This document shows positions 1 to 64,000 of a stretch of 64,000 bases of DNA, one piece after another. Source of the stretch: a virus; IMG/VR virus record IMGVR_UViG_3300032265_001317, positions 28,159 to 92,158 of that record, one strand, 5' to 3'. Every line of letters starts with the position of its first letter. Positions within the stretch are counted from its first letter, which is position 1. Made by a program: the position numbers and the translations under genes. The notes under the pieces are model-generated. The model did not search any database. It had not been told where the DNA came from and saw only the letters and a program-made list of their open reading frames with translations.

Positions 1-1352
1 TCAAAGATATTAGGGTCAATGTTAATACCTTTCTTGTTTAGATACAGCTTGAACTCAAGATCAAACTGTTCGTTCATTAGGGTTTGTAGTCGTTCGCAGT
101 ATTTGTTAAATCTAAGCTCTTGAATGTACGCGGTTCCAACTCGACCATCATTGAAGTTAGATCCTCCATCGTCAGAGCCGGTAGGTAGATAAGAACTAGG
201 TATGCGTAAAGCACGGAACAACTTATTAGTAAAATACTTAAGATCATCAATTTCCCCTAAATTTTGTCCACCTTGCAGGATTTCAACTTTGCTTCCGCGA
301 CCTTCTGCTGTTTGTGGAAAGAAATAGTCTTCGTTTATGCTTAATGGATTGTATCCACTGTCAATAACACTTTGACTACCACCTGTGCTACTGGGAATTC
401 TACGTTGATTCACTTCGTTTTTAACACGTTCAACAAATCCCATTGCCAAATGACTTGGCATATTACCTACGTCAATGTAAAATACTCTACGTTCAGGAGC
501 ACGTTGTACACGATAGATAATGATACTGTCTTCCAACAGTTCTTTCTGTTTGAATACTTTGAAAATACTTTCTAAAAGGCTGTTACCAAACGGAAAGTTG
601 TTGTCAATACCTTCGCTCATGCTAATATGAATCACATGTTTAGCATCAATTGCGTATTGATTTTGATTTTGACTAAAACGACCACCAGTGGTGCTGGTAG
701 GAAATGCTCCAACCATGCCACGACTTCCACCTGCTCCGCCTTGACCTGTGCCGTAACTTCCACCAAATGTGCTTCCACCACCTTGCACATTGCTAGGTTG
801 TATAGCTGTTGTAGCAAGTGTTTCTAAGTTAGGATTAAAATCACGTATCATGTATTGTTCTGGCTTCTTGCCATCGCTTTCGTTTACAATGATTTTATCT
901 ACCTTGGCAGGATCTATATACATCCATGCCAGTGTTTCTGGATCACGTACAAAAAAACTGTCACCGTATTTGAACGCATTACGTACAATTTTAAAAATAC
1001 GCTTGTCAAACTTGTTGAGCTTGGTCCATTGTTGCAGGGCCTTCTTGATAATCTTGATTTCTGTGCCGGTTGCCTTCTCTTTGAAGAAAGTTTGAAACGG
1101 TGTACGATTTTCATCGTTTGTTTGTGAACAGAACTCAGCCAAAATATCCAATGCCGCATTAACTTCTGAGTCTGCATCCATTGTATCATACTGTCCATAA
1201 CGTTCTAAACGATTTGGATGGCCAGCATAGATATCTGGCAGATAACTGCTGTAATTCATTCTAGCTGGATTTGCTGATCCACCCATTGATCCACTTATTG
1301 GACTTAGATTACCTTTGGTAGCTACGGGTGTAAAATACTTTTTCCAAGACAT
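1..1352 (-). CDS. Portal vertex protein (T4 gp20-like), 3' end runs off the window
   Basis: Not in the ORF track because it is truncated. ATG at 1352 reads MSWKKYFTPV...RYGQYDTMDADSEVNAALDILAEF...IFKIVRNAFKYGDSFF...; later LFIYRVQRAPERRVFYIDVG-like and EDYFFPQTAEGRGSKVEILQGGQNLGEIDDLKYF segments are typical of gp20. Confidence 0.88.
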   Translation of the reverse strand, partial: MSWKKYFTPVATKGNLSPISGSMGGSANPARMNYSSYLPDIYAGHPNRLERYGQYDTMDADSEVNAALDILAEFCSQTNDENRTPFQTFFKEKATGTEIKIIKKALQQWTKLNKFDKRIFKIVRNAFKYGDSFFVRDPETLAWMYIDPAKVDKIIVNESDGKKPEQYMIRDFNPNLETLATTAIQPSNVQGGGSTFGGSYGTGQGGAGGSRGMVGAFPTSTTGGRFSQNQNQYAIDAKHVIHISMSEGIDNNFPFGNSLLESIFKVFKQKELLEDSIIIYRVQRAPERRVFYIDVGNMPSHLAMGFVERVKNEVNQRRIPSSTGGSQSVIDSGYNPLSINEDYFFPQTAEGRGSKVEILQGGQNLGEIDDLKYFTNKLFRALRIPSSYLPTGSDDGGSNFNDGRVGTAYIQELRFNKYCERLQTLMNEQFDLEFKLYLNKKGINIDPNIF

Positions 1353-1365
1353 GTAATTTTCCTAA

Positions 1366-3675
1366 TTATGCAAATGCATCGCCGGACATGCCTTTTAAAG
1401 CATCATTATTACGTTTTGTGTAATCCGTCATTTCGGCTATGTATGATAGCATTTGTTTGTTTTGTGTATTTAACATGTTCATTAGGCTAGTGATAGCTTT
1501 ATCGGATTCCCCTGTACGGGCTAGTAGAGCCGCAATGCTGTCATTGGATACCACGTTGCCGCTGGCTCCTACGTTTAATAACTCTGGGCCTTTTTCACCA
1601 ACTAGATAGCTACCTGCATTGATTGGACCGCCACTGGCTTTGGGCTGTGGCATAACCGGTTTTACAATATCGTTGAAATCTTTATCTTTTACTAGTCCTT
1701 CTTTTTTGATGTCGTCAATTTGCCTTGTATAGGCTTTGACATCATTTTCGGCTATCTTTCTTTCAAACCAAGTTGAATTCTTATTTTCTAGTACTTTTTG
1801 ATTTTCAGCTAGCTTTGCAACTGCTTCTTTTAATTCTCTCTCAGCTTGTTCTTCTTTGCTACCTGAACCAAACAGCATCCTACCAAATGTGGTATTTCTT
1901 GATTCTTTGACAATAAAGTCAAGTACATCTTTGAATACTGCTCCCATACCTTTTTTAATATCATCCCAAAATCCCATTATCGCTGGCTTGATATCTTTGG
2001 CCCAAAAATCCTTGATTGCTGTACCTACTGGTCCATCCATGAATTCCTTATAGGTCTTTTTAATATTATTCCATGCTTCGGTTGCTTTAGATGATAACGT
2101 ATCAAAAAATTCTTTTGAAGTTTTTGCATTGCCAAGATCTTTGAACGCACTTCCAAGCCAGCCAGTAACATCGCCGAATGATTTTATTAATCCGTCTAAC
2201 ATTCCCGATAGTGGACCACCGTCCTTTGTTAAACCTTCGGCCATTTTCATAAATGTTTCGCTATAGCCCACCAGTTGTGTTGTTACCGGACCAAGCACTT
2301 TGTTCATCATAGCAGTTAAACCATTACCAAAATTCTGTATCGATTGATTAGCTTGTCCTAGTGCCGCGGCATTACCAGCACCTTGTTCGTCTTGACGTTT
2401 TTTTGCATTTTCATAAGCTTCGGCTATGGTAATATTGCCTTTTCTTAATTGTTGACCCATATTGATCATAGGTGCGCCAACATTGGTAAACATTTCGGCG
2501 TTCACTGCACGTTGTTGATCTGTCATACTGTTACTCCAATCAACAATATTACCGCTGGCCTTTCCTAATTTGTCTAACATTATTTTTTTTGCTTCTTCGG
2601 GAGAGTATCCTTTAATAACTAACTCTCTAGAAAGCTGTGCAATTTCTGTATACATGCCTCTGCTGGCTGTGTTTAAATCCTGTCCGGCTTTAGTGGTTGG
2701 TCCAATAATACCTTGACTTCCTAACTTGATAGCATCGGCTACCCCAGGTCCAAATGTGGCGCTAACAGTTTCTAACGAATCTAATACTGCCTTACCACCT
2801 TTGTCAAGACTACCTTTAAATAGCTGGAAGCCTTGGTCATTCATATTCTTTTTAAGTATGGCTTCAACATCAGCTTTTTGTATACCTGTTAATTTTGTCA
2901 ATCCATCAAGCTCAACCAAATAATCTTTTGTTTTTTCTGCTAGCTGGTCAGATGTCAACGCATTTTTAGTACCCATGATACCTTGCCTAGCAATAACCAT
3001 AGCTAGTCCAGCACCGGCCTCATCTGCTGTGTATCCTAGACCAAAAAGTTGTTTAGAAAATTTACTGCCAGGCCCTAACAATGCTCCGCTAGCTTGAGTA
3101 AATTTATCTATTCCGCTTTGCACATCAAACCCCATGGTTGAAAATATTTCACCGTTTTGACTTACGATTGCAGAAAATCCTTGCAATGATAATCCCGACT
3201 TGGCGGCCGCTGTACTCATGGCAAATAGATCTCCGCCAAAGCTGGCACCAGCTTTGGTCATGTTTCTATAAAATCCAGCAAGTTTATCCGCATAGTCAAA
3301 AACTTCTGCAATAATAGGAGCCAATCTACCCAGTAAAGGAATATCCTTAAACACCAACGCCAGTTGTCCCAGGGAAGCAGTACCATTCATTGCGGCTTTG
3401 GAAAAATCATAGAAATTGCCAGCTAAATCTGTTGCAGTGCCAACAATGCCGCCAATTACAGTACCTAGTAGATTAAACGGAACAGCTATTGCTTTGGCCG
3501 CAAGTCCTGCAACACTAAAACTGCTAGCGGCCGAGGAGGCTGCTGACGCCAATCCACCAGTTGGACTATTAGTAGCGGTGCCACCAGACGCTTTGATAAA
3601 ATTTGATAAGTTTACGTTCATGGCCTTAGCCACTAATAGTAGTTCTTGTAGTGTAGCTTCTGATGCACCGTTCAT
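1366..3675 (-). CDS. Tail tape-measure-like protein
   Basis: 769 aa, Ala/Gly-rich and helical with spaced Trp/Phe; C-terminal ASGGPINAGSYLVGEKGPELL motif common in tape measure proteins; adjacent to putative tail chaperones. Confidence 0.65.
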   Translation of the reverse strand: MNGASEATLQELLLVAKAMNVNLSNFIKASGGTATNSPTGGLASAASSAASSFSVAGLAAKAIAVPFNLLGTVIGGIVGTATDLAGNFYDFSKAAMNGTASLGQLALVFKDIPLLGRLAPIIAEVFDYADKLAGFYRNMTKAGASFGGDLFAMSTAAAKSGLSLQGFSAIVSQNGEIFSTMGFDVQSGIDKFTQASGALLGPGSKFSKQLFGLGYTADEAGAGLAMVIARQGIMGTKNALTSDQLAEKTKDYLVELDGLTKLTGIQKADVEAILKKNMNDQGFQLFKGSLDKGGKAVLDSLETVSATFGPGVADAIKLGSQGIIGPTTKAGQDLNTASRGMYTEIAQLSRELVIKGYSPEEAKKIMLDKLGKASGNIVDWSNSMTDQQRAVNAEMFTNVGAPMINMGQQLRKGNITIAEAYENAKKRQDEQGAGNAAALGQANQSIQNFGNGLTAMMNKVLGPVTTQLVGYSETFMKMAEGLTKDGGPLSGMLDGLIKSFGDVTGWLGSAFKDLGNAKTSKEFFDTLSSKATEAWNNIKKTYKEFMDGPVGTAIKDFWAKDIKPAIMGFWDDIKKGMGAVFKDVLDFIVKESRNTTFGRMLFGSGSKEEQAERELKEAVAKLAENQKVLENKNSTWFERKIAENDVKAYTRQIDDIKKEGLVKDKDFNDIVKPVMPQPKASGGPINAGSYLVGEKGPELLNVGASGNVVSNDSIAALLARTGESDKAITSLMNMLNTQNKQMLSYIAEMTDYTKRNNDALKGMSGDAFA

Positions 3676-3702
3676 ATATTAAATTTGGCCATTAAATAGG
3701 TA

Positions 3703-3739
3703 GATAAATAGAATAACATAATCCTATTGATTATTTATC
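3703..3739. promoter_or_regulatory. Pair of late-type promoters: GATAAATA on + (3703-3710) and on - (3732-3739)
   Basis: Inverted GATAAATA-N21-TATTTATC in the 76-bp gap between divergent structural genes; resembles the T4 late -10 element TATAAATA. Confidence 0.6.
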
Positions 3740-3751
3740 GGAGAAAAAACC

Positions 3752-4630
3752 ATGCAACCAACAACCTTTCCAACGCCAGGAGCAAGACAAAATCCGTTGA
3801 CTAGCTACATGCGTCAACCAAAGATTTATATCAAATTGCCCAGCCAAGGAAACTATTGGCCTGCAAAAAGTATCAACATGCCCGAAAATGGTGAAATCCC
3901 AGTCTACTCAATGACAGCAAGAGATGAATTGGTATTCAAAACTCCCGATGCATTGCTGAATGGACAAGCTGTAGTAGATGTTATTCAAAGTTGTATGCCA
4001 AATATCAAAGATGCATGGCAACTACCCAGCATCGATCTTGACATGATTTTAATTGCTATACGTTTGGCTACATATGGCGAAAAAATGACTATTAAACATA
4101 CCATTCCTGTTATCAAAGAAGAAGTGGAATACGAAATTGATCTTAGAATGTTATTAGATCAACAGAGCCAAAATATCTGGGCTGAACAAGTAGCGATCGA
4201 CGACAACATGATTGTGTACGTAAGACCTTTAACCTATAGACACATAACCCAGGCCAGCATCAAGAGTTTTGAAACCAGCAGGATCATGAACATGGTCAAC
4301 GATGAATCTATACCAGATGATAAAAAAATTGAAATGTTCCAACAGAGCTTTGCCATATTGACCAAAGTCACAGTTGATATGCTCAGTGAAGGAATTTACA
4401 AAATAGTGACTCCGGACGCAGAAGTAACTGATAGGAAGTTTATACAAGAGTTTGTTAATAACAGTGACAAGGTGGTGTTTGAAAAAATCAATCAACACTT
4501 ATCTGAGATGAAAAAATTAAACGATCTTAAGCCTTTGCAGTTCTCTACCACTGACGAACAAAGAGCACAAGGTGCTCCAGAAAGCTACGAAGTACCTATT
4601 AACTTCAATCAATCAGATTTTTTCGCATAA
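3752..4630 (+). CDS. Baseplate hub assembly protein / tail assembly chaperone (T4 gp26-like)
   Basis: NPL...RQPKIYIKLPSQG, VYSMTARDEL, IDLDMILIAIRLATYGE and a C-terminal DFF motif; GGAG SD at 3739-3743. Confidence 0.7.
   Translation: MQPTTFPTPGARQNPLTSYMRQPKIYIKLPSQGNYWPAKSINMPENGEIPVYSMTARDELVFKTPDALLNGQAVVDVIQSCMPNIKDAWQLPSIDLDMILIAIRLATYGEKMTIKHTIPVIKEEVEYEIDLRMLLDQQSQNIWAEQVAIDDNMIVYVRPLTYRHITQASIKSFETSRIMNMVNDESIPDDKKIEMFQQSFAILTKVTVDMLSEGIYKIVTPDAEVTDRKFIQEFVNNSDKVVFEKINQHLSEMKKLNDLKPLQFSTTDEQRAQGAPESYEVPINFNQSDFFA
4618..4624 (+). other. Putative -1 programmed ribosomal frameshift site T TTT TTC
   Basis: X XXY YYZ heptamer just before the gp26-like stop (GAT TTT TTC GCA TAA); the -1 frame (TTT TTT CGC ATA AGG CTT TTG...) is open into 4636..4854. 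Confidence 0.6.
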
Positions 4631-4635
4631 GGCTT

Positions 4636-4854
4636 TTGACTTTAACACTTGACGAAATCCAGGAAGTAGTTACAGAGTTAGAAAAAGAGTCAAAAGCCAT
4701 TAAAGAAGAAATTTACAAACTAGCCTGGTACATGCGCGGTGCTATTAGCATCACAGAAGCATACACACTTGACACTCAAGACAGAGAAATCTTGAACAAG
4801 ATTATCGTGGATAATTTACAGACTGCTAAAGAAACAGGGTTGCCGTTTTTTTAA
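4636..4854 (+). CDS. Small baseplate/tail chaperone (gp51-like); probably the frameshift extension of the upstream gene
   Basis: 72 aa, weak TTG start with no SD; LAWYMRGAISITEAYTL...R resembles gp51/gpGT-type C-terminal domains. Confidence 0.55.
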   Translation: MTLTLDEIQEVVTELEKESKAIKEEIYKLAWYMRGAISITEAYTLDTQDREILNKIIVDNLQTAKETGLPFF

Positions 4855-5975
4855 ATTTCAATACCCAAGAATCTACTTTGGTATCCGACACGACTTTCAC
4901 TTAACCCACCTTGGTGTAATTTTAAGTTAGGTTTTCCATCTGTACCAGTTGCCTGTGTTTGATCTGCTGGTTCGGCTTGCGATTGTGCTGGTTGTTCCTG
5001 TTCTGGGTGAATAGTATTAAAGTACCCTAATACTTTTTTAGCGTCATCAGATGAAAATGCCGCAACTACTTGATGTAAATCTAGCATAGACATCAATGCA
5101 CCACGTGCCATTTGATAATCTTGTTTCATGTGTGTCGGTATTGCCGCTACTTTTCCGGCGGCTGTTGCTAATGCACCCGGAGTGGCTTTAGCTATATCTG
5201 CGGCTTTGCTAGCACCTGTCTTTATACCTTGTACTGCTTGCGTACCTAGCTTACCGGCAATACGACCAGCTTTGGTCATTGTACCTGTATTAGGATTTTT
5301 AGAAAGATTGGTTGCTCTAGTTGGATCGTTGTACCCAAACTTGGCACCTTTTACAAAGTTACCAATACCTTTTTTAGCATTGCTGGCCATACCTTTGAGA
5401 TCAAATTCGTCAAGTTCTAGACTTTCTCCCATGGCCACTCGTTTCTGCAACATTGTTCTAACTCGTTCAACATCGTCGCCTTTTAGGTGTTGTAACGATG
5501 TTAATAAACTTTTATCGCTTAGTGGATTCGCTACTTCAGCTGATTTTGGTGCAGATACATCACCAGCATTGCCCATAGCGTTTGAACCCGATACAGCAGT
5601 GGAAGCACCTGTGTTATTATTTACAGCTGGAGTACCTGATACCGCCGGAGATGATCCTGTGTTATTTGGCACAGCAGTATTACCAGTTGCCGCTGTGTTA
5701 TTTGAATTATTATATGATTGTGACGAACTTCCGCCATCAAGCTGATCAGCTTGTGCTCTAAGTTTTTGTGCTTTGGCTTGATTAATAGCCTGTTTGCTGT
5801 CACCACTTACTGCACTTCTACCTGCGGTATATCCTTTACCAAATGCATCACCAGCGCCACGGATTCCACCTACTACAGCACCAGCACCTTTGGCTAGTCC
5901 TCCAGCAATAGAACCTATAGCACTTCCAATACCTTCTTCAGTATTGCTTTCTAAAATAATATCATTGATACGCAT
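4851..5975 (-). CDS. Low-complexity Gly/Ala-rich protein, putative internal head protein
   Basis: 374 aa; MRINDIILES N-terminus, several hydrophobic-x-E sites, internal repeats; TAAATA at 6004-6009 (minus) upstream. Confidence 0.5.
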   Translation of the reverse strand: MRINDIILESNTEEGIGSAIGSIAGGLAKGAGAVVGGIRGAGDAFGKGYTAGRSAVSGDSKQAINQAKAQKLRAQADQLDGGSSSQSYNNSNNTAATGNTAVPNNTGSSPAVSGTPAVNNNTGASTAVSGSNAMGNAGDVSAPKSAEVANPLSDKSLLTSLQHLKGDDVERVRTMLQKRVAMGESLELDEFDLKGMASNAKKGIGNFVKGAKFGYNDPTRATNLSKNPNTGTMTKAGRIAGKLGTQAVQGIKTGASKAADIAKATPGALATAAGKVAAIPTHMKQDYQMARGALMSMLDLHQVVAAFSSDDAKKVLGYFNTIHPEQEQPAQSQAEPADQTQATGTDGKPNLKLHQGGLSESRVGYQSRFLGIEI

Positions 5976-6016
5976 AAAAGGAATTCCTTGTCTTATTAAA
6001 TTTTATTTATGTTATG

Positions 6017-6036
6017 AAATGAGCTAACGCTCATTT
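6017..6036 (-). terminator. Hairpin, likely terminator or 3' end of the structured RNA
   Basis: Perfect 8-bp inverted repeat AAATGAGC-TAAC-GCTCATTT. Confidence 0.5.
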
Positions 6037-6452
6037 GCTATATCGCTTACGCTCATAGCATTTTATCTTCTTTAGAAGATTTAAGTATTATCCAGATTCC
6101 TTGGTCACACTTCGCCCTGCACCGGGCGAAAAAATGACATTATCCGAGTTCGAATAGTTCACACAGCGTTAGAGCATTACAGAGGCGGTCATCCGGTACC
6201 TCGAGCTCAGTCTTCATTGACGGCAGTTCATGTATATACGCTATCATACACATAAACCCAGGGTTTTTCTCCCTTCTTTTGGCCTTTTATTACATTTTCA
6301 AACAATCAAACCGCGGCAATTTTGCGATCCTCGTCCTGTAAAGGATAGTGATTGAGTACTCTTAACGGCGAGAGATTTCCGTCCCTGCGATCCGAGATCC
6401 AGGTTTAGAGCGCATGAAGTTGGCCTGCGCAAGCTGTTACCGTCTAGTGAGC
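6017..6452 (-). ncRNA. Putative large structured non-coding RNA (~440 nt), family unassigned
   Basis: Only long non-coding gap in the window, more GC-rich than its flanks, about ten nested stems; G-U pairs work on the minus strand only (14-bp stem at 6225-6258 with 4 G-U). Confidence 0.6.
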
Positions 6453-6881
6453 CTAAGTTTTTTTGATTATGTGTGAGCCATGTACACGGACTTGTATGTG
6501 TCCATTGTAGTATTCGTCGGATTCTAATACCTTGCGGTCGAATTGTTCTCGGGCCTCAATGTAAGATGTTTCTGATTTGCTAGTACAATAATATAATATT
6601 TCGCGGGTAAATTTATCTATGCCTAGTTGTGTGATGTCTGCTGTTAAGTTAGGACTGGACCCGTAATATTCCTGCCAGTCACTGTCGATTTTGCTTCGAA
6701 TTTTCTTTTTCTTCTTGGTGCCGTTCTTTAACTTTACAGTCTTGTAGGTCGTTTTACTAAACTTTGCTAATTTTTTGCCAATATATTTCCGCCCCGTAAC
6801 TGTGTTAGTAATAAGATAAACAAAACCAACACATGTTTCAGGTAACTCTGTAACTATAGCACCTTGATACAGCCAAGTCAA
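6453..6881 (-). CDS. GIY-YIG endonuclease (T4 endonuclease II/Seg-like)
   Basis: GFVYLITN...KYIGKK, YYGSS, conserved E (YIEAREQ) and N (YYNGHI); Lys-rich insertion. Confidence 0.8.
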   Translation of the reverse strand: MTWLYQGAIVTELPETCVGFVYLITNTVTGRKYIGKKLAKFSKTTYKTVKLKNGTKKKKKIRSKIDSDWQEYYGSSPNLTADITQLGIDKFTREILYYCTSKSETSYIEAREQFDRKVLESDEYYNGHIQVRVHGSHIIKKT

Positions 6882-7079
6882 TTACTTTGCTGCCTTGGCT
6901 TCCTTGCGGGCATTCTTTTCAGCTGTGATTTCGTTGCGACGAGCTTTGACTAGTTTGCCTAGTTCTGCTAATGCCTTGCGACTGCGTGTGCCAGCGGCAC
7001 TGTTACCACCGGTAAACTTAGCATCTTCTGCTAGGAATTCTGCAAAAGCGGCTTGTAGTTGTGTATTGGTATCATTCAT
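6882..7079 (-). CDS. Histone H1-like (Hc1-type) nucleoid protein
   Basis: GNSAAGTRSRKALAEL motif typical of the Hc1-like family; 65 aa, basic. Confidence 0.7.
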   Translation of the reverse strand: MNDTNTQLQAAFAEFLAEDAKFTGGNSAAGTRSRKALAELGKLVKARRNEITAEKNARKEAKAAK

Positions 7080-7380
7080 GTTTATTCTCTTTTTTATTAT
7101 GAACCCTGGGCGGTGAGTTTAATTTTCGAAGTGCAACAGTTTCTTTTTTTAAACGTCTGGCTTCGGCCCTTCCTTTTTTCTCAATTAGAAATAAATCCCA
7201 AACTAATGAGAGCATCTCTTTCTCTGTCTTTCTAAGTTCTCTCAACATCCTTCTAAGATCTTGAGCTCCTAGTTCTGTAGTTTTTTTTAAGAAATCTTGA
7301 TTCCTGTTATGATAGTTGGCAATGGTGGTAACCATGCTGTTGTATAATTCTTTATATCTTTCAAGTTCAGGATTCGACAT
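7072..7380 (-). CDS. Basic helical hypothetical protein, possible divergent Hc1 paralogue
   Basis: 102 aa, Lys/Arg-rich, overlaps both neighbours. Confidence 0.5.
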   Translation of the reverse strand: MSNPELERYKELYNSMVTTIANYHNRNQDFLKKTTELGAQDLRRMLRELRKTEKEMLSLVWDLFLIEKKGRAEARRLKKETVALRKLNSPPRVHNKKENKHE

Positions 7381-9151
7381 AATCTACATCATTACTATAG
7401 CTGGTAAACCCGTTTTCTTTTATTACTCTTAATACATTGTTTACTCTACCTACCAATTCGTCTTTGTGACTAATCAAGTATATATTCTTATTCCTCTCCC
7501 TGGCCATCTTTTTTAGGACCGCTAGGGCACTTTCAACACCGGCACTATCCATTCCAGCATCTACAAGTTCGTCGATAAACAATAGATTAATACTTTGGTA
7601 AAGTCCTTCCCATACATCTCGGAAAGCAAAACTCAAACTTAGAATCAATCTGTTACGTTCACCGCGTGATAAATTATCAAAATCTAAATCTTGTCCTAAT
7701 TGTGTAATCTCTACTGTTAAATCATTTTGGAAAACTACACGATGTGGTAAACCGAGTTTATCGATATAGTATCCGAGACGTTTATTCAAGTAGGTAAGAT
7801 TCTGATCGATAATTTTCTTGCGTATAAAACTGTCTTTGTTAGTCAGTAATTTATATAAGAATTCTTGATGATCTCTTAATTTTGAAAGCTCGTTGATCAG
7901 GTCCCAAGTTATTTCTTGTATAGCTGTTTTCTTTAATTCTTCGATTTGTTCTTCGAACGGATTGGACTTATTAATTTCGTTTGTAAGTTGCTTTTCCAAA
8001 CTATCTACATTATTTTTATGTCCCAGTGCTTCTGCTTCTGTATCGTAAAAGGTTGCAGGTCTCTTTGGTAATTCACCTATTTCTGCGATACTTTGATTAA
8101 TACCTGCTAGGTCGCTGGTTACTTTATCAAAGTATGTGACAGCATCAACAAGACTTTTTTCAGCCATAGCACTCATTTCTTCGTGCTTGTGATCGTGTAA
8201 AGATTGTTCACATGCTGGACAAGTTTTATCTTCTAGCTTTTCTAATTCTTTGGTATACTTGTTTACAGTTTTATCGGCTTGGCTTAATGCGGCTTCTAGT
8301 GTTGCTTTTTGCTTGCCTAGATTTTTTATTGCTGTATTATTATCTTCCCATTGCTTTAGAGACTGGTGAGATTCTAACTCTGCTGTAATATCGACTCCTT
8401 CAAGTTTCATTATAGCACGACCGAGATTTTCTATATCTTGATCTTTTTTACTTTCCCAAGCACTACTTTTAATGGTTAGACTATCAATACTTTTCTGTAC
8501 ATTCTCGTTAGCAGTTTTAACACTTTCAATTCTAAATTGTTCTTTTTGTATAGAGTCTTTGGTTTCTTTAACAAGTGCTTTAAGATTTTCTGCTTTTTCA
8601 CTAAGCATGGTAATACCTAGCAACTGCTCGATGATTTCGCGTTGTTCGGCCGCCTTCATTGACAGAAACGGCTCTGTATAGGTGTTTAACGCAACCAAGT
8701 GTTTAAACATGGTATGTGACATTTCTAGCATTTGCTCAATGGCTTTCTGCGTTTCTCTGCTGTCACCTTGACTATCATCTTCCTCTTTAGCGTCTTTTAA
8801 CTGCTCATCGTTAACAAATAATCTAAGTATATTGGGCTTACGACCACGTTCAATTCTGTATAGAATTCCGCCTTTTTCAAACTCTACTGTTACCAACATG
8901 GCCTTGCCGTTGGTTTTATTAATAAGGTTTTCCTTGCGGATATTGGTTAATGCTTGCCCGTATAGTGCATAGCTTAACGCATTGATAATTGTGGTTTTAC
9001 CTGTGCCATTACGAGACCCTGTGTCATCTCCTCCTAGATCTAGGTTAGCACCTAGCACAAGTGTTAGGTGCTCTTTATCAAAGTCTACTGCTTGGGTTTG
9101 ATTACCTACACTTAGAAAGTTTTTTACTGTTATATTTTTTAATTTAAACAT
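7367..9151 (-). CDS. Recombination endonuclease ATPase subunit (T4 gp46 / SbcC / Rad50-like)
   Basis: Walker A RNGTGKTT, coiled coil with CPAC zinc hook, LSRGE signature, LLFIDE Walker B, ISH motif. Confidence 0.95.
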   Translation of the reverse strand: MFKLKNITVKNFLSVGNQTQAVDFDKEHLTLVLGANLDLGGDDTGSRNGTGKTTIINALSYALYGQALTNIRKENLINKTNGKAMLVTVEFEKGGILYRIERGRKPNILRLFVNDEQLKDAKEEDDSQGDSRETQKAIEQMLEMSHTMFKHLVALNTYTEPFLSMKAAEQREIIEQLLGITMLSEKAENLKALVKETKDSIQKEQFRIESVKTANENVQKSIDSLTIKSSAWESKKDQDIENLGRAIMKLEGVDITAELESHQSLKQWEDNNTAIKNLGKQKATLEAALSQADKTVNKYTKELEKLEDKTCPACEQSLHDHKHEEMSAMAEKSLVDAVTYFDKVTSDLAGINQSIAEIGELPKRPATFYDTEAEALGHKNNVDSLEKQLTNEINKSNPFEEQIEELKKTAIQEITWDLINELSKLRDHQEFLYKLLTNKDSFIRKKIIDQNLTYLNKRLGYYIDKLGLPHRVVFQNDLTVEITQLGQDLDFDNLSRGERNRLILSLSFAFRDVWEGLYQSINLLFIDELVDAGMDSAGVESALAVLKKMARERNKNIYLISHKDELVGRVNNVLRVIKENGFTSYSNDVDYVES

Positions 9152-10164
9152 TAGATATTTCTATAAATTTCAAGTAGCATTGCTTTGTCAAACTGTTCCG
9201 ACTCAATATTAACCAATTGTTCTGAAACAATTTGATCAACACTTTCGAACTGCTGATCTGGATTATCGTCTACTGTGCCTTCAAGGTTAGTTTTATCTTG
9301 TATAAGACTGATCTCTCTGATGTCGTATTCGTTGACGAATGTTTCTTTGATAAAATTTGCCTCTTCATAACTGATGTCAATGTCAAGATGCACTTTTAAA
9401 TGCATCTTGCTTTTCATGATTGAGTCTTTTTTGTCAATAAGGTCGCTAAGTTTAACAGTACGATACTTGGGAGCATCTGGCCAGTTAATAAATTCCGGCT
9501 CACCTCCCCATTCTAATGTCATCATACCTCTATCATCATCCCATGCATCAGAGAAGTTGTGAGGAAACGCATTTCCTATATAGATTACCTTTTGATTGGA
9601 TTGGCGTTTGTGAAAGTGCCCGCTGAACACATAGTCAGGAACCGTAAAGTCCTCAGCATGCAATTCTCCATGATCTGGCATCTGCACCATTGCGTTCATA
9701 AAGAATTTAGGCAATTCAAAATGCCCAAACACATACTTGCTTTTGATCCCACTCATGACCTTCCATTCATCACCTACTAACCAAGGTACAAGGGTAACAT
9801 CACCCCGGGTCATAATACTGTCTACAACAGTGACGCCTGGAACGTGCCTACCAAAAGTACTCGAGTGAATGTCACGCTTGTCTTTATAAAATAAATCGTG
9901 GTTACCAGGAAACCAATAAAAGTTTTCAAATGCCGCGCCCAGTTTTTCAAGGCATCGCAAGCTGGAATCTAATGTTATAAGATTTAGACTGTTACGGTTG
10001 TGGCTCCAGTCACCTAAAAATATACCAGTTTCGCAACCTGCGGCCTTGGCTTCGGCAATGTACCAATCTACAAATTCTTCGCAGTCTTTAAGATGTGCAG
10101 TTGAGTTGCCTTTTAGGCCAAAATGTATATCAGTAAAACATGCTACCTTTTTAAACAAGGTCAT
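9151..10164 (-). CDS. Recombination endonuclease nuclease subunit (T4 gp47 / SbcD / Mre11-like)
   Basis: Metallophosphoesterase motifs DIHFG, GD, GNHD, GHF, SGHFH. Confidence 0.95.
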   Translation of the reverse strand: MTLFKKVACFTDIHFGLKGNSTAHLKDCEEFVDWYIAEAKAAGCETGIFLGDWSHNRNSLNLITLDSSLRCLEKLGAAFENFYWFPGNHDLFYKDKRDIHSSTFGRHVPGVTVVDSIMTRGDVTLVPWLVGDEWKVMSGIKSKYVFGHFELPKFFMNAMVQMPDHGELHAEDFTVPDYVFSGHFHKRQSNQKVIYIGNAFPHNFSDAWDDDRGMMTLEWGGEPEFINWPDAPKYRTVKLSDLIDKKDSIMKSKMHLKVHLDIDISYEEANFIKETFVNEYDIREISLIQDKTNLEGTVDDNPDQQFESVDQIVSEQLVNIESEQFDKAMLLEIYRNI

Positions 10165-10184
10165 AAAGTATTCTCCTAACTAAA

Positions 10185-10213
10185 AGTTTAACAGGCTGAT
10201 TGGGCAATGTCAA
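10185..10213 (-). promoter_or_regulatory. Sigma70-type promoter TTGACA-N17-TAAACT for gp47/gp46
   Basis: -35 at 10213-10208 overlaps the upstream TGA stop; -10 at 10190-10185. Confidence 0.65.
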
Positions 10214-11124
10214 GCGGTAGGAGTAGATTCTTCGTCCTCTTCTTCAGGTACATCTTCGCTTTTTGGCATACGCATATTTTTGTATAGCTCTGCTTGCCGT
10301 GCAATTTCTTCTGCGTATTCTTGGCTGTTCTGTCTAGTCATACTCGGTGCTAGTCCTGCTTCTTCTAACAAATCATCTCGGATGTTTTGACTTTTCTTTT
10401 CAATGTTTAGAATTCTGGTAAAGCTGTTTGTTACTGCGGCAGTATAGTAAGCAAACGGATTATCGGACTTTGATTCATCAAACTGTAGACCAATCTGACT
10501 TAGCTGTAGGATAGCCTGCCCCTTCATTTCGTCAACATAGGTGTATCCTCTCCAGTTGCTACGCTGTGCGTAACGCTCTGATAATTTGATATACATTTTG
10601 CCTAAGTTTTCTGTAATGCGTCCGTGATCCTTGCTGAAGTGTCCGGTATCTAGCGGACCTTTCCAGTGACTTTTGCCAACGCATATTAGTTCGTCTTGGT
10701 CATCAAATTTCCAATGTTGATACGGAGGAAAGTTCACTTTATCGTGTGCATCTGCTGTAGTTTTAGTGGTCTTTTTACGACCCGGTGCTAGCGGAATATG
10801 TTCGAAAGTCATTATTCTAATTACAATATCAGTTTTGGCAATTGTTTTGTAATCTGGAGTGACTTCGAGTAATTTGGTTTTTTTATCTCCGGCAAGTCTT
10901 AGTTTATTAAATGCTTCGATGCCTAGTCTTTTTGCCCGAGCACGTTTAGCCTCTGCAATGGTGCGTATGTTGATTTTGTCTAAATTTGGAAGAATTAAAT
11001 CGTGTTGACTGTATTCTGGTTTTTCATAGACTGAAAATGAACATTTGCTACGGTGTATTTCTGCTAATAAATCTTTGTTGTTTAAGTACTTAACTTTTCT
11101 TGTGGTTACAATGGGTGTGGACAT
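10210..11124 (-). CDS. Late transcription sigma factor (T4 gp55-like)
   Basis: YLNNKDLL N-terminus; NWRGYTYVDEM...FDESKSDNPFAYYT...SFTRILNIEKK; sits next to gp47/gp46 as in T4-like phages. Confidence 0.85.
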   Translation of the reverse strand: MSTPIVTTRKVKYLNNKDLLAEIHRSKCSFSVYEKPEYSQHDLILPNLDKINIRTIAEAKRARAKRLGIEAFNKLRLAGDKKTKLLEVTPDYKTIAKTDIVIRIMTFEHIPLAPGRKKTTKTTADAHDKVNFPPYQHWKFDDQDELICVGKSHWKGPLDTGHFSKDHGRITENLGKMYIKLSERYAQRSNWRGYTYVDEMKGQAILQLSQIGLQFDESKSDNPFAYYTAAVTNSFTRILNIEKKSQNIRDDLLEEAGLAPSMTRQNSQEYAEEIARQAELYKNMRMPKSEDVPEEEDEESTPTA

Positions 11125-11151
11125 GTTGTTATTATTTTCCCTTTAGTTGTT

Positions 11152-11179
11152 AGTATACAACAGATTAAACATCTGTCAA
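11152..11179 (-). promoter_or_regulatory. Sigma70-type promoter TTGACA-N16-TATACT for the late sigma gene
   Basis: -35 at 11179-11174, -10 at 11157-11152. Confidence 0.6.
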
Positions 11180-11203
11180 CCGAATATAATTAAATTAGCC
11201 TTT

Positions 11204-11220
11204 TATTTATTGGTTAAATA
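11204..11220. promoter_or_regulatory. Back-to-back late-type TAAATA elements (- at 11204-11209, + at 11215-11220)
   Basis: At the strand switch heading the structural block; GAGGA SD follows on +. Confidence 0.55.
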
Positions 11221-11239
11221 AGCTATAGAGGAATAAAAT

Positions 11240-12436
11240 ATGCCTACAACCTACACTCAAGCCACCTACACTCAAACGATTGATTCGTTAAATTCGGCAC
11301 TGGCTAAAACACAGCCCGGAACACCGGCATATACATCGATCCTAAATCAAATAAACACAGTTAAAAACGACTATACAACACAAGTTAAGGTGTCTATTGA
11401 CAATGTACAAGCGGCGCAACAGCAAACAGCCAGTGCATCTCAAACCGGTAATATAGCCGCTATCTTAGCCGGCCAGGCGGCAATAGTTGCCGCTACATCA
11501 TTAGTTAAATCGCAAAAAAGCACAATTGATCTATCGACTAAATCCACCGATGCAGTAGAAAATACAATCAAACCTACTAACGATAATGCCGCTACTACTG
11601 CATCAGCAGACAAAGTGGCAAACGCAGGTGTAGTTGGAAACCCTAACGGAGATCCTAATCCTAATGCTGTAATTACTCCCGGCACTGGTAGTAACCCTGT
11701 TGCCAATGTTGATATTACTGGTCAGATGCAAGGCAAACTTGATACATCGATGCCAAAAATACCTGCTCCGGTAACACCGACAGTTATTTCTAAAAACTCA
11801 TCAGGTCCTCCGGATCACCGTGTAAAAATAATTGTGCCAGACTCATATATTCAAATGGCAACTCGTGGAAATATCATGGATGGTAGTGGCGGCCATATTT
11901 TTACTAATCATGGAATTGTATTTCCTTATACACCTACTATTAGTTACGAGCATAAGGCAGATTACACAGATCAAAAAATTATGCATAGTAACTATAATCA
12001 ATACTTTTATCAAAGAAGTTATGTAAGTCCTTTCACTATCACTGGCAAATTTACAGTACAAAACGATGGTGATGCCATGGCCTATCTTGCCACAGTACAC
12101 CTACTAAGATCGTTAACAAAAATGCTATACGGTGGAGATACTGGTGACGAAATGAGTGGGTCACCACCACCTGTTTGTAGATTAAAGGCCTACGGAGATT
12201 ACATGCTTGACGGAGTTCCTATTAGCATAACTGGTGTAAAGTTTGAATTGCCAGATGCAGTTGATTACTATACGCTAGGCAACGTGTCACCTAATAGAGT
12301 ATTTGGACGTACTACGGTTCCAACATTATCAAGTATTACCGTATCATGTATTCCTATGTACAGCCGTGCTGAACAACAAAAGTTTTCTGTTAAGAGTTGG
12401 CTTGCTGGCGACCTAAGAAAGAAAGGATATCTATAA
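11240..12436 (+). CDS. Baseplate / tail-tube initiator-like structural protein
   Basis: C-terminal FPYTPTISY...HSNY...ITGKFTVQN...PPPVCRL tube-like domain; Thr/Ala-rich N-terminal extension. Confidence 0.55.
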   Translation: MPTTYTQATYTQTIDSLNSALAKTQPGTPAYTSILNQINTVKNDYTTQVKVSIDNVQAAQQQTASASQTGNIAAILAGQAAIVAATSLVKSQKSTIDLSTKSTDAVENTIKPTNDNAATTASADKVANAGVVGNPNGDPNPNAVITPGTGSNPVANVDITGQMQGKLDTSMPKIPAPVTPTVISKNSSGPPDHRVKIIVPDSYIQMATRGNIMDGSGGHIFTNHGIVFPYTPTISYEHKADYTDQKIMHSNYNQYFYQRSYVSPFTITGKFTVQNDGDAMAYLATVHLLRSLTKMLYGGDTGDEMSGSPPPVCRLKAYGDYMLDGVPISITGVKFELPDAVDYYTLGNVSPNRVFGRTTVPTLSSITVSCIPMYSRAEQQKFSVKSWLAGDLRKKGYL

Positions 12437-12739
12437 ATGACTATCTACAGTAAAACAAGTCCTTACTATACCACTGGATATGCTAGCGGATATTTAGATG
12501 TAATTAATTTTAGAAATATTCCAGCACAAACTGATGACATTTATTTTGAAATAACAAAAAATTATGAAAATCGTCCTGACCTATTGGCTTATGATTTATA
12601 TAAAGATGTAGGCCTTTGGTGGGTGTTTGCTGTGAGAAATAGATCAACAATTAAAGATCCAGTGTTTGATTTTGTTGCAGGTACAAAAATTTATATACCA
12701 AAGATTACCACAATCAGAACAGCATTGGCAGGTGCCTAA
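12437..12739 (+). CDS. Baseplate wedge protein (gp53/LysM-like)
   Basis: RPDLLAYDLY...LWWVFA..N motif. Confidence 0.75.
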   Translation: MTIYSKTSPYYTTGYASGYLDVINFRNIPAQTDDIYFEITKNYENRPDLLAYDLYKDVGLWWVFAVRNRSTIKDPVFDFVAGTKIYIPKITTIRTALAGA

Positions 12740-12741
12740 TT

Positions 12742-15738
12742 ATGCCTATTGATTTATCCGCTACTACTAGTACAGCCTTTACTACAGGATTAAAATTTAT
12801 AGATCCAAAAGTAGGCAACGTACTAAACAATTACAGATCATATACTTATAATTTTACTCTAGATGCATTACCTACGGAATTTGCAAATGACCCTAAAAAA
12901 TGGGAATTGTCTGGTGCAGAAGCGGCATCGGCACCTTATAGAATTTTAAAATCAGGCGGCAAAGGCACCACAGGTCTAAAAACTCCAAGCGGTCCAACGT
13001 CGGCGCAAGTTGAGGCAAATACTAATTTGCAAACTGATCGAGCAGCCACAGTAGAATCTATTGCGGCGTCTCAAAAAAATATAGATACTTTGCAATTTAA
13101 TGCAGATCTAGTTCCTGGTTTTAATAAAAATAGTCCAGGCAGATTTGATTTTTTTATTGACAAGTGGGAAATGACCACTTCGTACTCCCCGAGCGATTTA
13201 TACGGATTTATTCCAAATGCCAACTTTAATTTCACAGTTGTAGAACCTTATAGCATAAATGGATTTCTAGAAGTATTACATGCGGCTTCAGTTGCCGCTG
13301 GCTATACTAGTTATATGGCCGCAACATTTTTAATGACTCTTAAATTCCTTGGTTATCCAGATAATGACTCTGCAGATTCCCCTGCAGAGCCAGAGGAAGT
13401 GCCGCATTCTACTAGATCGTGGCTTATTAATATCACTAATGCTTCCTTAGAAGTTACAGAAAAAGGTTCAGTATATGTTTGCCAAGCTACTGTAACTAGT
13501 GGATTTGCAGTGGCAGATAGTAATAATAAACTTAAAAAAAGTATCACATTTGAAGGCAGGACCGTGCAAGATTGTCTTGCAGGTCCGTTAGATTCAGAAA
13601 GACCTGCTAACTATGCAGGAAACGATTTTGTCACAAAAGTTAATCTTTTACAAAAAGAAAGTACCAAAGACCGAACAGGCAGTGATATCTATGATGAATA
13701 TCGAGTATATTTTCCTGAGGTAACCGATACCGGAGACCTGGATTATACCAAAGTTAACAAGATAGGTCGAACAAAACTGGCAGATAGCGCACAACTGTTA
13801 AAAAGTAGTGGAATGGAAGATCCACAAACTACTGAGAAAAAAACAAATTATAAAAACAAGCCAGAGGATACTAGCACAGAAATTACCAAACTAGATCCTG
13901 CAACAGGCAAGTACCAGCTTCAATTTCCTGAAAGTTTTAATATAAGTGATCTTATCACAAACATTATACGAGACAGTGAATTTTATGCCGACTTGCTAAA
14001 GTCTCTAAAAGAAAATTCGGGTAGTGTAATTGATCAGCACGGATATATTGATTACTTTAGGTTGCGTACCGAAGTAGAATTATCTAAAGCAATTAACCCT
14101 GAAACAAAAAAACCAAAATCAATTTTTAAATTTATTGTTACTCCATTCAAGGTTCATATTAGTAACTTGTCAAAAGGCATACCTACTCCGTTATGGGATG
14201 CTACTAAGTATCCTCCATTTGTGGTAAGAACCTACAACTACATGTACACAGGAAAAAATGTTGATGTGATCAATTTTAAATTGTCTTTAAATGGATTATA
14301 TCATGCCGTGACTCCTGTGGAACTAAACAATGATGTAATACAATCTACCTACGGAGCTGGTCCTTCAAATTCAACTGATATTACTTTTAAAAATCTAACA
14401 TCTAGTAACGATGTAGCCCAGCTTCAAAACGGTGTGGCAACATCAAGGGCCGGCAGTGTACCGTATGTTCCTAAAGAAGGCCCGGGACTGCCTAAATCGG
14501 ATAGTCCTTACAGAAATATTGCAAGGAGTATACATACACAATTTTTAAACTTTCACGAAGCGGCAATGTCGCTCACAGTAGATATCATTGGCGATCCTTT
14601 ATATATTGCTACTAATGGTATGAATGGTCTAATCCAAAACAAGGACGGAGCCGGATTCACAAGCAACGGAGAGGCCGATTTTATAACTTATCAAGTGCCA
14701 GTTAGTATAACATTTAGAAACCCAGTAGATATAGGCAAATCCGGTTTTATGGATTTTTCTGAAGATCAGATACCCTACAGTGGCATATATCAAGTGACCA
14801 GTATCAATAATTATTTCAATGAAGGAATTTTTAAGCAACGTCTTAACATGACAAGATTAAGTGGTCAACTGGAAGGCAAACCAATTAAGGTAAAAGATTA
14901 TTCAGATCTATTTGAAGAATCTGCAAATCCACTTGATCAAATTACAACAGACACAACCGAAGGTGCGCCAAACGTTGCCGGTAAAGTATCTGATGCTACA
15001 ATAAAAAGACTAGGTGGTACAGTATTATCAAATTTAGGAAAAGCTGCCGCACTAGTCGGAGCTGCCGGATTATTAAAGAATGTATCAGGACAAGCGGCAA
15101 CGGTATTAGCCGCATCATTAGCAGTACCGGCAGTTATCGGTGTAGCAAAAAGTGCAATTGATACAGTCAATAGTTTGGCATCAAAAGCCACAGGTTTAAT
15201 AGGGGATGCAAATAAAAAAGTTGCATCTGCACCGAACGTGTCTGCAAGTACAGATCCTACTAACAATATTACCGCCGCAGCCAAAGCCAACATACCTGTA
15301 GATATATTAACCCAGGATCAGTTGGCAAATATTCCAAAATCTGCTCCTCCTGCTACTGCTCCAGGACCGCAAGTTGATGTATCGACATTGCAAAGTTTAT
15401 ATAAATCTGGTGGAGTAGCGGCCATTGCTAAAGCATATGGCGTAAAAGATATTACTAATATTTCTCCTACAGAATTGCCACTAGGTACGGTAAAAATGAT
15501 AGAAGAAACAATAACGCCGTCAAATCCTTTGACAACATTAAAAGGAGTAGTAGCTAATGCATCTAGTGTAGTTGATGCTTCGATAGTAACTGACAAACTA
15601 GCGTCGGCACAAACATTGCTAAATGGCGCACAATCAGTGGTAACAATTATACCACGAGATGCTAGTCAAGCTACATCTATTTTGACCCAAGCGGGTAGTA
15701 ACGTGACCAGCCCGCTAACTAAAATATTACAAGGATAA
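12742..15738 (+). CDS. Baseplate hub-like protein (gp27-like position) with low-complexity C-terminus
   Basis: 998 aa between gp53-like and gp5-like genes; IIGDPLYI and SGIYQVTSINNYFNEGIFKQRL segments. Confidence 0.55.
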   Translation: MPIDLSATTSTAFTTGLKFIDPKVGNVLNNYRSYTYNFTLDALPTEFANDPKKWELSGAEAASAPYRILKSGGKGTTGLKTPSGPTSAQVEANTNLQTDRAATVESIAASQKNIDTLQFNADLVPGFNKNSPGRFDFFIDKWEMTTSYSPSDLYGFIPNANFNFTVVEPYSINGFLEVLHAASVAAGYTSYMAATFLMTLKFLGYPDNDSADSPAEPEEVPHSTRSWLINITNASLEVTEKGSVYVCQATVTSGFAVADSNNKLKKSITFEGRTVQDCLAGPLDSERPANYAGNDFVTKVNLLQKESTKDRTGSDIYDEYRVYFPEVTDTGDLDYTKVNKIGRTKLADSAQLLKSSGMEDPQTTEKKTNYKNKPEDTSTEITKLDPATGKYQLQFPESFNISDLITNIIRDSEFYADLLKSLKENSGSVIDQHGYIDYFRLRTEVELSKAINPETKKPKSIFKFIVTPFKVHISNLSKGIPTPLWDATKYPPFVVRTYNYMYTGKNVDVINFKLSLNGLYHAVTPVELNNDVIQSTYGAGPSNSTDITFKNLTSSNDVAQLQNGVATSRAGSVPYVPKEGPGLPKSDSPYRNIARSIHTQFLNFHEAAMSLTVDIIGDPLYIATNGMNGLIQNKDGAGFTSNGEADFITYQVPVSITFRNPVDIGKSGFMDFSEDQIPYSGIYQVTSINNYFNEGIFKQRLNMTRLSGQLEGKPIKVKDYSDLFEESANPLDQITTDTTEGAPNVAGKVSDATIKRLGGTVLSNLGKAAALVGAAGLLKNVSGQAATVLAASLAVPAVIGVAKSAIDTVNSLASKATGLIGDANKKVASAPNVSASTDPTNNITAAAKANIPVDILTQDQLANIPKSAPPATAPGPQVDVSTLQSLYKSGGVAAIAKAYGVKDITNISPTELPLGTVKMIEETITPSNPLTTLKGVVANASSVVDASIVTDKLASAQTLLNGAQSVVTIIPRDASQATSILTQAGSNVTSPLTKILQG

Positions 15739-15744
15739 TCAAAC

Positions 15745-17826
15745 ATGGGATTTGACGGAAGACGAAAAGGCAAATTACCGCATCCGGGTCCGTACCTGGC
15801 AGAGATAACAAACCATCTAGATTCTACTTATATGGGTAGATTAGAAGTTGCGTTAAAAAAAGGTACTCCTAGTAGCGCAGGTTCTCAAGGCGAAACATAC
15901 ATTGTAAAGTATCTAAGTCCATTTTATGGAATAGCACAAACACGATATCAAGGTAACAACTCCGGGTCATTTGACGATGTACAAAAAAGCTACGGCATGT
16001 GGATGATTCCGCCCGATGTAGGTTCAACAGTAATGGTTATATTCATTGAGGGTGATCCTAACGAAGGCTATTGGATTGGTTGTGCAATGAATGATACCTT
16101 CCAGAATCACATGGTTCCCGGAATAGCCGCCAGCGACAAAGTTATTATGACTCCGGAGCAACGCAAGAGATACGGTAGTGATTATTTGCCTGTTGCAGAG
16201 TTCTTGAAAAAGACACAAACAGGACAAAATCCAAACCCCGAATCCTATGCAAGACCAGTGCATCCTTTTGCCGATAGACTGCTAGCGCAAGGTTTATTAT
16301 TAGATAAAGTTCGTGGTGTAACATCCAGCAGTGCTCGACGTGACGTACCTAGTAGCGTTTTTGGAATAAGCACACCCGGCCCATTAGATCCTAATGGAAA
16401 AAAAGGAAAAGTAGGATACGATGGAAATAAACAAACTCCTGTAAGCAGACTTGGCGGTGCAACTTTTGTCATGGACGATGGAGATGTTAATGGCGAAAAT
16501 GAACTAGTTAGAATTAGAACAAGAACAGGACATCAAATTCTAATGCACAATAGTCACGATCTTATCTACATTGCCAACGCCGCAGGTACAGCCTGGATAG
16601 AAATGACCGCTCAAGGCAAAATAGATATCTATGCAGGGGATTCGGTCAGTATTCATAGCGAGGCTGATTTCAACTTCCGCGCCGATAGAGATATAAATTT
16701 GGAGGCTGGCAGAAATTTTAATGTCAACATAGGCAATGACCATAGTGTTAATCTTGTTGGTGATTATAGTTTTATTGCAAATGACGGAAAATTAAAATTT
16801 ACAGGTTCTTATGATAAAACAATAGGAACTGATATGAAAATGACTGTAGGATCTGCCCTACACATTGGATCGTCAAAGTTATATATGTCATCTGCAGGTA
16901 CACTTGATCTTAAAGGTTCTACTAATAATTTTACAGCCAGCGGCGACACAAATATTGCCAGCGGCGGCAATCATTTAGAAACTGCCGGAAAAATACATAT
17001 GAATGGTCCTGCAGCCGGGCAGGCCGCCGCCGCGACTGCGGCAAATGCTCCTAGCCCGTTGGGATTGTTTAACTTACCTAACAGAAGTGCCAGTGCTGGA
17101 TGGGGAGATGGCAACTATTATAATGCTGGCTCTATTGCTAGTATCATGCAACGTGTGCCAACTCACGAGCCCTGGGATCAACACGAAAACATCGATCCTG
17201 TTAGATTTACAAAAACTTTTACAGACACTGTAATTGGACAGTCACCGGGCGATGTTGCTAATTCATCTGCTAACCAGTCTTTCCCTCAGCCTAACAAAGA
17301 TGTTCCTGCAGACTGGAGTAAAGATTTAGATTTTATTAATAAAGTAAAGGATGTTTGTAAAGGACTTGGATGCAATTACATTGATTTATTATGTTGCATG
17401 CAATTTGAATCTGGCATGAATCCAGCACAACCTAACCTACAGGGCGGAAGTGCAACTGGATTGATTCAGTTCATTGAAAGTACTGCAAAAAATCTTGGAA
17501 CAACTACTGCATATCTAAGAACTCTGACTCGTGTACAACAGATGGATTGGGTAGAAAAATATTTCAAAGCTACTCCTATATCCAAGGTACCTAATCCAAC
17601 ATTGTCCGATGTTTACATGTGTATCCTAGGACCGGCCTATTGCGGCAAGCCAGACAACACGCCTGTGTATTCTAAACCGTCGCCCAACTACTACGGAAAC
17701 GCCGGACTTGATATAAACGGCGACGGAACCATTACCAAAGAAGAAGCAACAGCCAAAGGCCCTGCAACAAAACGTGCCTACGTAATGCAACAATTGGTCA
17801 ACGCTGGTGTTGAAAAACCCGGCTAA
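15745..17826 (+). CDS. Baseplate spike (gp5/VgrG-like) with C-terminal lysozyme/lytic transglycosylase-like domain
   Basis: N-terminal OB-fold (GRL..., PPDVGSTVMVIFIEGDPNEGYWIG), beta-helix-like repeats, C-terminal MQFESGMNP...ATGLIQF. Confidence 0.8.
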   Translation: MGFDGRRKGKLPHPGPYLAEITNHLDSTYMGRLEVALKKGTPSSAGSQGETYIVKYLSPFYGIAQTRYQGNNSGSFDDVQKSYGMWMIPPDVGSTVMVIFIEGDPNEGYWIGCAMNDTFQNHMVPGIAASDKVIMTPEQRKRYGSDYLPVAEFLKKTQTGQNPNPESYARPVHPFADRLLAQGLLLDKVRGVTSSSARRDVPSSVFGISTPGPLDPNGKKGKVGYDGNKQTPVSRLGGATFVMDDGDVNGENELVRIRTRTGHQILMHNSHDLIYIANAAGTAWIEMTAQGKIDIYAGDSVSIHSEADFNFRADRDINLEAGRNFNVNIGNDHSVNLVGDYSFIANDGKLKFTGSYDKTIGTDMKMTVGSALHIGSSKLYMSSAGTLDLKGSTNNFTASGDTNIASGGNHLETAGKIHMNGPAAGQAAAATAANAPSPLGLFNLPNRSASAGWGDGNYYNAGSIASIMQRVPTHEPWDQHENIDPVRFTKTFTDTVIGQSPGDVANSSANQSFPQPNKDVPADWSKDLDFINKVKDVCKGLGCNYIDLLCCMQFESGMNPAQPNLQGGSATGLIQFIESTAKNLGTTTAYLRTLTRVQQMDWVEKYFKATPISKVPNPTLSDVYMCILGPAYCGKPDNTPVYSKPSPNYYGNAGLDINGDGTITKEEATAKGPATKRAYVMQQLVNAGVEKPG

Positions 17827-17836
17827 TTTAGGACAA

Positions 17837-17842
17837 TAAATA
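17837..17842 (+). promoter_or_regulatory. Late-type TAAATA element 4 nt before the gp25 start
   Basis: CAATAAATACAGTATG. Confidence 0.5.
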
Positions 17843-17846
17843 CAGT

Positions 17847-18281
17847 ATGCCATACAAGTCTAAAGAAATCACTAATGCTAGATCAATAAATCAAGCGACC
17901 ACACAAGAAAGCCACTTTTATAAAGGGTTTAGTTCTGTAGGGGATACCTCTTTTGGTACACGTCTTTATGATTTTGAATTAGTAAAACAAGACATCATCA
18001 ATAATTTTAACACTCGTAAAGGTGAAAGATTAATGGATCCCGAGTTTGGCTGTGTTATTTGGGATCTGCTAATGGAACCGTTAACTGATAGCGTAAGAGA
18101 ACAGCTGACTACGGATATTGCGGCAATTTGTAATAAAGATCCTAGAGTATATCCAACACAAATTAAACTTACCGAGCTTGATTCTGGGTTCCTATTAGAG
18201 CTCACACTGGTGCTAAGACAAACTAACCAATCTTCAAATTTAAGATTAACTTTTGATCAAAGTATTGGACTACAACAATAA
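17847..18281 (+). CDS. Baseplate wedge subunit (gp25-like)
   Basis: TRKGERLMDPEFGC.IWDLLMEP...DPRV motif. Confidence 0.88.
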   Translation: MPYKSKEITNARSINQATTQESHFYKGFSSVGDTSFGTRLYDFELVKQDIINNFNTRKGERLMDPEFGCVIWDLLMEPLTDSVREQLTTDIAAICNKDPRVYPTQIKLTELDSGFLLELTLVLRQTNQSSNLRLTFDQSIGLQQ

Positions 18282-18329
18282 TGTACCTACTTTATCTAAC
18301 AAATAAATATGGTATAACCGAAAAAAACT

Positions 18330-21300
18330 ATGATTCCATCAACCAACAGTAAACTTTTAGTCGCAGAAGATTGGAAAAAGATATATCAATCTTTTAGAAA
18401 TGCTGACTTTAAAAGCTATGATTTTGAAACATTAAGAAGAACAATGATAACCTATCTTCAGGAAAATTATCCTGAAGATTTCAACGACTTTATTGATTCA
18501 AGCGAATACATTGCTCTTATTGATCTAATTGCCTATTTGGGTCAAAACCTAAGTTTCCGCATTGACCTAAACGCCCGTGAAAACTTCTTGGAAACTGCAC
18601 AGCGCCGGGATAGCATACTGCGTTTGGCACAGTTAGTTAGCTATGTACCTAAGCGTAATACTCCTGCCAGCGGCTTTTTGAAATTAACGGCAGTATCTAC
18701 TACAGATAATGTTATTGACAACAACGGAATTAATCTAGCAAATACAACTGTAGGATGGAATGACAGCACAAATATCAGCTGGTATCAACAGTTTATAACC
18801 ATAATGAATAGCGCAATGCCTAGCAGTTATACATTTGGAAATCCTTATGGCAGAAGCACAATCAATGGAGTGTTGACAGAACGATATAAAATTAACAGTT
18901 CGAATACTGACGTGCCGTTGTACAGTTTCCAAAAAAATATCAACGGTTCCAGCATGAGTTTTGAAGTAGTCAGTTGTTCTTTTGAAGGATCAACCACTGT
19001 ATACGAAGAAGCACCTAAGCCTGCTAATATGTTTGGATTTTTGTATCAAAACGACAATAAAGGTTCGTCAAGTCCAAATACTGGATTCTTTGCACATTTC
19101 CGCCAAGGCGCATTAAGCCTATCAAATTTTAGTCTTGACAATCCTGTACCTAATGAAATTGTTGGAGTTAACACTTCAAACATTAACGATACTGATGTAT
19201 GGTTATGGCAGTTAGATGCCAACAACAATTATACAACACTATGGACTAAAGTCAATGCCCTGGTAGGTAGTAACATTATCTATAACAGTTTGAATAATGA
19301 TATTAGAAATATCTATAGTGTAACAACTAGAGATCAAGATCAGATTGATTTAAACTTTGCCGACGGCAGTTTTGGTAACTTGCCTAAAGGTCAATTCAGT
19401 TTATTTTACCGTCAAAGTAATGGATCAACATATACAATTAAACCAGAGCAGATGTCTGGTATTGTTGTGCAAATTCCTTATAAAAATAAATCTGGACAAC
19501 AGCATACGCTTACCTTAACTCTTTCTTTACAGTACACAGTTAACAATAGCACAGGTCCAGAATCTAATACAAACATTAGAACCAAAGCACCGCAAACTTA
19601 CTATACACAAAATCGTATGGTAACTGGTGAGGATTATAATATTGTTCCATTGACACTGGGAAGTAACATATTAAAAGTAAAAAGTATTGCCCGTGTAACA
19701 GGCGGACTTAGCAAATATTTTGATCTTTCAGATGTCACAGGAAAATACAGTCAGACAAATATTTTTGCATCTGACGGAATGGTATATCAACAAAATCAAG
19801 AACAAAAATTTGAGTTTACTTTTACTACACGAAATGATGTGTTCTCTGTGGTTAAGAAGAAACTTGAACCTATTGTGTCTTCGCCGTCATTGAGATCATT
19901 TTATTTAGATAGATATGATAGACCCAATCTTGGCAGTTTGAATTTAACATGGGTAAATGTTAATACTGTATCAAATCAATCTAAGGGATATCTGCAATCG
20001 GCATCGTCTCCGGTGGCTGTTGGAGAGTTTAACGATAGTAATTTAAGATATCTTACTGTGGGAGCATTAATTAAATTTGCACCACCTACCGGGCAATATT
20101 TTTCTTCGAGTGGAAAATTAACCACTGTACGTTCTTCTGATACTACCGACTATAGATGGGCTACTGTAATTTCTGTTACCGGCGATGGTAGCAATTCTGG
20201 ATTAGGCACATTAAGTGATGGCACCGGTCCTATCGCGTTAAGTGATGTTATTGATTCCGATGCAGTACCTATTGAAATTATTCCAAAATTTGTCAGCACC
20301 TATGCTTATAGCTTTGAATCAGAAATTGTTAACCTATGTTTGGCAAAAAGTAATTTTGGTTTGAGTTTTGATGCTCTTGCTAGAAAATGGAACATTATTG
20401 CAGATACAAACTTAGACTTGATTAACGGATTTAATTTAGAATATCAAAACGATGTTACTAATAATAATCTAGATGCCAGCTGGATGATTGCATTCGTATG
20501 GCAAGGTGCTAGCTACCAGGTAACATACAGAGTTACAGATTACATATTTGAAAGCGAAAGAGAAACAGCATTTTTTGTCGATTCAACAAACATCAATTAT
20601 GACTTTGTAAACGATACTGTAATCAAAGATAAAATTTCTGTATTAGGTATTAATACAAGTCCAATGAATTACGGCAACGCAGAAGTAACTATTGCATCTG
20701 TAGGGGCTTACGGCAGTATAAAATCTTTCAACATAGTTAATAGTGGAACTGGATTTGTATCAACTCCTTCTCTTAGCTTTGCTAACGGTCGTAATGGATA
20801 TTTTATTCCTATACTTAAAAATGGTTCTATAAGCAGTGTTTACATTGTAAATTCAGGAACAGCATATACTGTAGGCGATTCGGCAATTATTCAAGCATCA
20901 GACTCTGCTTACTCAACATTGCCGTTAGGTGCAGATTTTAATTGGCAAGTTGATTCTGCTATTGTTGAATCTGACGGATATGTTGAACCAAAAAAAGTTA
21001 AGGTAAGTTTTTATGATTATAATAATTCAGGACAAATATCCGACCCTGATACGTTTAAATCTATTGTTGCACCCTCTTCGTTAAATCCAACAACAGGATA
21101 CCAAGACAAGTTTGTTTATTTCCAAACACTTTCAAATGGAAATAGATATCAACTTTCTACAGAAACATTTATTGCTTACCCTACTCCGGCTGATGCTGAT
21201 GATGCAATAACAGCAGGAACGATCACTCCTGCTACCGGAGATTTATTCTATTTTTATAATAGTGCATACGATGTTGTTAATACCTATTCGTTATCAACTG

Positions 21301-21995
21301 TAACCAATTTACATTCTTGGATATATCAACCGTCGTATTTTGCTCGCCCAGGCAGAACAGGATTGAAATTCCATTATGTGCATAACAGTGGTGAAAATAG
21401 AAGAATAGATCCTAGCAAGAGTAATATAATTGATATCTATATGCTAACTGCTGATTATGATTCGGCTTTTAGAACATGGTTAACCACAGGCACCGGAACT
21501 AAACCTTTGCCTCCTACAACCCAGAGCCTAGAAAGCAATTACGGAACATCTTTGGAATTGCAAAAAACCATTAGCGATGAAATTATTTTTCAGCCAGTAA
21601 ATTATGTAGTATTGTTTGGAACAGAAGCTGATATAAATCTGCAAGCAACATTTAAGGCAGTTCAAAGTCCATCTAGTACAATGAGTTCTAACTCGTTGAT
21701 AACAGGAATACTTGATGCAATAAACAGTTTCTTTGCACTAGAAAATTGGGAGTTTGGTCAAAGTTTTCACTTCAGTGAATTATCAACCTATGTTATGAAT
21801 TTAATGACTCCTGATATTACTAACTTTATAATTGTGCCAAAAATAAATTCGTTTGGTGGCCTATACGAAATATCATGTCAGACAAATCAAATTTTTATCA
21901 GCGGAACCTCTGCATCAGACATACAAATAATTAGTGCAATTACAGCATCACAGTTATTATCTACTGCAACCATTGTAACAAGTATCGGATCATAA
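18330..21995 (+). CDS. Baseplate wedge subunit (gp6-like)
   Basis: DFETLRRTMITYL...DFNDF...ENFLETAQRRDSILRLAQLVSY.P, FADGSFGNLP, QNRMVTGEDY; TAAATA at 18304-18309. Confidence 0.85.
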   Translation: MIPSTNSKLLVAEDWKKIYQSFRNADFKSYDFETLRRTMITYLQENYPEDFNDFIDSSEYIALIDLIAYLGQNLSFRIDLNARENFLETAQRRDSILRLAQLVSYVPKRNTPASGFLKLTAVSTTDNVIDNNGINLANTTVGWNDSTNISWYQQFITIMNSAMPSSYTFGNPYGRSTINGVLTERYKINSSNTDVPLYSFQKNINGSSMSFEVVSCSFEGSTTVYEEAPKPANMFGFLYQNDNKGSSSPNTGFFAHFRQGALSLSNFSLDNPVPNEIVGVNTSNINDTDVWLWQLDANNNYTTLWTKVNALVGSNIIYNSLNNDIRNIYSVTTRDQDQIDLNFADGSFGNLPKGQFSLFYRQSNGSTYTIKPEQMSGIVVQIPYKNKSGQQHTLTLTLSLQYTVNNSTGPESNTNIRTKAPQTYYTQNRMVTGEDYNIVPLTLGSNILKVKSIARVTGGLSKYFDLSDVTGKYSQTNIFASDGMVYQQNQEQKFEFTFTTRNDVFSVVKKKLEPIVSSPSLRSFYLDRYDRPNLGSLNLTWVNVNTVSNQSKGYLQSASSPVAVGEFNDSNLRYLTVGALIKFAPPTGQYFSSSGKLTTVRSSDTTDYRWATVISVTGDGSNSGLGTLSDGTGPIALSDVIDSDAVPIEIIPKFVSTYAYSFESEIVNLCLAKSNFGLSFDALARKWNIIADTNLDLINGFNLEYQNDVTNNNLDASWMIAFVWQGASYQVTYRVTDYIFESERETAFFVDSTNINYDFVNDTVIKDKISVLGINTSPMNYGNAEVTIASVGAYGSIKSFNIVNSGTGFVSTPSLSFANGRNGYFIPILKNGSISSVYIVNSGTAYTVGDSAIIQASDSAYSTLPLGADFNWQVDSAIVESDGYVEPKKVKVSFYDYNNSGQISDPDTFKSIVAPSSLNPTTGYQDKFVYFQTLSNGNRYQLSTETFIAYPTPADADDAITAGTITPATGDLFYFYNSAYDVVNTYSLSTVTNLHSWIYQPSYFARPGRTGLKFHYVHNSGENRRIDPSKSNIIDIYMLTADYDSAFRTWLTTGTGTKPLPPTTQSLESNYGTSLELQKTISDEIIFQPVNYVVLFGTEADINLQATFKAVQSPSSTMSSNSLITGILDAINSFFALENWEFGQSFHFSELSTYVMNLMTPDITNFIIVPKINSFGGLYEISCQTNQIFISGTSASDIQIISAITASQLLSTATIVTSIGS

Positions 21996-21998
21996 AGA

Positions 21999-24900
21999 AT
22001 GGCTAATTCAATCAAAACAATTAATTTGTTGCCCGAGTTTTTAAGAACAGATAAAAATAGCAAATTTTTATCTAGCACTGTTGACCAATGGATTAAAAAA
22101 CCAGAACTAGAACGTATTGATGGATACGTGGGATCTACATTGACTCCTACTTACAATTCTACTGCCGATGTTTATATTTCAGAATCGTTGCCTTTAAGAA
22201 AACAATATCAACTTGAACCTGCGGTTGTAATAAAAGATAATCAAAGTATTGTAACTGGTGCAGTAGCCATTGACGACCTTGTTAACGAAATTTCTATCAA
22301 AGGTGGACAAACAGGAAATTTTGACAAACTATTTAGAAGTGAATTTTATTCGTACGATCCGCATATTGATTTGGATAAGCTAGTTAACTATACTGAATAT
22401 TATTGGTTAACAACTGGTCCAAATACTGTTGTTATAAGTGGACAACCTACAAATACAACAAGTACGTTTACCGTGGTTGATAATGAAGTTAAATCTGCAT
22501 TTATTTTTACACCTAACGGACTAACACCAAACCCGATTGTTACCTTGTATAGAGGAAATACATATAATTTTGAAATAAGTTCAGTATATAAATTTTATGT
22601 AAAAACTGATTCATCATCTGGTCCTTTTGGTTTGTTAACTAGAAATATAACAAATAACGGAATTACAACTGGCACTATTACATTAACGGTTGATCAATAC
22701 ACTCCTGAAACTTTATATTATATTTCTGAAACAGATGACAAGGTACAAGGACAATTTGTTATTAAAGATTCTACACAAAATTCGATAATTGATGTAGAAA
22801 AAGAAGTTATTGGGAAAAAGAGTTATAGATCAGGAACCGGAATTGAATTATCAAACGGAATGAAAGTTCGTTTTGGTGGAACGGTTATCCCTGAATCATA
22901 TCAAAATAAAGAATACTGGGTAGAAGGTGTTGGTGAATCTATTAGCTTGATAGATTATGAATTATTATCATCCCCTGAGGCAATGGCCAGTGTATTTGAC
23001 GAAAACTTTGATGCTACTGGATTTGACGATTATCCGTTTGATAATTTTAAAACACTGCCGATTACCCCCGAGTATATTACTATTAATCGTGCCAGTAAAG
23101 ATTTAAATCCATGGTCTAGATACAATCGATGGGTTCATTCGGATGTAATTAGAATTAGTGCAGAAGCATCTGGGCAAGATCCGGTATATTCAGTTAACCT
23201 TAGGGCAAAACGTCCTATTATTGAATTTAAAGCAGATTTAAAATTATATAATTTTGGAACAACTGGTGCAACAAACGTTGACCTAATTGACAATGTGACG
23301 CACGATGCATTTTCAGCTGTCGAAGGATCTGCTGGATATTATGTTGACGGACTTTTATTACAACAAGGGCAACGAATTATATTCAATGCAGATACTGATT
23401 CAACTGTAAGAGAAAAAATCTACGAAGTAAATTATGTTACTGTTAACGGATATAAATCAAGATTACAATTAGTTCCTGTAACCACAAGCATTTCCGGATG
23501 TTCTGTTTCTGTAAATTACGGAAATGATTTTGCAGGTACTGCATGGTGGTACAACGGATCTAATTGGGTATATGCTCAACAACATAACAAACTTAATCAA
23601 GCTCCTTTATTTGATTTATTTGACAAAAATGGTTATAGTTACAGCGATACCACTGCTTATCAAAGTAATTTTAGTGGAACTAAAATATTTGGTTACGAAG
23701 TAGGTACCAACGGTGCTAATGATGCTGTATTAGGGTTTCCTTTAAAATATAAAAATAGTGTAGGCGTTGGTAGCTATCTTTTTAAAAATTATTTTACTAC
23801 AGATCAAATTTCTGTTTCAGTTAATAACGTTGAAACTATTAGTGTATCAGCAGGGCAAACATTTTTAAAATTTGCTCACGCCGCAGGCGATGTATATTCA
23901 AATGTATGGACAGCCACTGAGCCATATCCTATTCCGTTGAACGCAAATGGATATTATGATACACCTTTAGGACTTACAAATAATCCACTAAACGGACCTA
24001 TTTCTAATTTTACTCTAAGTGAAATCAGCGATCATCTTGGAACTGCTGTTGCTAGATTGCCTAACTTTGTAGGAGCATTCCCAGGAGTTAGTAATTTACG
24101 TGACAGGCCAGATGTTGCTAGATATGCCAGCAGATTAATTTCAAATGCAAATCCTATGGCATTTGCACATTTGTTTATTGGTAAAAAAGAACACAGCATC
24201 GTTGATGCAGTTACAAAAGTAGGCGACCAATACAATCAATTTAAAATGTCATTTTTGAATAAAATGATATCAGTTGGAAATCTTAACAATCCAATTGCAT
24301 CAGTTGATACAATTTTAGCAGAATTAAATTTAGGAAAAAATTTACAATCTCCTTATTTCTTATCTGATATGATTGCCTATGGCAATGACAAAGTAACCAG
24401 ACAATGGACTGTAAAAAATATTAGAAATACAGTCTACCCTATTTCTGCTGACTTTGATCCTGTTGCTTTAGGTTTAAGATCGGTACTAGTTTATTTGAAT
24501 GGATCTCAACTGGTATTAGGGCAAGATTATAATTTTATTACCAACGATTCATCAATAGAAATTTTAACCACATTAATGCTGGGCGATGTAATTACAGTTA
24601 ATGATTATGCTACAACCGAAGGGTGCTTTGTACCGCCTACTCCGACCAAACTTGGATTATATCCTAAATTTAAACCAGCAAAATACATTGACGATACCTA
24701 TGCTACACCGACACCTGTAATCCAGTGCCACGATGGTAGCATAATGGTTGCCTATAACGATTTTAGAGATGACATTGTTCTTGAATTAGAAAAACGAATT
24801 TACAATAATATTAAGGCAGTATATCAAACAGAACTATTTGATATTAATTCTGTAATACCCGGCGCATTCAGAAATAGTGAGTATACATTAGCCGACTGTA

Positions 24901-27900
24901 ATTCTATATTAATTAACGATTTTATTAAATGGTCTGGTTTTTATGGAATTGAGTACACAGAAAATTCTACCTTCGATCCAGACAATTCTTTCACATGGAA
25001 TTATTCTGGTAGTACCAACAAGTTATTATCTATACAAGTTGATGGAAACTGGAGAGCAGTTTATAAATTCTTCTACGATACTGATCGCCCTCACACCGCA
25101 CCGTGGGAAATGCTAGGATTAACTGCTATGCCTGATTGGTGGGAGTCGTTGTATGGTCCTGCCCCGTATACCAACGGTAACTTATTATTATGGGAAGATT
25201 TAGAAAAAGGATTAATAAAATATCCTAGCGGTTGGGTACGTGATCCTATATATGCTAGACCCGATTTGAGAAATATTATACCGGTAGACGAAGGCGGCAA
25301 TTTACTTGATCCTACGGTATTATTAAGTGAGTACACACCATACAGTGTTAGACAAAATTGGAAATTTGGTGACCTAGGACCTGCAGAAACAGCATGGCGC
25401 CGTAGTAGCCATTGGCCTTTTGCGTTACAAAAATTATTAGCATTATTAAAACCTGCTAGCTATGCATCATTAATGTATGATCCTAGTAGGATGACACAAA
25501 ATAAAGCAGGACAGTGGTCGTACGATATTGCCGGGTCTTTCTTAAATCCTAAAAATGTAAAAATATTTGATACACTTACTACTTTAACAAGCGGTTATAG
25601 CGTATTACTTGTTGAATCAGGTAAACAGAGATCTGTTAATTACGTCAACGAGTTAACACAAGATTTAAATTTTTTCGATATTAATTTATTTCACAAAGTA
25701 GGCGGATTTGTCAACAAGGGAAATTTACAAATTGTTATCGATGCATACGAGCCAACCAGCACTGGCCCGGGTGCATTGCTTCCTCAAGAAAATTATCAAT
25801 TATATCTTAATACCAGTAACCCAGTTAATACAACAAGTATTTCTGGTTTAATTATACAAAAAGTCGACGGCAAATTTGTTATAAAAGGGTATGACAAGTA
25901 TCGTCCTTACTTCACAGTATATACTCCTGTAAGAAATAGTTCAACTCCAACATTAAGTGTTGGAGGAATCAGTTCACCATATATAAATTGGTCTGCTGGT
26001 ACAGCCGATGCAGGAGCATCTAATCTTAATTCGATAGATCTTACAACAGCCAATAGCTCTCCTGTTGGCAAGTTTTATAAAACAGGACAGATTGTTAACT
26101 ACGGTAATAGATATTATATAGTAATTAAAGATCACTATGCTGAGAGTGTGTTCAATGTAGCTTATTATCAGTCACTTCCATCGTTGCCTATCTCGGGAGG
26201 CGCAACAGTTCAAACATATTATAAGTTTGACAAGGTAGGAGTAAGAATTCCTTATGGAACACAGTTTGATAACATACAACAAGTGTATGATTTTATTGTT
26301 GGCTACGGCGACTGGTTGTCAGATCAGGGATTTATTTTTAATCAATATAATTCAACTTTAAATTCTGTATTAGATTGGAATTTCACTGCTAAAGAATTTT
26401 TATATTGGACTACACAAAATTGGGCCAATAATAGTATTATTGCTCTTAGCCCGTTTGCGGATCAACTTCAATTTAAATTTAGCAATAGTGTTGTAGATAA
26501 TATTTTTGATAGTTTTTATGATTACGGAATTTTAAAAGAAAATGGTCTCGAATTTCCTAAAAATAATTTAAATATCGGCAGGGACGAAGGTGTTTGTACT
26601 ATTAGATCTATAAACACCACAGAAGGAATTTATTTTGCACAATTAAATTCTGTACAAAAAGAACACGCCATGGTGTTTGATAACACCACAGTTTTCAACG
26701 ATACTATCTATGACATTGAAACTGGATATCGTCAACGCCGCGTAAAATTAATTGGGTTTAGAACTGCCAACTGGAATGGAGATTATTTCACTCCTGGATT
26801 TGTGTACGACACAGCTCAAATATCTACCTGGGCCCAATTTACTGATTACAAATACGGCGAAGTTGTAAGATTTAACAGCAAATATTATTCAGCAATACAA
26901 GATGTTATTGGATCCAGTAAATTTGATTTTACTAAATGGGTGTTACTCGGAAGCAAGCCTGTAGCAGAATTAATTCCTAACTTTGATTACAAAATTAATC
27001 AGTTTGAAGATTTTTATAGTCTTGACATTGACAACTTTGACAGTAACCAACAAGAGCTTGCACAGCACTTGGTTGGATATACACCACGAGTATATCTAAA
27101 TAATATCTTTATTAATCCTATTGCACAATATAAATTCTATCAAGGATTTATTAAAGAAAAAGGATCAAAAAATTCTATTATCAAATTAAGTAAAGCCAGT
27201 ATACAAAATCAGCAAGGATCAATTTCTTTTAATGAAGAATGGGCATTTAGAGTTGGTAGTTATGGTTCTTACGAAACGTACAACGAAATAGAAACTACTC
27301 TACATGAAGGAAGTTTCAAATCAAATCCTCAGGCAATTAACTTTGTAGATACTGTGCCAGTAGTTCCTGATGATTTATTATTGTATAAAACTCCTGGCAA
27401 TTTAGCTATAGTTCCTGATGATTATGTTCCTTCTAGCACGTTTGTAACAACATCAACTTCTAATTTTGAATTAATGACAGCGGGCTATGTAAATCTAAAC
27501 GATGTTACATCTACTGCTTATAATGAAGATAGTTTTATTGCCATTGCCAATACTCGTGCATTAAACGATGGTGAAGTTATATGGCTAGGAAATACCAATA
27601 ATGGTGATTGGGATGTTCGTAGATATCAAAGATCTACAGCCGGTATTATTTCCGTACAGATATATAATCCTGCAGAAAGTATTTCTTTCTCAACTGATGT
27701 TCCACACGAATTGAGCATAGGAGAAATTATTTCTGTATCTCAATATGACGACCAAGTCAATGGGGTATATCGAGTAATTGACATATTGTCAAGAACAGAG
27801 TTTGTTGTATCTTCTACACTTTCTTTTATTACTACATTTACTACAGATTCTCCAGGTCTGTTATTCAGCTTCAAAAGTGTTAGATATAGTAATTTTGATT

Positions 27901-30900
27901 CTATACCTTTGGATCAAGAATTACAAGAATTGCCATATGGAGCTAAATTCTGGATTGACAATGACATTTCTAGCAGTTGGAAAGTTTATGAAAAAATTGA
28001 CAATTATTCAATAACACATATTACAACCAATACCAGTGGATCATACTACGGTGCAACAATATACAAAAACAAAGGCGAGAACATAGTAATTGAAGCATCT
28101 CCGTATTATTCTTCTCCAAGTAGATTTGACATAGGTACAATATTTGTCAAGTATATTGATCTTGATGGATATATTTTTAATTATAATATTAATCAAGCAT
28201 CTTATAATCAATACTATACAGGTACAGTACATACTGAGTTTGGAGCATCTGTTGTATATGACAGTCAAGAATATAACAATACAGGCTTTGGGTTGTTCTA
28301 TGCAGGAGCTCCTGGCACTAGCGGAATTAAATCTTCAAGTAGCCCAACAGGTCTTAGATATGCATCGGCGGCCGGAACTGCATCTTCACGTGTTCATGAA
28401 GGTTTAGTAAAAATCAGTAGCGTTGACCCATTGTTGTTTACAGAATTTACAGAACATGTGTTGTTAAGTCCTGCACCGGCCAGTTATGATCGTTTTGGAC
28501 AATCAATATTTGTACAAACTAGTAACACATCTACTAAATCTCTGTTGGTAGGTGCCCCAGGTAACAACGGAGTGCTTGCCGGCGCAGTACATTTATATAA
28601 TATTTCGTTGAATACTACTACTAATATTACTTTCAACAGAAGTATCAGTCCTCTGGTTTACTGGCTTGGCGGCGAATGGGGCTACAGCATATCTGGTTTA
28701 TCAAACGCTAGCACAGTTGCGATTAGTGCTCCTAGTTACCAACAAGGTGTAGGTTATGTTGCAATATTAACTGGTACAAATTATACCAATCTTTCTCAAA
28801 TAATTTTTGGTAACACAGCCGGCCTTGATAAAAAAAGTAGATTTGGCGACAAGGTAATATTGTCCAATGATGGTACATATCTATTTGCTACAGCGCCAGG
28901 ATTTATTAATTTTGATAATTCAAAAGGAGCTGTCGCAGTATTTAAATCTGTAAATGGTGCATTTGAATTTAAACAATTAATTACTAATCCAGTAGCAGGG
29001 CCTGGAATGACTTTTGGACAAGACATTGATATCGGTACCATGTCTGACAAGTTAATTGTATCTGCACTAGGAACTGATAGAATTGATAGATCTTTTGATA
29101 ACAAGCTAGCAGACAATACAACGTTTGATAGTAAGACTACAATATTTGAAGATAGCATGACAAAATCTGGATGCGTTTTTGTATATGATAGATACAATGA
29201 ACGTTTTGTTTTTGCACAAGAAATTAATCCTGGAAATTTAACAACAGCTACCAACTTTGGTCAAAGTATAGTGTTAGATGACACTGATGTTTTAATTGGT
29301 GCTCCTAATATTAACATCACAGCTGATGGACAAACTGATTATAGTGCAACATACAGATACAGTAAAATTGATCCGTTAGCAGACAGTTGGAAAATATTAA
29401 GACAATTTGATAATCTAGTGGACGTCAATACTTTACAAAAAGTTAGATTGATCGATACTTCTAATGATACTGTTGTTACATACCTTGATGTTATTGATCC
29501 ATTAAAAGGAAAAATTTCAGGAATTGCCGACGAAGAAATACGCTATAAAACATCAGTTGATCCTGCCATCTATTCTATTGGTACTACATCTACCACTGTA
29601 TTGCAAGATACAAATTGGACCGATATCCAGGTTGGTGAACTATGGTGGGATTTATCAACTGTTAAGTATGTCTGGTACGAACAAGGCGACTTGAATTATA
29701 GAAAAAATAATTGGGGAATGTTATTTCCTGGATCAAGCATTGATATTTACGAATGGGTAGAATCAACATATCTACCAAGCGAGTGGGCCGCGTTAGCAGA
29801 TACTGCTAACGGCATTGCTAAGGGAATTAGTGGACAACCAAAGTTTCCTGATAACACTGTATTATCTGTAAAACAAGGTTACGATTCAGTTTCAAATTCT
29901 TTTACTAACATTTACTATTTCTGGGTAAAAAATAAAGTATTGGTTCCTGAGACTAAAAACAGAAGAATGTCTTCATACGATGTTGCATCTCTAATAAATG
30001 ATCCTTCGTATAACGGATCAATGTATGCCGCTATTATTTCTGGCAATGGTGTAATGTTATCGGATGTTGCATCTGAATTAGTTGGCGACCGTATTAATTT
30101 AAATATTGCATTTGACAATATAAAAAATCAAATACCGAGACATACTGAATGGTTGTTAATTGAAGAAAATTCTGTAACATCAGCTCCTAATACGTTGTTA
30201 GAGAAAAAATTAATTGACAGTTTACTTGGACATGATTCTCTTGGTAATGCTGTACCCGATCCTGCATTATCAAGCAGAGTTCGTTATGGAATAGGTATTA
30301 GACCACAGCAAACCTTGTTTAAAGATAGACTAGGTGCCTTGAGAAATCTAGTTGAATTTTCAAATTCTGTCTTGAAAGAAAATATCATTACAGGTCGCTA
30401 TAATTTTTCTAATTTAAATGCTCAGGAAAGTATTCCTGATCAATATTCACACGAGTATGATCGTATTGTTGAAGACAACTATACCTTAGAAACAATTGAT
30501 ACTAGAAAGCTATCTCAGGCAAAATTAACAGCACAAATATATGACGGTAGAGTAATTGGGGTTACAATTGATAATCCAGGATTTGGTTATATCATAAGTC
30601 CTACAGTAACAGTTACCGGTAACTGCATTTCAAGTGCAGTAATTACTACTGCTATTGATTCCAGTGGACGAGTAATATCAGTTGACATTGTTGATGCCGG
30701 AAACGGATATTCTGCAACACCTACATTAGAAGTAAGACCTTTTACTGTTATAGTTTTAGCAGATAGCATTTACAATGGCAAATGGTCAAAATTTGTATGG
30801 AAAAGCGAACTTGCACTATTTGTTAGATCTCATACACAAAAATATAATACATCTCTGTACTGGAACAAGGTTGACTGGACAAGTGCCGATTACAATCAAT

Positions 30901-33900
30901 ATCAAGATTATTTGTTTACAGTTGATGCGGTATACGGAATTTACACATTGTCAAATGTTGCAGTGGGCGAATATGTCAAAGTTAAAAACAGCGGCGACGG
31001 CAATTATATCATACTAGAAAAAATGCCTACTGGCTCAGTGGGTACGTTTGGCAATGATTACAATATTGTTTATAAACAAAATGGAACAATACAAATATCT
31101 GATGCAGTATGGAATACAGCTAATAGTACCTATGGTTTTGATCAGATATCGAGCTTTGACCAAACATTGTATGATCAGACTCCTGATTTAGAATTGCAAT
31201 ATTTGTTATCTGCATTAAAGAATGATATTTTTATAAATGAGCTAAAAGTTAATTGGAATAAATTCTTTTTCAAAGCAGTAAAATATGCAATGTCCGAACA
31301 AAAATTACTAGACTGGGCATTTAAAACTTCATTTATTAATGTTATTAATAATGCAGGTGCGTTGGATCAACGTCCTGTTTATAAACTTCAAAACACACAA
31401 TATTTTGAAGATTACATTAGCGAAGTAAAACCTTACCATAGTCAAATACGTTCGTTCACAACGCAATACGATAATCTAGATCAATCACACAGTTATACAA
31501 CTGACTTTGATTTGCCTACACATTATAATGGCGACACAGGAATTTTTACTTCTATAACCGCAGACAGTACATTAACCAATGTATACCCATGGAAGTCATG
31601 GAGCGATAACAGAACATTTACTGTAGGAAGTATTGTGGTTGGTAATCCGGGCGCAGGATACACCATATCGCCCACTGTTGAAATTACTGCACAACCGGGC
31701 GATCTTGGAACAGGTGCGACCGCTGTTGCATACATACGTTCTGGAGAGATAATTTCTATAGAAGTTACTAATCCTGGTAGCGGATATTTGGTTCCGCCAA
31801 TAGTTAGTATCAAGGGCGGAGGCAGCACAACCTTAACACCTGCTAGAGCCTATGCACAACTCTATAATGGTAAAGTACGTTCAAATACTATTGAAATGAA
31901 ATTCGATCGTATTAATCGTTCTAATCAGATTGGAGATATACGAGTTTCTGATTCCTTTATCTGTAACGGAATACAAAACGAATGGACACTCGGTTGGTTA
32001 GCTGATGCAAACAAATTGGATATCACAGTTACCCTTGATAAAATACGTGTGCTAAGTGCAGATTACACCATAACTTATTACACAGAAAAATACAATGGTT
32101 ATAATAAAAAATATTGCAAAATTGTTTTCTTAAATTATATTCCAAAAAATAATCAAATACTTTCAGTATCTTACAGAAAATCTAAAAATCTGTTCACGGC
32201 ATTAGAAAGAATTGAAAATTATTATGAACCAACAAGCGGAATGCCTGGAAAAGTTCCAGCTCAGTTAATGAGCGGGTTAGAATATCCTAGAACACAAATT
32301 CAAGGGTTAGGCTTAACTGCAACTACACATTGGGACGTATTGTTTGGAACAAATGTATATTCTGGCTTTGGTGATGCATCTTATGCAGATGATATTTCTT
32401 ATTATACCACAGTTTCTTTAACTGGCACAGCACCTGCTGGTACCAGTACTGTATCGGTTAGCACAACTACAGGATTAATGGTTGGACAGTTTGCAAATAT
32501 TATCAGTAATACTGTAAATCAGTTCAGTACCTCAACTGTGAAAATAAAGTCAATTGATACAGCCGGCTCTAGTGTAACATTTAATTCAACTATTATTAAC
32601 ACATTGACTAACGCCACAATTGAATTATGGACATATGATCAAAATTCAACAACATTAGATACAGCTATTGATGGCGGCAATTTAATATACAATACTGCCT
32701 TGGGAATCAATCCAGACGAAATTGTTATTGATGGCGACAAATTTTATACTCCTAGTACTGGATTTGCTCCTGAAGAGTTATTAGACGGACAGGTAACTGA
32801 AAGTCTTGGTATCAATGTATATACAAAAAATGCCAACGGTGCTCCTTTAATTTTTTCTAGCTCTTTTGATATAGATGCAAATGTTCAAGTTGTAGAATCT
32901 TTAACTATGATTCCGACTACAGTTAATAGCATTACTGTGAGTTTTAATAATAGGGTATTTGCTTATAACTCTACCACAAACTTTATGTCAACTTCGGAGT
33001 TTAATATAGATTGGGGAACTGGTTCTATTATTCTTCCTCCTCAATCGATTGGTGGAAAAGTATCTTATAGAATCATTGGTATCGGTGGAGGCAACCCAGA
33101 TGCATTTGCCGGTGTTATCGATTATCAAATACTTTCTGAGCACGATGAAGCCGTTGGTACTGTGGTAAGTTTATCGGGTATTAATACTGTAAAGAGTGCG
33201 TTTGTTACCGTGGATGGTATCGCTATCAGTACAGGAACTACTGGTTTATATTATACATTAGGACCAGATAGTCTTTTAAACGAAAGAGCCGCAGTAACAG
33301 TATATAATTTGCCAAGCGGTGCAAATACAATACAAGCATGGTTCTTTGGAACTGATGTCAATTATTATAATGAATTAGAAGAGCAAATATTTACTGTTGG
33401 TGTTGGGTTGCCTGTAACTTCTTTTGTTCTTACAAACCCGCCAAATGTAATACATCCTGCTGATGCAGAAGTTCTTGTAGAAATCAAAGACGGCGCTGGC
33501 CGCCGTCAATTGCTACCACCTTATATCAGTTATTATCAAGTTACCAATACCAACGATAGAACATTTACTATTGATAATCATGTATTACGTCCACCTTCGA
33601 CTTACAACTTGAATACAGTTAGAGTATATCGTAATGGAGAAGTGTTGTTACCTGGCTTTGATTTTAATGTCAATGTTAACGACAATACTGTTACTGTATA
33701 TCCAAATATTTTAGCAGTGGGTGATGCTATTGCTGTATTAGGATTGGTACCGGGTGATTATGATTATGACATTGTTGGAAATATTTTAAATGTTCCACTA
33801 CAGTCTGGTCAAGGCGTGTTGAATGCCGAAATAAAAATTATTACCTATAACGATCAAGATGGAATGCTGATTCAGGCAGAAAGATTTCCTGGAAATGCCA

Positions 33901-35123
33901 ACAAGAGATTTAAACTTAGTAGATCCGTTCTACATTTAGATTATGTTTGGGTCAGTTTAAATGGTGTTCCTCTAAAGAGCGGAATTGATTATGATGTACT
34001 TGACGATGCAGTAACGCTACAATTATCTGATGCATTTATCATAACATCTGCGGATGACATTTTAGTTACCAGTATTAGTAGTAATAAATTATCTTCTACT
34101 GTGCTCGGCTATAGAATTTTTATTGATATGCTTGGCAGAACTCATTATAAGCGTCTAAGCAAGCAGGCAACCACACGACTAACACAGCCGTTGTCTTATA
34201 CAGATACAGAAATTTATGTGGAAGATTCAACAGTTTTAACTCCTCCGTTGTTATCACAAAAAATACCAGGAGTTGTGCTGATTGATGGAGAACGTATTGA
34301 GTATCTACAAATTGATGGAAATGTTTTAAGAAAATTACGCAGAGGAACATTGGGTACATCACCATCTTTCTATGCAGATATCAATACAAAAGTAATTGAT
34401 CAGAGCCCTAGTCAGACAGTTCCTTACACTGAAATACCTAAAAAACAGATACAATTTACACGTTCATCTACTAACATTTATAACATTAGTACTGGAACAT
34501 TTAGTACAGCAACAACATTTAATACAGGTACAGTTATTAAATCTGATGGTATTTTATTGTCGCAGGCATTTACTGCTGAAAATCAAATAGCGGTATATTA
34601 CGGCGGCAGAGAGCTAAGAAAAACAGGATCATTTATTCACGATACGACTTTTGCTTATGATAGTCCTCCTGGATCTGTTCTAGGAACTACCGCAACTGTA
34701 GCAGGGTTGCCATTGACCACAACAATAGGAGATTCATATATTGTAACCTCTACAAATCAAGTATGGGTTTATACCGGTGATACCAAAATTGACGCAGTTA
34801 AAGGATATGTTTACCAAGGATTGACTTATCTTGCCCCGGAGTTTACTGTTAATACTTCTACTGGCGTTTTAATGTTAAATATGTCTAAAGAGGTCCAAGA
34901 TGATATTGAACTTGTTATTGTACAAAAACAATACAGTCAAACAGCAGAATGGAACAACTATGGAATTTCGTTAATGAATAGTACTACCGACCCTGCTAAA
35001 TTCTTACAACAACAGCCTGCGGAGCTACCAGATATTTGGTACTACGGCGGCGACGTTACACTAAGAACTAGTGGAGGAACTCCATTAACTGATGGAAATC
35101 AGGAACCAATACAAGGATTTTAA
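21999..35123 (+). CDS. Giant virion structural protein (baseplate wedge initiator, gp7-like position), 4374 aa
   Basis: Follows gp6; begins NLLPEFLRT..N.KFL; has FG-GAP-like propeller repeats, NPGxGY repeats and EVKPYH motif. Confidence 0.7.
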   Translation: MANSIKTINLLPEFLRTDKNSKFLSSTVDQWIKKPELERIDGYVGSTLTPTYNSTADVYISESLPLRKQYQLEPAVVIKDNQSIVTGAVAIDDLVNEISIKGGQTGNFDKLFRSEFYSYDPHIDLDKLVNYTEYYWLTTGPNTVVISGQPTNTTSTFTVVDNEVKSAFIFTPNGLTPNPIVTLYRGNTYNFEISSVYKFYVKTDSSSGPFGLLTRNITNNGITTGTITLTVDQYTPETLYYISETDDKVQGQFVIKDSTQNSIIDVEKEVIGKKSYRSGTGIELSNGMKVRFGGTVIPESYQNKEYWVEGVGESISLIDYELLSSPEAMASVFDENFDATGFDDYPFDNFKTLPITPEYITINRASKDLNPWSRYNRWVHSDVIRISAEASGQDPVYSVNLRAKRPIIEFKADLKLYNFGTTGATNVDLIDNVTHDAFSAVEGSAGYYVDGLLLQQGQRIIFNADTDSTVREKIYEVNYVTVNGYKSRLQLVPVTTSISGCSVSVNYGNDFAGTAWWYNGSNWVYAQQHNKLNQAPLFDLFDKNGYSYSDTTAYQSNFSGTKIFGYEVGTNGANDAVLGFPLKYKNSVGVGSYLFKNYFTTDQISVSVNNVETISVSAGQTFLKFAHAAGDVYSNVWTATEPYPIPLNANGYYDTPLGLTNNPLNGPISNFTLSEISDHLGTAVARLPNFVGAFPGVSNLRDRPDVARYASRLISNANPMAFAHLFIGKKEHSIVDAVTKVGDQYNQFKMSFLNKMISVGNLNNPIASVDTILAELNLGKNLQSPYFLSDMIAYGNDKVTRQWTVKNIRNTVYPISADFDPVALGLRSVLVYLNGSQLVLGQDYNFITNDSSIEILTTLMLGDVITVNDYATTEGCFVPPTPTKLGLYPKFKPAKYIDDTYATPTPVIQCHDGSIMVAYNDFRDDIVLELEKRIYNNIKAVYQTELFDINSVIPGAFRNSEYTLADCNSILINDFIKWSGFYGIEYTENSTFDPDNSFTWNYSGSTNKLLSIQVDGNWRAVYKFFYDTDRPHTAPWEMLGLTAMPDWWESLYGPAPYTNGNLLLWEDLEKGLIKYPSGWVRDPIYARPDLRNIIPVDEGGNLLDPTVLLSEYTPYSVRQNWKFGDLGPAETAWRRSSHWPFALQKLLALLKPASYASLMYDPSRMTQNKAGQWSYDIAGSFLNPKNVKIFDTLTTLTSGYSVLLVESGKQRSVNYVNELTQDLNFFDINLFHKVGGFVNKGNLQIVIDAYEPTSTGPGALLPQENYQLYLNTSNPVNTTSISGLIIQKVDGKFVIKGYDKYRPYFTVYTPVRNSSTPTLSVGGISSPYINWSAGTADAGASNLNSIDLTTANSSPVGKFYKTGQIVNYGNRYYIVIKDHYAESVFNVAYYQSLPSLPISGGATVQTYYKFDKVGVRIPYGTQFDNIQQVYDFIVGYGDWLSDQGFIFNQYNSTLNSVLDWNFTAKEFLYWTTQNWANNSIIALSPFADQLQFKFSNSVVDNIFDSFYDYGILKENGLEFPKNNLNIGRDEGVCTIRSINTTEGIYFAQLNSVQKEHAMVFDNTTVFNDTIYDIETGYRQRRVKLIGFRTANWNGDYFTPGFVYDTAQISTWAQFTDYKYGEVVRFNSKYYSAIQDVIGSSKFDFTKWVLLGSKPVAELIPNFDYKINQFEDFYSLDIDNFDSNQQELAQHLVGYTPRVYLNNIFINPIAQYKFYQGFIKEKGSKNSIIKLSKASIQNQQGSISFNEEWAFRVGSYGSYETYNEIETTLHEGSFKSNPQAINFVDTVPVVPDDLLLYKTPGNLAIVPDDYVPSSTFVTTSTSNFELMTAGYVNLNDVTSTAYNEDSFIAIANTRALNDGEVIWLGNTNNGDWDVRRYQRSTAGIISVQIYNPAESISFSTDVPHELSIGEIISVSQYDDQVNGVYRVIDILSRTEFVVSSTLSFITTFTTDSPGLLFSFKSVRYSNFDSIPLDQELQELPYGAKFWIDNDISSSWKVYEKIDNYSITHITTNTSGSYYGATIYKNKGENIVIEASPYYSSPSRFDIGTIFVKYIDLDGYIFNYNINQASYNQYYTGTVHTEFGASVVYDSQEYNNTGFGLFYAGAPGTSGIKSSSSPTGLRYASAAGTASSRVHEGLVKISSVDPLLFTEFTEHVLLSPAPASYDRFGQSIFVQTSNTSTKSLLVGAPGNNGVLAGAVHLYNISLNTTTNITFNRSISPLVYWLGGEWGYSISGLSNASTVAISAPSYQQGVGYVAILTGTNYTNLSQIIFGNTAGLDKKSRFGDKVILSNDGTYLFATAPGFINFDNSKGAVAVFKSVNGAFEFKQLITNPVAGPGMTFGQDIDIGTMSDKLIVSALGTDRIDRSFDNKLADNTTFDSKTTIFEDSMTKSGCVFVYDRYNERFVFAQEINPGNLTTATNFGQSIVLDDTDVLIGAPNINITADGQTDYSATYRYSKIDPLADSWKILRQFDNLVDVNTLQKVRLIDTSNDTVVTYLDVIDPLKGKISGIADEEIRYKTSVDPAIYSIGTTSTTVLQDTNWTDIQVGELWWDLSTVKYVWYEQGDLNYRKNNWGMLFPGSSIDIYEWVESTYLPSEWAALADTANGIAKGISGQPKFPDNTVLSVKQGYDSVSNSFTNIYYFWVKNKVLVPETKNRRMSSYDVASLINDPSYNGSMYAAIISGNGVMLSDVASELVGDRINLNIAFDNIKNQIPRHTEWLLIEENSVTSAPNTLLEKKLIDSLLGHDSLGNAVPDPALSSRVRYGIGIRPQQTLFKDRLGALRNLVEFSNSVLKENIITGRYNFSNLNAQESIPDQYSHEYDRIVEDNYTLETIDTRKLSQAKLTAQIYDGRVIGVTIDNPGFGYIISPTVTVTGNCISSAVITTAIDSSGRVISVDIVDAGNGYSATPTLEVRPFTVIVLADSIYNGKWSKFVWKSELALFVRSHTQKYNTSLYWNKVDWTSADYNQYQDYLFTVDAVYGIYTLSNVAVGEYVKVKNSGDGNYIILEKMPTGSVGTFGNDYNIVYKQNGTIQISDAVWNTANSTYGFDQISSFDQTLYDQTPDLELQYLLSALKNDIFINELKVNWNKFFFKAVKYAMSEQKLLDWAFKTSFINVINNAGALDQRPVYKLQNTQYFEDYISEVKPYHSQIRSFTTQYDNLDQSHSYTTDFDLPTHYNGDTGIFTSITADSTLTNVYPWKSWSDNRTFTVGSIVVGNPGAGYTISPTVEITAQPGDLGTGATAVAYIRSGEIISIEVTNPGSGYLVPPIVSIKGGGSTTLTPARAYAQLYNGKVRSNTIEMKFDRINRSNQIGDIRVSDSFICNGIQNEWTLGWLADANKLDITVTLDKIRVLSADYTITYYTEKYNGYNKKYCKIVFLNYIPKNNQILSVSYRKSKNLFTALERIENYYEPTSGMPGKVPAQLMSGLEYPRTQIQGLGLTATTHWDVLFGTNVYSGFGDASYADDISYYTTVSLTGTAPAGTSTVSVSTTTGLMVGQFANIISNTVNQFSTSTVKIKSIDTAGSSVTFNSTIINTLTNATIELWTYDQNSTTLDTAIDGGNLIYNTALGINPDEIVIDGDKFYTPSTGFAPEELLDGQVTESLGINVYTKNANGAPLIFSSSFDIDANVQVVESLTMIPTTVNSITVSFNNRVFAYNSTTNFMSTSEFNIDWGTGSIILPPQSIGGKVSYRIIGIGGGNPDAFAGVIDYQILSEHDEAVGTVVSLSGINTVKSAFVTVDGIAISTGTTGLYYTLGPDSLLNERAAVTVYNLPSGANTIQAWFFGTDVNYYNELEEQIFTVGVGLPVTSFVLTNPPNVIHPADAEVLVEIKDGAGRRQLLPPYISYYQVTNTNDRTFTIDNHVLRPPSTYNLNTVRVYRNGEVLLPGFDFNVNVNDNTVTVYPNILAVGDAIAVLGLVPGDYDYDIVGNILNVPLQSGQGVLNAEIKIITYNDQDGMLIQAERFPGNANKRFKLSRSVLHLDYVWVSLNGVPLKSGIDYDVLDDAVTLQLSDAFIITSADDILVTSISSNKLSSTVLGYRIFIDMLGRTHYKRLSKQATTRLTQPLSYTDTEIYVEDSTVLTPPLLSQKIPGVVLIDGERIEYLQIDGNVLRKLRRGTLGTSPSFYADINTKVIDQSPSQTVPYTEIPKKQIQFTRSSTNIYNISTGTFSTATTFNTGTVIKSDGILLSQAFTAENQIAVYYGGRELRKTGSFIHDTTFAYDSPPGSVLGTTATVAGLPLTTTIGDSYIVTSTNQVWVYTGDTKIDAVKGYVYQGLTYLAPEFTVNTSTGVLMLNMSKEVQDDIELVIVQKQYSQTAEWNNYGISLMNSTTDPAKFLQQQPAELPDIWYYGGDVTLRTSGGTPLTDGNQEPIQGF

Positions 35124-35125
35124 AA

Positions 35126-37969
35126 ATGCCACAAGTTAATACGCTACCGTTATTAAGCACAACTACTAACCAAACATACTTTGTTGTGGTTGATAATAAT
35201 CTGACCAAAAGATTAAACTTTTCAACACTCTTTAGTAATTTTGCCGGCCCTACTGGTAGTCAAGGACCCATTGGACCATTTGGTAGTACAGGCCCTAAAG
35301 GTTTTACAGGCAGTATAGGATACATTGGTAGTCAGGGTATACAGGGGTATATCGGTAGTCAAAGTATTGTTCCTGGATTTGTTGGTAGCCCTGGATTTGT
35401 AGGAAGTCAAGGATCTGGTTTTACTGGATCAAAAGGAGATCCTGCTGGCTATACAGGTAGCCAAGGATATTATGGATCAAAAGGCGATCCGGGCGGTTAC
35501 ACAGGTAGTCAAGGATTTGTAGGCAGCGCCGGCGTTGGATTCACTGGTAGTCGTAGCACATTGGTAGGATATTTTGGTAGCCAAGGATATAACGGTAGTC
35601 CTGGATTTACTGGTAGTGCCAGTACCGCAAGTGGATACACCGGTAGTGCCGGATACGACGGAAGTGTAGGATTTACTGGTAGCTTTGGTGCTACTGGATT
35701 CAACGGCAGTGCTGGTCGAGATGGATACACCGGTAGTCAAGGTTATGCAGGAAGTCGAGGATATACAGGTAGTGTAGGCTATATTGGTAGCTTTGGATTT
35801 ACTGGAAGTTTAGGATTCACTGGAAGTTTAGGATTCACTGGATCAATTGGATTCACAGGATCAACTGGATTTGTGGGTAGTCAAGGTTATATTGGATTTA
35901 CAGGAAGTCTTGGCTATGTAGGTAGTCAAGGTACTGTGGGATTTGTGGGTAGTCAAGGTACTGTGGGATTTACAGGCAGTCAAGCCTACACAGGTAGCCA
36001 AGGATATTTTGGTAGCGTAGGATTTAATGGCTCTGCTGGCTTTACAGGATCGGCAAGTACAGCAACAGGTTACACAGGTAGCCAAGGTTACACAGGTAGC
36101 CAAGGTACAACTGGATTTGTCGGAAGCGCCAGCACAGCACCAGGCTATGCAGGTAGCATTGGCTACGCCGGTAGCGCCAGCACAGTAGTTGGATATACAG
36201 GTAGCCAAGCCTATACAGGTAGTCAAGGATATTTTGGTAGCCTAGGCTATACAGGTAGTTTAGGATTTACTGGATCAGCTGGTACTGGTTTTAACTTGAA
36301 AGGTGCTTTTGCAACCACTTCAAGTTTGACAACAGTTGTAAGTCCTGCATTAACAGATGCATACACTATTATTAATACAGGACAGTTATGGGTATATCAA
36401 AATTCATCAGCACCTGGTAACATCTCAGGATTTACTAATTTTGGACAGTTTGTTGGATACAATGGTAGTGTAGGTTACACTGGCTCTATTGGATATGTTG
36501 GCAGTCAGAGTACTGCTACCGGATTTACAGGAAGTCCCGGCTATGTAGGCAGTGCAGGATTTGTAGGCAGTGCAGGATTCACTGGTAGTGCAGGTACAAG
36601 CGGATTCAATGGTAGTAATGGATTTACAGGTAGTGCTGGTACTAATGGTTATACCGGTAGTGCAGGATTTACTGGAAGTTATGGATATACCGGAAGTATT
36701 GGATACGTGGGTAGTGCTGGTGCAGGATTTACTGGAAGCCAAGGTGTGGGATTCGTGGGTAGTCAAGCCTACACAGGTAGTCAAGGTTACACAGGTAGCA
36801 GTGGATCAATTGGATATACTGGTAGTATCGGAACCGGCTATACAGGATCAATTGGGTATGGCGGTAGCCAAGGCCCGTTAGGTTGGACAGGTAGTGCCGG
36901 CTTTGCTGGATCTAATGGATATACAGGATCTGGATATAGTGCAGATCAAGCTCTTGCAACAACCAGTAGTGTTCGTTTTAGAGATATATATCTATCAGGA
37001 GGATTTGGACCTACCAGTACCTATACCAATACTGCTAGTTTGTTTATAGCAGGTAACGGAGGAATTTCAGTAGGTGGCGACATATTTGCTGGTGGCGACA
37101 TTAGAATTTGGGGAACCATGACTTTTGTAACAGCAACAGCATTTGCTTTCGGTAATGGTGCTTCAGCAACAACTGGTACAGTTACAATTGGTAACAGTGC
37201 CGGTACAAGCCCTCGCGGTGCTGGCACTGTTGCAATTGGTTCACTAGCAGGACAGGCCCGACAAGGGGCGCAGGCAATTGCTATTGGACAATCCGCTGGA
37301 CTTAGTACACAATCTAACTATGCGATTGCAATCGGATATCTTGCAGGACAAGCAGGGCAAGGTGGCTATTCTATCGCGATTGGAAACAATGCTGGATATA
37401 GTTTCCAATCGCAGTACAGTATTTGTTTAAATGCAACTGGACAACAAATTAGTCCGCAATATCCAGGATTATATATTGCGCCAATTGCACAAGATACCAC
37501 TGCTCCGTTACTGATGTATTATAACTCTTCAACGTATCAAGTATCGTGGGGAGAACTTACTAGGATTACTCAACCTATTAAAATATTAGACACTACAGCC
37601 GCAACATCTACTACTACAGGTGCATTAAGTGTGGCTGGCGGACTAGGTGTTGGTGGATTTATTGTAGAAAGTGTTAGTCCGAGTGTAGCGGCTAATGGAT
37701 CAACTTACGCAAATGCTACAGCATTGACTAGCAGTATTAACATTATTGGAAACAATGCCGCAAACCAAGGTGTTGCATTACCGACAGCATACCCAGGTAT
37801 GGTGGTTACTTTATATAATGTGTCTACAACTACTGCCACTAACGTGTATGCACCATTGAATAGCGGAGCCAGAATCAATGCATTAAGTACCACAACTGCT
37901 TATAGTTTAGCGGCAGTTACAGGTATGAGATTTGTAGCGGCAACAACAGCACAGTGGTATACAATATAA
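35126..37969 (+). CDS. Collagen-like (Gly-X-Y) tail fibre/appendage with YadA-like head repeats
   Basis: About 560 aa of G-[FY]-[TV]-G-S-x repeats, followed by AIAIGxxAG repeats. Confidence 0.8.
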   Translation: MPQVNTLPLLSTTTNQTYFVVVDNNLTKRLNFSTLFSNFAGPTGSQGPIGPFGSTGPKGFTGSIGYIGSQGIQGYIGSQSIVPGFVGSPGFVGSQGSGFTGSKGDPAGYTGSQGYYGSKGDPGGYTGSQGFVGSAGVGFTGSRSTLVGYFGSQGYNGSPGFTGSASTASGYTGSAGYDGSVGFTGSFGATGFNGSAGRDGYTGSQGYAGSRGYTGSVGYIGSFGFTGSLGFTGSLGFTGSIGFTGSTGFVGSQGYIGFTGSLGYVGSQGTVGFVGSQGTVGFTGSQAYTGSQGYFGSVGFNGSAGFTGSASTATGYTGSQGYTGSQGTTGFVGSASTAPGYAGSIGYAGSASTVVGYTGSQAYTGSQGYFGSLGYTGSLGFTGSAGTGFNLKGAFATTSSLTTVVSPALTDAYTIINTGQLWVYQNSSAPGNISGFTNFGQFVGYNGSVGYTGSIGYVGSQSTATGFTGSPGYVGSAGFVGSAGFTGSAGTSGFNGSNGFTGSAGTNGYTGSAGFTGSYGYTGSIGYVGSAGAGFTGSQGVGFVGSQAYTGSQGYTGSSGSIGYTGSIGTGYTGSIGYGGSQGPLGWTGSAGFAGSNGYTGSGYSADQALATTSSVRFRDIYLSGGFGPTSTYTNTASLFIAGNGGISVGGDIFAGGDIRIWGTMTFVTATAFAFGNGASATTGTVTIGNSAGTSPRGAGTVAIGSLAGQARQGAQAIAIGQSAGLSTQSNYAIAIGYLAGQAGQGGYSIAIGNNAGYSFQSQYSICLNATGQQISPQYPGLYIAPIAQDTTAPLLMYYNSSTYQVSWGELTRITQPIKILDTTAATSTTTGALSVAGGLGVGGFIVESVSPSVAANGSTYANATALTSSINIIGNNAANQGVALPTAYPGMVVTLYNVSTTTATNVYAPLNSGARINALSTTTAYSLAAVTGMRFVAATTAQWYTI
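35246..36935 (+). repeat. Degenerate 18-bp coding repeat array (GFTGSx/GYTGSx)
   Basis: For example ggatttactggaagttta/ggattcactggaagttta near 35795-35830 and a 27-bp duplication at about 35918-35971. Confidence 0.9.
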
Positions 37970-38002
37970 TAGCACTTAATAACCCTAGATAAATATTACA
38001 TT

Positions 38003-38623
38003 ATGAATGATACTAAAAAAACAAACGAATTTGGCAAGATAAGTGTCAGAGGACACTTAAAAATCTTTGATCCAGAAACTAAAGAAGTATTCTTAAACAA
38101 GAGTAACGCTATACACTATGAAAATTTTAGTCAGGCGCTGGCTCAAAGTATTAGTAATCAAGGGTATGGAATGATTTCTGACATGGCATTTGGCAACGGT
38201 GGAACTAGGGTTGATCAGACAGGTATTATTACCTACTTGACTCCTAATGTGATTGGAAACAATGCCGGATTATACAATCAGACATATTACAAAACTGTAG
38301 ATGCACAGCAAACATACGACCTTGACCCTGCACGTAATTTTATGGAAGTACGACATGTTACAGGCACAGCCTATAGCGATATTTTAGTAAGTTGTTTGTT
38401 AGACTTTGGTGAACCCAGTGGTCAAAACGCTTTTGATAATTCTACAGATGCCAACGGCAATTTTGTATTTGACGAAATTGGCTTGTTATCATATAGTCCT
38501 AACGGACCGGGCGCAGGATCTTTATTGACTCATGTTATTTTTCACCCAGTACAGAAATCTTTGAACAGAATGATTCAAATTGACTATACAGTGAGAATAC
38601 AAAGTCTTACTAGCGGAATTTAA
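38003..38623 (+). CDS. Virion structural protein of unknown function (tail/baseplate region)
   Basis: 206 aa, G.LKIFD...NAIH...FGNGGT...FDEIGL...THVIFHPVQKS; TAAATA at 37990-37995. Confidence 0.6.
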   Translation: MNDTKKTNEFGKISVRGHLKIFDPETKEVFLNKSNAIHYENFSQALAQSISNQGYGMISDMAFGNGGTRVDQTGIITYLTPNVIGNNAGLYNQTYYKTVDAQQTYDLDPARNFMEVRHVTGTAYSDILVSCLLDFGEPSGQNAFDNSTDANGNFVFDEIGLLSYSPNGPGAGSLLTHVIFHPVQKSLNRMIQIDYTVRIQSLTSGI

Positions 38624-38625
38624 AC

Positions 38626-40395
38626 ATGCCTTATACACTGAATTTTTCTGATCCAACAAAACAAACCACAATCACAGTGCCAGACATGCCGCCCGGTATT
38701 AACTCTGTTGACACCAGTTTAAATTTAGTAGGCAGAGCATATCCAAATTACGGACAGAAGTTTGCAGAAAATTTTTTGCACCTATTAGAAAATTTCGCCA
38801 GCCCGTTGCCTCCAACAAATCCTATTGAAGGACAGCTATGGTTTGATACCAGTGATCCTGCACACAAAGTTTTACGTATCATGGACGGTACAGCCAGCGC
38901 AGTAAGATGGCCTAGTGCAAATGGTATCTACCAACAAAGTTCGGATCCTAACGTTTCTTACGCAGTTAAAAATGGAGATATTTGGGTAGACACAAATGCT
39001 AATAATTTAAAAATCTGGAACGGATTAAGTTGGCAAATTGTCGGTCCTAACAGCAACACTTCTGATAGTTTGTTAACCGGATCTGTTGTAGAAACTGTTA
39101 GTGCTATTAATGGCTCTTCGTATCCTGTTATTAAAAATTATGTCAACGGCGATGTAATATCTATTATATCAGGATTTACTACAGCGACATTTACTCCGCT
39201 AAGTGTAATACAAGGATTTTTACAAATTAAACCTGGTATTAATATGAGTTCCATGACAGTGAATAATCAAACTGCTCAGGTATATGGAACCGCACAAAAT
39301 GCCTACAATCTTAATATCAATGGAATCAACTATGGTAGTTCAGATTTTTTAAGAAAATCTGACACAACTCCTGCCGGTCAAGAGATTACAGGCAAGATAG
39401 TTTTTCGCACAACATCAACAACTGGATCTCTAGGAAGAGACGGAGTAGTAATTTTACCTCAAGGTAAAACAACTGAGTATGTTCAACTTTATAAAAACTC
39501 TAACGATGCAGTATTATTAAACAATACCATCGGTGGCAAAATACAGTTGCAGGTTAATCCAACTGGCGAAATTACAGATATTAAAACAGGCATAGAACTC
39601 GATCCAGTCAATGGTGTAACAATTTCTACAGCAACATCCTTTTCAGGAAAAATCACAGCGTTGGCCGGCCTTGTAGCTAGTACCGCATCTGTATTCCAGG
39701 GTACTGTTTCAATAACCGGTGATGTAGTTACTCAAGCAACCATTACATCGGGCGACGATATTACAGTTGGCGGCCAGCTGTATGTAAATTGGAACAATGG
39801 ACAAGCTGGCTCTGCGATACTGCCCGGCGTATCTGGAGCAACACTAGATAACAGATTTGACATCGGTGCTTCAAATGCTAATTTTAGAAGAATATATGCA
39901 AAACAAATAGGTACCGCTGGTGTAACACAATTTTACGGAACACTAACTGGTTCTGCAACCAAATTAGATAAACCTATACAGTTGGCAATTCAAGGACAGG
40001 TAACTGCAAGCATAGTTACTATTCAAGGAGATGGAGTAGGTTCAACTGTCAATATGGCGCTGACCAAGTATGCAGTATCGAATCAGACTTCGATAACCAC
40101 TGCAACTTCGACAGCTACTATGTTGGTAGTAAACAATGGTCAACTTGCTCAGATTTCTAAAAATAATTTTTTACAAGATATCGCCGTAACCGGTATGATA
40201 TCTATTTGGACCAGTTCAACGCCTCCGACAGGTTGGTTGCTGTGTGACGGTTCAGCAAAGAGCATAATAACCTATGCTAATTTATTTTCTGTAATAAGCT
40301 ATAACTACGGAAACTCAGGTGCAGTATTCAACGTACCTAGTTTGTTATTGCAGGATTTAAATGCTAAACCACTTTACTACATTATAAAATACTAA
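38626..40395 (+). CDS. Tail fibre protein with C-terminal tail-collar domain (paralogue 1 of 4)
   Basis: Shared N-terminal TSLxLVG...YG...ENF..LLENFA...P.NP..GQLW module; PPTGWLLCDG...YANLF..I...YG...FNVP collar motif. Confidence 0.72.
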   Translation: MPYTLNFSDPTKQTTITVPDMPPGINSVDTSLNLVGRAYPNYGQKFAENFLHLLENFASPLPPTNPIEGQLWFDTSDPAHKVLRIMDGTASAVRWPSANGIYQQSSDPNVSYAVKNGDIWVDTNANNLKIWNGLSWQIVGPNSNTSDSLLTGSVVETVSAINGSSYPVIKNYVNGDVISIISGFTTATFTPLSVIQGFLQIKPGINMSSMTVNNQTAQVYGTAQNAYNLNINGINYGSSDFLRKSDTTPAGQEITGKIVFRTTSTTGSLGRDGVVILPQGKTTEYVQLYKNSNDAVLLNNTIGGKIQLQVNPTGEITDIKTGIELDPVNGVTISTATSFSGKITALAGLVASTASVFQGTVSITGDVVTQATITSGDDITVGGQLYVNWNNGQAGSAILPGVSGATLDNRFDIGASNANFRRIYAKQIGTAGVTQFYGTLTGSATKLDKPIQLAIQGQVTASIVTIQGDGVGSTVNMALTKYAVSNQTSITTATSTATMLVVNNGQLAQISKNNFLQDIAVTGMISIWTSSTPPTGWLLCDGSAKSIITYANLFSVISYNYGNSGAVFNVPSLLLQDLNAKPLYYIIKY

Positions 40396-40396
40396 T

Positions 40397-41377
40397 ATGG
40401 CATACACAATTTTAAATCCCGATGGTAGCGTACTTACTCTGTTAGCAGATGGTAGGATTGATCAATCTACGACTAGTCTAGCACTGGTTGGAAAAAATAC
40501 AAACGGTTTTGGTCAATATATAAATGAAAATTTTGTAGTGCTACTATCAAATGGTGCAAATACATCAGGCAATCCTCCAAGAAATCCTTTAAAAGGTCAA
40601 ACTTGGTACGATACAACAGTAAGAAAATTAAAAGTTTACGATAATGGATTTAAAAACGTTGCCGGTGTAACAGTATCAAGTTCTTATCCTGTAGAGTTAG
40701 GAACAGGCGATTTATGGTTTGATAGCATTAACATGCAATTAAAAATATTGAACGGTGGTGCATTGTACGTAGTTGGTCCTATGTTTCCAAAATCTATAGG
40801 CGACAATGGATGGATAGTTCCTGCTATTTCTATTAAAGACATTAACAATACTCCCCAACAAGTTACTGTGCTTAAAAATTATGGTAATACTATAGGGTTT
40901 ATTTCTCAAACACAATTTACCCCATCAGTTACTGATAACACAAATTATTTCAGTACCAGTACATCACAAAAAGTAGTGGCTGGTATCACTATTAATGGCG
41001 ACATTAATTACACAGGTAAAGCAGTAGATAAACAATTATCATGGTTTATTGATGTCGATGTTTTAGCTAACACTATTAATAACATCGGCGGCGACATAAG
41101 CGTACCGGCAAATGTCGGAGCTCAAAATAATGCCATTAGAAATATATTGGCTACTATGTTTCCTCCAAACACTAGTTCTAGTCCGCTTAATCATCAAATA
41201 CAAGAATTTGGTCTTCCTGTAGGCTCTGTATGTAAAGTGCTTGTTAGATATTCACAAGGTGGCTCAAACGCTACATCTGGCGGTAGAATAAACGGCGAGG
41301 GATACCAAGTTAGAAGATTTAAAATAAACTCAGTTGGTGCTTGGGAATATGTCAACACTACAGAATTATCGCTATAA
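40397..41377 (+). CDS. Tail/baseplate protein (paralogue 2 of 4)
   Basis: Same N-terminal module (TSLALVGKN...ENF...PPRNPLKGQTWYD). Confidence 0.65.
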   Translation: MAYTILNPDGSVLTLLADGRIDQSTTSLALVGKNTNGFGQYINENFVVLLSNGANTSGNPPRNPLKGQTWYDTTVRKLKVYDNGFKNVAGVTVSSSYPVELGTGDLWFDSINMQLKILNGGALYVVGPMFPKSIGDNGWIVPAISIKDINNTPQQVTVLKNYGNTIGFISQTQFTPSVTDNTNYFSTSTSQKVVAGITINGDINYTGKAVDKQLSWFIDVDVLANTINNIGGDISVPANVGAQNNAIRNILATMFPPNTSSSPLNHQIQEFGLPVGSVCKVLVRYSQGGSNATSGGRINGEGYQVRRFKINSVGAWEYVNTTELSL

Positions 41378-41386
41378 GGATCAATC

Positions 41387-42415
41387 ATGGCATATCAAAT
41401 AAACAAGAGCGACGGAACAGCACTAGTAATATTAGAAGATGGTATTGTTGATAGTACAACAAGTTTAAAACTTGTTGGAAAAAACGTAGTTAATTACGGA
41501 GAGGTGCAAAACGAAAATTTTGTATTCTTGCTAGAAAATTTTGCCAACAGTAGTTTTAGTCCACCAAGTAATCCGGTGTCTGGACAACTATGGTTTAATA
41601 CAGATGACAGTAGATTACGTTTGCGTGATACTGCCGGAGTATGGAATAAAATACCAACTATAGCAGTTCAATCAACAGTGACTAATCAGTCAGTTGGTGA
41701 TTTCTGGTTAGACAACACAAATAATATTTTGTATGCTAAATCAGACAATGGCGGATATATAAGAATTGGTCCAAATACTGTAGCTACTACAGCCGCAAGA
41801 TTTGCAACTCCTGTGAATATCAATGATGTATCTTTTGATGGTACAGCAGACATTACAGTATCATCAACAACTACTCAATATCTTTCAGCTGGTAATTATC
41901 TAACAGGTGTTAGTTTTAATGGAAGTCAGCCGCTTACATGGGATGTTAATGTTGGTGTAATAAATCAACCTACTCCATTTAGCGTAGTAGCTCGAGACAG
42001 TATTGGAGACATTTACTTTTCTACCGGGCACGGTGTTAGTCTACAGGCCAAGTTTGCAGACCTTGCTGAAAAATATCTAATCGAAGGTGAGTTTGAAGTT
42101 GGTACGGTTGTTACTGTAGGTGGATCTTTAGAAATGAGACCTTGTCGTCAGAACGACAGGGCAGTTGGTGTTGTTTCGGGTAACCCTGCTTACTTAATGA
42201 ATAAAGATTTAGAAGGCGGAACTCCTGTTGCACTCAAAGGTCGTGTACCTACAAATATTCATGGGTCGATTAGAAAAGGCGATGAGCTAGTTGCAGGCCC
42301 AAATGGTAGAGCTATTAGTGCCACTGCTGGTCGATCTATTCCTAATTCAAAAGTTTTTGCAATAGCACTTGAAGATAGCCTTGGAAAAGATAGGATTGAA
42401 GCACTTGTGCTGTAA
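41387..42415 (+). CDS. Tail fibre protein with C-terminal autocleaving chaperone-like domain (paralogue 3 of 4)
   Basis: Shared N-module; FADLAEKY...GVVS.NPAYLMN...VALKGRVP...KGDELV (peptidase G2-like). Confidence 0.68.
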   Translation: MAYQINKSDGTALVILEDGIVDSTTSLKLVGKNVVNYGEVQNENFVFLLENFANSSFSPPSNPVSGQLWFNTDDSRLRLRDTAGVWNKIPTIAVQSTVTNQSVGDFWLDNTNNILYAKSDNGGYIRIGPNTVATTAARFATPVNINDVSFDGTADITVSSTTTQYLSAGNYLTGVSFNGSQPLTWDVNVGVINQPTPFSVVARDSIGDIYFSTGHGVSLQAKFADLAEKYLIEGEFEVGTVVTVGGSLEMRPCRQNDRAVGVVSGNPAYLMNKDLEGGTPVALKGRVPTNIHGSIRKGDELVAGPNGRAISATAGRSIPNSKVFAIALEDSLGKDRIEALVL

Positions 42416-42432
42416 ATAATAAAGAGAAATTT

Positions 42433-43659
42433 ATGCCATATATTTTATACAAATCAAACGGTACAACACTTGCAACAGTGCCAGATGCCAGTTTGGACTC
42501 AACAACTAGTTTGCAGTTTGTTGGAAGAAATTATTCTGGATACGGTCAAGTAGTTAATGAGAATTTTGTAAAACTTTTAGAAAACTTTGCTAAAAATACT
42601 CCTCCGGCAAATTCTGTAGTAGGACAACTATGGTACGACACTACTCTGGGTAGAATAAATGTTAACTATGATGGTAGTAATTTTAAAAGTTTGGCGAACA
42701 TTTATGTTGCTGACGAAACTCATCTTCCTAGTATTGCTAACACACAAGAAGGTGACTTCTGGTGGGATACTACTACTGGACAATTAAAAGCCAAACACGG
42801 TTCTAGTTACATCATTGTTGGTCCACCAAATGCATCAAATAATAAATCTCAGATGGTTCCAACAGAAGAGCTATCACAAGAAAATCAATTAATTTCTACT
42901 CCGTTTATAAAGACATTAATTGGAAGCATACCGATTGCAACATTCTCGGATACAGAATTTACTCCAGTTGCTGGATCAACCTTGTATGGAAATTTTCCAA
43001 AAGTATATAAAGGTATAACATTAACCGGTGCTGATGTTACTGGATCAACACAGAATACTAGATATTATTTTTGGGGAACAGCCTCGGATGCATTAAAATC
43101 TAATACTTCTACTACAGCTACTATTGCAATGACTGTTTCTGTAGGAAAAGATGAAACCAGTGCAACGCCGTATTACATGGCTTTTGTTAGCACATCTAGT
43201 GGTAATCGTCAGATTATGACTAGTGGAAACATATATTATAGTCCATCATCAAATGTTTTAAATGTTACTGCTACTAGTGCCCGTTATGCTGATTTGGCAG
43301 AACGCTACGAAGCAGATGCAGTATACGATGAAGGGACCGTTCTAGTGCTGGGTGGCGAAAAAGAAGTCACTGTTACGTCAACATTTGCTGATACAAGGGT
43401 AGCGGGTGTGGTTAGTAAAAACCCTGCATATATGATGAATTCTGAGGCAGGAACTGACGAAACTCACCCCTTTATTGCCTTAAAAGGTCGGGTTCCTTGC
43501 AAAGTTCAGGGGTATATTAAGAAAGGTGATTTAATCGTAACAAGCAGTACACCCGGATACGGAATTGCCGCGAATAGCGTAGTCAGTGGCGCAATAATAG
43601 GAAAAGCCCTAGGAACACAATCCGAGGGCTTTGGAGTTATTGAAGTATTGGTAGTCTAA
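42433..43659 (+). CDS. Tail fibre protein with C-terminal autocleaving chaperone-like domain (paralogue 4 of 4)
   Basis: Shared N-module; YADLAERY...GVVSKNPAYMMN...IALKGRVPCKV.G.I.KGDLIV; TAAATA at 42413-42418. Confidence 0.68.
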   Translation: MPYILYKSNGTTLATVPDASLDSTTSLQFVGRNYSGYGQVVNENFVKLLENFAKNTPPANSVVGQLWYDTTLGRINVNYDGSNFKSLANIYVADETHLPSIANTQEGDFWWDTTTGQLKAKHGSSYIIVGPPNASNNKSQMVPTEELSQENQLISTPFIKTLIGSIPIATFSDTEFTPVAGSTLYGNFPKVYKGITLTGADVTGSTQNTRYYFWGTASDALKSNTSTTATIAMTVSVGKDETSATPYYMAFVSTSSGNRQIMTSGNIYYSPSSNVLNVTATSARYADLAERYEADAVYDEGTVLVLGGEKEVTVTSTFADTRVAGVVSKNPAYMMNSEAGTDETHPFIALKGRVPCKVQGYIKKGDLIVTSSTPGYGIAANSVVSGAIIGKALGTQSEGFGVIEVLVV

Positions 43660-44543
43660 ACAGCCATTGGAGCCTTGATGGCTTCGTGGCTTTCATACCC
43701 GATTAACGCAACATCTTCCATTCCAAAATCTGTAATAACAGAAATTTCTGGATTCAACCAAATAGTAGGAGCGGCAAACGGCTTGCGTGTAAGTTGCTCT
43801 TTTACTTGATCAATATGATTATTATAAATGTGGGCATCGCCAATTGTTATAATCAATTCATCCACTTCTAAATTGCATACCTGTGCAATCATGTGAGTAA
43901 ACAATGCATAACTGGCAATGTTAAATGGAACTCCTAAAAACATATCAGCACTACGCTGGTACATCTGACAACTCAACTTTCCGTTATTAACATAAAATTG
44001 CGCCATCATGTGACATGGAGGCAATGCCATCATATCTAACTCACCGGGGTTCCATGCTGAAATAATATGTCGTCTGCTGTATGGATCATCTTTGATACCG
44101 CTAATCAATTCAAGTAGCTGATCGTGGTTTTGTAGAATAACCTTATTAATACGCACTACGGGCTTGCGCCATCTGCGCCATTGTACTCCGTATACTCGTC
44201 CTAGATCGCCAGGATGTCGTTGTTGTCTTTGTCTAACCCAGTAATCTGCGGTAGCATTATCGGACCAAATAGTTTTCTTTTCACTATAGCGGTCACCGTG
44301 GAGTATTTCTCGTAATCGATATTCGTCTCCGCTACCTTCGATAAACCATAACAGCTCGGATACCACAGCTTTCCATGCTAATTTTTTTGTTGTAATTGCC
44401 GGAAATCCATCTTGCAAATTAAATCGCATCTGCAATCCAAATATACTTTTGGTTCCTGTGCCGGTTCTATCGCTACGGTCGTTACCGTTTTCCATTATGT
44501 CTTTTAATGCATCTATGTATACTTGATCTGCTTTATTTTTCAT
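43656..44543 (-). CDS. thyA: Thymidylate synthase
   Basis: DRTGTGT, ELLWF, SRRHI.SAWN, ALPPCH, YQRSADMFLGVPFN, GDAHIY.NH. Confidence 0.97.
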   Translation of the reverse strand: MKNKADQVYIDALKDIMENGNDRSDRTGTGTKSIFGLQMRFNLQDGFPAITTKKLAWKAVVSELLWFIEGSGDEYRLREILHGDRYSEKKTIWSDNATADYWVRQRQQRHPGDLGRVYGVQWRRWRKPVVRINKVILQNHDQLLELISGIKDDPYSRRHIISAWNPGELDMMALPPCHMMAQFYVNNGKLSCQMYQRSADMFLGVPFNIASYALFTHMIAQVCNLEVDELIITIGDAHIYNNHIDQVKEQLTRKPFAAPTIWLNPEISVITDFGMEDVALIGYESHEAIKAPMAV

Positions 44544-44561
44544 TTTATTTCCTACAAATAA

Positions 44562-44584
44562 AATCAGGGCACTAGGCCCTGATT
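44562..44584 (-). terminator. Rho-independent terminator-like hairpin just upstream of thyA
   Basis: AATCAGGGC-ACTAG-GCCCTGATT; T-rich tail on the minus strand. Confidence 0.65.
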
Positions 44585-44603
44585 ATGTTACAACAAAGTT
44601 GTA

Positions 44604-45212
44604 TTAAGCCTCAACTGAAACTTTTTTAGCTTTAGTTTTTGGCGGATCCAATGTATCTGCTTGCTTGCGTAGAGCCTGCGCTTCTTTAAATAGCTTGTCT
44701 GCTCGTGAACGCATAGCGGTAGGACTTAGCTCTTCTGTTGATTCAACAGCGGCAGTTTCCTCACTAACATTAACAGTTTCGCTGGTAGTTCTAGCCGCAT
44801 CATTTTTCTTTGATTTTGGATTAACTTGACTTCCGTCAGTAATAGCTAGTTCATCTACTGTGATACCTTTTTGTTCGGCAATGATAACGTTAAGTTCGTT
44901 TAATGGTACACTGGTTGAATTAGTAGGAGTCACAAGAACGCTGTCTGTGGAAACCTTTCTTAACAATCCATTTTTGTGAAACCATTCGAGCATATTGCTA
45001 CCATCGGGAAATTTTCTAACCGCCATAACATCGGCTAACTCATTAGCCTGTTGTGCGCGATCATCCTGGACCGTAGACATTAATGTATCGTGGTACGACT
45101 CACCCAAATTGTTTGTTCCGATTACCAATGCGCTATAAGGATCCCCTGGTAGCGTACGATAAGCGATAACGACCTTAGCGCCGTTATTTTTCATTTTTCC
45201 CACATGTTTCAT
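44604..45212 (-). CDS. Hypothetical protein
   Basis: 202-aa ORF with AGGAG SD. Confidence 0.75.
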   Translation of the reverse strand: MKHVGKMKNNGAKVVIAYRTLPGDPYSALVIGTNNLGESYHDTLMSTVQDDRAQQANELADVMAVRKFPDGSNMLEWFHKNGLLRKVSTDSVLVTPTNSTSVPLNELNVIIAEQKGITVDELAITDGSQVNPKSKKNDAARTTSETVNVSEETAAVESTEELSPTAMRSRADKLFKEAQALRKQADTLDPPKTKAKKVSVEA

Positions 45213-45227
45213 GTGATTCTCCTTTAA

Positions 45228-45467
45228 TTAAGCACTTGGTGGCTGTTGACTTGCATCCGATGCTGGAGCAGGAGCCACAGCATTCAAGAAAGTATTCAAC
45301 CGATCAAATGTACTACCGACACCTGTCATCTCCGCGGCTCCGAACGCACCTCTGCGTGATGCAACATCGATGATTGTGCGAATATTTTGCAAATCATTAA
45401 TAGTCAACTCTGGCGCAGGTTGTTGTGTTGCTTCCGCCGGCTGTTGATTAAGTTCTTGTTCTTCCAT
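45228..45467 (-). CDS. Hypothetical protein (start moved to MEEQEL)
   Basis: AAAGGA SD precedes ATG at 45467. Confidence 0.7.
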   Translation of the reverse strand: MEEQELNQQPAEATQQPAPELTINDLQNIRTIIDVASRRGAFGAAEMTGVGSTFDRLNTFLNAVAPAPASDASQQPPSA

Positions 45468-45477
45468 GTTAATTCCT

Positions 45478-45762
45478 TTAATTATTGTCATGTAATAGAT
45501 GGCACCCTAAACTCAGCATCAGGATTTCTTTCGGATCCTCGATACCTATTTCTAGCACTTCGACCATTTTACGGTCTTGATCAAGTGAAAGACTTTTCTT
45601 TAGAGCATACCTGCTATTTAAATTGTAATTAATCCAATGATCAACAAGTTTGATATCGACTGTTTTATTAACCGTAATACTGCTAAAGTGTTTGGGTATA
45701 AAAGATAGTTTTCTTATACCCAAAACACCTAGCGGATTAACTTCGCCTCTACTTAATGACAT
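45478..45762 (-). CDS. Hypothetical protein
   Basis: 94-aa ORF; exact TATAAATA (minus, 45788-45781) upstream. Confidence 0.65.
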   Translation of the reverse strand: MSLSRGEVNPLGVLGIRKLSFIPKHFSSITVNKTVDIKLVDHWINYNLNSRYALKKSLSLDQDRKMVEVLEIGIEDPKEILMLSLGCHLLHDNN

Positions 45763-45779
45763 TAAATTAAATACCTACT

Positions 45780-47036
45780 TTATTTATAATGCGCTGTCTG
45801 GCCGAAGGGTGAAATTATGGAATCATTTCCGTGAACAATGAATAATGTATCACAGTAGTCCTCATCACCCCAACTGCCGCATGGATAGCCGTCTGTAAAC
45901 ATAATGAATTTCTTTGGTAAAATATCATTATCTTTCATAAACTGCCAGTTTACTTCAAAATCTGTACCACCACCACCATTTACTTTATAGTCGTGGATGT
46001 CTTCTGCTGTGTCTCCAGTAAATTGTGCATAGTTATACACGCTGGTATCAAAACACCACATGTCCAATTTAAAGTCTTTGTATTCGTCCATAATGCCTTT
46101 AACTTCACTAATGAAATCTTTGGCTTGTTTGTCTGAAATACTACCAGACATATCAATAGCAACAGATACGTCAATGGTTTCTTCGTTCATTAATCCTGGA
46201 AGTATAGCCCCGCAATGTTGACTCTTACGATTTGGACGATTAAAACTGTAGTTGCTTTTGACAATACTTTGGATATTCATACGCAACAATTGGCGCCAGT
46301 CCATTTGCGGCTCAGTAAAATCCTGGATCATACGTGCAATACCTGCAGGAACTTTTCCTGCACCTGCGGCTTGTGCGGCCGCAACTACTGCTTCTTTGAT
46401 CTCATCGCGAATCTTTTTCTTTTCTTCCGCAGTTAGTTTTGGACGACCCTTGCCATCTTTTTCATCACCGTCGCCATCACCGTCGCCATCACCATCACCA
46501 TCACCATCAAGATGTTCGTCCAACAGTTCACCAAGTTGGCTCATGTCAATCTTGATTGCTTTTTGCTCTACATCGGCGTAGATCTGTTCATATGACCACC
46601 CGCGGTATTTGTTATCCTGATAGATCTTGATCCATTCTGGAACATGTCCGATGTTTTCGTCCTTGAGGATTTGGTTAGCGGCATAGTCAGCGGCAATGTT
46701 ACTAAGCTGAGGATCTCGATCATTTCGACGACCCATATGATCAAACACATTATGTAATACTTCATGTGCAAAACCAAACTCGGCTTCGCGTGGAGTTAGC
46801 TTGTGTACAAAGTCGTTATTGTAGTAAAAGTTACGACCATCAGTTGCCAGTGTGCTACACCATTCTGTAGCATCAATCAATTTCATACGAGTGGCCAAGT
46901 TACCAAAGAAAGGATGACGCAACAATAGACCCACACGGGCAGTTACCAGTTTCTCGATAATTTTATTTTTTTGGTCGGCAGTAAAATTCTGTTTCTGAAT
47001 TTTAGATGTTTTCTCTGCTTTCATTACACTACTCAT
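45780..47036 (-). CDS. Metallopeptidase-VWA protein (DUF2201-like)
   Basis: TLATDG, HEVLH zincin motif, Asp-Gly linker, VAIDMSGS MIDAS, GGGGTDF, FTDGYP. Confidence 0.85.
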   Translation of the reverse strand: MSSVMKAEKTSKIQKQNFTADQKNKIIEKLVTARVGLLLRHPFFGNLATRMKLIDATEWCSTLATDGRNFYYNNDFVHKLTPREAEFGFAHEVLHNVFDHMGRRNDRDPQLSNIAADYAANQILKDENIGHVPEWIKIYQDNKYRGWSYEQIYADVEQKAIKIDMSQLGELLDEHLDGDGDGDGDGDGDGDEKDGKGRPKLTAEEKKKIRDEIKEAVVAAAQAAGAGKVPAGIARMIQDFTEPQMDWRQLLRMNIQSIVKSNYSFNRPNRKSQHCGAILPGLMNEETIDVSVAIDMSGSISDKQAKDFISEVKGIMDEYKDFKLDMWCFDTSVYNYAQFTGDTAEDIHDYKVNGGGGTDFEVNWQFMKDNDILPKKFIMFTDGYPCGSWGDEDYCDTLFIVHGNDSIISPFGQTAHYK

Positions 47037-47065
47037 CTGTCACTCCTGTTTACTGTATATATACT

Positions 47066-47094
47066 ATTATACACTATCTTTGTCCAAAATGCAA
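47066..47094 (-). promoter_or_regulatory. Sigma70-type promoter TTGCAT-N17-TATAAT
   Basis: -35 at 47094-47089, -10 at 47071-47066. Confidence 0.6.
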
Positions 47095-47097
47095 GTT

Positions 47098-47123
47098 AAA
47101 ATGGGCAGTTGCCTGCCCATTTT
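47098..47123 (-). terminator. Terminator hairpin after the AAA ATPase gene
   Basis: AAAATGGGCAG-TTGC-CTGCCCATTTT; GCAA tetraloop on the minus strand. Confidence 0.7.
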
Positions 47124-47125
47124 GT

Positions 47126-48208
47126 TTAATTATCCATTGCTTGAACAACGTACTTTCCGTATTTGTTATAGAACTTATCAAAGTTCTGCAATTTGCTGGA
47201 ATCAAACGGTAGTTTGTAGTTAGCAATAGCAGTCTTGGCACCCATAACAACTAACTCAGTTGGAAAGTTATCCATCATAAATCCAAAGAAGTTATCTGCC
47301 AACCCGTCCCAGCCTTTAACTTTCTTTTCGTAAGCAGTTTGGAGTTCGTAGCACATACTCACAGTTAGTGAATACATGGCAGAGATTTCTTTAATTTCTG
47401 CTTTGGTTACCTTACCTGCCAAAATATCTTCTGGTTTAGGCATCTGTTTTGCAACCTTGCGGTGTGCCATAAACTTAACAGCTAGCCCTTCGCCAACAGC
47501 GCCTGCGACCAAATCGGTCAGTGTGTTTTCAGACAAGTCGTCATCTTTAAGCAAGTCGCTAACAAATGACCAGCTACGTGGAGTAGCAAACGCACGGCTT
47601 GAAGATTTCGGATCAAAGTCGTACAAGTCTTGTTTGGCAAAACCCAAGTAACCAACAACCTGTTCGTGTACACGATTTGTGGTAGCCCAGTTGAGCCAGT
47701 CATCATAATCAGTTTTCAATTCCAGGTGCAGAAAGCGGTTAGCCAACGGCGCAGGCATACGATAAGTAACACCTTTGTCGGTTTCGCGGTTACCGGCGGC
47801 CACAATACTAACGCCTTTTGGCAGTACATAAGTGCCAACACGTCGGTTCAAAATAAGTTGATAAGCGGCGGCCTGTGTAGCAGGTGCGGCAGAGTTCAAT
47901 TCGTCCAAGAACAAAATACTGGTATCTTCTGGATCAGTTGGCAGTTCTGCTGGAGGAGCCCAAGTCATCGTATTAGCTTGGCTATTGTAATACGGAATAC
48001 CTTTAATATCAGTAGGTTCCCAAAGACTCAAACGAACGTCGATAACGTTACGTTCCTGCTCGTCGCCGATTTGTTTGACAATATCGGACTTACCAATTCC
48101 TGGAGGACCCCACATGAAAACGGGGCGTTGGATTTTAATACACTTACGGATGCTACGTTTAGCATCATTCGGAGTAACTGTACGATTTGCTGAAATTTGC
48201 TCTGCCAT
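47126..48208 (-). CDS. MoxR-like AAA+ ATPase
   Basis: GPPGIGKS, LFLDE, AAGNR, PLANRF, TPRSW. Confidence 0.9.
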   Translation of the reverse strand: MAEQISANRTVTPNDAKRSIRKCIKIQRPVFMWGPPGIGKSDIVKQIGDEQERNVIDVRLSLWEPTDIKGIPYYNSQANTMTWAPPAELPTDPEDTSILFLDELNSAAPATQAAAYQLILNRRVGTYVLPKGVSIVAAGNRETDKGVTYRMPAPLANRFLHLELKTDYDDWLNWATTNRVHEQVVGYLGFAKQDLYDFDPKSSSRAFATPRSWSFVSDLLKDDDLSENTLTDLVAGAVGEGLAVKFMAHRKVAKQMPKPEDILAGKVTKAEIKEISAMYSLTVSMCYELQTAYEKKVKGWDGLADNFFGFMMDNFPTELVVMGAKTAIANYKLPFDSSKLQNFDKFYNKYGKYVVQAMDN

Positions 48209-48260
48209 TTTGCGCTTTCTTTAAGTTAAAAAACAATTGAATGTGTTTCAATATGTATTA

Positions 48261-48289
48261 ATTATACGGCAAAACTGTCAGTTTGTCAA
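48261..48289 (-). promoter_or_regulatory. Consensus sigma70 promoter TTGACA-N17-TATAAT
   Basis: -35 at 48289-48284 includes the upstream TGA stop; -10 at 48266-48261. Confidence 0.8.
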
Positions 48290-48669
48290 GCGCCTTCTTT
48301 GTGATTCTTGGCTTTGATAGTTACATACTGTGCAATGTCGCCTGCAAACAACACCAGCTGTACAGCCATTTTTTCGCTAAAAACGTAGATTTCTTTTTGG
48401 GTTAGGTAGTAGGGGCAATCCATAAAATTGTCTAACCAAATTATCAGTTGATTGGTAAAATTTACAGGATTTTCAAATTCAATCTTGTAAGATTTAACAC
48501 CTGCTTTGATCAAGCAATCGAACCCTTGATCAGTTAGGCGTAGTCCGCCTTGATCTTTTGTTCTAGTATTTGCCCACCATGCAGGCAATGTTTTCTTGAC
48601 TCTTTCGTCCGTAACTGGCAAACCTGCAAATTCTAGTACAGCTCGGGTTATGTTATTCTTTTGATTCAT
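48286..48669 (-). CDS. Hypothetical protein
   Basis: 127-aa ORF; GGLRLTDQG motif. Confidence 0.7.
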   Translation of the reverse strand: MNQKNNITRAVLEFAGLPVTDERVKKTLPAWWANTRTKDQGGLRLTDQGFDCLIKAGVKSYKIEFENPVNFTNQLIIWLDNFMDCPYYLTQKEIYVFSEKMAVQLVLFAGDIAQYVTIKAKNHKEGA

Positions 48670-48952
48670 CGGTTAGCTTCTCTCCAGTAACCAATTTAAA
48701 AACGGAGAATTCAGTAGAATTAAAAATTTTATTAAGTTTTTCGGCCAAATTAATAGCATGTCCGCTATTGGAAAAACTAACTTTTTTATACTTAGGACCT
48801 AGGTGTTGCACTACCAAACTACTGGTTTTTAAATTAATCGGTTTGTCCTGATAAAAAACAGCCCAAATGGCATCGGCTTCTAAAACTTGCTCAGTTTTAT
48901 AGGTTTTTTTATTAGTGATTTCTAACAAAACAGTTGGTTTAGGACGACTCAT
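48653..48952 (-). CDS. Hypothetical protein (likely start MSRPKP)
   Basis: GGAG SD before ATG at 48952; TAAATA at 48986-48981. Confidence 0.7.
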   Translation of the reverse strand: MSRPKPTVLLEITNKKTYKTEQVLEADAIWAVFYQDKPINLKTSSLVVQHLGPKYKKVSFSNSGHAINLAEKLNKIFNSTEFSVFKLVTGEKLTDESKE

Positions 48953-48995
48953 TATACACGCTCTCCGATTAGTGCGTATATATTTATTCATTATG

Positions 48996-49220
48996 CTAGA
49001 ATTTTCCGCCGTCCATTTTAACTTCTAACGAAGATGCTTGGGAAGGTTGTGAAACTAGTTGATCTAATTCGCCCGACAATCTAGTCATAACAACACTTAG
49101 ACTATTTTGTAAATCGGCGGCTTCTCTAATAGTTAAAGTAACTGACTGCTGATTGCTTTTTATTGCAATACGTGTTCGATCTAAAAAATCTTCGATTGGT
49201 AAGGTGTTAAGTTGTTTCAT
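48996..49220 (-). CDS. Hypothetical protein (likely start MKQLNT)
   Basis: AGGA SD before ATG at 49220. Confidence 0.65.
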   Translation of the reverse strand: MKQLNTLPIEDFLDRTRIAIKSNQQSVTLTIREAADLQNSLSVVMTRLSGELDQLVSQPSQASSLEVKMDGGKF

Positions 49221-49698
49221 TGTTTTTCCTATCAATCTTACTTAACATTGCTTTCATGTCTGCTTCAGTTTTAAAAGGACCATAATATGGATAACGATCT
49301 AGTGTAATCAATTTAGGACAAAAACTAGTCGCCCATCCTTTTCTACGTGAAATAATATAGTAACCTGCGCAGTATTGACTTTTACTTTTGGAACTCTTTG
49401 AAAATAGTGGGAGTTTCTTTTTTATGCTGTATACAGGATCAAAGGGTTTACTACGACACGGAAAATCATAAATGCTATAACTTTTATCTACTGGGTCTTT
49501 ATGCTTTTTAATACTTTCTTCAAATAGTACAATACCCAGTTGTTTCTTGACTTCGGAGAGATCTTTGAATTCCAAACTTCTTCCATTTTTTAAAAAAGTA
49601 TAACCTTTTTTATTTTTACAAATAGATCCAATTTTTTCTTTGTCTTCTGTAACTAGCCATTCTTTATTTGGGACTAATATTTTTGCTGTCGAGTTCAT
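49207..49698 (-). CDS. Hypothetical basic protein
   Basis: 163-aa ORF coupled to neighbours. Confidence 0.7.
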   Translation of the reverse strand: MNSTAKILVPNKEWLVTEDKEKIGSICKNKKGYTFLKNGRSLEFKDLSEVKKQLGIVLFEESIKKHKDPVDKSYSIYDFPCRSKPFDPVYSIKKKLPLFSKSSKSKSQYCAGYYIISRRKGWATSFCPKLITLDRYPYYGPFKTEADMKAMLSKIDRKNNETT

Positions 49699-50687
49699 AG
49701 TACATACCTTGCATTAAGAGGTTCAGCATAACTAGTAACCTGTTCGCTAACTTTTTGTAAATCGTATTCTGCACAAAATTTAAGCAATCTAACACCAACT
49801 TGCGGAATATTCTTTTCTGCTGTAGTTGCTGTATCAATTGTTTCTTTAATGAGCAATTTAATATTGTCAGGTTGTGCAGTAAGATCACACAACACTACAT
49901 TACGATTATAATCATCGAGCACACGATGTTCGACACCTTCGTGGTCTGTCCAACGTTGCAACATCATGTTGTTCCAATTATATCCGCGAGTGGATCTGTC
50001 TGCAAAGGCTTCGCGGAGACCAACTTTATTCTTTGTGCCTTTCTCACGTACTCCCGGATAAGCACTAAAGATGTTATCGGAGGTGTCGCCACGCATACAC
50101 TTCTCAAAGAGTAACCATGTTGGGTCCGGAGCGCCTTTTGCTTCATTAGTTTTCTTATCTTTAACAGGCTTGCCCTTTTCATCAAAGTATCCTTCGTGTG
50201 TAGTTGTAATCTGCATTACACCATTGTACTGTTTTACATTTGGTGCAATCAACTGTGCAAAGTCGCCATCTGTCGAAATAATAACATGGTTATCATCTGG
50301 ATGTGCTTGAATGAAGCCAGCAATCAAATCATCTGCTTCTAGTTGTTGATGATGCAGTACTGTACAGTTAGTTTTATTAATAATAAAATCTTTAAACTGA
50401 TCAAATGTTTCCCAAAATACTTTTTCTTCTTCTTGCTCTCTTGGGCTATGCGAAGCACGAGCTTCTGCCCTTTGTCGCTTGTATGGCTCGTAATGATCCT
50501 TGCGCCACGATCTACCCTCGAGGCAGAAAATTACATGAGTACCTTTAAAGTCTTTCCATGCTTTGCGAACACTGCCTAACACAGTGGCCAAACTCATTCC
50601 GACTTTGTCCTCTAGACTACCACGCACAACATGTCGTGCCCTAAAGAATGTATTTGCGGTATCAACTAGAATATAGGTATTTGTCAT
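49695..50687 (-). CDS. RNase H / 5'-3' flap exonuclease (T4 rnh-like)
   Basis: LVDTAN, SWRK...YK..R, EADDLIA, ISTDGDF.QL, GDTSDNI. Confidence 0.9.
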   Translation of the reverse strand: MTNTYILVDTANTFFRARHVVRGSLEDKVGMSLATVLGSVRKAWKDFKGTHVIFCLEGRSWRKDHYEPYKRQRAEARASHSPREQEEEKVFWETFDQFKDFIINKTNCTVLHHQQLEADDLIAGFIQAHPDDNHVIISTDGDFAQLIAPNVKQYNGVMQITTTHEGYFDEKGKPVKDKKTNEAKGAPDPTWLLFEKCMRGDTSDNIFSAYPGVREKGTKNKVGLREAFADRSTRGYNWNNMMLQRWTDHEGVEHRVLDDYNRNVVLCDLTAQPDNIKLLIKETIDTATTAEKNIPQVGVRLLKFCAEYDLQKVSEQVTSYAEPLNARYVL

Positions 50688-51133
50688 TAAAAAATCTCAG
50701 TTCTTCCGTCATCACGTAACGCTCTGTTAACATATCCAGATCCTCTACGTTCCATTTCGACACCAGATTCGGCGCCAACATTTCTACATAGTTCTTGGAA
50801 CCACAAGTCGACTATTTCTTCTTCTGTGACTCCAATGTATCCGGCCTCTGTTAATTGTAACACAAAGTATTCATTCCAGTCAAGTTCAAAAAAACCATTG
50901 CGTACATTGTCCTTGTTTACTTTGGTTTCCAACACCGCAATGTATGGTTCTTTTTTTTCAGTGGCTAATTCTTTAGGAGTCAGTTTGGATACCCGTTCTG
51001 CTTCGGCGGCACGTTCAGCGGCAACAGTGGCTTCCTCTGCTAGTTTTTTAGCAGACTCTGCTTGCTGTAATGATTCTTCGATTCTGGCTTCAATTTTATC
51101 TATGCCAAACATTTTTTTAATAAATCTATTCAT
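50687..51133 (-). CDS. Hypothetical protein (likely start MNRFIK)
   Basis: TAATG coupling with the queE stop; GFFELDWNEYF motif. Confidence 0.7.
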   Translation of the reverse strand: MNRFIKKMFGIDKIEARIEESLQQAESAKKLAEEATVAAERAAEAERVSKLTPKELATEKKEPYIAVLETKVNKDNVRNGFFELDWNEYFVLQLTEAGYIGVTEEEIVDLWFQELCRNVGAESGVEMERRGSGYVNRALRDDGRTEIF

Positions 51134-51981
51134 TAAGTTCCCCACTCATTTTTAAATAATGGCACTTGTAAACGGTCACTATAACGTAGTCCGTTTTTCA
51201 TAGCCAACAATGCCACATTCTTATTGTTCATTGCATATACGCTTTCTACACCACCTACCGGCATCAAGTATACGTGTCCTTTAAATCCTGCTGAACGATA
51301 TGCGGCAATGGCACATTCTGCATCTGCAAAGTCTTGTTCTGTGGCAATAACAAACTTCAAATATGCTGTGCCATAATTTTCATAGTCGCAAACTACTTCT
51401 GGTTTGATAGCATCATCCCACGGTTCACCTGAACATGGAAGTTTAGCACTTACACTAAAAGTAACTTCTCTTTCATCGCTACCAAATGCCCAGTCTTTTA
51501 AGTATTCTTTAAATGCAGTAGTAAGGCGCATTGAACCATTAGTTTCAAATGTAATTTCTTTCAAGTCTGCCATCTTGGGATGGCTCAACAAGTCCGGATA
51601 ACATTTTTGCCAACCTAACAATGGTTCACCTCCGGTAATAACAAGATGAGCTTCGCCCCATTCGTTATCGGGAAGCATTTCCATAATGCGTTCTACAATA
51701 CCATCAGTTTCGACCAATGGGCTAAGATGTTTAAAACGTGCATCCCAGCTAGCATAGCTATCGCAACCAGTTGATACCAATGGCAGTTCATTGTAATCTT
51801 TAAACTCTACAATGCGTTCTGCGATAGCTTCTCTCTCATTAGATAGTTCACCACGCGGCATACCAAAACCTTGACAGGTAAAGTTACAACCAAATGTACG
51901 CAAGAACACACTTGGTACACCCATGTAGCGTCCTTCTCCTTGTATACTATAAAACAATTCTGCTAATTTAATTTTGCTCAT
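51133..51981 (-). CDS. queE: 7-carboxy-7-deazaguanine synthase (radical SAM)
   Basis: FYSIQGEG, SVFLRTFGCNFTC...GCDS, VITGGEPLL, ETNG, SVSAKL, YLMP. Confidence 0.9.
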   Translation of the reverse strand: MSKIKLAELFYSIQGEGRYMGVPSVFLRTFGCNFTCQGFGMPRGELSNEREAIAERIVEFKDYNELPLVSTGCDSYASWDARFKHLSPLVETDGIVERIMEMLPDNEWGEAHLVITGGEPLLGWQKCYPDLLSHPKMADLKEITFETNGSMRLTTAFKEYLKDWAFGSDEREVTFSVSAKLPCSGEPWDDAIKPEVVCDYENYGTAYLKFVIATEQDFADAECAIAAYRSAGFKGHVYLMPVGGVESVYAMNNKNVALLAMKNGLRYSDRLQVPLFKNEWGT

Positions 51982-52318
51982 GTCGTTCTTTCTTAAATTG
52001 CTTTACATCTAGTATAGCACACTTTAATGTTTCTGTATAGTTCAATGCCTGTTGCTCGGTCATAATGATACTGCCTTCGTATTCTATGTAGCCTTTGGTC
52101 AACAATGTCCAAATCTTTTGCCAACGATTCATGCTCCACCATTTGGATTTTTGTTGTGTGTACGTAGTAACAGTGACACTATTATCATCCGCTTCAATCC
52201 AGATATTATGATCGTGGTTGCTATCACCGCACTCGCAAACAACCTGATAGGTCATTGCATCGCCCCAATCTTGACGTTTTAAAATACCAACAGCTGGTGT
52301 TTGAGCTTTCATAATCAT
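51968..52318 (-). CDS. Hypothetical protein with CECG...H motif
   Basis: 116-aa ORF inside the cluster. Confidence 0.65.
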   Translation of the reverse strand: MIMKAQTPAVGILKRQDWGDAMTYQVVCECGDSNHDHNIWIEADDNSVTVTTYTQQKSKWWSMNRWQKIWTLLTKGYIEYEGSIIMTEQQALNYTETLKCAILDVKQFKKERHEQN

Positions 52319-52590
52319 ACCTCGTAAATGTTAGACCATTTTTTTAATTTTTCAATTTTGGCATTACTAGCAGTCTCGATATTATTCCAACTAACAATAT
52401 CCATTTCTTGTAAAATATTAATCATTGCATAGAGATCACCGAGTTCTTCTTCTAGATGCTCTCTATTGGTTTTAGGTTTTCCAGGTTTAACATTGTCCAA
52501 CCCAAAACGACTAATTTTACTAACCGCTTGAATAACCTCTGCACATTCTTCTTGTAGAATGTCCATTACTTCTTTAGTTCTTGTATCCAT
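52315..52590 (-). CDS. MazG-like nucleotide pyrophosphohydrolase
   Basis: EECAEVIQAVSK...LEEELGDL. Confidence 0.8.
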   Translation of the reverse strand: MDTRTKEVMDILQEECAEVIQAVSKISRFGLDNVKPGKPKTNREHLEEELGDLYAMINILQEMDIVSWNNIETASNAKIEKLKKWSNIYEV

Positions 52591-52970
52591 TTTTTATAGT
52601 TTCCTTTACCAGGAATAGTATTCCTTACTCCGCCTATTGGATCTTCTACATCGCCATCGTATCTAGGTATGAGATGAATATGTGGCCACTCTACAGTCTG
52701 CCCGCCTGCTTGTCCGTAATTTAATCCAATATTAAATCCATCGCACTCTCCTGCTTTGACCATTGCCCGCCCATATCTAAATGCATCATTAAATGCTTCG
52801 CTTAACACATGAGTTGTATTATATTTAGGTACGAACAATAAATGCCCGTGGCTAACTGGGTATTTGTCTTTATATACCGCTACGTGGAAATCTTCTTTGA
52901 GAACATCTGACCACGGTGCGTTACTATCTTCTAATGCTTCTGGAAGTTTTGCATTAATTATATCTTTCAT
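52566..52970 (-). CDS. HIT-family nucleotide hydrolase
   Basis: DKYPVSHGHLLFVP, FNIGLN.G..GGQTV.WPHIHLIPR. Confidence 0.9.
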   Translation of the reverse strand: MKDIINAKLPEALEDSNAPWSDVLKEDFHVAVYKDKYPVSHGHLLFVPKYNTTHVLSEAFNDAFRYGRAMVKAGECDGFNIGLNYGQAGGQTVEWPHIHLIPRYDGDVEDPIGGVRNTIPGKGNYKKWIQELKK

Positions 52971-53425
52971 TTCGCTTTCATTGTTTCTAAATATTGTTCA
53001 TTATGGACCCACTTGTTATTAACAAGGAATCCCCATTCGCGCTTTTGTGGACCTGGCATAAACAATGTCCATGCAGTTATGCCATCAGCCAGTTCGATGC
53101 GATGATAAGACCTAGGACTGCAAATGCGACAATGTCCGGGCCCACGCCACTTACGAATCTCGCAACTTTTTGTACCGTCTGGGTTAAACTGAGGAATCCA
53201 TTCATAGTAACCACCTTTCAAAATTAGTGTAAAATAAGGCCATGGATGATCGTGAACATCATCTGGGTCACCCTTTAAAAATTTGTGTAAAAAAATATTA
53301 AATGGAAAAGATTTTCTATCTTTTAAAAATATATAGTAGCGTTCCAAATACGGCTCGTTATTGACACGATCCATAATAATACGTTTACGATCGTGTCTCT
53401 CTAACCAGTTAAGTAAAAATTTCAT
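52967..53425 (-). CDS. Cupin-like protein
   Basis: LH...D...HDHPW...ILKGGYYE...HRIEL metal-binding pattern. Confidence 0.6.
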   Translation of the reverse strand: MKFLLNWLERHDRKRIIMDRVNNEPYLERYYIFLKDRKSFPFNIFLHKFLKGDPDDVHDHPWPYFTLILKGGYYEWIPQFNPDGTKSCEIRKWRGPGHCRICSPRSYHRIELADGITAWTLFMPGPQKREWGFLVNNKWVHNEQYLETMKAK

Positions 53426-53428
53426 ATA

Positions 53429-54409
53429 TTAATATTGAGGTTGGTTACAATACCATTTATAGGCATCTCTAATTATATCTTCAATTGTACTATATGTTGG
53501 TTCCCAAGTCAACTCTTTGTTTGCTCGGGTTGCATCTGCAACTAGTTCCGCAGGGTCGCCTGCACGTCTTGGACCGTTTTGCACATTTTTAATTCCAAAA
53601 TGTAATTTAACATAATCGACAATTTCTTGATTGCTAGTACCTTTATTAGTACCAAGATTAAAAATATGGGCCCCTGGATTAGATTCAAGATATGTAGCGG
53701 CTTTAAGATGTGCAGTAGCTAGATCCATAACATGAATATAATCTCTTATACATGTTCCATCTGCGGTAGGAAAATCCTTGCCATTAAGTATAAATGGCAG
53801 GTGTTTTAAACTTGCCTCCAATGCTCGTGCAACAATATGTGTAGCACCCCAGGGTTGTCCTAAATCTGATTCAACTGGCCAAGCACCTGCGGCATTAAAG
53901 TATCTAAAACAGACGCTACTAATTCCGTAGGCATTACTATAATCTGCTAATAATTTTTCAATCATTAATTTTGTATTGCCGTATGGACTGATTGGATCAA
54001 GGGGGTGGTCTTCGGTAATCGGAACTTCTTTTGGATCGCCATATACGCTGGCACTACTACTAAAAATAATTACAGGTTTTTTAGGACGATCTTTAAGAAA
54101 GTTTAACAACGAGATAGTTTTGCTAACATTATTAGAGTAGTAGTCGCTGGGATTAATTACACTGGGTCCGACTAAACTAGTTCCTGCACAGTGAACAATA
54201 ATGTCTGGATTCTTTTCTGCAATAAAACTTAAAGAATTTACACTGGCATAGTCTGCTTGTACAAATCCGTCAATATCTTTCAAAGTGTTATCAAACCGTA
54301 GTCTATCTACAATATACACTTTGTTATTGGCATCTAATTGCTTGAATGCTCGTGCGACATGGCTACCAATGTAGCCACATCCGCCTGTTACAATAATGGT
54401 TTTACTCAT
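53429..54409 (-). CDS. galE: UDP-glucose 4-epimerase-like NDP-sugar epimerase
   Basis: TGGCGYIGSH, FSSSASVYG, YGNTK, RYFNAAGA, DGTCIRDYIHV.DLA.AH, RRAGDP. Confidence 0.9.
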   Translation of the reverse strand: MSKTIIVTGGCGYIGSHVARAFKQLDANNKVYIVDRLRFDNTLKDIDGFVQADYASVNSLSFIAEKNPDIIVHCAGTSLVGPSVINPSDYYSNNVSKTISLLNFLKDRPKKPVIIFSSSASVYGDPKEVPITEDHPLDPISPYGNTKLMIEKLLADYSNAYGISSVCFRYFNAAGAWPVESDLGQPWGATHIVARALEASLKHLPFILNGKDFPTADGTCIRDYIHVMDLATAHLKAATYLESNPGAHIFNLGTNKGTSNQEIVDYVKLHFGIKNVQNGPRRAGDPAELVADATRANKELTWEPTYSTIEDIIRDAYKWYCNQPQY

Positions 54410-54412
54410 TTA

Positions 54413-55624
54413 TTAATATTTGCTTTCATGAGTGTGTTTACGATAGTCTGTTGACATACGTCTCCATTGACCTGCTTTACAACTCATACCGTCTTCGGCT
54501 ACTGTTCCGGCAGTTTCCATGATATCACAAATCCTATCAATCGTGCCATCTGTCCAGTTACTGATATTGCCAATGTTTGCATGTGGCTTACGAATAAGAC
54601 GTTCTAGTTTGTTAATGGCATCTTCTAGTGACCAAGGAATATATAGTCGTTCGTGGTCGTTAGCAAAAGTTTCAGGGAAAGACCTATATGCAGGATATAA
54701 AACGTTACAACCAAGAGTATCGGCTTCTGATACGGTGTTAGATACCCAATCCTGTAAAGCACAATTAAAAAGTACACGAGAGTCGTTAAGTAAAGCGTAA
54801 TAATCATTTTTTTCTAAGTCCTCATACACGGTTAACAAGCCTCGTGCTTGCAAATCTCGTGTACGAGCCATATAACTATTGTTATTTGATTTAAGTTTAC
54901 TGCCTGCAAAAACTGCGAATTCTACCCTCTGCCCTGGGTGACGTTCGTTCCATAGTTCTGCCAAGTCCATGTAGAAGTCTGGTTGTTTCTCTTGATCCCA
55001 ACGTGCGGCAAATCCTACACGGAATTTACGTTGATCAAATGGCTTTAGATCTCCAGGCACTCTTGCACGTACTTCATCTTTGCCAAATGCTAATCCGCTG
55101 ATGTTATAGATTGGACTCTTCCAACCTGCTACTTTCATGTGCATGACCATTTCTTCATTGCTGGCAAGAACGCCATCAACAAAGCTATCTACCATTTTTT
55201 CGTAGTGACCCATAAACTCGCTCATGCCCCATACATGTACGAAATCATCCGGATCGATTGACTGAGCAAGACAGCGGACAAATATACGAGGCCGCAAAGT
55301 ATGATCGATTTGATTAAGAATGTACGGAAGGCTTTCAATACCAGGCTGAAACATGTCTTCGAAGTAGATAACATCTTCATGATTAATTTCTCCAGCTTTC
55401 ATCATCTTAACTAGATTCATTAGTTGCGACATGCCGAAATATGTGCGTCCGTGTGCATCCAATACTTGCCCTGTTACAATGGCCTGATCGTTACTAAGCG
55501 TTTCGCCAGGCACTAATATATAATCAATGCCTCTGCGTTTAAATACAGCTTCGTTCCAGTCTTGTAACTGTAGAGTATAACGTGCTTTGTAAGGCTCCAG
55601 GCCCATGTAATAGAGTTTTCTCAT
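54413..55624 (-). CDS. GT-B fold glycosyltransferase (start moved to MRKLYY)
   Basis: ATGA overlap with the upstream stop at 55621-55624; FAARWDQEKQP and ALQDWVSNTVSEA..LGC..LYP..RSFPE resemble the GT-B nucleotide-sugar-binding domain. Confidence 0.75.
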   Translation of the reverse strand: MRKLYYMGLEPYKARYTLQLQDWNEAVFKRRGIDYILVPGETLSNDQAIVTGQVLDAHGRTYFGMSQLMNLVKMMKAGEINHEDVIYFEDMFQPGIESLPYILNQIDHTLRPRIFVRCLAQSIDPDDFVHVWGMSEFMGHYEKMVDSFVDGVLASNEEMVMHMKVAGWKSPIYNISGLAFGKDEVRARVPGDLKPFDQRKFRVGFAARWDQEKQPDFYMDLAELWNERHPGQRVEFAVFAGSKLKSNNNSYMARTRDLQARGLLTVYEDLEKNDYYALLNDSRVLFNCALQDWVSNTVSEADTLGCNVLYPAYRSFPETFANDHERLYIPWSLEDAINKLERLIRKPHANIGNISNWTDGTIDRICDIMETAGTVAEDGMSCKAGQWRRMSTDYRKHTHESKY

Positions 55625-55845
55625 CGAGCACCCTGTCCGTAGCGAGCTTCTTTCTTGGCCTTGCGAGCATAGTAGTCCTGCTCGCGTTGCCATGCTCTGT
55701 AAGCATCGCTTCTATACAAATCCTTGGGATTGTAAGGAAGAAGATTAAGGCGGCAGTGATCCAGCCACTTTTCAAGATCATCAAAAATCTTGCTCACTTC
55801 TGGTTTCATACGAAGAGTCTTGGTAATATAATTTGGAAGAGACAT
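55621..55845 (-). CDS. Hypothetical protein
   Basis: 74-aa ORF coupled to the glycosyltransferase. Confidence 0.7.
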   Translation of the reverse strand: MSLPNYITKTLRMKPEVSKIFDDLEKWLDHCRLNLLPYNPKDLYRSDAYRAWQREQDYYARKAKKEARYGQGAR

Positions 55846-55855
55846 AATAGTTTTT

Positions 55856-56305
55856 TTAAATTACGATTGATTGACTTGGACGGGTGAGGTTATAGTCAAT
55901 TGAACATCCGTTTTCACCGTCCTCGGATACTTCAATTGTTACTGCACGATTTGGATAACGTGCGGCAATTTGTAGATATAAATCGTCTGCGATCATTTCG
56001 CATGATTTCCAGTCTAGTTCTAAAACGGAACCCGAACCATTATACAGCGACTCGCACCATCGTTTGAACTGGATGAACTCGATGTCCCTGTCATTATGGA
56101 ACACATCGATTGACACCCTGAAATGAAATATATGGCGATGAGGATTAGCAAGGAACGATACATCATATTCTCCAGCTGTATTTAATGCTGGATCAGTACC
56201 AGCGGCAGGATAACAATGAATTCCTTCCTTGCGGAATGTAATCCAAATTTGTCGTTTAGCAGAATCTTTGATTCTCTCAATTGTTTCTCTTTGTTCTTGG
56301 TTCAT
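55856..56305 (-). CDS. dpdL: QueD-like T-fold protein, probable CDG decarboxylase (DpdL type)
   Basis: EGIH...LANPHRHIF (LxxxHRHxF rather than the QueD CxxxHGH), SCEMIA, VSEDGENG. DpdL motif recalled from the literature. Confidence 0.65.
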   Translation of the reverse strand: MNQEQRETIERIKDSAKRQIWITFRKEGIHCYPAAGTDPALNTAGEYDVSFLANPHRHIFHFRVSIDVFHNDRDIEFIQFKRWCESLYNGSGSVLELDWKSCEMIADDLYLQIAARYPNRAVTIEVSEDGENGCSIDYNLTRPSQSIVI

Positions 56306-56829
56306 TTGATTACCTTGTCTTGGGTATATTTAGACCACGGAGTAAAGTTACTTCTATTTTTTAAATTGTGTAAACTGTGACACCATACACCTGGATTGGT
56401 TGCGTTAAAGTCTTTGTCGTCTAACTTAATTGTAGCATTATAACCGTACTGTTGTATATAAGGCAATTTAACCGAAATCATTGGAATGAAATTATGTCTT
56501 TCTACCAAGAAGGATTCAAGTAACCCTTCTGCACAACTGATATCTAAATCCAATGTACATAGATAATTACGCATCAAACATTGTTCGATCATGCTCTCCC
56601 ACAATCTCCAATTATCAGCATCGTTTATTTCTAACTTTGGAAAACTTTGATTAGCACCAAAATAGATATGAGTTACTTCGTTCTCTCTAGCTTGTGCAAT
56701 AATTTCGTCAACTGGTTGTATACCTACTACAAATAGAGTAGGTTCACCATAAGCAGGTGTGTGTTCAACTTCGGTACCGAGAAACATGGTTGCTTGATCG
56801 CTGATACCTGAATCGTAATCTCTTTTCAT
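56302..56829 (-). CDS. Hypothetical protein linked to dpdA
   Basis: 175 aa; G.EVEHTPAYG.PTLFVVG, HIYFGANQSF, IKLDDKDF.ATNPGVWCH. Confidence 0.75.
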   Translation of the reverse strand: MKRDYDSGISDQATMFLGTEVEHTPAYGEPTLFVVGIQPVDEIIAQARENEVTHIYFGANQSFPKLEINDADNWRLWESMIEQCLMRNYLCTLDLDISCAEGLLESFLVERHNFIPMISVKLPYIQQYGYNATIKLDDKDFNATNPGVWCHSLHNLKNRSNFTPWSKYTQDKVIK

Positions 56830-56835
56830 GTTATT

Positions 56836-56864
56836 AGTTTACTTGATTATTTGTTATCTGTCAA
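56836..56864 (-). promoter_or_regulatory. Sigma70-type promoter TTGACA-N17-TAAACT, predicted leaderless start
   Basis: -35 at 56864-56859, -10 at 56841-56836, ATG at 56829. Confidence 0.6.
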
Positions 56865-58403
56865 CACTTCTTGTTCCAGAGCCATTAATTTTTCATCGTC
56901 CATATCTTCTGTGTCAATTTCGTCTGGACTTGTAACTTCCTCTACTTCGAACAAACTATGGAATTTGTTACGAGCAGGACCACCTTGTAATCGAGCACCA
57001 TCTAAACTGGTAATAAAAGTTGTAGCTTCGTCAATTAATGCAAATGCTTCAGCTTTAGTCTTAGTTTCAAACAATTCATTTATGAACTGTTCAAAATATA
57101 GTATGCTACGTGGCACGTATGGACTTGGCTCGTCAATTGACATATTTTTACCATTGAGTCTTGCAAAGTCTCTCCATGTCTTTTTAAATCTAGCATGTTC
57201 AATATCTGCTAGATGATTTGCACGTTGTACCGCTACGATATGGCAATAGACATTATGACCCATATATAACGCATAGCTAAAACTATCCCAAGAAGTTTTA
57301 CCTTCTTTACCGATCTTATTTAGATCGCCAGGAGCATAATAGCAAATATCGCCCATTGTTAACCTGCGGCCGAATTCACTTTCGAAGGGGAATGGGATAT
57401 CGCTTCCTGCAAGTGCTTTGTTATCTGGGGCTTTGTCCATAACAGTACTCCACTTTTTGGGCGTGTGGATTGGATTTGTGTATGCAAGTCCGTGCGCTGT
57501 TGCGACAAACGGTGAGGCGCAATCAAAAGAGATGGTAAGTTCTTCATTAATATGTTTCCTAATTTGTCGTTGAATTGATGTCAAATAGCAAGACCAGTCT
57601 AGCTGTGCCGTACCCAAAAAGTGAATCCAGTTCTTGCCTGTTAGCAAGCCGTCTTCACGCATGGTCATTATACGCTTTAGTGTAATATCCATTTTACACA
57701 TATTCACGCCTCCGAACGCCCAACCTTCTGCGGCCTTGTCGCCCCAAATGGCCGGATCGCTGAATTGTTTAACTCCTTGATACCACTGTTCAGCAGTATC
57801 CCAGTCGCTACCTTGTAGCACATTTAAGAATTTGGTTTCACCTAGTCTACGAGTCAACCAGTATTCATTATTATAACATGTTTTATCTAAGCAGTCTTGG
57901 AAACTGGTTAATCCTGTGCGTTCTCTATTAACAGGATCGCATGCCCAACTAGGAACGTCTAACAACATTGACCAATCTGCTGTACACTCTAGCCATGCTA
58001 AAATATCATCACGGATTTTATTAGCGGCCTTGCCTTTAAAATCCTTCCAGTCGAATTTAAGAATACCCTTACCAATCTGGTATCCGCCCGAGTCGCCAAG
58101 GATCATGGTTTGTTTACGATCTCGTTGTTGCAACATACTATCCTGCGTCCAGGCCTTGGTCAAGTCCAACTGTGCATGACCTGCAGAATACAAGGCATAC
58201 TTGTAGACAAAATATCCTTCTTCTGGATTAAGAAAGTTCATACCTTCGATGCCGCGATCAAATCCTTTAGGAATACGTTCTTTTGGAACAAATTCTTCTA
58301 ATCTTTGTTTAGCAACATAGGTACTATAAAAACTACTGATAGCTGGCAAATACACAGCATAGTCTTTTTGTAATGGAGTTAGGTCAACTGGTGGTCTTGT
58401 CAT
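56847..58403 (-). CDS. dpdA: TGT-family 7-deazaguanine DNA transglycosylase (DpdA/DpdA2-like)
   Basis: GDSGGYQ, MLLDVP, LNVLQG, GWAFGG, HFLG, SFDCASP TGT-fold motifs; clustered with queE. Confidence 0.8.
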   Translation of the reverse strand: MTRPPVDLTPLQKDYAVYLPAISSFYSTYVAKQRLEEFVPKERIPKGFDRGIEGMNFLNPEEGYFVYKYALYSAGHAQLDLTKAWTQDSMLQQRDRKQTMILGDSGGYQIGKGILKFDWKDFKGKAANKIRDDILAWLECTADWSMLLDVPSWACDPVNRERTGLTSFQDCLDKTCYNNEYWLTRRLGETKFLNVLQGSDWDTAEQWYQGVKQFSDPAIWGDKAAEGWAFGGVNMCKMDITLKRIMTMREDGLLTGKNWIHFLGTAQLDWSCYLTSIQRQIRKHINEELTISFDCASPFVATAHGLAYTNPIHTPKKWSTVMDKAPDNKALAGSDIPFPFESEFGRRLTMGDICYYAPGDLNKIGKEGKTSWDSFSYALYMGHNVYCHIVAVQRANHLADIEHARFKKTWRDFARLNGKNMSIDEPSPYVPRSILYFEQFINELFETKTKAEAFALIDEATTFITSLDGARLQGGPARNKFHSLFEVEEVTSPDEIDTEDMDDEKLMALEQEVLTDNK

Positions 58404-58774
58404 TGTTCTTCACTTAATATTGATGTCACTTTTAATTGTTCTTCTGCTTCTTTCAACGTCTGTTTGGCACGATTAACATTTTCTCTTGCAATTTTTACAG
58501 CAGGATTATCGCTGGGCAAAGATAGCAACACTTCTTCCTCGTGTTTCTTTTTCCTTGCCCAATCTAATAACGCTAATGTTTCTCCGTCAAGTTGTACTGT
58601 AGCATAACTAGAATTTATTGTCATCCAGTTATTGCCACTCCATACTTGCATATCGCTACCGTTAATACGGATCATGCCTTGCATGGGATTATTTGTATCC
58701 TGACTAATGTAAGGAACACTAGTATTGCCTCCCATTACACTAACACCAGGTCCGTGTGTTAACCCTTTTATCAT
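58400..58774 (-). CDS. Hypothetical protein
   Basis: 124-aa ORF with ATGA overlaps on both sides. Confidence 0.7.
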   Translation of the reverse strand: MIKGLTHGPGVSVMGGNTSVPYISQDTNNPMQGMIRINGSDMQVWSGNNWMTINSSYATVQLDGETLALLDWARKKKHEEEVLLSLPSDNPAVKIARENVNRAKQTLKEAEEQLKVTSILSEEQ

Positions 58775-59508
58775 GCGTTAGCAGGAATGATATACTTGTA
58801 AGTTGCTAGACCACTATCTAACGTGATCTGCATAGCACCACTTTCGTTACTAAAACTCATTGTGGTATTGTTGACATCAGCGGCCTTAAGGATACTCAAT
58901 ACAGAGCTAACTGGATATGTCCATGCCTTGGTTAGTTTGCCTGTTACATTGGAAGCAAATGTAAATTCGCCACCGTGTGTACTGATATCGCCAAATGTAA
59001 ACTTCAAATTGCCGTTATCTGTTTTTGCCAAGAATGTAGTATGCTCTGTGTTAGCACCTGCTTGGAAACTAAAACGCTGAATAGCATTTAGTGTTGGAGT
59101 AACTTCTACATCCCATTTGGCACCTCGGAATTTAACGGTCTTTAGTTTTTCGTTAATAACTTCGGTATTCATGAAACGATAATCGTTTTTAAAATCTCCG
59201 TCTTTGTTTTCAAAGTGAATGCCAACTGGAAGTTCTGTACCGTTTCTAGTACCGAGAGTTACTTCAATTTTTGCATCCTCTTGATATTCTTTACCATCTA
59301 ATAGATAGCGTAGTTTTTCAAGTTGTGGCATACCAAATGTGCCAATCATATCCGGATACGGATTTGCAGTTTCAGCATACATGATAACTGTTCGATCCTC
59401 TGCCATTGAATCAATCAATGTTTTATCTTCTGTACCTGTAACCTTAACAATGTTAAGGAAGCCCAGTTTGTTTGTGTGTGCAACGATGTCGCTTAGAATG
59501 TCTTTCAT
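58771..59508 (-). CDS. DNA polymerase sliding clamp (gp45-like)
   Basis: 245 aa immediately downstream of polB; size, position and C-terminal MQITLDSGLATYKYIIPA are clamp-like. Confidence 0.65.
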   Translation of the reverse strand: MKDILSDIVAHTNKLGFLNIVKVTGTEDKTLIDSMAEDRTVIMYAETANPYPDMIGTFGMPQLEKLRYLLDGKEYQEDAKIEVTLGTRNGTELPVGIHFENKDGDFKNDYRFMNTEVINEKLKTVKFRGAKWDVEVTPTLNAIQRFSFQAGANTEHTTFLAKTDNGNLKFTFGDISTHGGEFTFASNVTGKLTKAWTYPVSSVLSILKAADVNNTTMSFSNESGAMQITLDSGLATYKYIIPANA

Positions 59509-59526
59509 AAAAATTCTCCTTGTTTA

Positions 59527-59555
59527 AGTATATTTAGATTTCTTGATATTGTCAA
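59527..59555 (-). promoter_or_regulatory. Composite promoter: TTGACA-N17-TATACT with overlapping TAAATA
   Basis: -35 at 59555-59550, -10 at 59532-59527, TAAATA at 59536-59531. Confidence 0.65.
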
Positions 59556-59563
59556 CGTATATT

Positions 59564-62233
59564 TTACTCAAAGTCAAATAAACTATTGAACGTGTTACTT
59601 TGGGTAGTGGACTCTAAGTCCCATTCCAACACGCCAATAAGATTATCTAATTTATTGTTAATAATTGTTGTTTCCATTTCTGCATGATCAAATGGTAATT
59701 CTTGGAACCACTTGGGCAAACGCAATTCGTCTACCGGGTAAGCAATACTGGTAAAGCCCAATGGATTTGCTTTCATTTTACAAACAATAACTTTCATACC
59801 ATCTACAATTTGTTGACTGTACTTGTCACCGTTCATGCGTTTTAAGGTATTCCAGTTAATGCTGGCACGAACGTGTCCGGGCATATTGGCCTTGCCTTGT
59901 TTTCTTTCTTTTTCCTGATACTCTGCAATGTTGTTGGCACGTTTAGGTGAACCTTTTTCCCAACCTGGTCTAGATTTAAATTCAGTTCTAAACTCGCCAA
60001 TGCGTTCTAGAATATCTGCTTCCTGCGCATTGTTAAGAACTTTGGTAAGAATCTCTTCCAAAAACTTCTGCATGAATTCTGGAGTGTCACTGCGCTTCAA
60101 ATCCAATCCCATGGCCTTGATCTTGCCCGGTTTCCCTTCTATGTCACTGCGTTTGCCTTCTTTATCGTAGTACAATACTGCATAACGCTTCTTGGTAATG
60201 AATAGGCCTTTGAGTGCAACAATTTCACGACCGGCTTTGATAACTTCACCACGACTCTTTGGACAATGATGTGCATCTGACATAAACTGTGCAAAGGTAC
60301 TGTTAACCTCTTCGGCAATGGTATCGTACAGTTGAACAACGGTATCTTTGGTCCACGGAATCTCGCCTTTGTCAATTTCTTTCTTTAGTACGTTGTATGC
60401 GCTAAAGTATGCAGAGTCTGTGTCGCCATAGATAATAGCTTTACCGACGTGATCATATTCACCTGTAACTACTTCATTTATCTTAGCGGCCATGTGCCGA
60501 GCAATTCCACGCCCGGTAAGGGTGGTTGACTGACCAATGCGATTGTCAAAGAAACGACAGCCCATGTTGAGAATAGCACCATACAGGCTGTTAAGATTAA
60601 TCTTTTTAACAAGTTGGCGTTTATCCCAGTATTCTTCTTCAATTTTATTCTCCGCTTTGATAGCATCTTTTAGTTTGGCCTGCATTTCTTTACGTTCAGC
60701 ATACCAGCGTTTTAGTAGTCCGGGAATAATACCTTCAAACTCGTGTGTAAAGATTGTACCGTTAGCACTTAGCATCCAGGGCTTGTTGCTTTCGTAGATT
60801 AACTCGTAGATCTCTGCGCCACTCATAACGCTAACTTCTCCGTTTTCCCACTCTACTGTGATATCATTGGCACGATCTCGATTCATAACAAACTCATACT
60901 CATTGGCACCAAACTTACCTTCCCAAGCCGCCGCAAATGAATTACCTTTGGCAATTTTTGCATCAATTTCTGCTTGTGTGTAATCTTGACGCAACTGTCC
61001 GATAATAGTTTCCGGGCCCATGTTCAGCGCACGAATCACACTCGGATACAAACTGTTAATATCCATTGATCCGATGTAGTCATGTAGACCTTTTTTAGGA
61101 TACGCAACATACGCACCAGCGGCCTGATTAACTGCGTTTTCATCTCGTTTGGGTCGACTTGGGACAATTAGTCCTCTGTGATGAGCTTCGTTTACAATGG
61201 CCTGTTCAGTTACTGCTACCGCACCCATTGTGGTTTGTAGCAACACTGTACATTCATGTGCAACTGTGTTAGCAAGATCGATAAACTTTAATTTCTTATC
61301 CAATTTATCCAACAAGGCAGTATCTTGTCTGTTGTATTCGATAAACTTACGGAAGTCGTTGTTGTAAAGTTGATCCAGTGTACCTTCGTACACCGTTTTG
61401 CTTTCTCCTACTTCCATTTCTCCAATAGCATCCAGTCTGTAAGTGTGACGTTCTTCGTATGTGTACTTGCGGTACAACTCGAGACTGTCCAAATGAACAC
61501 GACCAACCAGGTCATAAGTAATAGCCGTTTTTCCATATTTTTCGTACTCGCGCTTCTTGGGCATTTGACCCCATAGACATAGTCTGCGTGTGTCTTCTTT
61601 GCTTAGAACTTTAGTGATACGGTTAACTGTGTAAGGCATATCAAATCCTTCACTATTCCAACCGCTTAGGATATCTGCATCTTCGATTAGGTTAAGAAAC
61701 GTGTCCAACATGTCTGCTTCATTGTCGAACAAAATTGTATTAGGAAAGTCTTTGACCTGTTCTTGTGCCTGCTCCATGGTAAGAGTTTTTGGTGGCATCG
61801 CCAAACATACCAAGGTATTCATCCATTGCAGGTGAACAGCAATCGCAGTAATTGGCATGAAAGCATCTTCTGGCGAAGCATAGCCACGTTCTGGATCAAA
61901 GTCCACCTCGATATCCCAGAACGCTACATTTAGTTTTGGAGCATCTTTGCCTAGATAGTTTTCTTCCAAGCAACGGAATACCGGATTAATATCGCTTTCA
62001 AATAAACGATGTCCACTATGTATGCGTTGTTCTTTTGTGAATTCTTTAAAGCTCTTAGCAGTTACTTTGCTAAGGTTATCTCCAAAGATTGATTTGAATT
62101 TGCCTCTTTGATCTGGATAATAAAACAGATACTTGGCAGGGAACTCTTGATAAATCCTTCCCTTTTTAGGATCTCGTTCAATGACATAGATAATGTCCTT
62201 CTCACGATCCCATCGTGCGTCTACATAACTCAT
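59564..62233 (-). CDS. Family B DNA polymerase (gp43-like), unsplit
   Basis: DIEVD, GWNSEGFD, YNRQD exonuclease motifs; DINSLYPS, KINLNSLYG, YGDTDS, KKRY. Confidence 0.97.
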   Translation of the reverse strand: MSYVDARWDREKDIIYVIERDPKKGRIYQEFPAKYLFYYPDQRGKFKSIFGDNLSKVTAKSFKEFTKEQRIHSGHRLFESDINPVFRCLEENYLGKDAPKLNVAFWDIEVDFDPERGYASPEDAFMPITAIAVHLQWMNTLVCLAMPPKTLTMEQAQEQVKDFPNTILFDNEADMLDTFLNLIEDADILSGWNSEGFDMPYTVNRITKVLSKEDTRRLCLWGQMPKKREYEKYGKTAITYDLVGRVHLDSLELYRKYTYEERHTYRLDAIGEMEVGESKTVYEGTLDQLYNNDFRKFIEYNRQDTALLDKLDKKLKFIDLANTVAHECTVLLQTTMGAVAVTEQAIVNEAHHRGLIVPSRPKRDENAVNQAAGAYVAYPKKGLHDYIGSMDINSLYPSVIRALNMGPETIIGQLRQDYTQAEIDAKIAKGNSFAAAWEGKFGANEYEFVMNRDRANDITVEWENGEVSVMSGAEIYELIYESNKPWMLSANGTIFTHEFEGIIPGLLKRWYAERKEMQAKLKDAIKAENKIEEEYWDKRQLVKKINLNSLYGAILNMGCRFFDNRIGQSTTLTGRGIARHMAAKINEVVTGEYDHVGKAIIYGDTDSAYFSAYNVLKKEIDKGEIPWTKDTVVQLYDTIAEEVNSTFAQFMSDAHHCPKSRGEVIKAGREIVALKGLFITKKRYAVLYYDKEGKRSDIEGKPGKIKAMGLDLKRSDTPEFMQKFLEEILTKVLNNAQEADILERIGEFRTEFKSRPGWEKGSPKRANNIAEYQEKERKQGKANMPGHVRASINWNTLKRMNGDKYSQQIVDGMKVIVCKMKANPLGFTSIAYPVDELRLPKWFQELPFDHAEMETTIINNKLDNLIGVLEWDLESTTQSNTFNSLFDFE

Positions 62234-62242
62234 ATTTTTCTC

Positions 62243-62294
62243 CTACCGTTTATGGCCGGCAACCTTCACTGTGCGATTTATGGCTCGCAGAACC
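62243..62294 (-). promoter_or_regulatory. Tandem RNA hairpins with identical GCCAUAAA loops in the polB leader (putative translational operator)
   Basis: UGCGA-GCCAUAAA-UCGCA (62289-62272) and UUGCCG-GCCAUAAA-CGGUAG (62262-62243), the latter abutting SD AGGAG. Confidence 0.65.
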
Positions 62295-62308
62295 GTTCTC
62301 AATAGTAT

Positions 62309-62599
62309 TTAACTCAACATACGTATCAATCCAACAGAATCGATACTTACTAACAATATATAGTTAGCCAACATGCCAAAAGATTTCCTAGTCCAACTAG
62401 CCCAAGCATACATGGCACAACCAGCAATCCAAATAGGATAAAGAGCCAAAAGCGGTGGATTGGGGACTGTACTTGCCATAGTAATACTACATCCAATGCT
62501 AATAGCCCATGCAAGAAGCTCAATAACAAAACGAACTCGGTTAGACTTAAAGTCATCTCGTATCCAATCGACTGTGGGTTTAAATAAATCTATAATCAT
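62309..62599 (-). CDS. Small membrane protein
   Basis: 96 aa with about three hydrophobic segments. Confidence 0.7.
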   Translation of the reverse strand: MIIDLFKPTVDWIRDDFKSNRVRFVIELLAWAISIGCSITMASTVPNPPLLALYPIWIAGCAMYAWASWTRKSFGMLANYILLVSIDSVGLIRMLS

Positions 62600-62868
62600 T
62601 AGTCTTCACGGCGGTGAGAATGTCCACTAATATCGACAATAGTTTCGAGATCGTCAAACTCTCTCCAAACGCTATCCCATTGATCTTTTTGTGCAATTTT
62701 AATTGCTTTTTTGATCACACTAGGTTTTACTTCCAATTCTTCGGCTACTGCTTTAATAGTTTCGTTAAGGCCCTCGGTAAGGTCTTGAATTTCCTGCATA
62801 ACGGTCATGCCCTCTGCTACGATTTGTTTGATTTTGGCCTGTTCCGGCGCACCAAATGCTTTGCCCAT
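62599..62868 (-). CDS. dsDNA-binding protein (T4 DsbA-like)
   Basis: 89 aa helical; IKAVAEELEVKPSVIKKAIKIAQK; CAGGAG SD. Confidence 0.65.
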   Translation of the reverse strand: MGKAFGAPEQAKIKQIVAEGMTVMQEIQDLTEGLNETIKAVAEELEVKPSVIKKAIKIAQKDQWDSVWREFDDLETIVDISGHSHRRED

Positions 62869-62889
62869 AGATATCTCCTGTGAATGTTT

Positions 62890-62918
62890 ATTATACAGCC
62901 CCGGGGTGTTATTGTCAA
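62890..62918 (-). promoter_or_regulatory. Consensus sigma70 promoter TTGACA-N17-TATAAT
   Basis: -35 at 62918-62913, -10 at 62895-62890. Confidence 0.8.
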
Positions 62919-63446
62919 CTACTTTATGCCAATTTTCATTATTCTGGTATAATCAGTTTCAGGGTCTTTTAGATGTCGTTGTCCTGAATACAATGTTTTG
63001 GAAAGTTTGTATTCATCTAATGTGCTGTCTCTAGTCTGTAAAGCCACAAGTGTACCGGCAGGGATATTATCAAACCATCCGGAGTTTTCCATATCATTAC
63101 AACTAGTGTTAATTACAAGACTCGGTGATGTCGCCTGTCTATAGTCTAATGTGTTGGCATCTTTTACCATTGGTTCGATACGTTTAGCGATTCCTAATCG
63201 CTTGGCCAATGCCTGTCCTGTGGCTAATGCTTTACGGTCTATATCAACATTGATTATTTTTTTAAACTCAATGTATTTGTTGATAAGCAATATACTGATA
63301 TTACCGTACCAACTGCCTAATATATAAATGGTATTGAATTTGTTATGTATTTTTTCTATTTCTTTAATCAGCCATAACTTACTGATTATTAAATCTTCAG
63401 TGAAACTACCTCGTAGAGTTTTAGGACTAAATTCATCAACTCTCAT
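62919..63446 (-). CDS. Putative class I SAM-dependent methyltransferase-like protein
   Basis: SKLWL, IYILGSWYG (motif I-like), INVDID, DAN, VINTSC. Confidence 0.55.
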   Translation of the reverse strand: MRVDEFSPKTLRGSFTEDLIISKLWLIKEIEKIHNKFNTIYILGSWYGNISILLINKYIEFKKIINVDIDRKALATGQALAKRLGIAKRIEPMVKDANTLDYRQATSPSLVINTSCNDMENSGWFDNIPAGTLVALQTRDSTLDEYKLSKTLYSGQRHLKDPETDYTRIMKIGIK

Positions 63447-63457
63447 TGACTCTCTAC

Positions 63458-64000
63458 TTATTTTTTAAGTCTTGCGTCTCTACGTGCCGCTACAGCCATC
63501 TGTGCTTTTTTCTGCGGTGTTTTATTTTTGAATTGGTGATACTTGTTTGGGTTGGCTTTTTGGAAATCTTGTACCCAAACTTCTGGCTCGGCATTTGGAT
63601 CTAGCTTTTCTGCCAGTGTTGACGCTAATGATTCCATATATGAATCTGCACCTTCCGCTACACCCTGATCAGTGACTGGTTTAGGTGCCAGTGCCTTTTG
63701 TCCTATACCAGCCGGTAACGGATTATCGCAAACAGGACATTCTCCATCACTACCAAAAGACAATTTAGGACTTGCTGTATGGCAATACGGGCATTTAATT
63801 TTGGTACGGTCGTCAGATACATTTCCTTGTGCCTTATTATATTCTGCAGGGATACCACCTGGTTGTCCTAAAAAGTTGCCTTCCGCCACACCTTGCTCTT
63901 TCTTTTTAGCATCTGCGGCCGCTTGCCTTTCTTGTTTTTTACGCAATAGGGATGCATGATATGCCGCAGAACGATGTGGATATGTGGGTGGTTCGTAGCC
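63458..64000 (-). CDS. Partial protein with GVAEG repeats and a zinc ribbon, putative internal head protein
   Basis: Frame is open to the window end (GYEPPTY...); EQGVAEG and DQGVAEG flank CPYC...CPVC. Confidence 0.6.
   Translation of the reverse strand, partial: GYEPPTYPHRSAAYHASLLRKKQERQAAADAKKKEQGVAEGNFLGQPGGIPAEYNKAQGNVSDDRTKIKCPYCHTASPKLSFGSDGECPVCDNPLPAGIGQKALAPKPVTDQGVAEGADSYMESLASTLAEKLDPNAEPEVWVQDFQKANPNKYHQFKNKTPQKKAQMAVAARRDARLKK

What the first reader, a model, noticed from the sequence alone, without database searches (positions are those of the whole stretch)
6017..6452. ~440-nt densely structured non-coding element starting right at the GIY-YIG stop codon
Seen, reading the minus strand: GCGCA/UGCGC; CCUG-GAUC-UCG-GAUC-G-CAGG; a CAAUCA/UGAUUG multiloop enclosing UCCU/AGGA and GAUCGC/GCGGUU; GGG-AGAAAAA-CCC; a 14-bp stem with 4 G-U pairs (6225-6258); nested GAGC/GCUC, GAGG/CCUC and CGG/CCG; GUCA...UUCGCCC-GGUGCA-GGGCGAA...UGAC flanked by two GGAUAAU copies; UCUUCU/AGAAGA; UGCUAU/AUAGCA; and a terminal hairpin. 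Two GACGG segments could pair with two GCCGU[UC] segments (long-range or pseudoknot). The G-U asymmetry points to an RNA co-oriented with the nuclease gene. It is the only large gap in a very compact genome, and I cannot match it to tRNA, tmRNA, RNase P or group I/II cores. Inference: an uncharacterised large phage ncRNA.
Basis: partly seen in the sequence, partly recalled or inferred. Interest (0 to 1): 0.8.

Follow-up and report, generated by a model that had tools for sequence, protein, structure and literature searches.

The report
Full-length Polynucleobacter-1 twin-box phage RNA
The gap behind the small nuclease gene of this uncultured giant T4-like freshwater phage encodes a real, about 430-base, multiply knotted non-coding RNA; its first third is an orphan motif catalogued in 2010, the rest is uncatalogued, and its function is still unknown.

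Summary
Window 6015-6445 (minus strand) is a conserved, covarying, strand-specific structured RNA, not chance hairpins. It is not wholly new. Positions 6300-6435 match Rfam RF01718 (Polynucleobacter-1, 121 bits), a motif of unknown function. The other ~290 nt are uncatalogued: three pseudoknots, a central core, and two identical 7-nt boxes (GGAUAAU) that change in step across relatives. This scan has met the same RNA many times on other DNA.

The RNA is an autonomous module rather than the GIY-YIG nuclease's private cofactor:
- Sister phages carry it behind an unrelated PD-(D/E)xK nuclease.
- Polynucleobacter and Limnohabitans islands carry it without either of these nucleases, between a DUF6641 gene and a mini tyrosine recombinase. 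In sister islands that slot usually holds a putative HUH Rep-like gene.
- Cultured T4-like phages have the GIY-YIG gene without the RNA.

No partner for the twin boxes was found in the RNA, the neighbouring genes or complete phage genomes.

Best reading: a trans-acting RNA that reads a nucleic-acid partner with two identical short strands, probably in replication or recombination of mobile genomes. That role is inferred, not shown.

Verdict: a new variant (full-length form) of a known orphan RNA family.

The parts
6015..6445 (-). Full conserved structured RNA (about 430 nt): 5' leader, Polynucleobacter-1 domain, central pseudoknotted domain, twin-box domain and 3' hairpins
   Evidence: Extent of conservation in about 150 of 185 relatives. 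Covariation over 110 pairs.
6300..6435 (-). 5' domain, Rfam RF01718 Polynucleobacter-1. Helices 6410-6430, 6384-6403, 6359-6374, and 6303-6354 enclosing 6332-6348 and 6309-6329
   Evidence: cmscan 121.2 bits, model positions 1-141 of 141, E 8e-26. Helices 2-11 are 76-96% paired with changes on both sides.
6439..6443 (-). 5' leader strand (ACGGU) of pseudoknot A. It pairs with loop 6365-6369 (GCCGU) and lies outside the Rfam model
   Evidence: Helix 1: 91% paired; pair types GC30/AU23/GU11/UA7 and GC47/AU19.
6164..6284 (-). Central domain: helices 6282-6284/6222-6224, 6271-6274/6260-6263, the 12-pair stem 6226-6257, 6205-6208/6172-6175, 6199-6202/6182-6185 and 6193-6195/6186-6188. Pseudoknot B is 6218-6220 with 6189-6191. 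Pseudoknot C is loop 6239-6243 with 6164-6168. The nearly invariant GGUACCGG..ACCGCC core lies here
   Evidence: Pseudoknot B: UA57/CG36 and GC49/AU31. Pseudoknot C: CG67/UA24, GC73/AU15, GC80/UA9. A sub-threshold resemblance to RF02947 cow-rumen-2 (20 bits) lies at 6162-6257.
6139..6145 (-). Twin box 1 (GGAUAAU), in the frame GAACUC-N7-G
   Evidence: Identical to box 2 in 68 of 69 parsed non-redundant relatives, with 11 variants. Mutual information with box 2 is close to the column entropy (0.99 of 1.06). No other column exceeds 0.4.
6087..6093 (-). Twin box 2 (GGAUAAU), in the frame GAAUCU-N7-A
   Evidence: The same frame and twin identity, with other box sequences, occur in bacterial copies.
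6104..6138 (-). Hairpin between the boxes: GUCA/UGAC plus UUCGCCC/GGGCGAA
   Evidence: Covarying pairs, for example 6128-6113 with UA45/AU11/CG8.
6017..6079 (-). 3' hairpins: 6066-6079 (variable); 6037-6059 (UGCUAU/AUAGCA, tandem G-A, GC-GUAA-GC GNRA loop); 6017-6036 (terminal hairpin)
   Evidence: The 6037-6059 hairpin, with its GAGCG..GCGA loop, recurs in bacterial copies. No canonical terminator was called.
6453..6881 (-). 142-aa GIY-YIG protein consisting of the catalytic domain only. It is the conserved upstream neighbour
   Evidence: PF19835 SegE_GIY-YIG covers residues 3-129, E 2e-32, with no second domain. It matches only the first 86 of 215 positions of the group I intron endonuclease model.
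6882..10164 (-). Upstream operon: gp47-like phosphoesterase (9151-10164), gp46-like SMC ATPase (7367-9151), a 102-aa ORF (7072-7380) and an Hc1-like protein (6882-7079)
   Evidence: Pfam. The gp46-like gene lies upstream in 180 of 201 related loci.

Best explanation
SHOWN
- Window 6015-6445 (minus strand) is the gene of an approximately 430-nt RNA with about 17 helices and 3 pseudoknots. It is the full-length form of the orphan Polynucleobacter-1 family.
- It sits as the last unit of the gp47-gp46-...-GIY-YIG gene string of a roughly 345-kb T4-like freshwater phage.
- It is one copy per genome in the one complete relative where RF01718 detects it.
- It is a self-contained module. The same architecture (5' domain, ACCGCC core, hairpin framed by two identical 7-nt boxes, GNRA-capped 3' hairpin) occurs in three settings: behind a GIY-YIG gene, behind an unrelated PD-(D/E)xK nuclease gene, and without either of these nucleases on small mobile islands of Polynucleobacter and Limnohabitans.

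INFERRED
- The RNA acts in trans.
- Its two boxes, held single-stranded in the conserved frames GAAYYY-N7-R on either side of a hairpin, are its specificity element. They are read by one kind of partner present twice (two molecules, two sites or a dimer), most simply by base pairing.

MORE WEAKLY INFERRED (about 0.3)
- The partner is DNA or RNA handled during replication or recombination of the mobile genome.
- Every neighbourhood is made of DNA cutting, joining or initiating enzymes: SbcCD-like gp46/47, small nucleases, a tyrosine recombinase, and a slot that usually holds an HUH Rep-like gene.

The GIY-YIG gene is a conserved neighbour and a probable source of transcription, not an obligate protein partner.
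For: RNA reality and family:
- RF01718 at 121 bits.
- Strand-specific folding.
- Covariation 0.284 against 0.139 for shuffles and about 0.065 for slid partners; 97 of 110 pairs change on both sides.

Extent: about 150 of 185 loci are conserved over 6452-6072.

Twin boxes:
- Identical in 68 of 69 relatives, 11 variants among them and 12 across all loci.
- Box-to-box mutual information is close to the entropy.
- Nothing in the RNA or in 1.1 kb upstream, including the GIY-YIG ORF, comes near that value.
- The same frames and twin identity, with quite different box sequences (AGCGAAA, AUCGAAA, AACAAAA...), occur in bacteria.

Autonomy:
- 14 bacterial loci hold full RF01718 matches (74-104 bits) with no GIY-YIG.
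- 13 of 121 Polynucleobacter species carry it, in 1-2 copies at varied chromosomal places.
- All 10 chromosomal loci examined read DUF6641 (divergent) - RNA - ~190-aa tyrosine recombinase.
- Among phage loci with PD-(D/E)xK homologues, 29 of 78 match the core pattern (27 of 74 where enough downstream DNA was held). About 23 of the other 47 have an ORF-free gap of 340 nt or more; the three read hold a divergent copy. None carries a GIY-YIG gene.
- GIY-YIG homologues occur as a single copy in 331 cultured T4-like phages. Melnitz, phiN3 and S-SRM01 have no RNA behind the gene.
- A classical GIY-YIG+NUMOD3 homing endonuclease (L118) or a 337-aa ORF (L069) can sit between the GIY-YIG gene and the RNA.

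DNA-transaction context:
- The gp46-like gene is upstream in 180 of 201 loci.
- In 6 of 10 RNA-less islands examined, the slot holds one protein family with HxH and YxxK motifs, weak PF23343 Rep hits, and AAV Rep as the only fold match at Z 8 or more (Z 8.3, rmsd 3.6, 126 aligned residues).
Against: - No transcript data, so trans action and even expression are inferred.
- No partner for the boxes was found. There is no excess of the complementary 7-mer within 1.5 kb or in the 92-kb record. There is no dyad arrangement in complete 345-kb genomes beyond chance. A 6-mer G-U-tolerant scan gave only a U/G-rich, non-specific hotspot.
- Rare relatives have boxes that differ at position 1 (L120, L295/L297), so identity is not absolute.
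- The slot in the islands also holds unrelated cargo (a TPR protein and others). Sharing a slot with a Rep-like gene therefore does not prove a like function.
- Cumulative GC skew turns at about 11-12 kb, where gene orientation changes, not at the RNA.
- Two unrelated small nucleases at the same place directly in front of the RNA keep a nuclease link alive.
Confidence: 0.5

Rival explanations
1. Nuclease-RNA particle. The RNA is the targeting or scaffolding subunit of the small nuclease encoded just upstream, which has a catalytic domain only. The twin boxes act as guides, in the manner of TnpB/IscB omega RNAs.
For: - The RNA starts about 10 nt after the stop codon of a 142-aa GIY-YIG protein with no DNA-binding domain.
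- 114 of 120 contigs found by the RNA pattern have that gene directly upstream. Five of the other six are cut at the locus edge.
- In a sister lineage an unrelated small PD-(D/E)xK nuclease takes exactly that place.
Against: - Bacterial copies have neither the GIY-YIG nor the PD-(D/E)xK gene.
- GIY-YIG homologues in cultured phages lack the RNA.
- No column of the GIY-YIG ORF covaries with the boxes: maximum mutual information 0.14 for box position 1, whose entropy is 1.0.
- The boxes are internal, not at an RNA end abutting variable flank DNA.
- No matching sites were found.
- Other genes can be inserted between the nuclease gene and the RNA.
Confidence: 0.12
2. Replication-initiation RNA. 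This would be a structured pre-primer or origin transcript, like ColE1 RNA II or the T4 R-loop origins. The phage and the excised islands would use it in place of a protein initiator.
For: - On the islands the RNA occupies the slot that in most sister islands holds a putative HUH Rep-like gene.
- The phage copy lies in the gp46/47 recombination-replication gene string.
- It is single copy in the one complete genome where RF01718 detects it.
Against:
- There is no GC-skew turn at the RNA.
- A primer model gives no reason for two identical boxes.
- The Rep assignment itself is only moderately supported: Pfam hits are below cut-off, Foldseek gives E > 0.01, and VIA gives Z 8.3.
Confidence: 0.15
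3. Conflict RNA. This would be a defence or counter-defence cargo, acting as a decoy, sponge or antitoxin-like RNA. The twin boxes would be two identical binding or cleavage sites for a sequence-specific factor. It would be exchanged between phages and defence-type islands of their hosts.
For: - It is shared only between lytic giant phages and sporadic mobile islands of likely hosts.
- The island slot is variable cargo space.
- Lineage-specific, fast-changing boxes fit an arms race.
Against: - No known defence family was tested or found beside it.
- Phage boxes and island boxes never matched in the samples seen.
- The RNA is far more complex than known decoys or type III antitoxins and has no tandem repeat units.
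Confidence: 0.15
4. A conserved RNA gene serving merely as a landing pad for homing endonuclease genes. The nucleases in front of it would be selfish genes that recognise this highly conserved sequence, and the adjacency would carry no functional meaning. This says nothing about what the RNA does and is compatible with the best explanation.
For: - Three nuclease types are found at the same junction: the minimal GIY-YIG, the PD-(D/E)xK, and the GIY-YIG+NUMOD3 in L118.
- Conserved RNA genes are classic homing targets (general knowledge).
Against: - The minimal GIY-YIG gene is nearly universal rather than sporadic: more than 589 contigs and 331 cultured phages, one copy each.
- It lacks a DNA-binding domain.
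- It diverges at about the pace of the gp46-like gene: 75-86% against 79-83% identity.
Confidence: 0.2
5. A DNA-level element. This would be a structured single-stranded DNA origin, or iteron-like repeats read by a protein, rather than an RNA.
For: - The twin boxes are direct repeats about 5 helical turns apart beside a hairpin, like the iterons of Rep-dependent origins.
- Sister islands carry an HUH Rep-like gene.
Against: - The structure is strand-specific, with many conserved G-U pairs, three pseudoknots, a GNRA loop and tandem G-A pairs over 430 nt.
- RNA-bearing islands and complete phage genomes have no such Rep gene nearby, and the phage genomes have no recombinase.
- No nearby protein covaries with the boxes.
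Confidence: 0.04

Closest known systems
Polynucleobacter-1 RNA motif (Rfam RF01718; Weinberg et al. 2010, Genome Biol 11:R31, PMC2864571)
   Same: Positions 6300-6435 match the whole 141-position model at 121 bits. The family was noted to lie downstream of one gene family with possible homology to a cyanophage gene, and to occur in fresh water and Burkholderiales. All of this fits here.
   Different: The catalogued motif is only the 5' third. Not in the model are the leader pseudoknot, the central pseudoknotted core, the twin boxes and the 3' hairpins, about 290 nt in all. About 10 of 105 relatives replace the RF01718 domain with another 5' domain but keep the rest, so the uncatalogued part is the more constant one. 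In 2010 no purified phage carried it. Here it is a standard gene of roughly 345-kb phage genomes.
cow-rumen-2 RNA motif (Rfam RF02947)
   Same: Weak likeness to the central domain 6162-6257: a long hairpin with a UAGC loop, GCCGYCA, and AC.GGAUGACCG..C..GUAA.
   Different: Only 20 bits against a cut-off of 66, E 0.47. This is a lead, not membership.
Omega RNAs of TnpB/IscB (including the former HEARO motif)
   Same: A large structured RNA that begins at the end of, and is co-oriented with, a small nuclease gene on a mobile genome.
   Different: The nuclease is not obligate and comes in two unrelated folds. There is no terminal guide abutting variable flank DNA. The nuclease family is GIY-YIG or PD-(D/E)xK, not RuvC/HNH.
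IS110/IS1111 bridge (seek) RNAs
   Same: An RNA beside a recombinase gene on bacterial islands, with two internal short segments that must carry the same sequence.
   Different: The recombinase here is a tyrosine enzyme, not DEDD. It occurs without the RNA in 16 of 18 sampled relatives, and the RNA label needs at least 3-5 changes on its tree. No box-matching element ends were found.
ColE1 RNA II and T4 origin transcripts
   Same: A long folded transcript that could stand in for a protein initiator. It occupies the slot of a Rep-like gene.
   Different: No origin is mapped, there is no sequence likeness, and the twin boxes have no counterpart.
Large phage-associated orphan RNAs (GOLLD, ROOL)
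   Same: Size, pseudoknots, occurrence in phages and mobile DNA, unknown function.
   Different: No Rfam match to them. No tRNA genes in the 92-kb record.

Membership tests
Rfam RF01718 Polynucleobacter-1 | Covariance-model score at or above the gathering cut-off (37 bits) over the whole model | tested here: met
   121.2 bits, model positions 1-141 of 141, at 6300-6435 on the minus strand.
Rfam RF01718 Polynucleobacter-1 | The model's helices are kept by compensatory changes in relatives | tested here: met
   Helices 2-11 are 76-96% paired, and most pairs change on both sides.
Rfam RF01718 Polynucleobacter-1 | Lies downstream of the GOS11034 / P-SSM2 PSSM2_218-like gene (supplement of PMC2864571) | tested here: inconclusive
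   It lies downstream of a GIY-YIG gene whose homologues are in 283 cyanophage records. Whether that gene is the GOS11034/PSSM2_218 family was not checked directly.
Rfam RF02947 cow-rumen-2 | Score at or above 66 bits | tested here: not met
   20.2 bits, E 0.47.
Nuclease guide RNA (TnpB/IscB omega RNA type) | RNA and nuclease gene are always found together | tested here: not met
   The RNA occurs without the GIY-YIG or PD-(D/E)xK gene in 14 bacterial loci and 10 of 10 Polynucleobacter loci. The nuclease gene occurs without the RNA in Melnitz, phiN3 and S-SRM01.
Nuclease guide RNA (TnpB/IscB omega RNA type) | A variable guide at one RNA end that matches flanking or target DNA | tested here: not met
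   The variable boxes are internal. No complementary sites lie within 1.5 kb, in the 92-kb record, or as dyads in complete genomes.
Group I / group II intron | Match to intron core models; a host gene split into exons | tested here: not met
   No intron family appears among cmscan matches up to E 10 in 5800-6700. The flanking ORFs are complete.
IS110-type bridge RNA | Obligate pairing with its recombinase, and loops complementary to element ends and target | tested here: not met
   Recombinase relatives mostly lack the RNA. Complete phage genomes have no recombinase. No box matches lie at island junctions.
Type III toxin-antitoxin RNA | Tandem repeats of a 34-45-nt unit followed by an endoribonuclease toxin gene | tested here: not met
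   Only the 7-nt boxes, with 5-6 nt of similar frame, are repeated. No toxin-type gene follows.
ColE1-type primer RNA | 3' end at a mapped origin, with RNase H processing | not testable with these tools
   Needs replication-start and RNA-end mapping. GC skew gives no support.

The most novel reading that the evidence does not exclude
The RNA is a bivalent nucleic-acid reader. Its two identical 7-nt strands pair with the same short sequence on two DNA (or RNA) molecules or sites, and so bring them together or mark them for whichever cutting, joining or initiating enzyme the mobile genome supplies (GIY-YIG, PD-(D/E)xK, tyrosine recombinase). On the islands it would replace a protein HUH initiator. 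That would be an RNA-programmed step of replication or recombination with interchangeable protein effectors.
Probability: 0.08. Interest if true: 0.9.

Novelty: new variant of a known kind. Interest (0 to 1): 0.55.

Why it matters
Large RNAs with many pseudoknots and no known job are rare. Past examples turned out to be ribozymes or guides (HEARO became the IscB omega RNA).

This RNA is common: hundreds of giant freshwater phage contigs, and about one in ten Polynucleobacter species sampled. It is three times longer than its database entry.

It also carries an unusual evolutionary signal. Two sequences are kept identical rather than complementary, which points to a partner that must be read twice.

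Knowing that it is a portable module found beside nucleases, a recombinase and a Rep-like slot narrows the search for its role and suggests direct experiments. If it proved to programme DNA transactions, it would be a new class of RNA-directed system. If not, it is still a well-defined target for structural and functional RNA work, and the Rfam model should be extended.

Tried and rejected
- **Close relatives in cultured phages:** BLASTN of 5900-6900 against 50,697 phage records gave nothing. No cultured phage carries a close copy.
- **tRNA or tmRNA:** none in the window or in the 92-kb record.
- **Promoter and terminator scans:** no terminator. Three sigma-70-like sites, no more than chance.
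- **Partner of the twin boxes inside the RNA:** mutual-information scan negative.
- **Partner in the GIY-YIG ORF or 1.1 kb upstream:** negative.
- **Exact complementary 7-mers within 1.5 kb of 171 loci:** no excess.
- **Box 7-mer in the 92-kb record:** 7 and 6 occurrences of the box and its complement, against a mean of 6.3.
- **6-mers with G-U allowed:** only a U/G-rich, non-specific hotspot at 6305-6325.
- **Dyad ATTATCY..RGATAAT in four records, two of them 99-100% complete:** at chance level.
- **RNA-guided tyrosine recombinase:** set aside. 16 of 18 sampled recombinase relatives lack the RNA, and RNA-linked ones are scattered on the tree.
- **A 'third box' downstream in L216/L207:** it is a constant hairpin loop, not box-related.
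- **DUF6641 likeness to the phage 102-aa ORF:** none. No DUF6641 or integrase gene in the window's own record or in two complete phage genomes.
- **Small-ORF reading of box 1 (AUG..UGA):** the frame is not kept in relatives (seen in the sequences).
- **PDB sequence searches:** nothing useful for the GIY-YIG protein or the slot protein profile. Foldseek on the slot protein model gave E > 0.01.
- **My first twin-box regular expression:** faulty, and replaced.
Full report
**What is there**

The region between the stop codon of a 142-aa GIY-YIG ORF (6453-6881, minus strand) and the next ORF (start at 5975) has no ORF of note. It is the largest gap in the window.

An Rfam scan of the whole window gives one hit: RF01718, Polynucleobacter-1, at 6300-6435 on the minus strand. 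It scores 121.2 bits against a cut-off of 37 and covers the full model. A permissive scan of 5800-6700 adds only sub-threshold matches. The best of these is cow-rumen-2 at 20 bits over 6162-6257.

The minus strand folds far better than its shuffles (z -3.15). The plus strand does not (z -1.04).

The only paper in the library that names the motif is its 2010 description. The supplement says the motif lies mostly downstream of one gene family with possible homology to a cyanophage gene, that its 3' half is not always detected, and that no purified phage carried it.

**Genome**

The window is part of a 92-kb IMG/VR record, estimated 26% complete. It carries T4-type genes: a baseplate protein, a gp47-like phosphoesterase and a gp46-like SMC ATPase. 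Relatives include complete records of 345-347 kb. This is a giant T4-like freshwater phage.

**Extent and conservation**

The GIY-YIG protein hits at least 589.

Of the 120 contigs found by the RNA pattern, 114 have the GIY-YIG gene directly upstream on the same strand. Five of the other six are cut at the locus edge. The sixth is discussed below.

The 700 nt behind the stop codon are conserved at the DNA level in about 150 of 185 loci from 6452 to about 6072, and in about 60 loci down to about 6012. Conservation then collapses. The conserved unit is therefore about 430 nt, three times the length of the Rfam model.

**Structure**

I worked from 105 sequences less than 93% identical to each other.

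A search of all column pairs added three pseudoknots and two extra pairs:
- Leader 6439-6443 with loop 6365-6369.
- 6218-6220 with loop 6189-6191.
- Loop 6239-6243 with 6164-6168.

The formal count on alignment A1 (104 sequences, 110 pairs) is:

| Measure | Observed | Control |
|---|---|---|
| Cells paired | 82.9% | 71.9% in shuffles (0/500 as high) |
| Cells changed on both sides | 1169 | 388 |
| Covariation score | 0.284 | 0.139 shuffled; 0.06-0.07 with slid partners |

Three helices score poorly in that MAFFT alignment: the GC-rich hairpin between the boxes, the variable 6066-6079 hairpin and the terminal hairpin. They look better in the local-pair alignment, so alignment error contributes.

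Conserved G-U pairs tie the fold to the minus strand. The 6037-6059 hairpin reads as stem, tandem G-A, then GC-GUAA-GC. That is a GNRA-capped RNA hairpin.

**Twin boxes**

Box 1 (6139-6145) and box 2 (6087-6093) are both GGAUAAU.

- In 68 of 69 parsed non-redundant relatives the two boxes are identical, with 11 variants.
- A pattern that requires identity finds them in 171 of about 200 loci, with 12 variants.
- Mutual information between matching box positions nearly equals the column entropy. No other column of the RNA comes close.
- Neither does any column of the 1.1 kb upstream, which includes the GIY-YIG ORF.
- The boxes sit in two similar conserved frames, GAACUC-N7-G and GAAUCU-N7-A.

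Rare exceptions differ at position 1: L120, and L295/L297.

I found no partner. The tests covered nearby DNA, the 92-kb record, and dyads in complete genomes.

**Is it the nuclease's RNA?**

Several results argue against it.

1. A scan of one genome per prokaryotic species found 16 hits. Two short contigs look like phage DNA. The other 14 (Limnohabitans sp. Bal53 twice, a Polynucleobacter meluiroseus MAG, Comamonadaceae, Aquabacterium and others) have full RF01718 matches but no GIY-YIG gene. They still have a long 3' extension with the ACCGCC core, the framed twin boxes with other sequences, and the GAGCG..GCGA hairpin.
2. In Polynucleobacter, 13 of 121 species genomes carry it, some twice, at different chromosomal places.
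3. All ten chromosomal loci examined read: DUF6641 gene (divergent) - RNA - about 190-aa tyrosine recombinase made of the catalytic domain only.
4. GIY-YIG homologues (38-52% identity) are single-copy genes of 331 cultured T4-like phages. In Melnitz, phiN3 and S-SRM01 no such RNA follows the gene.
5. Other genes can be inserted between the GIY-YIG gene and the RNA: a classical GIY-YIG+NUMOD3 homing endonuclease in L118, and a 337-aa ORF in L069.

One result points the other way. The exceptional contig L072 has a 171-aa PD-(D/E)xK endonuclease (PF24608) in the GIY-YIG position, between the gp46-like gene and the RNA.

- Of 78 relatives of that protein, 29 match the RNA core pattern right behind the gene, 27 of 74 where enough downstream DNA was held.
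- About 23 of the other 47 have an ORF-free gap of at least 340 nt, and the three I read hold a divergent copy.
- None has a GIY-YIG gene.

So in phages a small nuclease of either fold precedes the RNA. This may mean a nuclease function is needed in the gp47-gp46 gene string. It may mean repeated homing-endonuclease invasion next to a conserved RNA gene. Less likely, it means a real partnership.

**Is it the recombinase's RNA?**

The size of the boxes (7 nt) and the need for identity recalled the crossover region of tyrosine recombinases, so I tested this.

- In a sample of 301 Burkholderiales genomes, 13 have recombinase relatives. Only 2 of 18 loci have the RNA within 1.5 kb.
- On a maximum-likelihood tree the RNA label needs 5 changes, of which at least 3 are forced by well-supported branches.
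- Two complete phage genomes have no tyrosine recombinase and no DUF6641 gene. RF01718 finds one copy in G424 and none in G423, whose locus L143 keeps the core and twin boxes behind a variant 5' domain.

The recombinase is therefore the island's own integrase, not a partner of the RNA.

**The slot**

In 25 DUF6641 loci, 3 have the RNA next to the gene. In the others the same place holds an ORF of 130-220 aa.

Six of ten such ORFs form one family. Its features:
- Conserved HxH and YxxK motifs (A2).
- Weak PF23343 Rep hits, E 3e-4 and 1e-3, below the cut-off.
- A confident model (pLDDT 82.8) whose only structural match at Z 8 or more is the AAV5 Rep nuclease domain (Z 8.3, rmsd 3.6, 126 aligned residues). 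Other HUH proteins follow at Z 6-7 among generic ferredoxin-like folds.
- Foldseek alone was not significant.

I read this family as a probable HUH Rep-like endonuclease, with moderate confidence. The remaining slot ORFs are unrelated (a TPR protein and others). Earlier notes of this scan report a HEPN-like cargo there, which I did not re-test.

The RNA thus sits in variable cargo space that most often holds a putative replication initiator. That is suggestive for a replication role but does not prove one. GC skew gives no support.

**Conclusion**

The element is a real RNA gene and a full-length member of an extended Polynucleobacter-1 family. The uncatalogued central and twin-box domains are its most constant parts.

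It is a portable module shared by giant T4-like phages and small integrative islands of freshwater Burkholderiales. It always lies among genes for DNA cutting, joining or initiation.

Its mechanism is not shown. The simplest reading of the identity-type covariation is a trans partner read twice by base pairing. The rivals, in my order of weight:
1. A role in replication start.
2. A conflict (defence or counter-defence) RNA.
3. A nuclease particle.
4. A DNA-level element.

The view that the RNA gene is merely a landing pad for homing endonucleases can hold alongside any of these.

This scan has reported the same RNA on many other genomes. My tests agree with those notes on its reality, extent, twin boxes and island context. 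New to the notes I was shown, as far as I can tell, are four results:
- The PD-(D/E)xK replacement lineage.
- The recombinase tree.
- GIY-YIG without the RNA in cultured phages.
- The HUH Rep-like occupant of the slot.

Noticed in passing
window 21999-35123 (+): A single ORF of 4374 aa, flanked by ORFs of 1221 and 947 aa. This is a giant protein of unknown role in this phage.
   Followed up: no
window 6882-7079 (-): A 65-aa protein matching the chlamydial histone H1-like Hc1 family (PF07432, E 2e-12) lies directly upstream of the GIY-YIG gene. Homologues are present in 63 related loci.
   Followed up: partly
window 6853-6881 (-): A sigma-70-like site, TTGACT-17-TATAGT with an upstream TG (10 of 12 matches), overlaps the putative TTG start of the GIY-YIG ORF. 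The true start, or an internal promoter, is uncertain.
   Followed up: no
window 4851-5975 (-): The downstream 374-aa protein is glycine/alanine/serine-rich and of low complexity, with no Pfam family. Only its first ~60 residues are conserved in some relatives.
   Followed up: partly
L118:1291-2109 (-) and L069:12889-13902 (+): Extra genes are inserted between the minimal GIY-YIG gene and the RNA. One is a classical GIY-YIG+NUMOD3 homing endonuclease (L118). The other is a 337-aa ORF without a family (L069).
   Followed up: partly
L072:4127-4642 (+); L290-L367: A phage lineage has a 171-aa PD-(D/E)xK endonuclease (PF24608) in the place of the GIY-YIG gene, between the gp46-like gene and the RNA.
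   Followed up: yes
L270:813-1469 (-), L272:878-1381 (-), L282, L280, L268, L275 (alignment A2): An undescribed family of 167-218-aa proteins with HxH and YxxK motifs lies between DUF6641 and the mini tyrosine recombinase on Burkholderiales islands. The best fold match is AAV Rep (Z 8.3). It is probably an HUH endonuclease.
   Followed up: partly
L204:3772-3953, L214:4489-4734: These copies of the RNA gene are truncated after about 180 and 245 nt. They are in Limnohabitans sp. Bal53 and a Comamonadaceae MAG and are followed by unrelated DNA. They may be recombination scars inside the RNA gene.
   Followed up: no
L120; L295 and L297: Rare relatives have twin boxes that differ at position 1: AUAUAAU against AGAUAAU, and GGAUGAU against AGAUGAU.
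   Followed up: no
L143, L147, L154, L160, L162, L178, L187, L196, L197, L200, L320: A subfamily replaces the RF01718 5' domain with a different structured 5' domain but keeps the core and the twin boxes. Rfam does not detect these copies (G423).
   Followed up: partly
L242 (G001:C1:63000-79000): The Polynucleobacter island around the RNA also carries a small AAA ATPase, a DUF6339 protein and several ORFs without a family. Sister islands share about 6.5 kb.
   Followed up: partly
window 6311, 6327, 6333 (-): Position 6311 (G/A) covaries both with 6327 (mostly U) and with 6333 (C/U; CG39/UA33). This hints at a base triple or two alternative pairings in the RF01718 domain.
   Followed up: no
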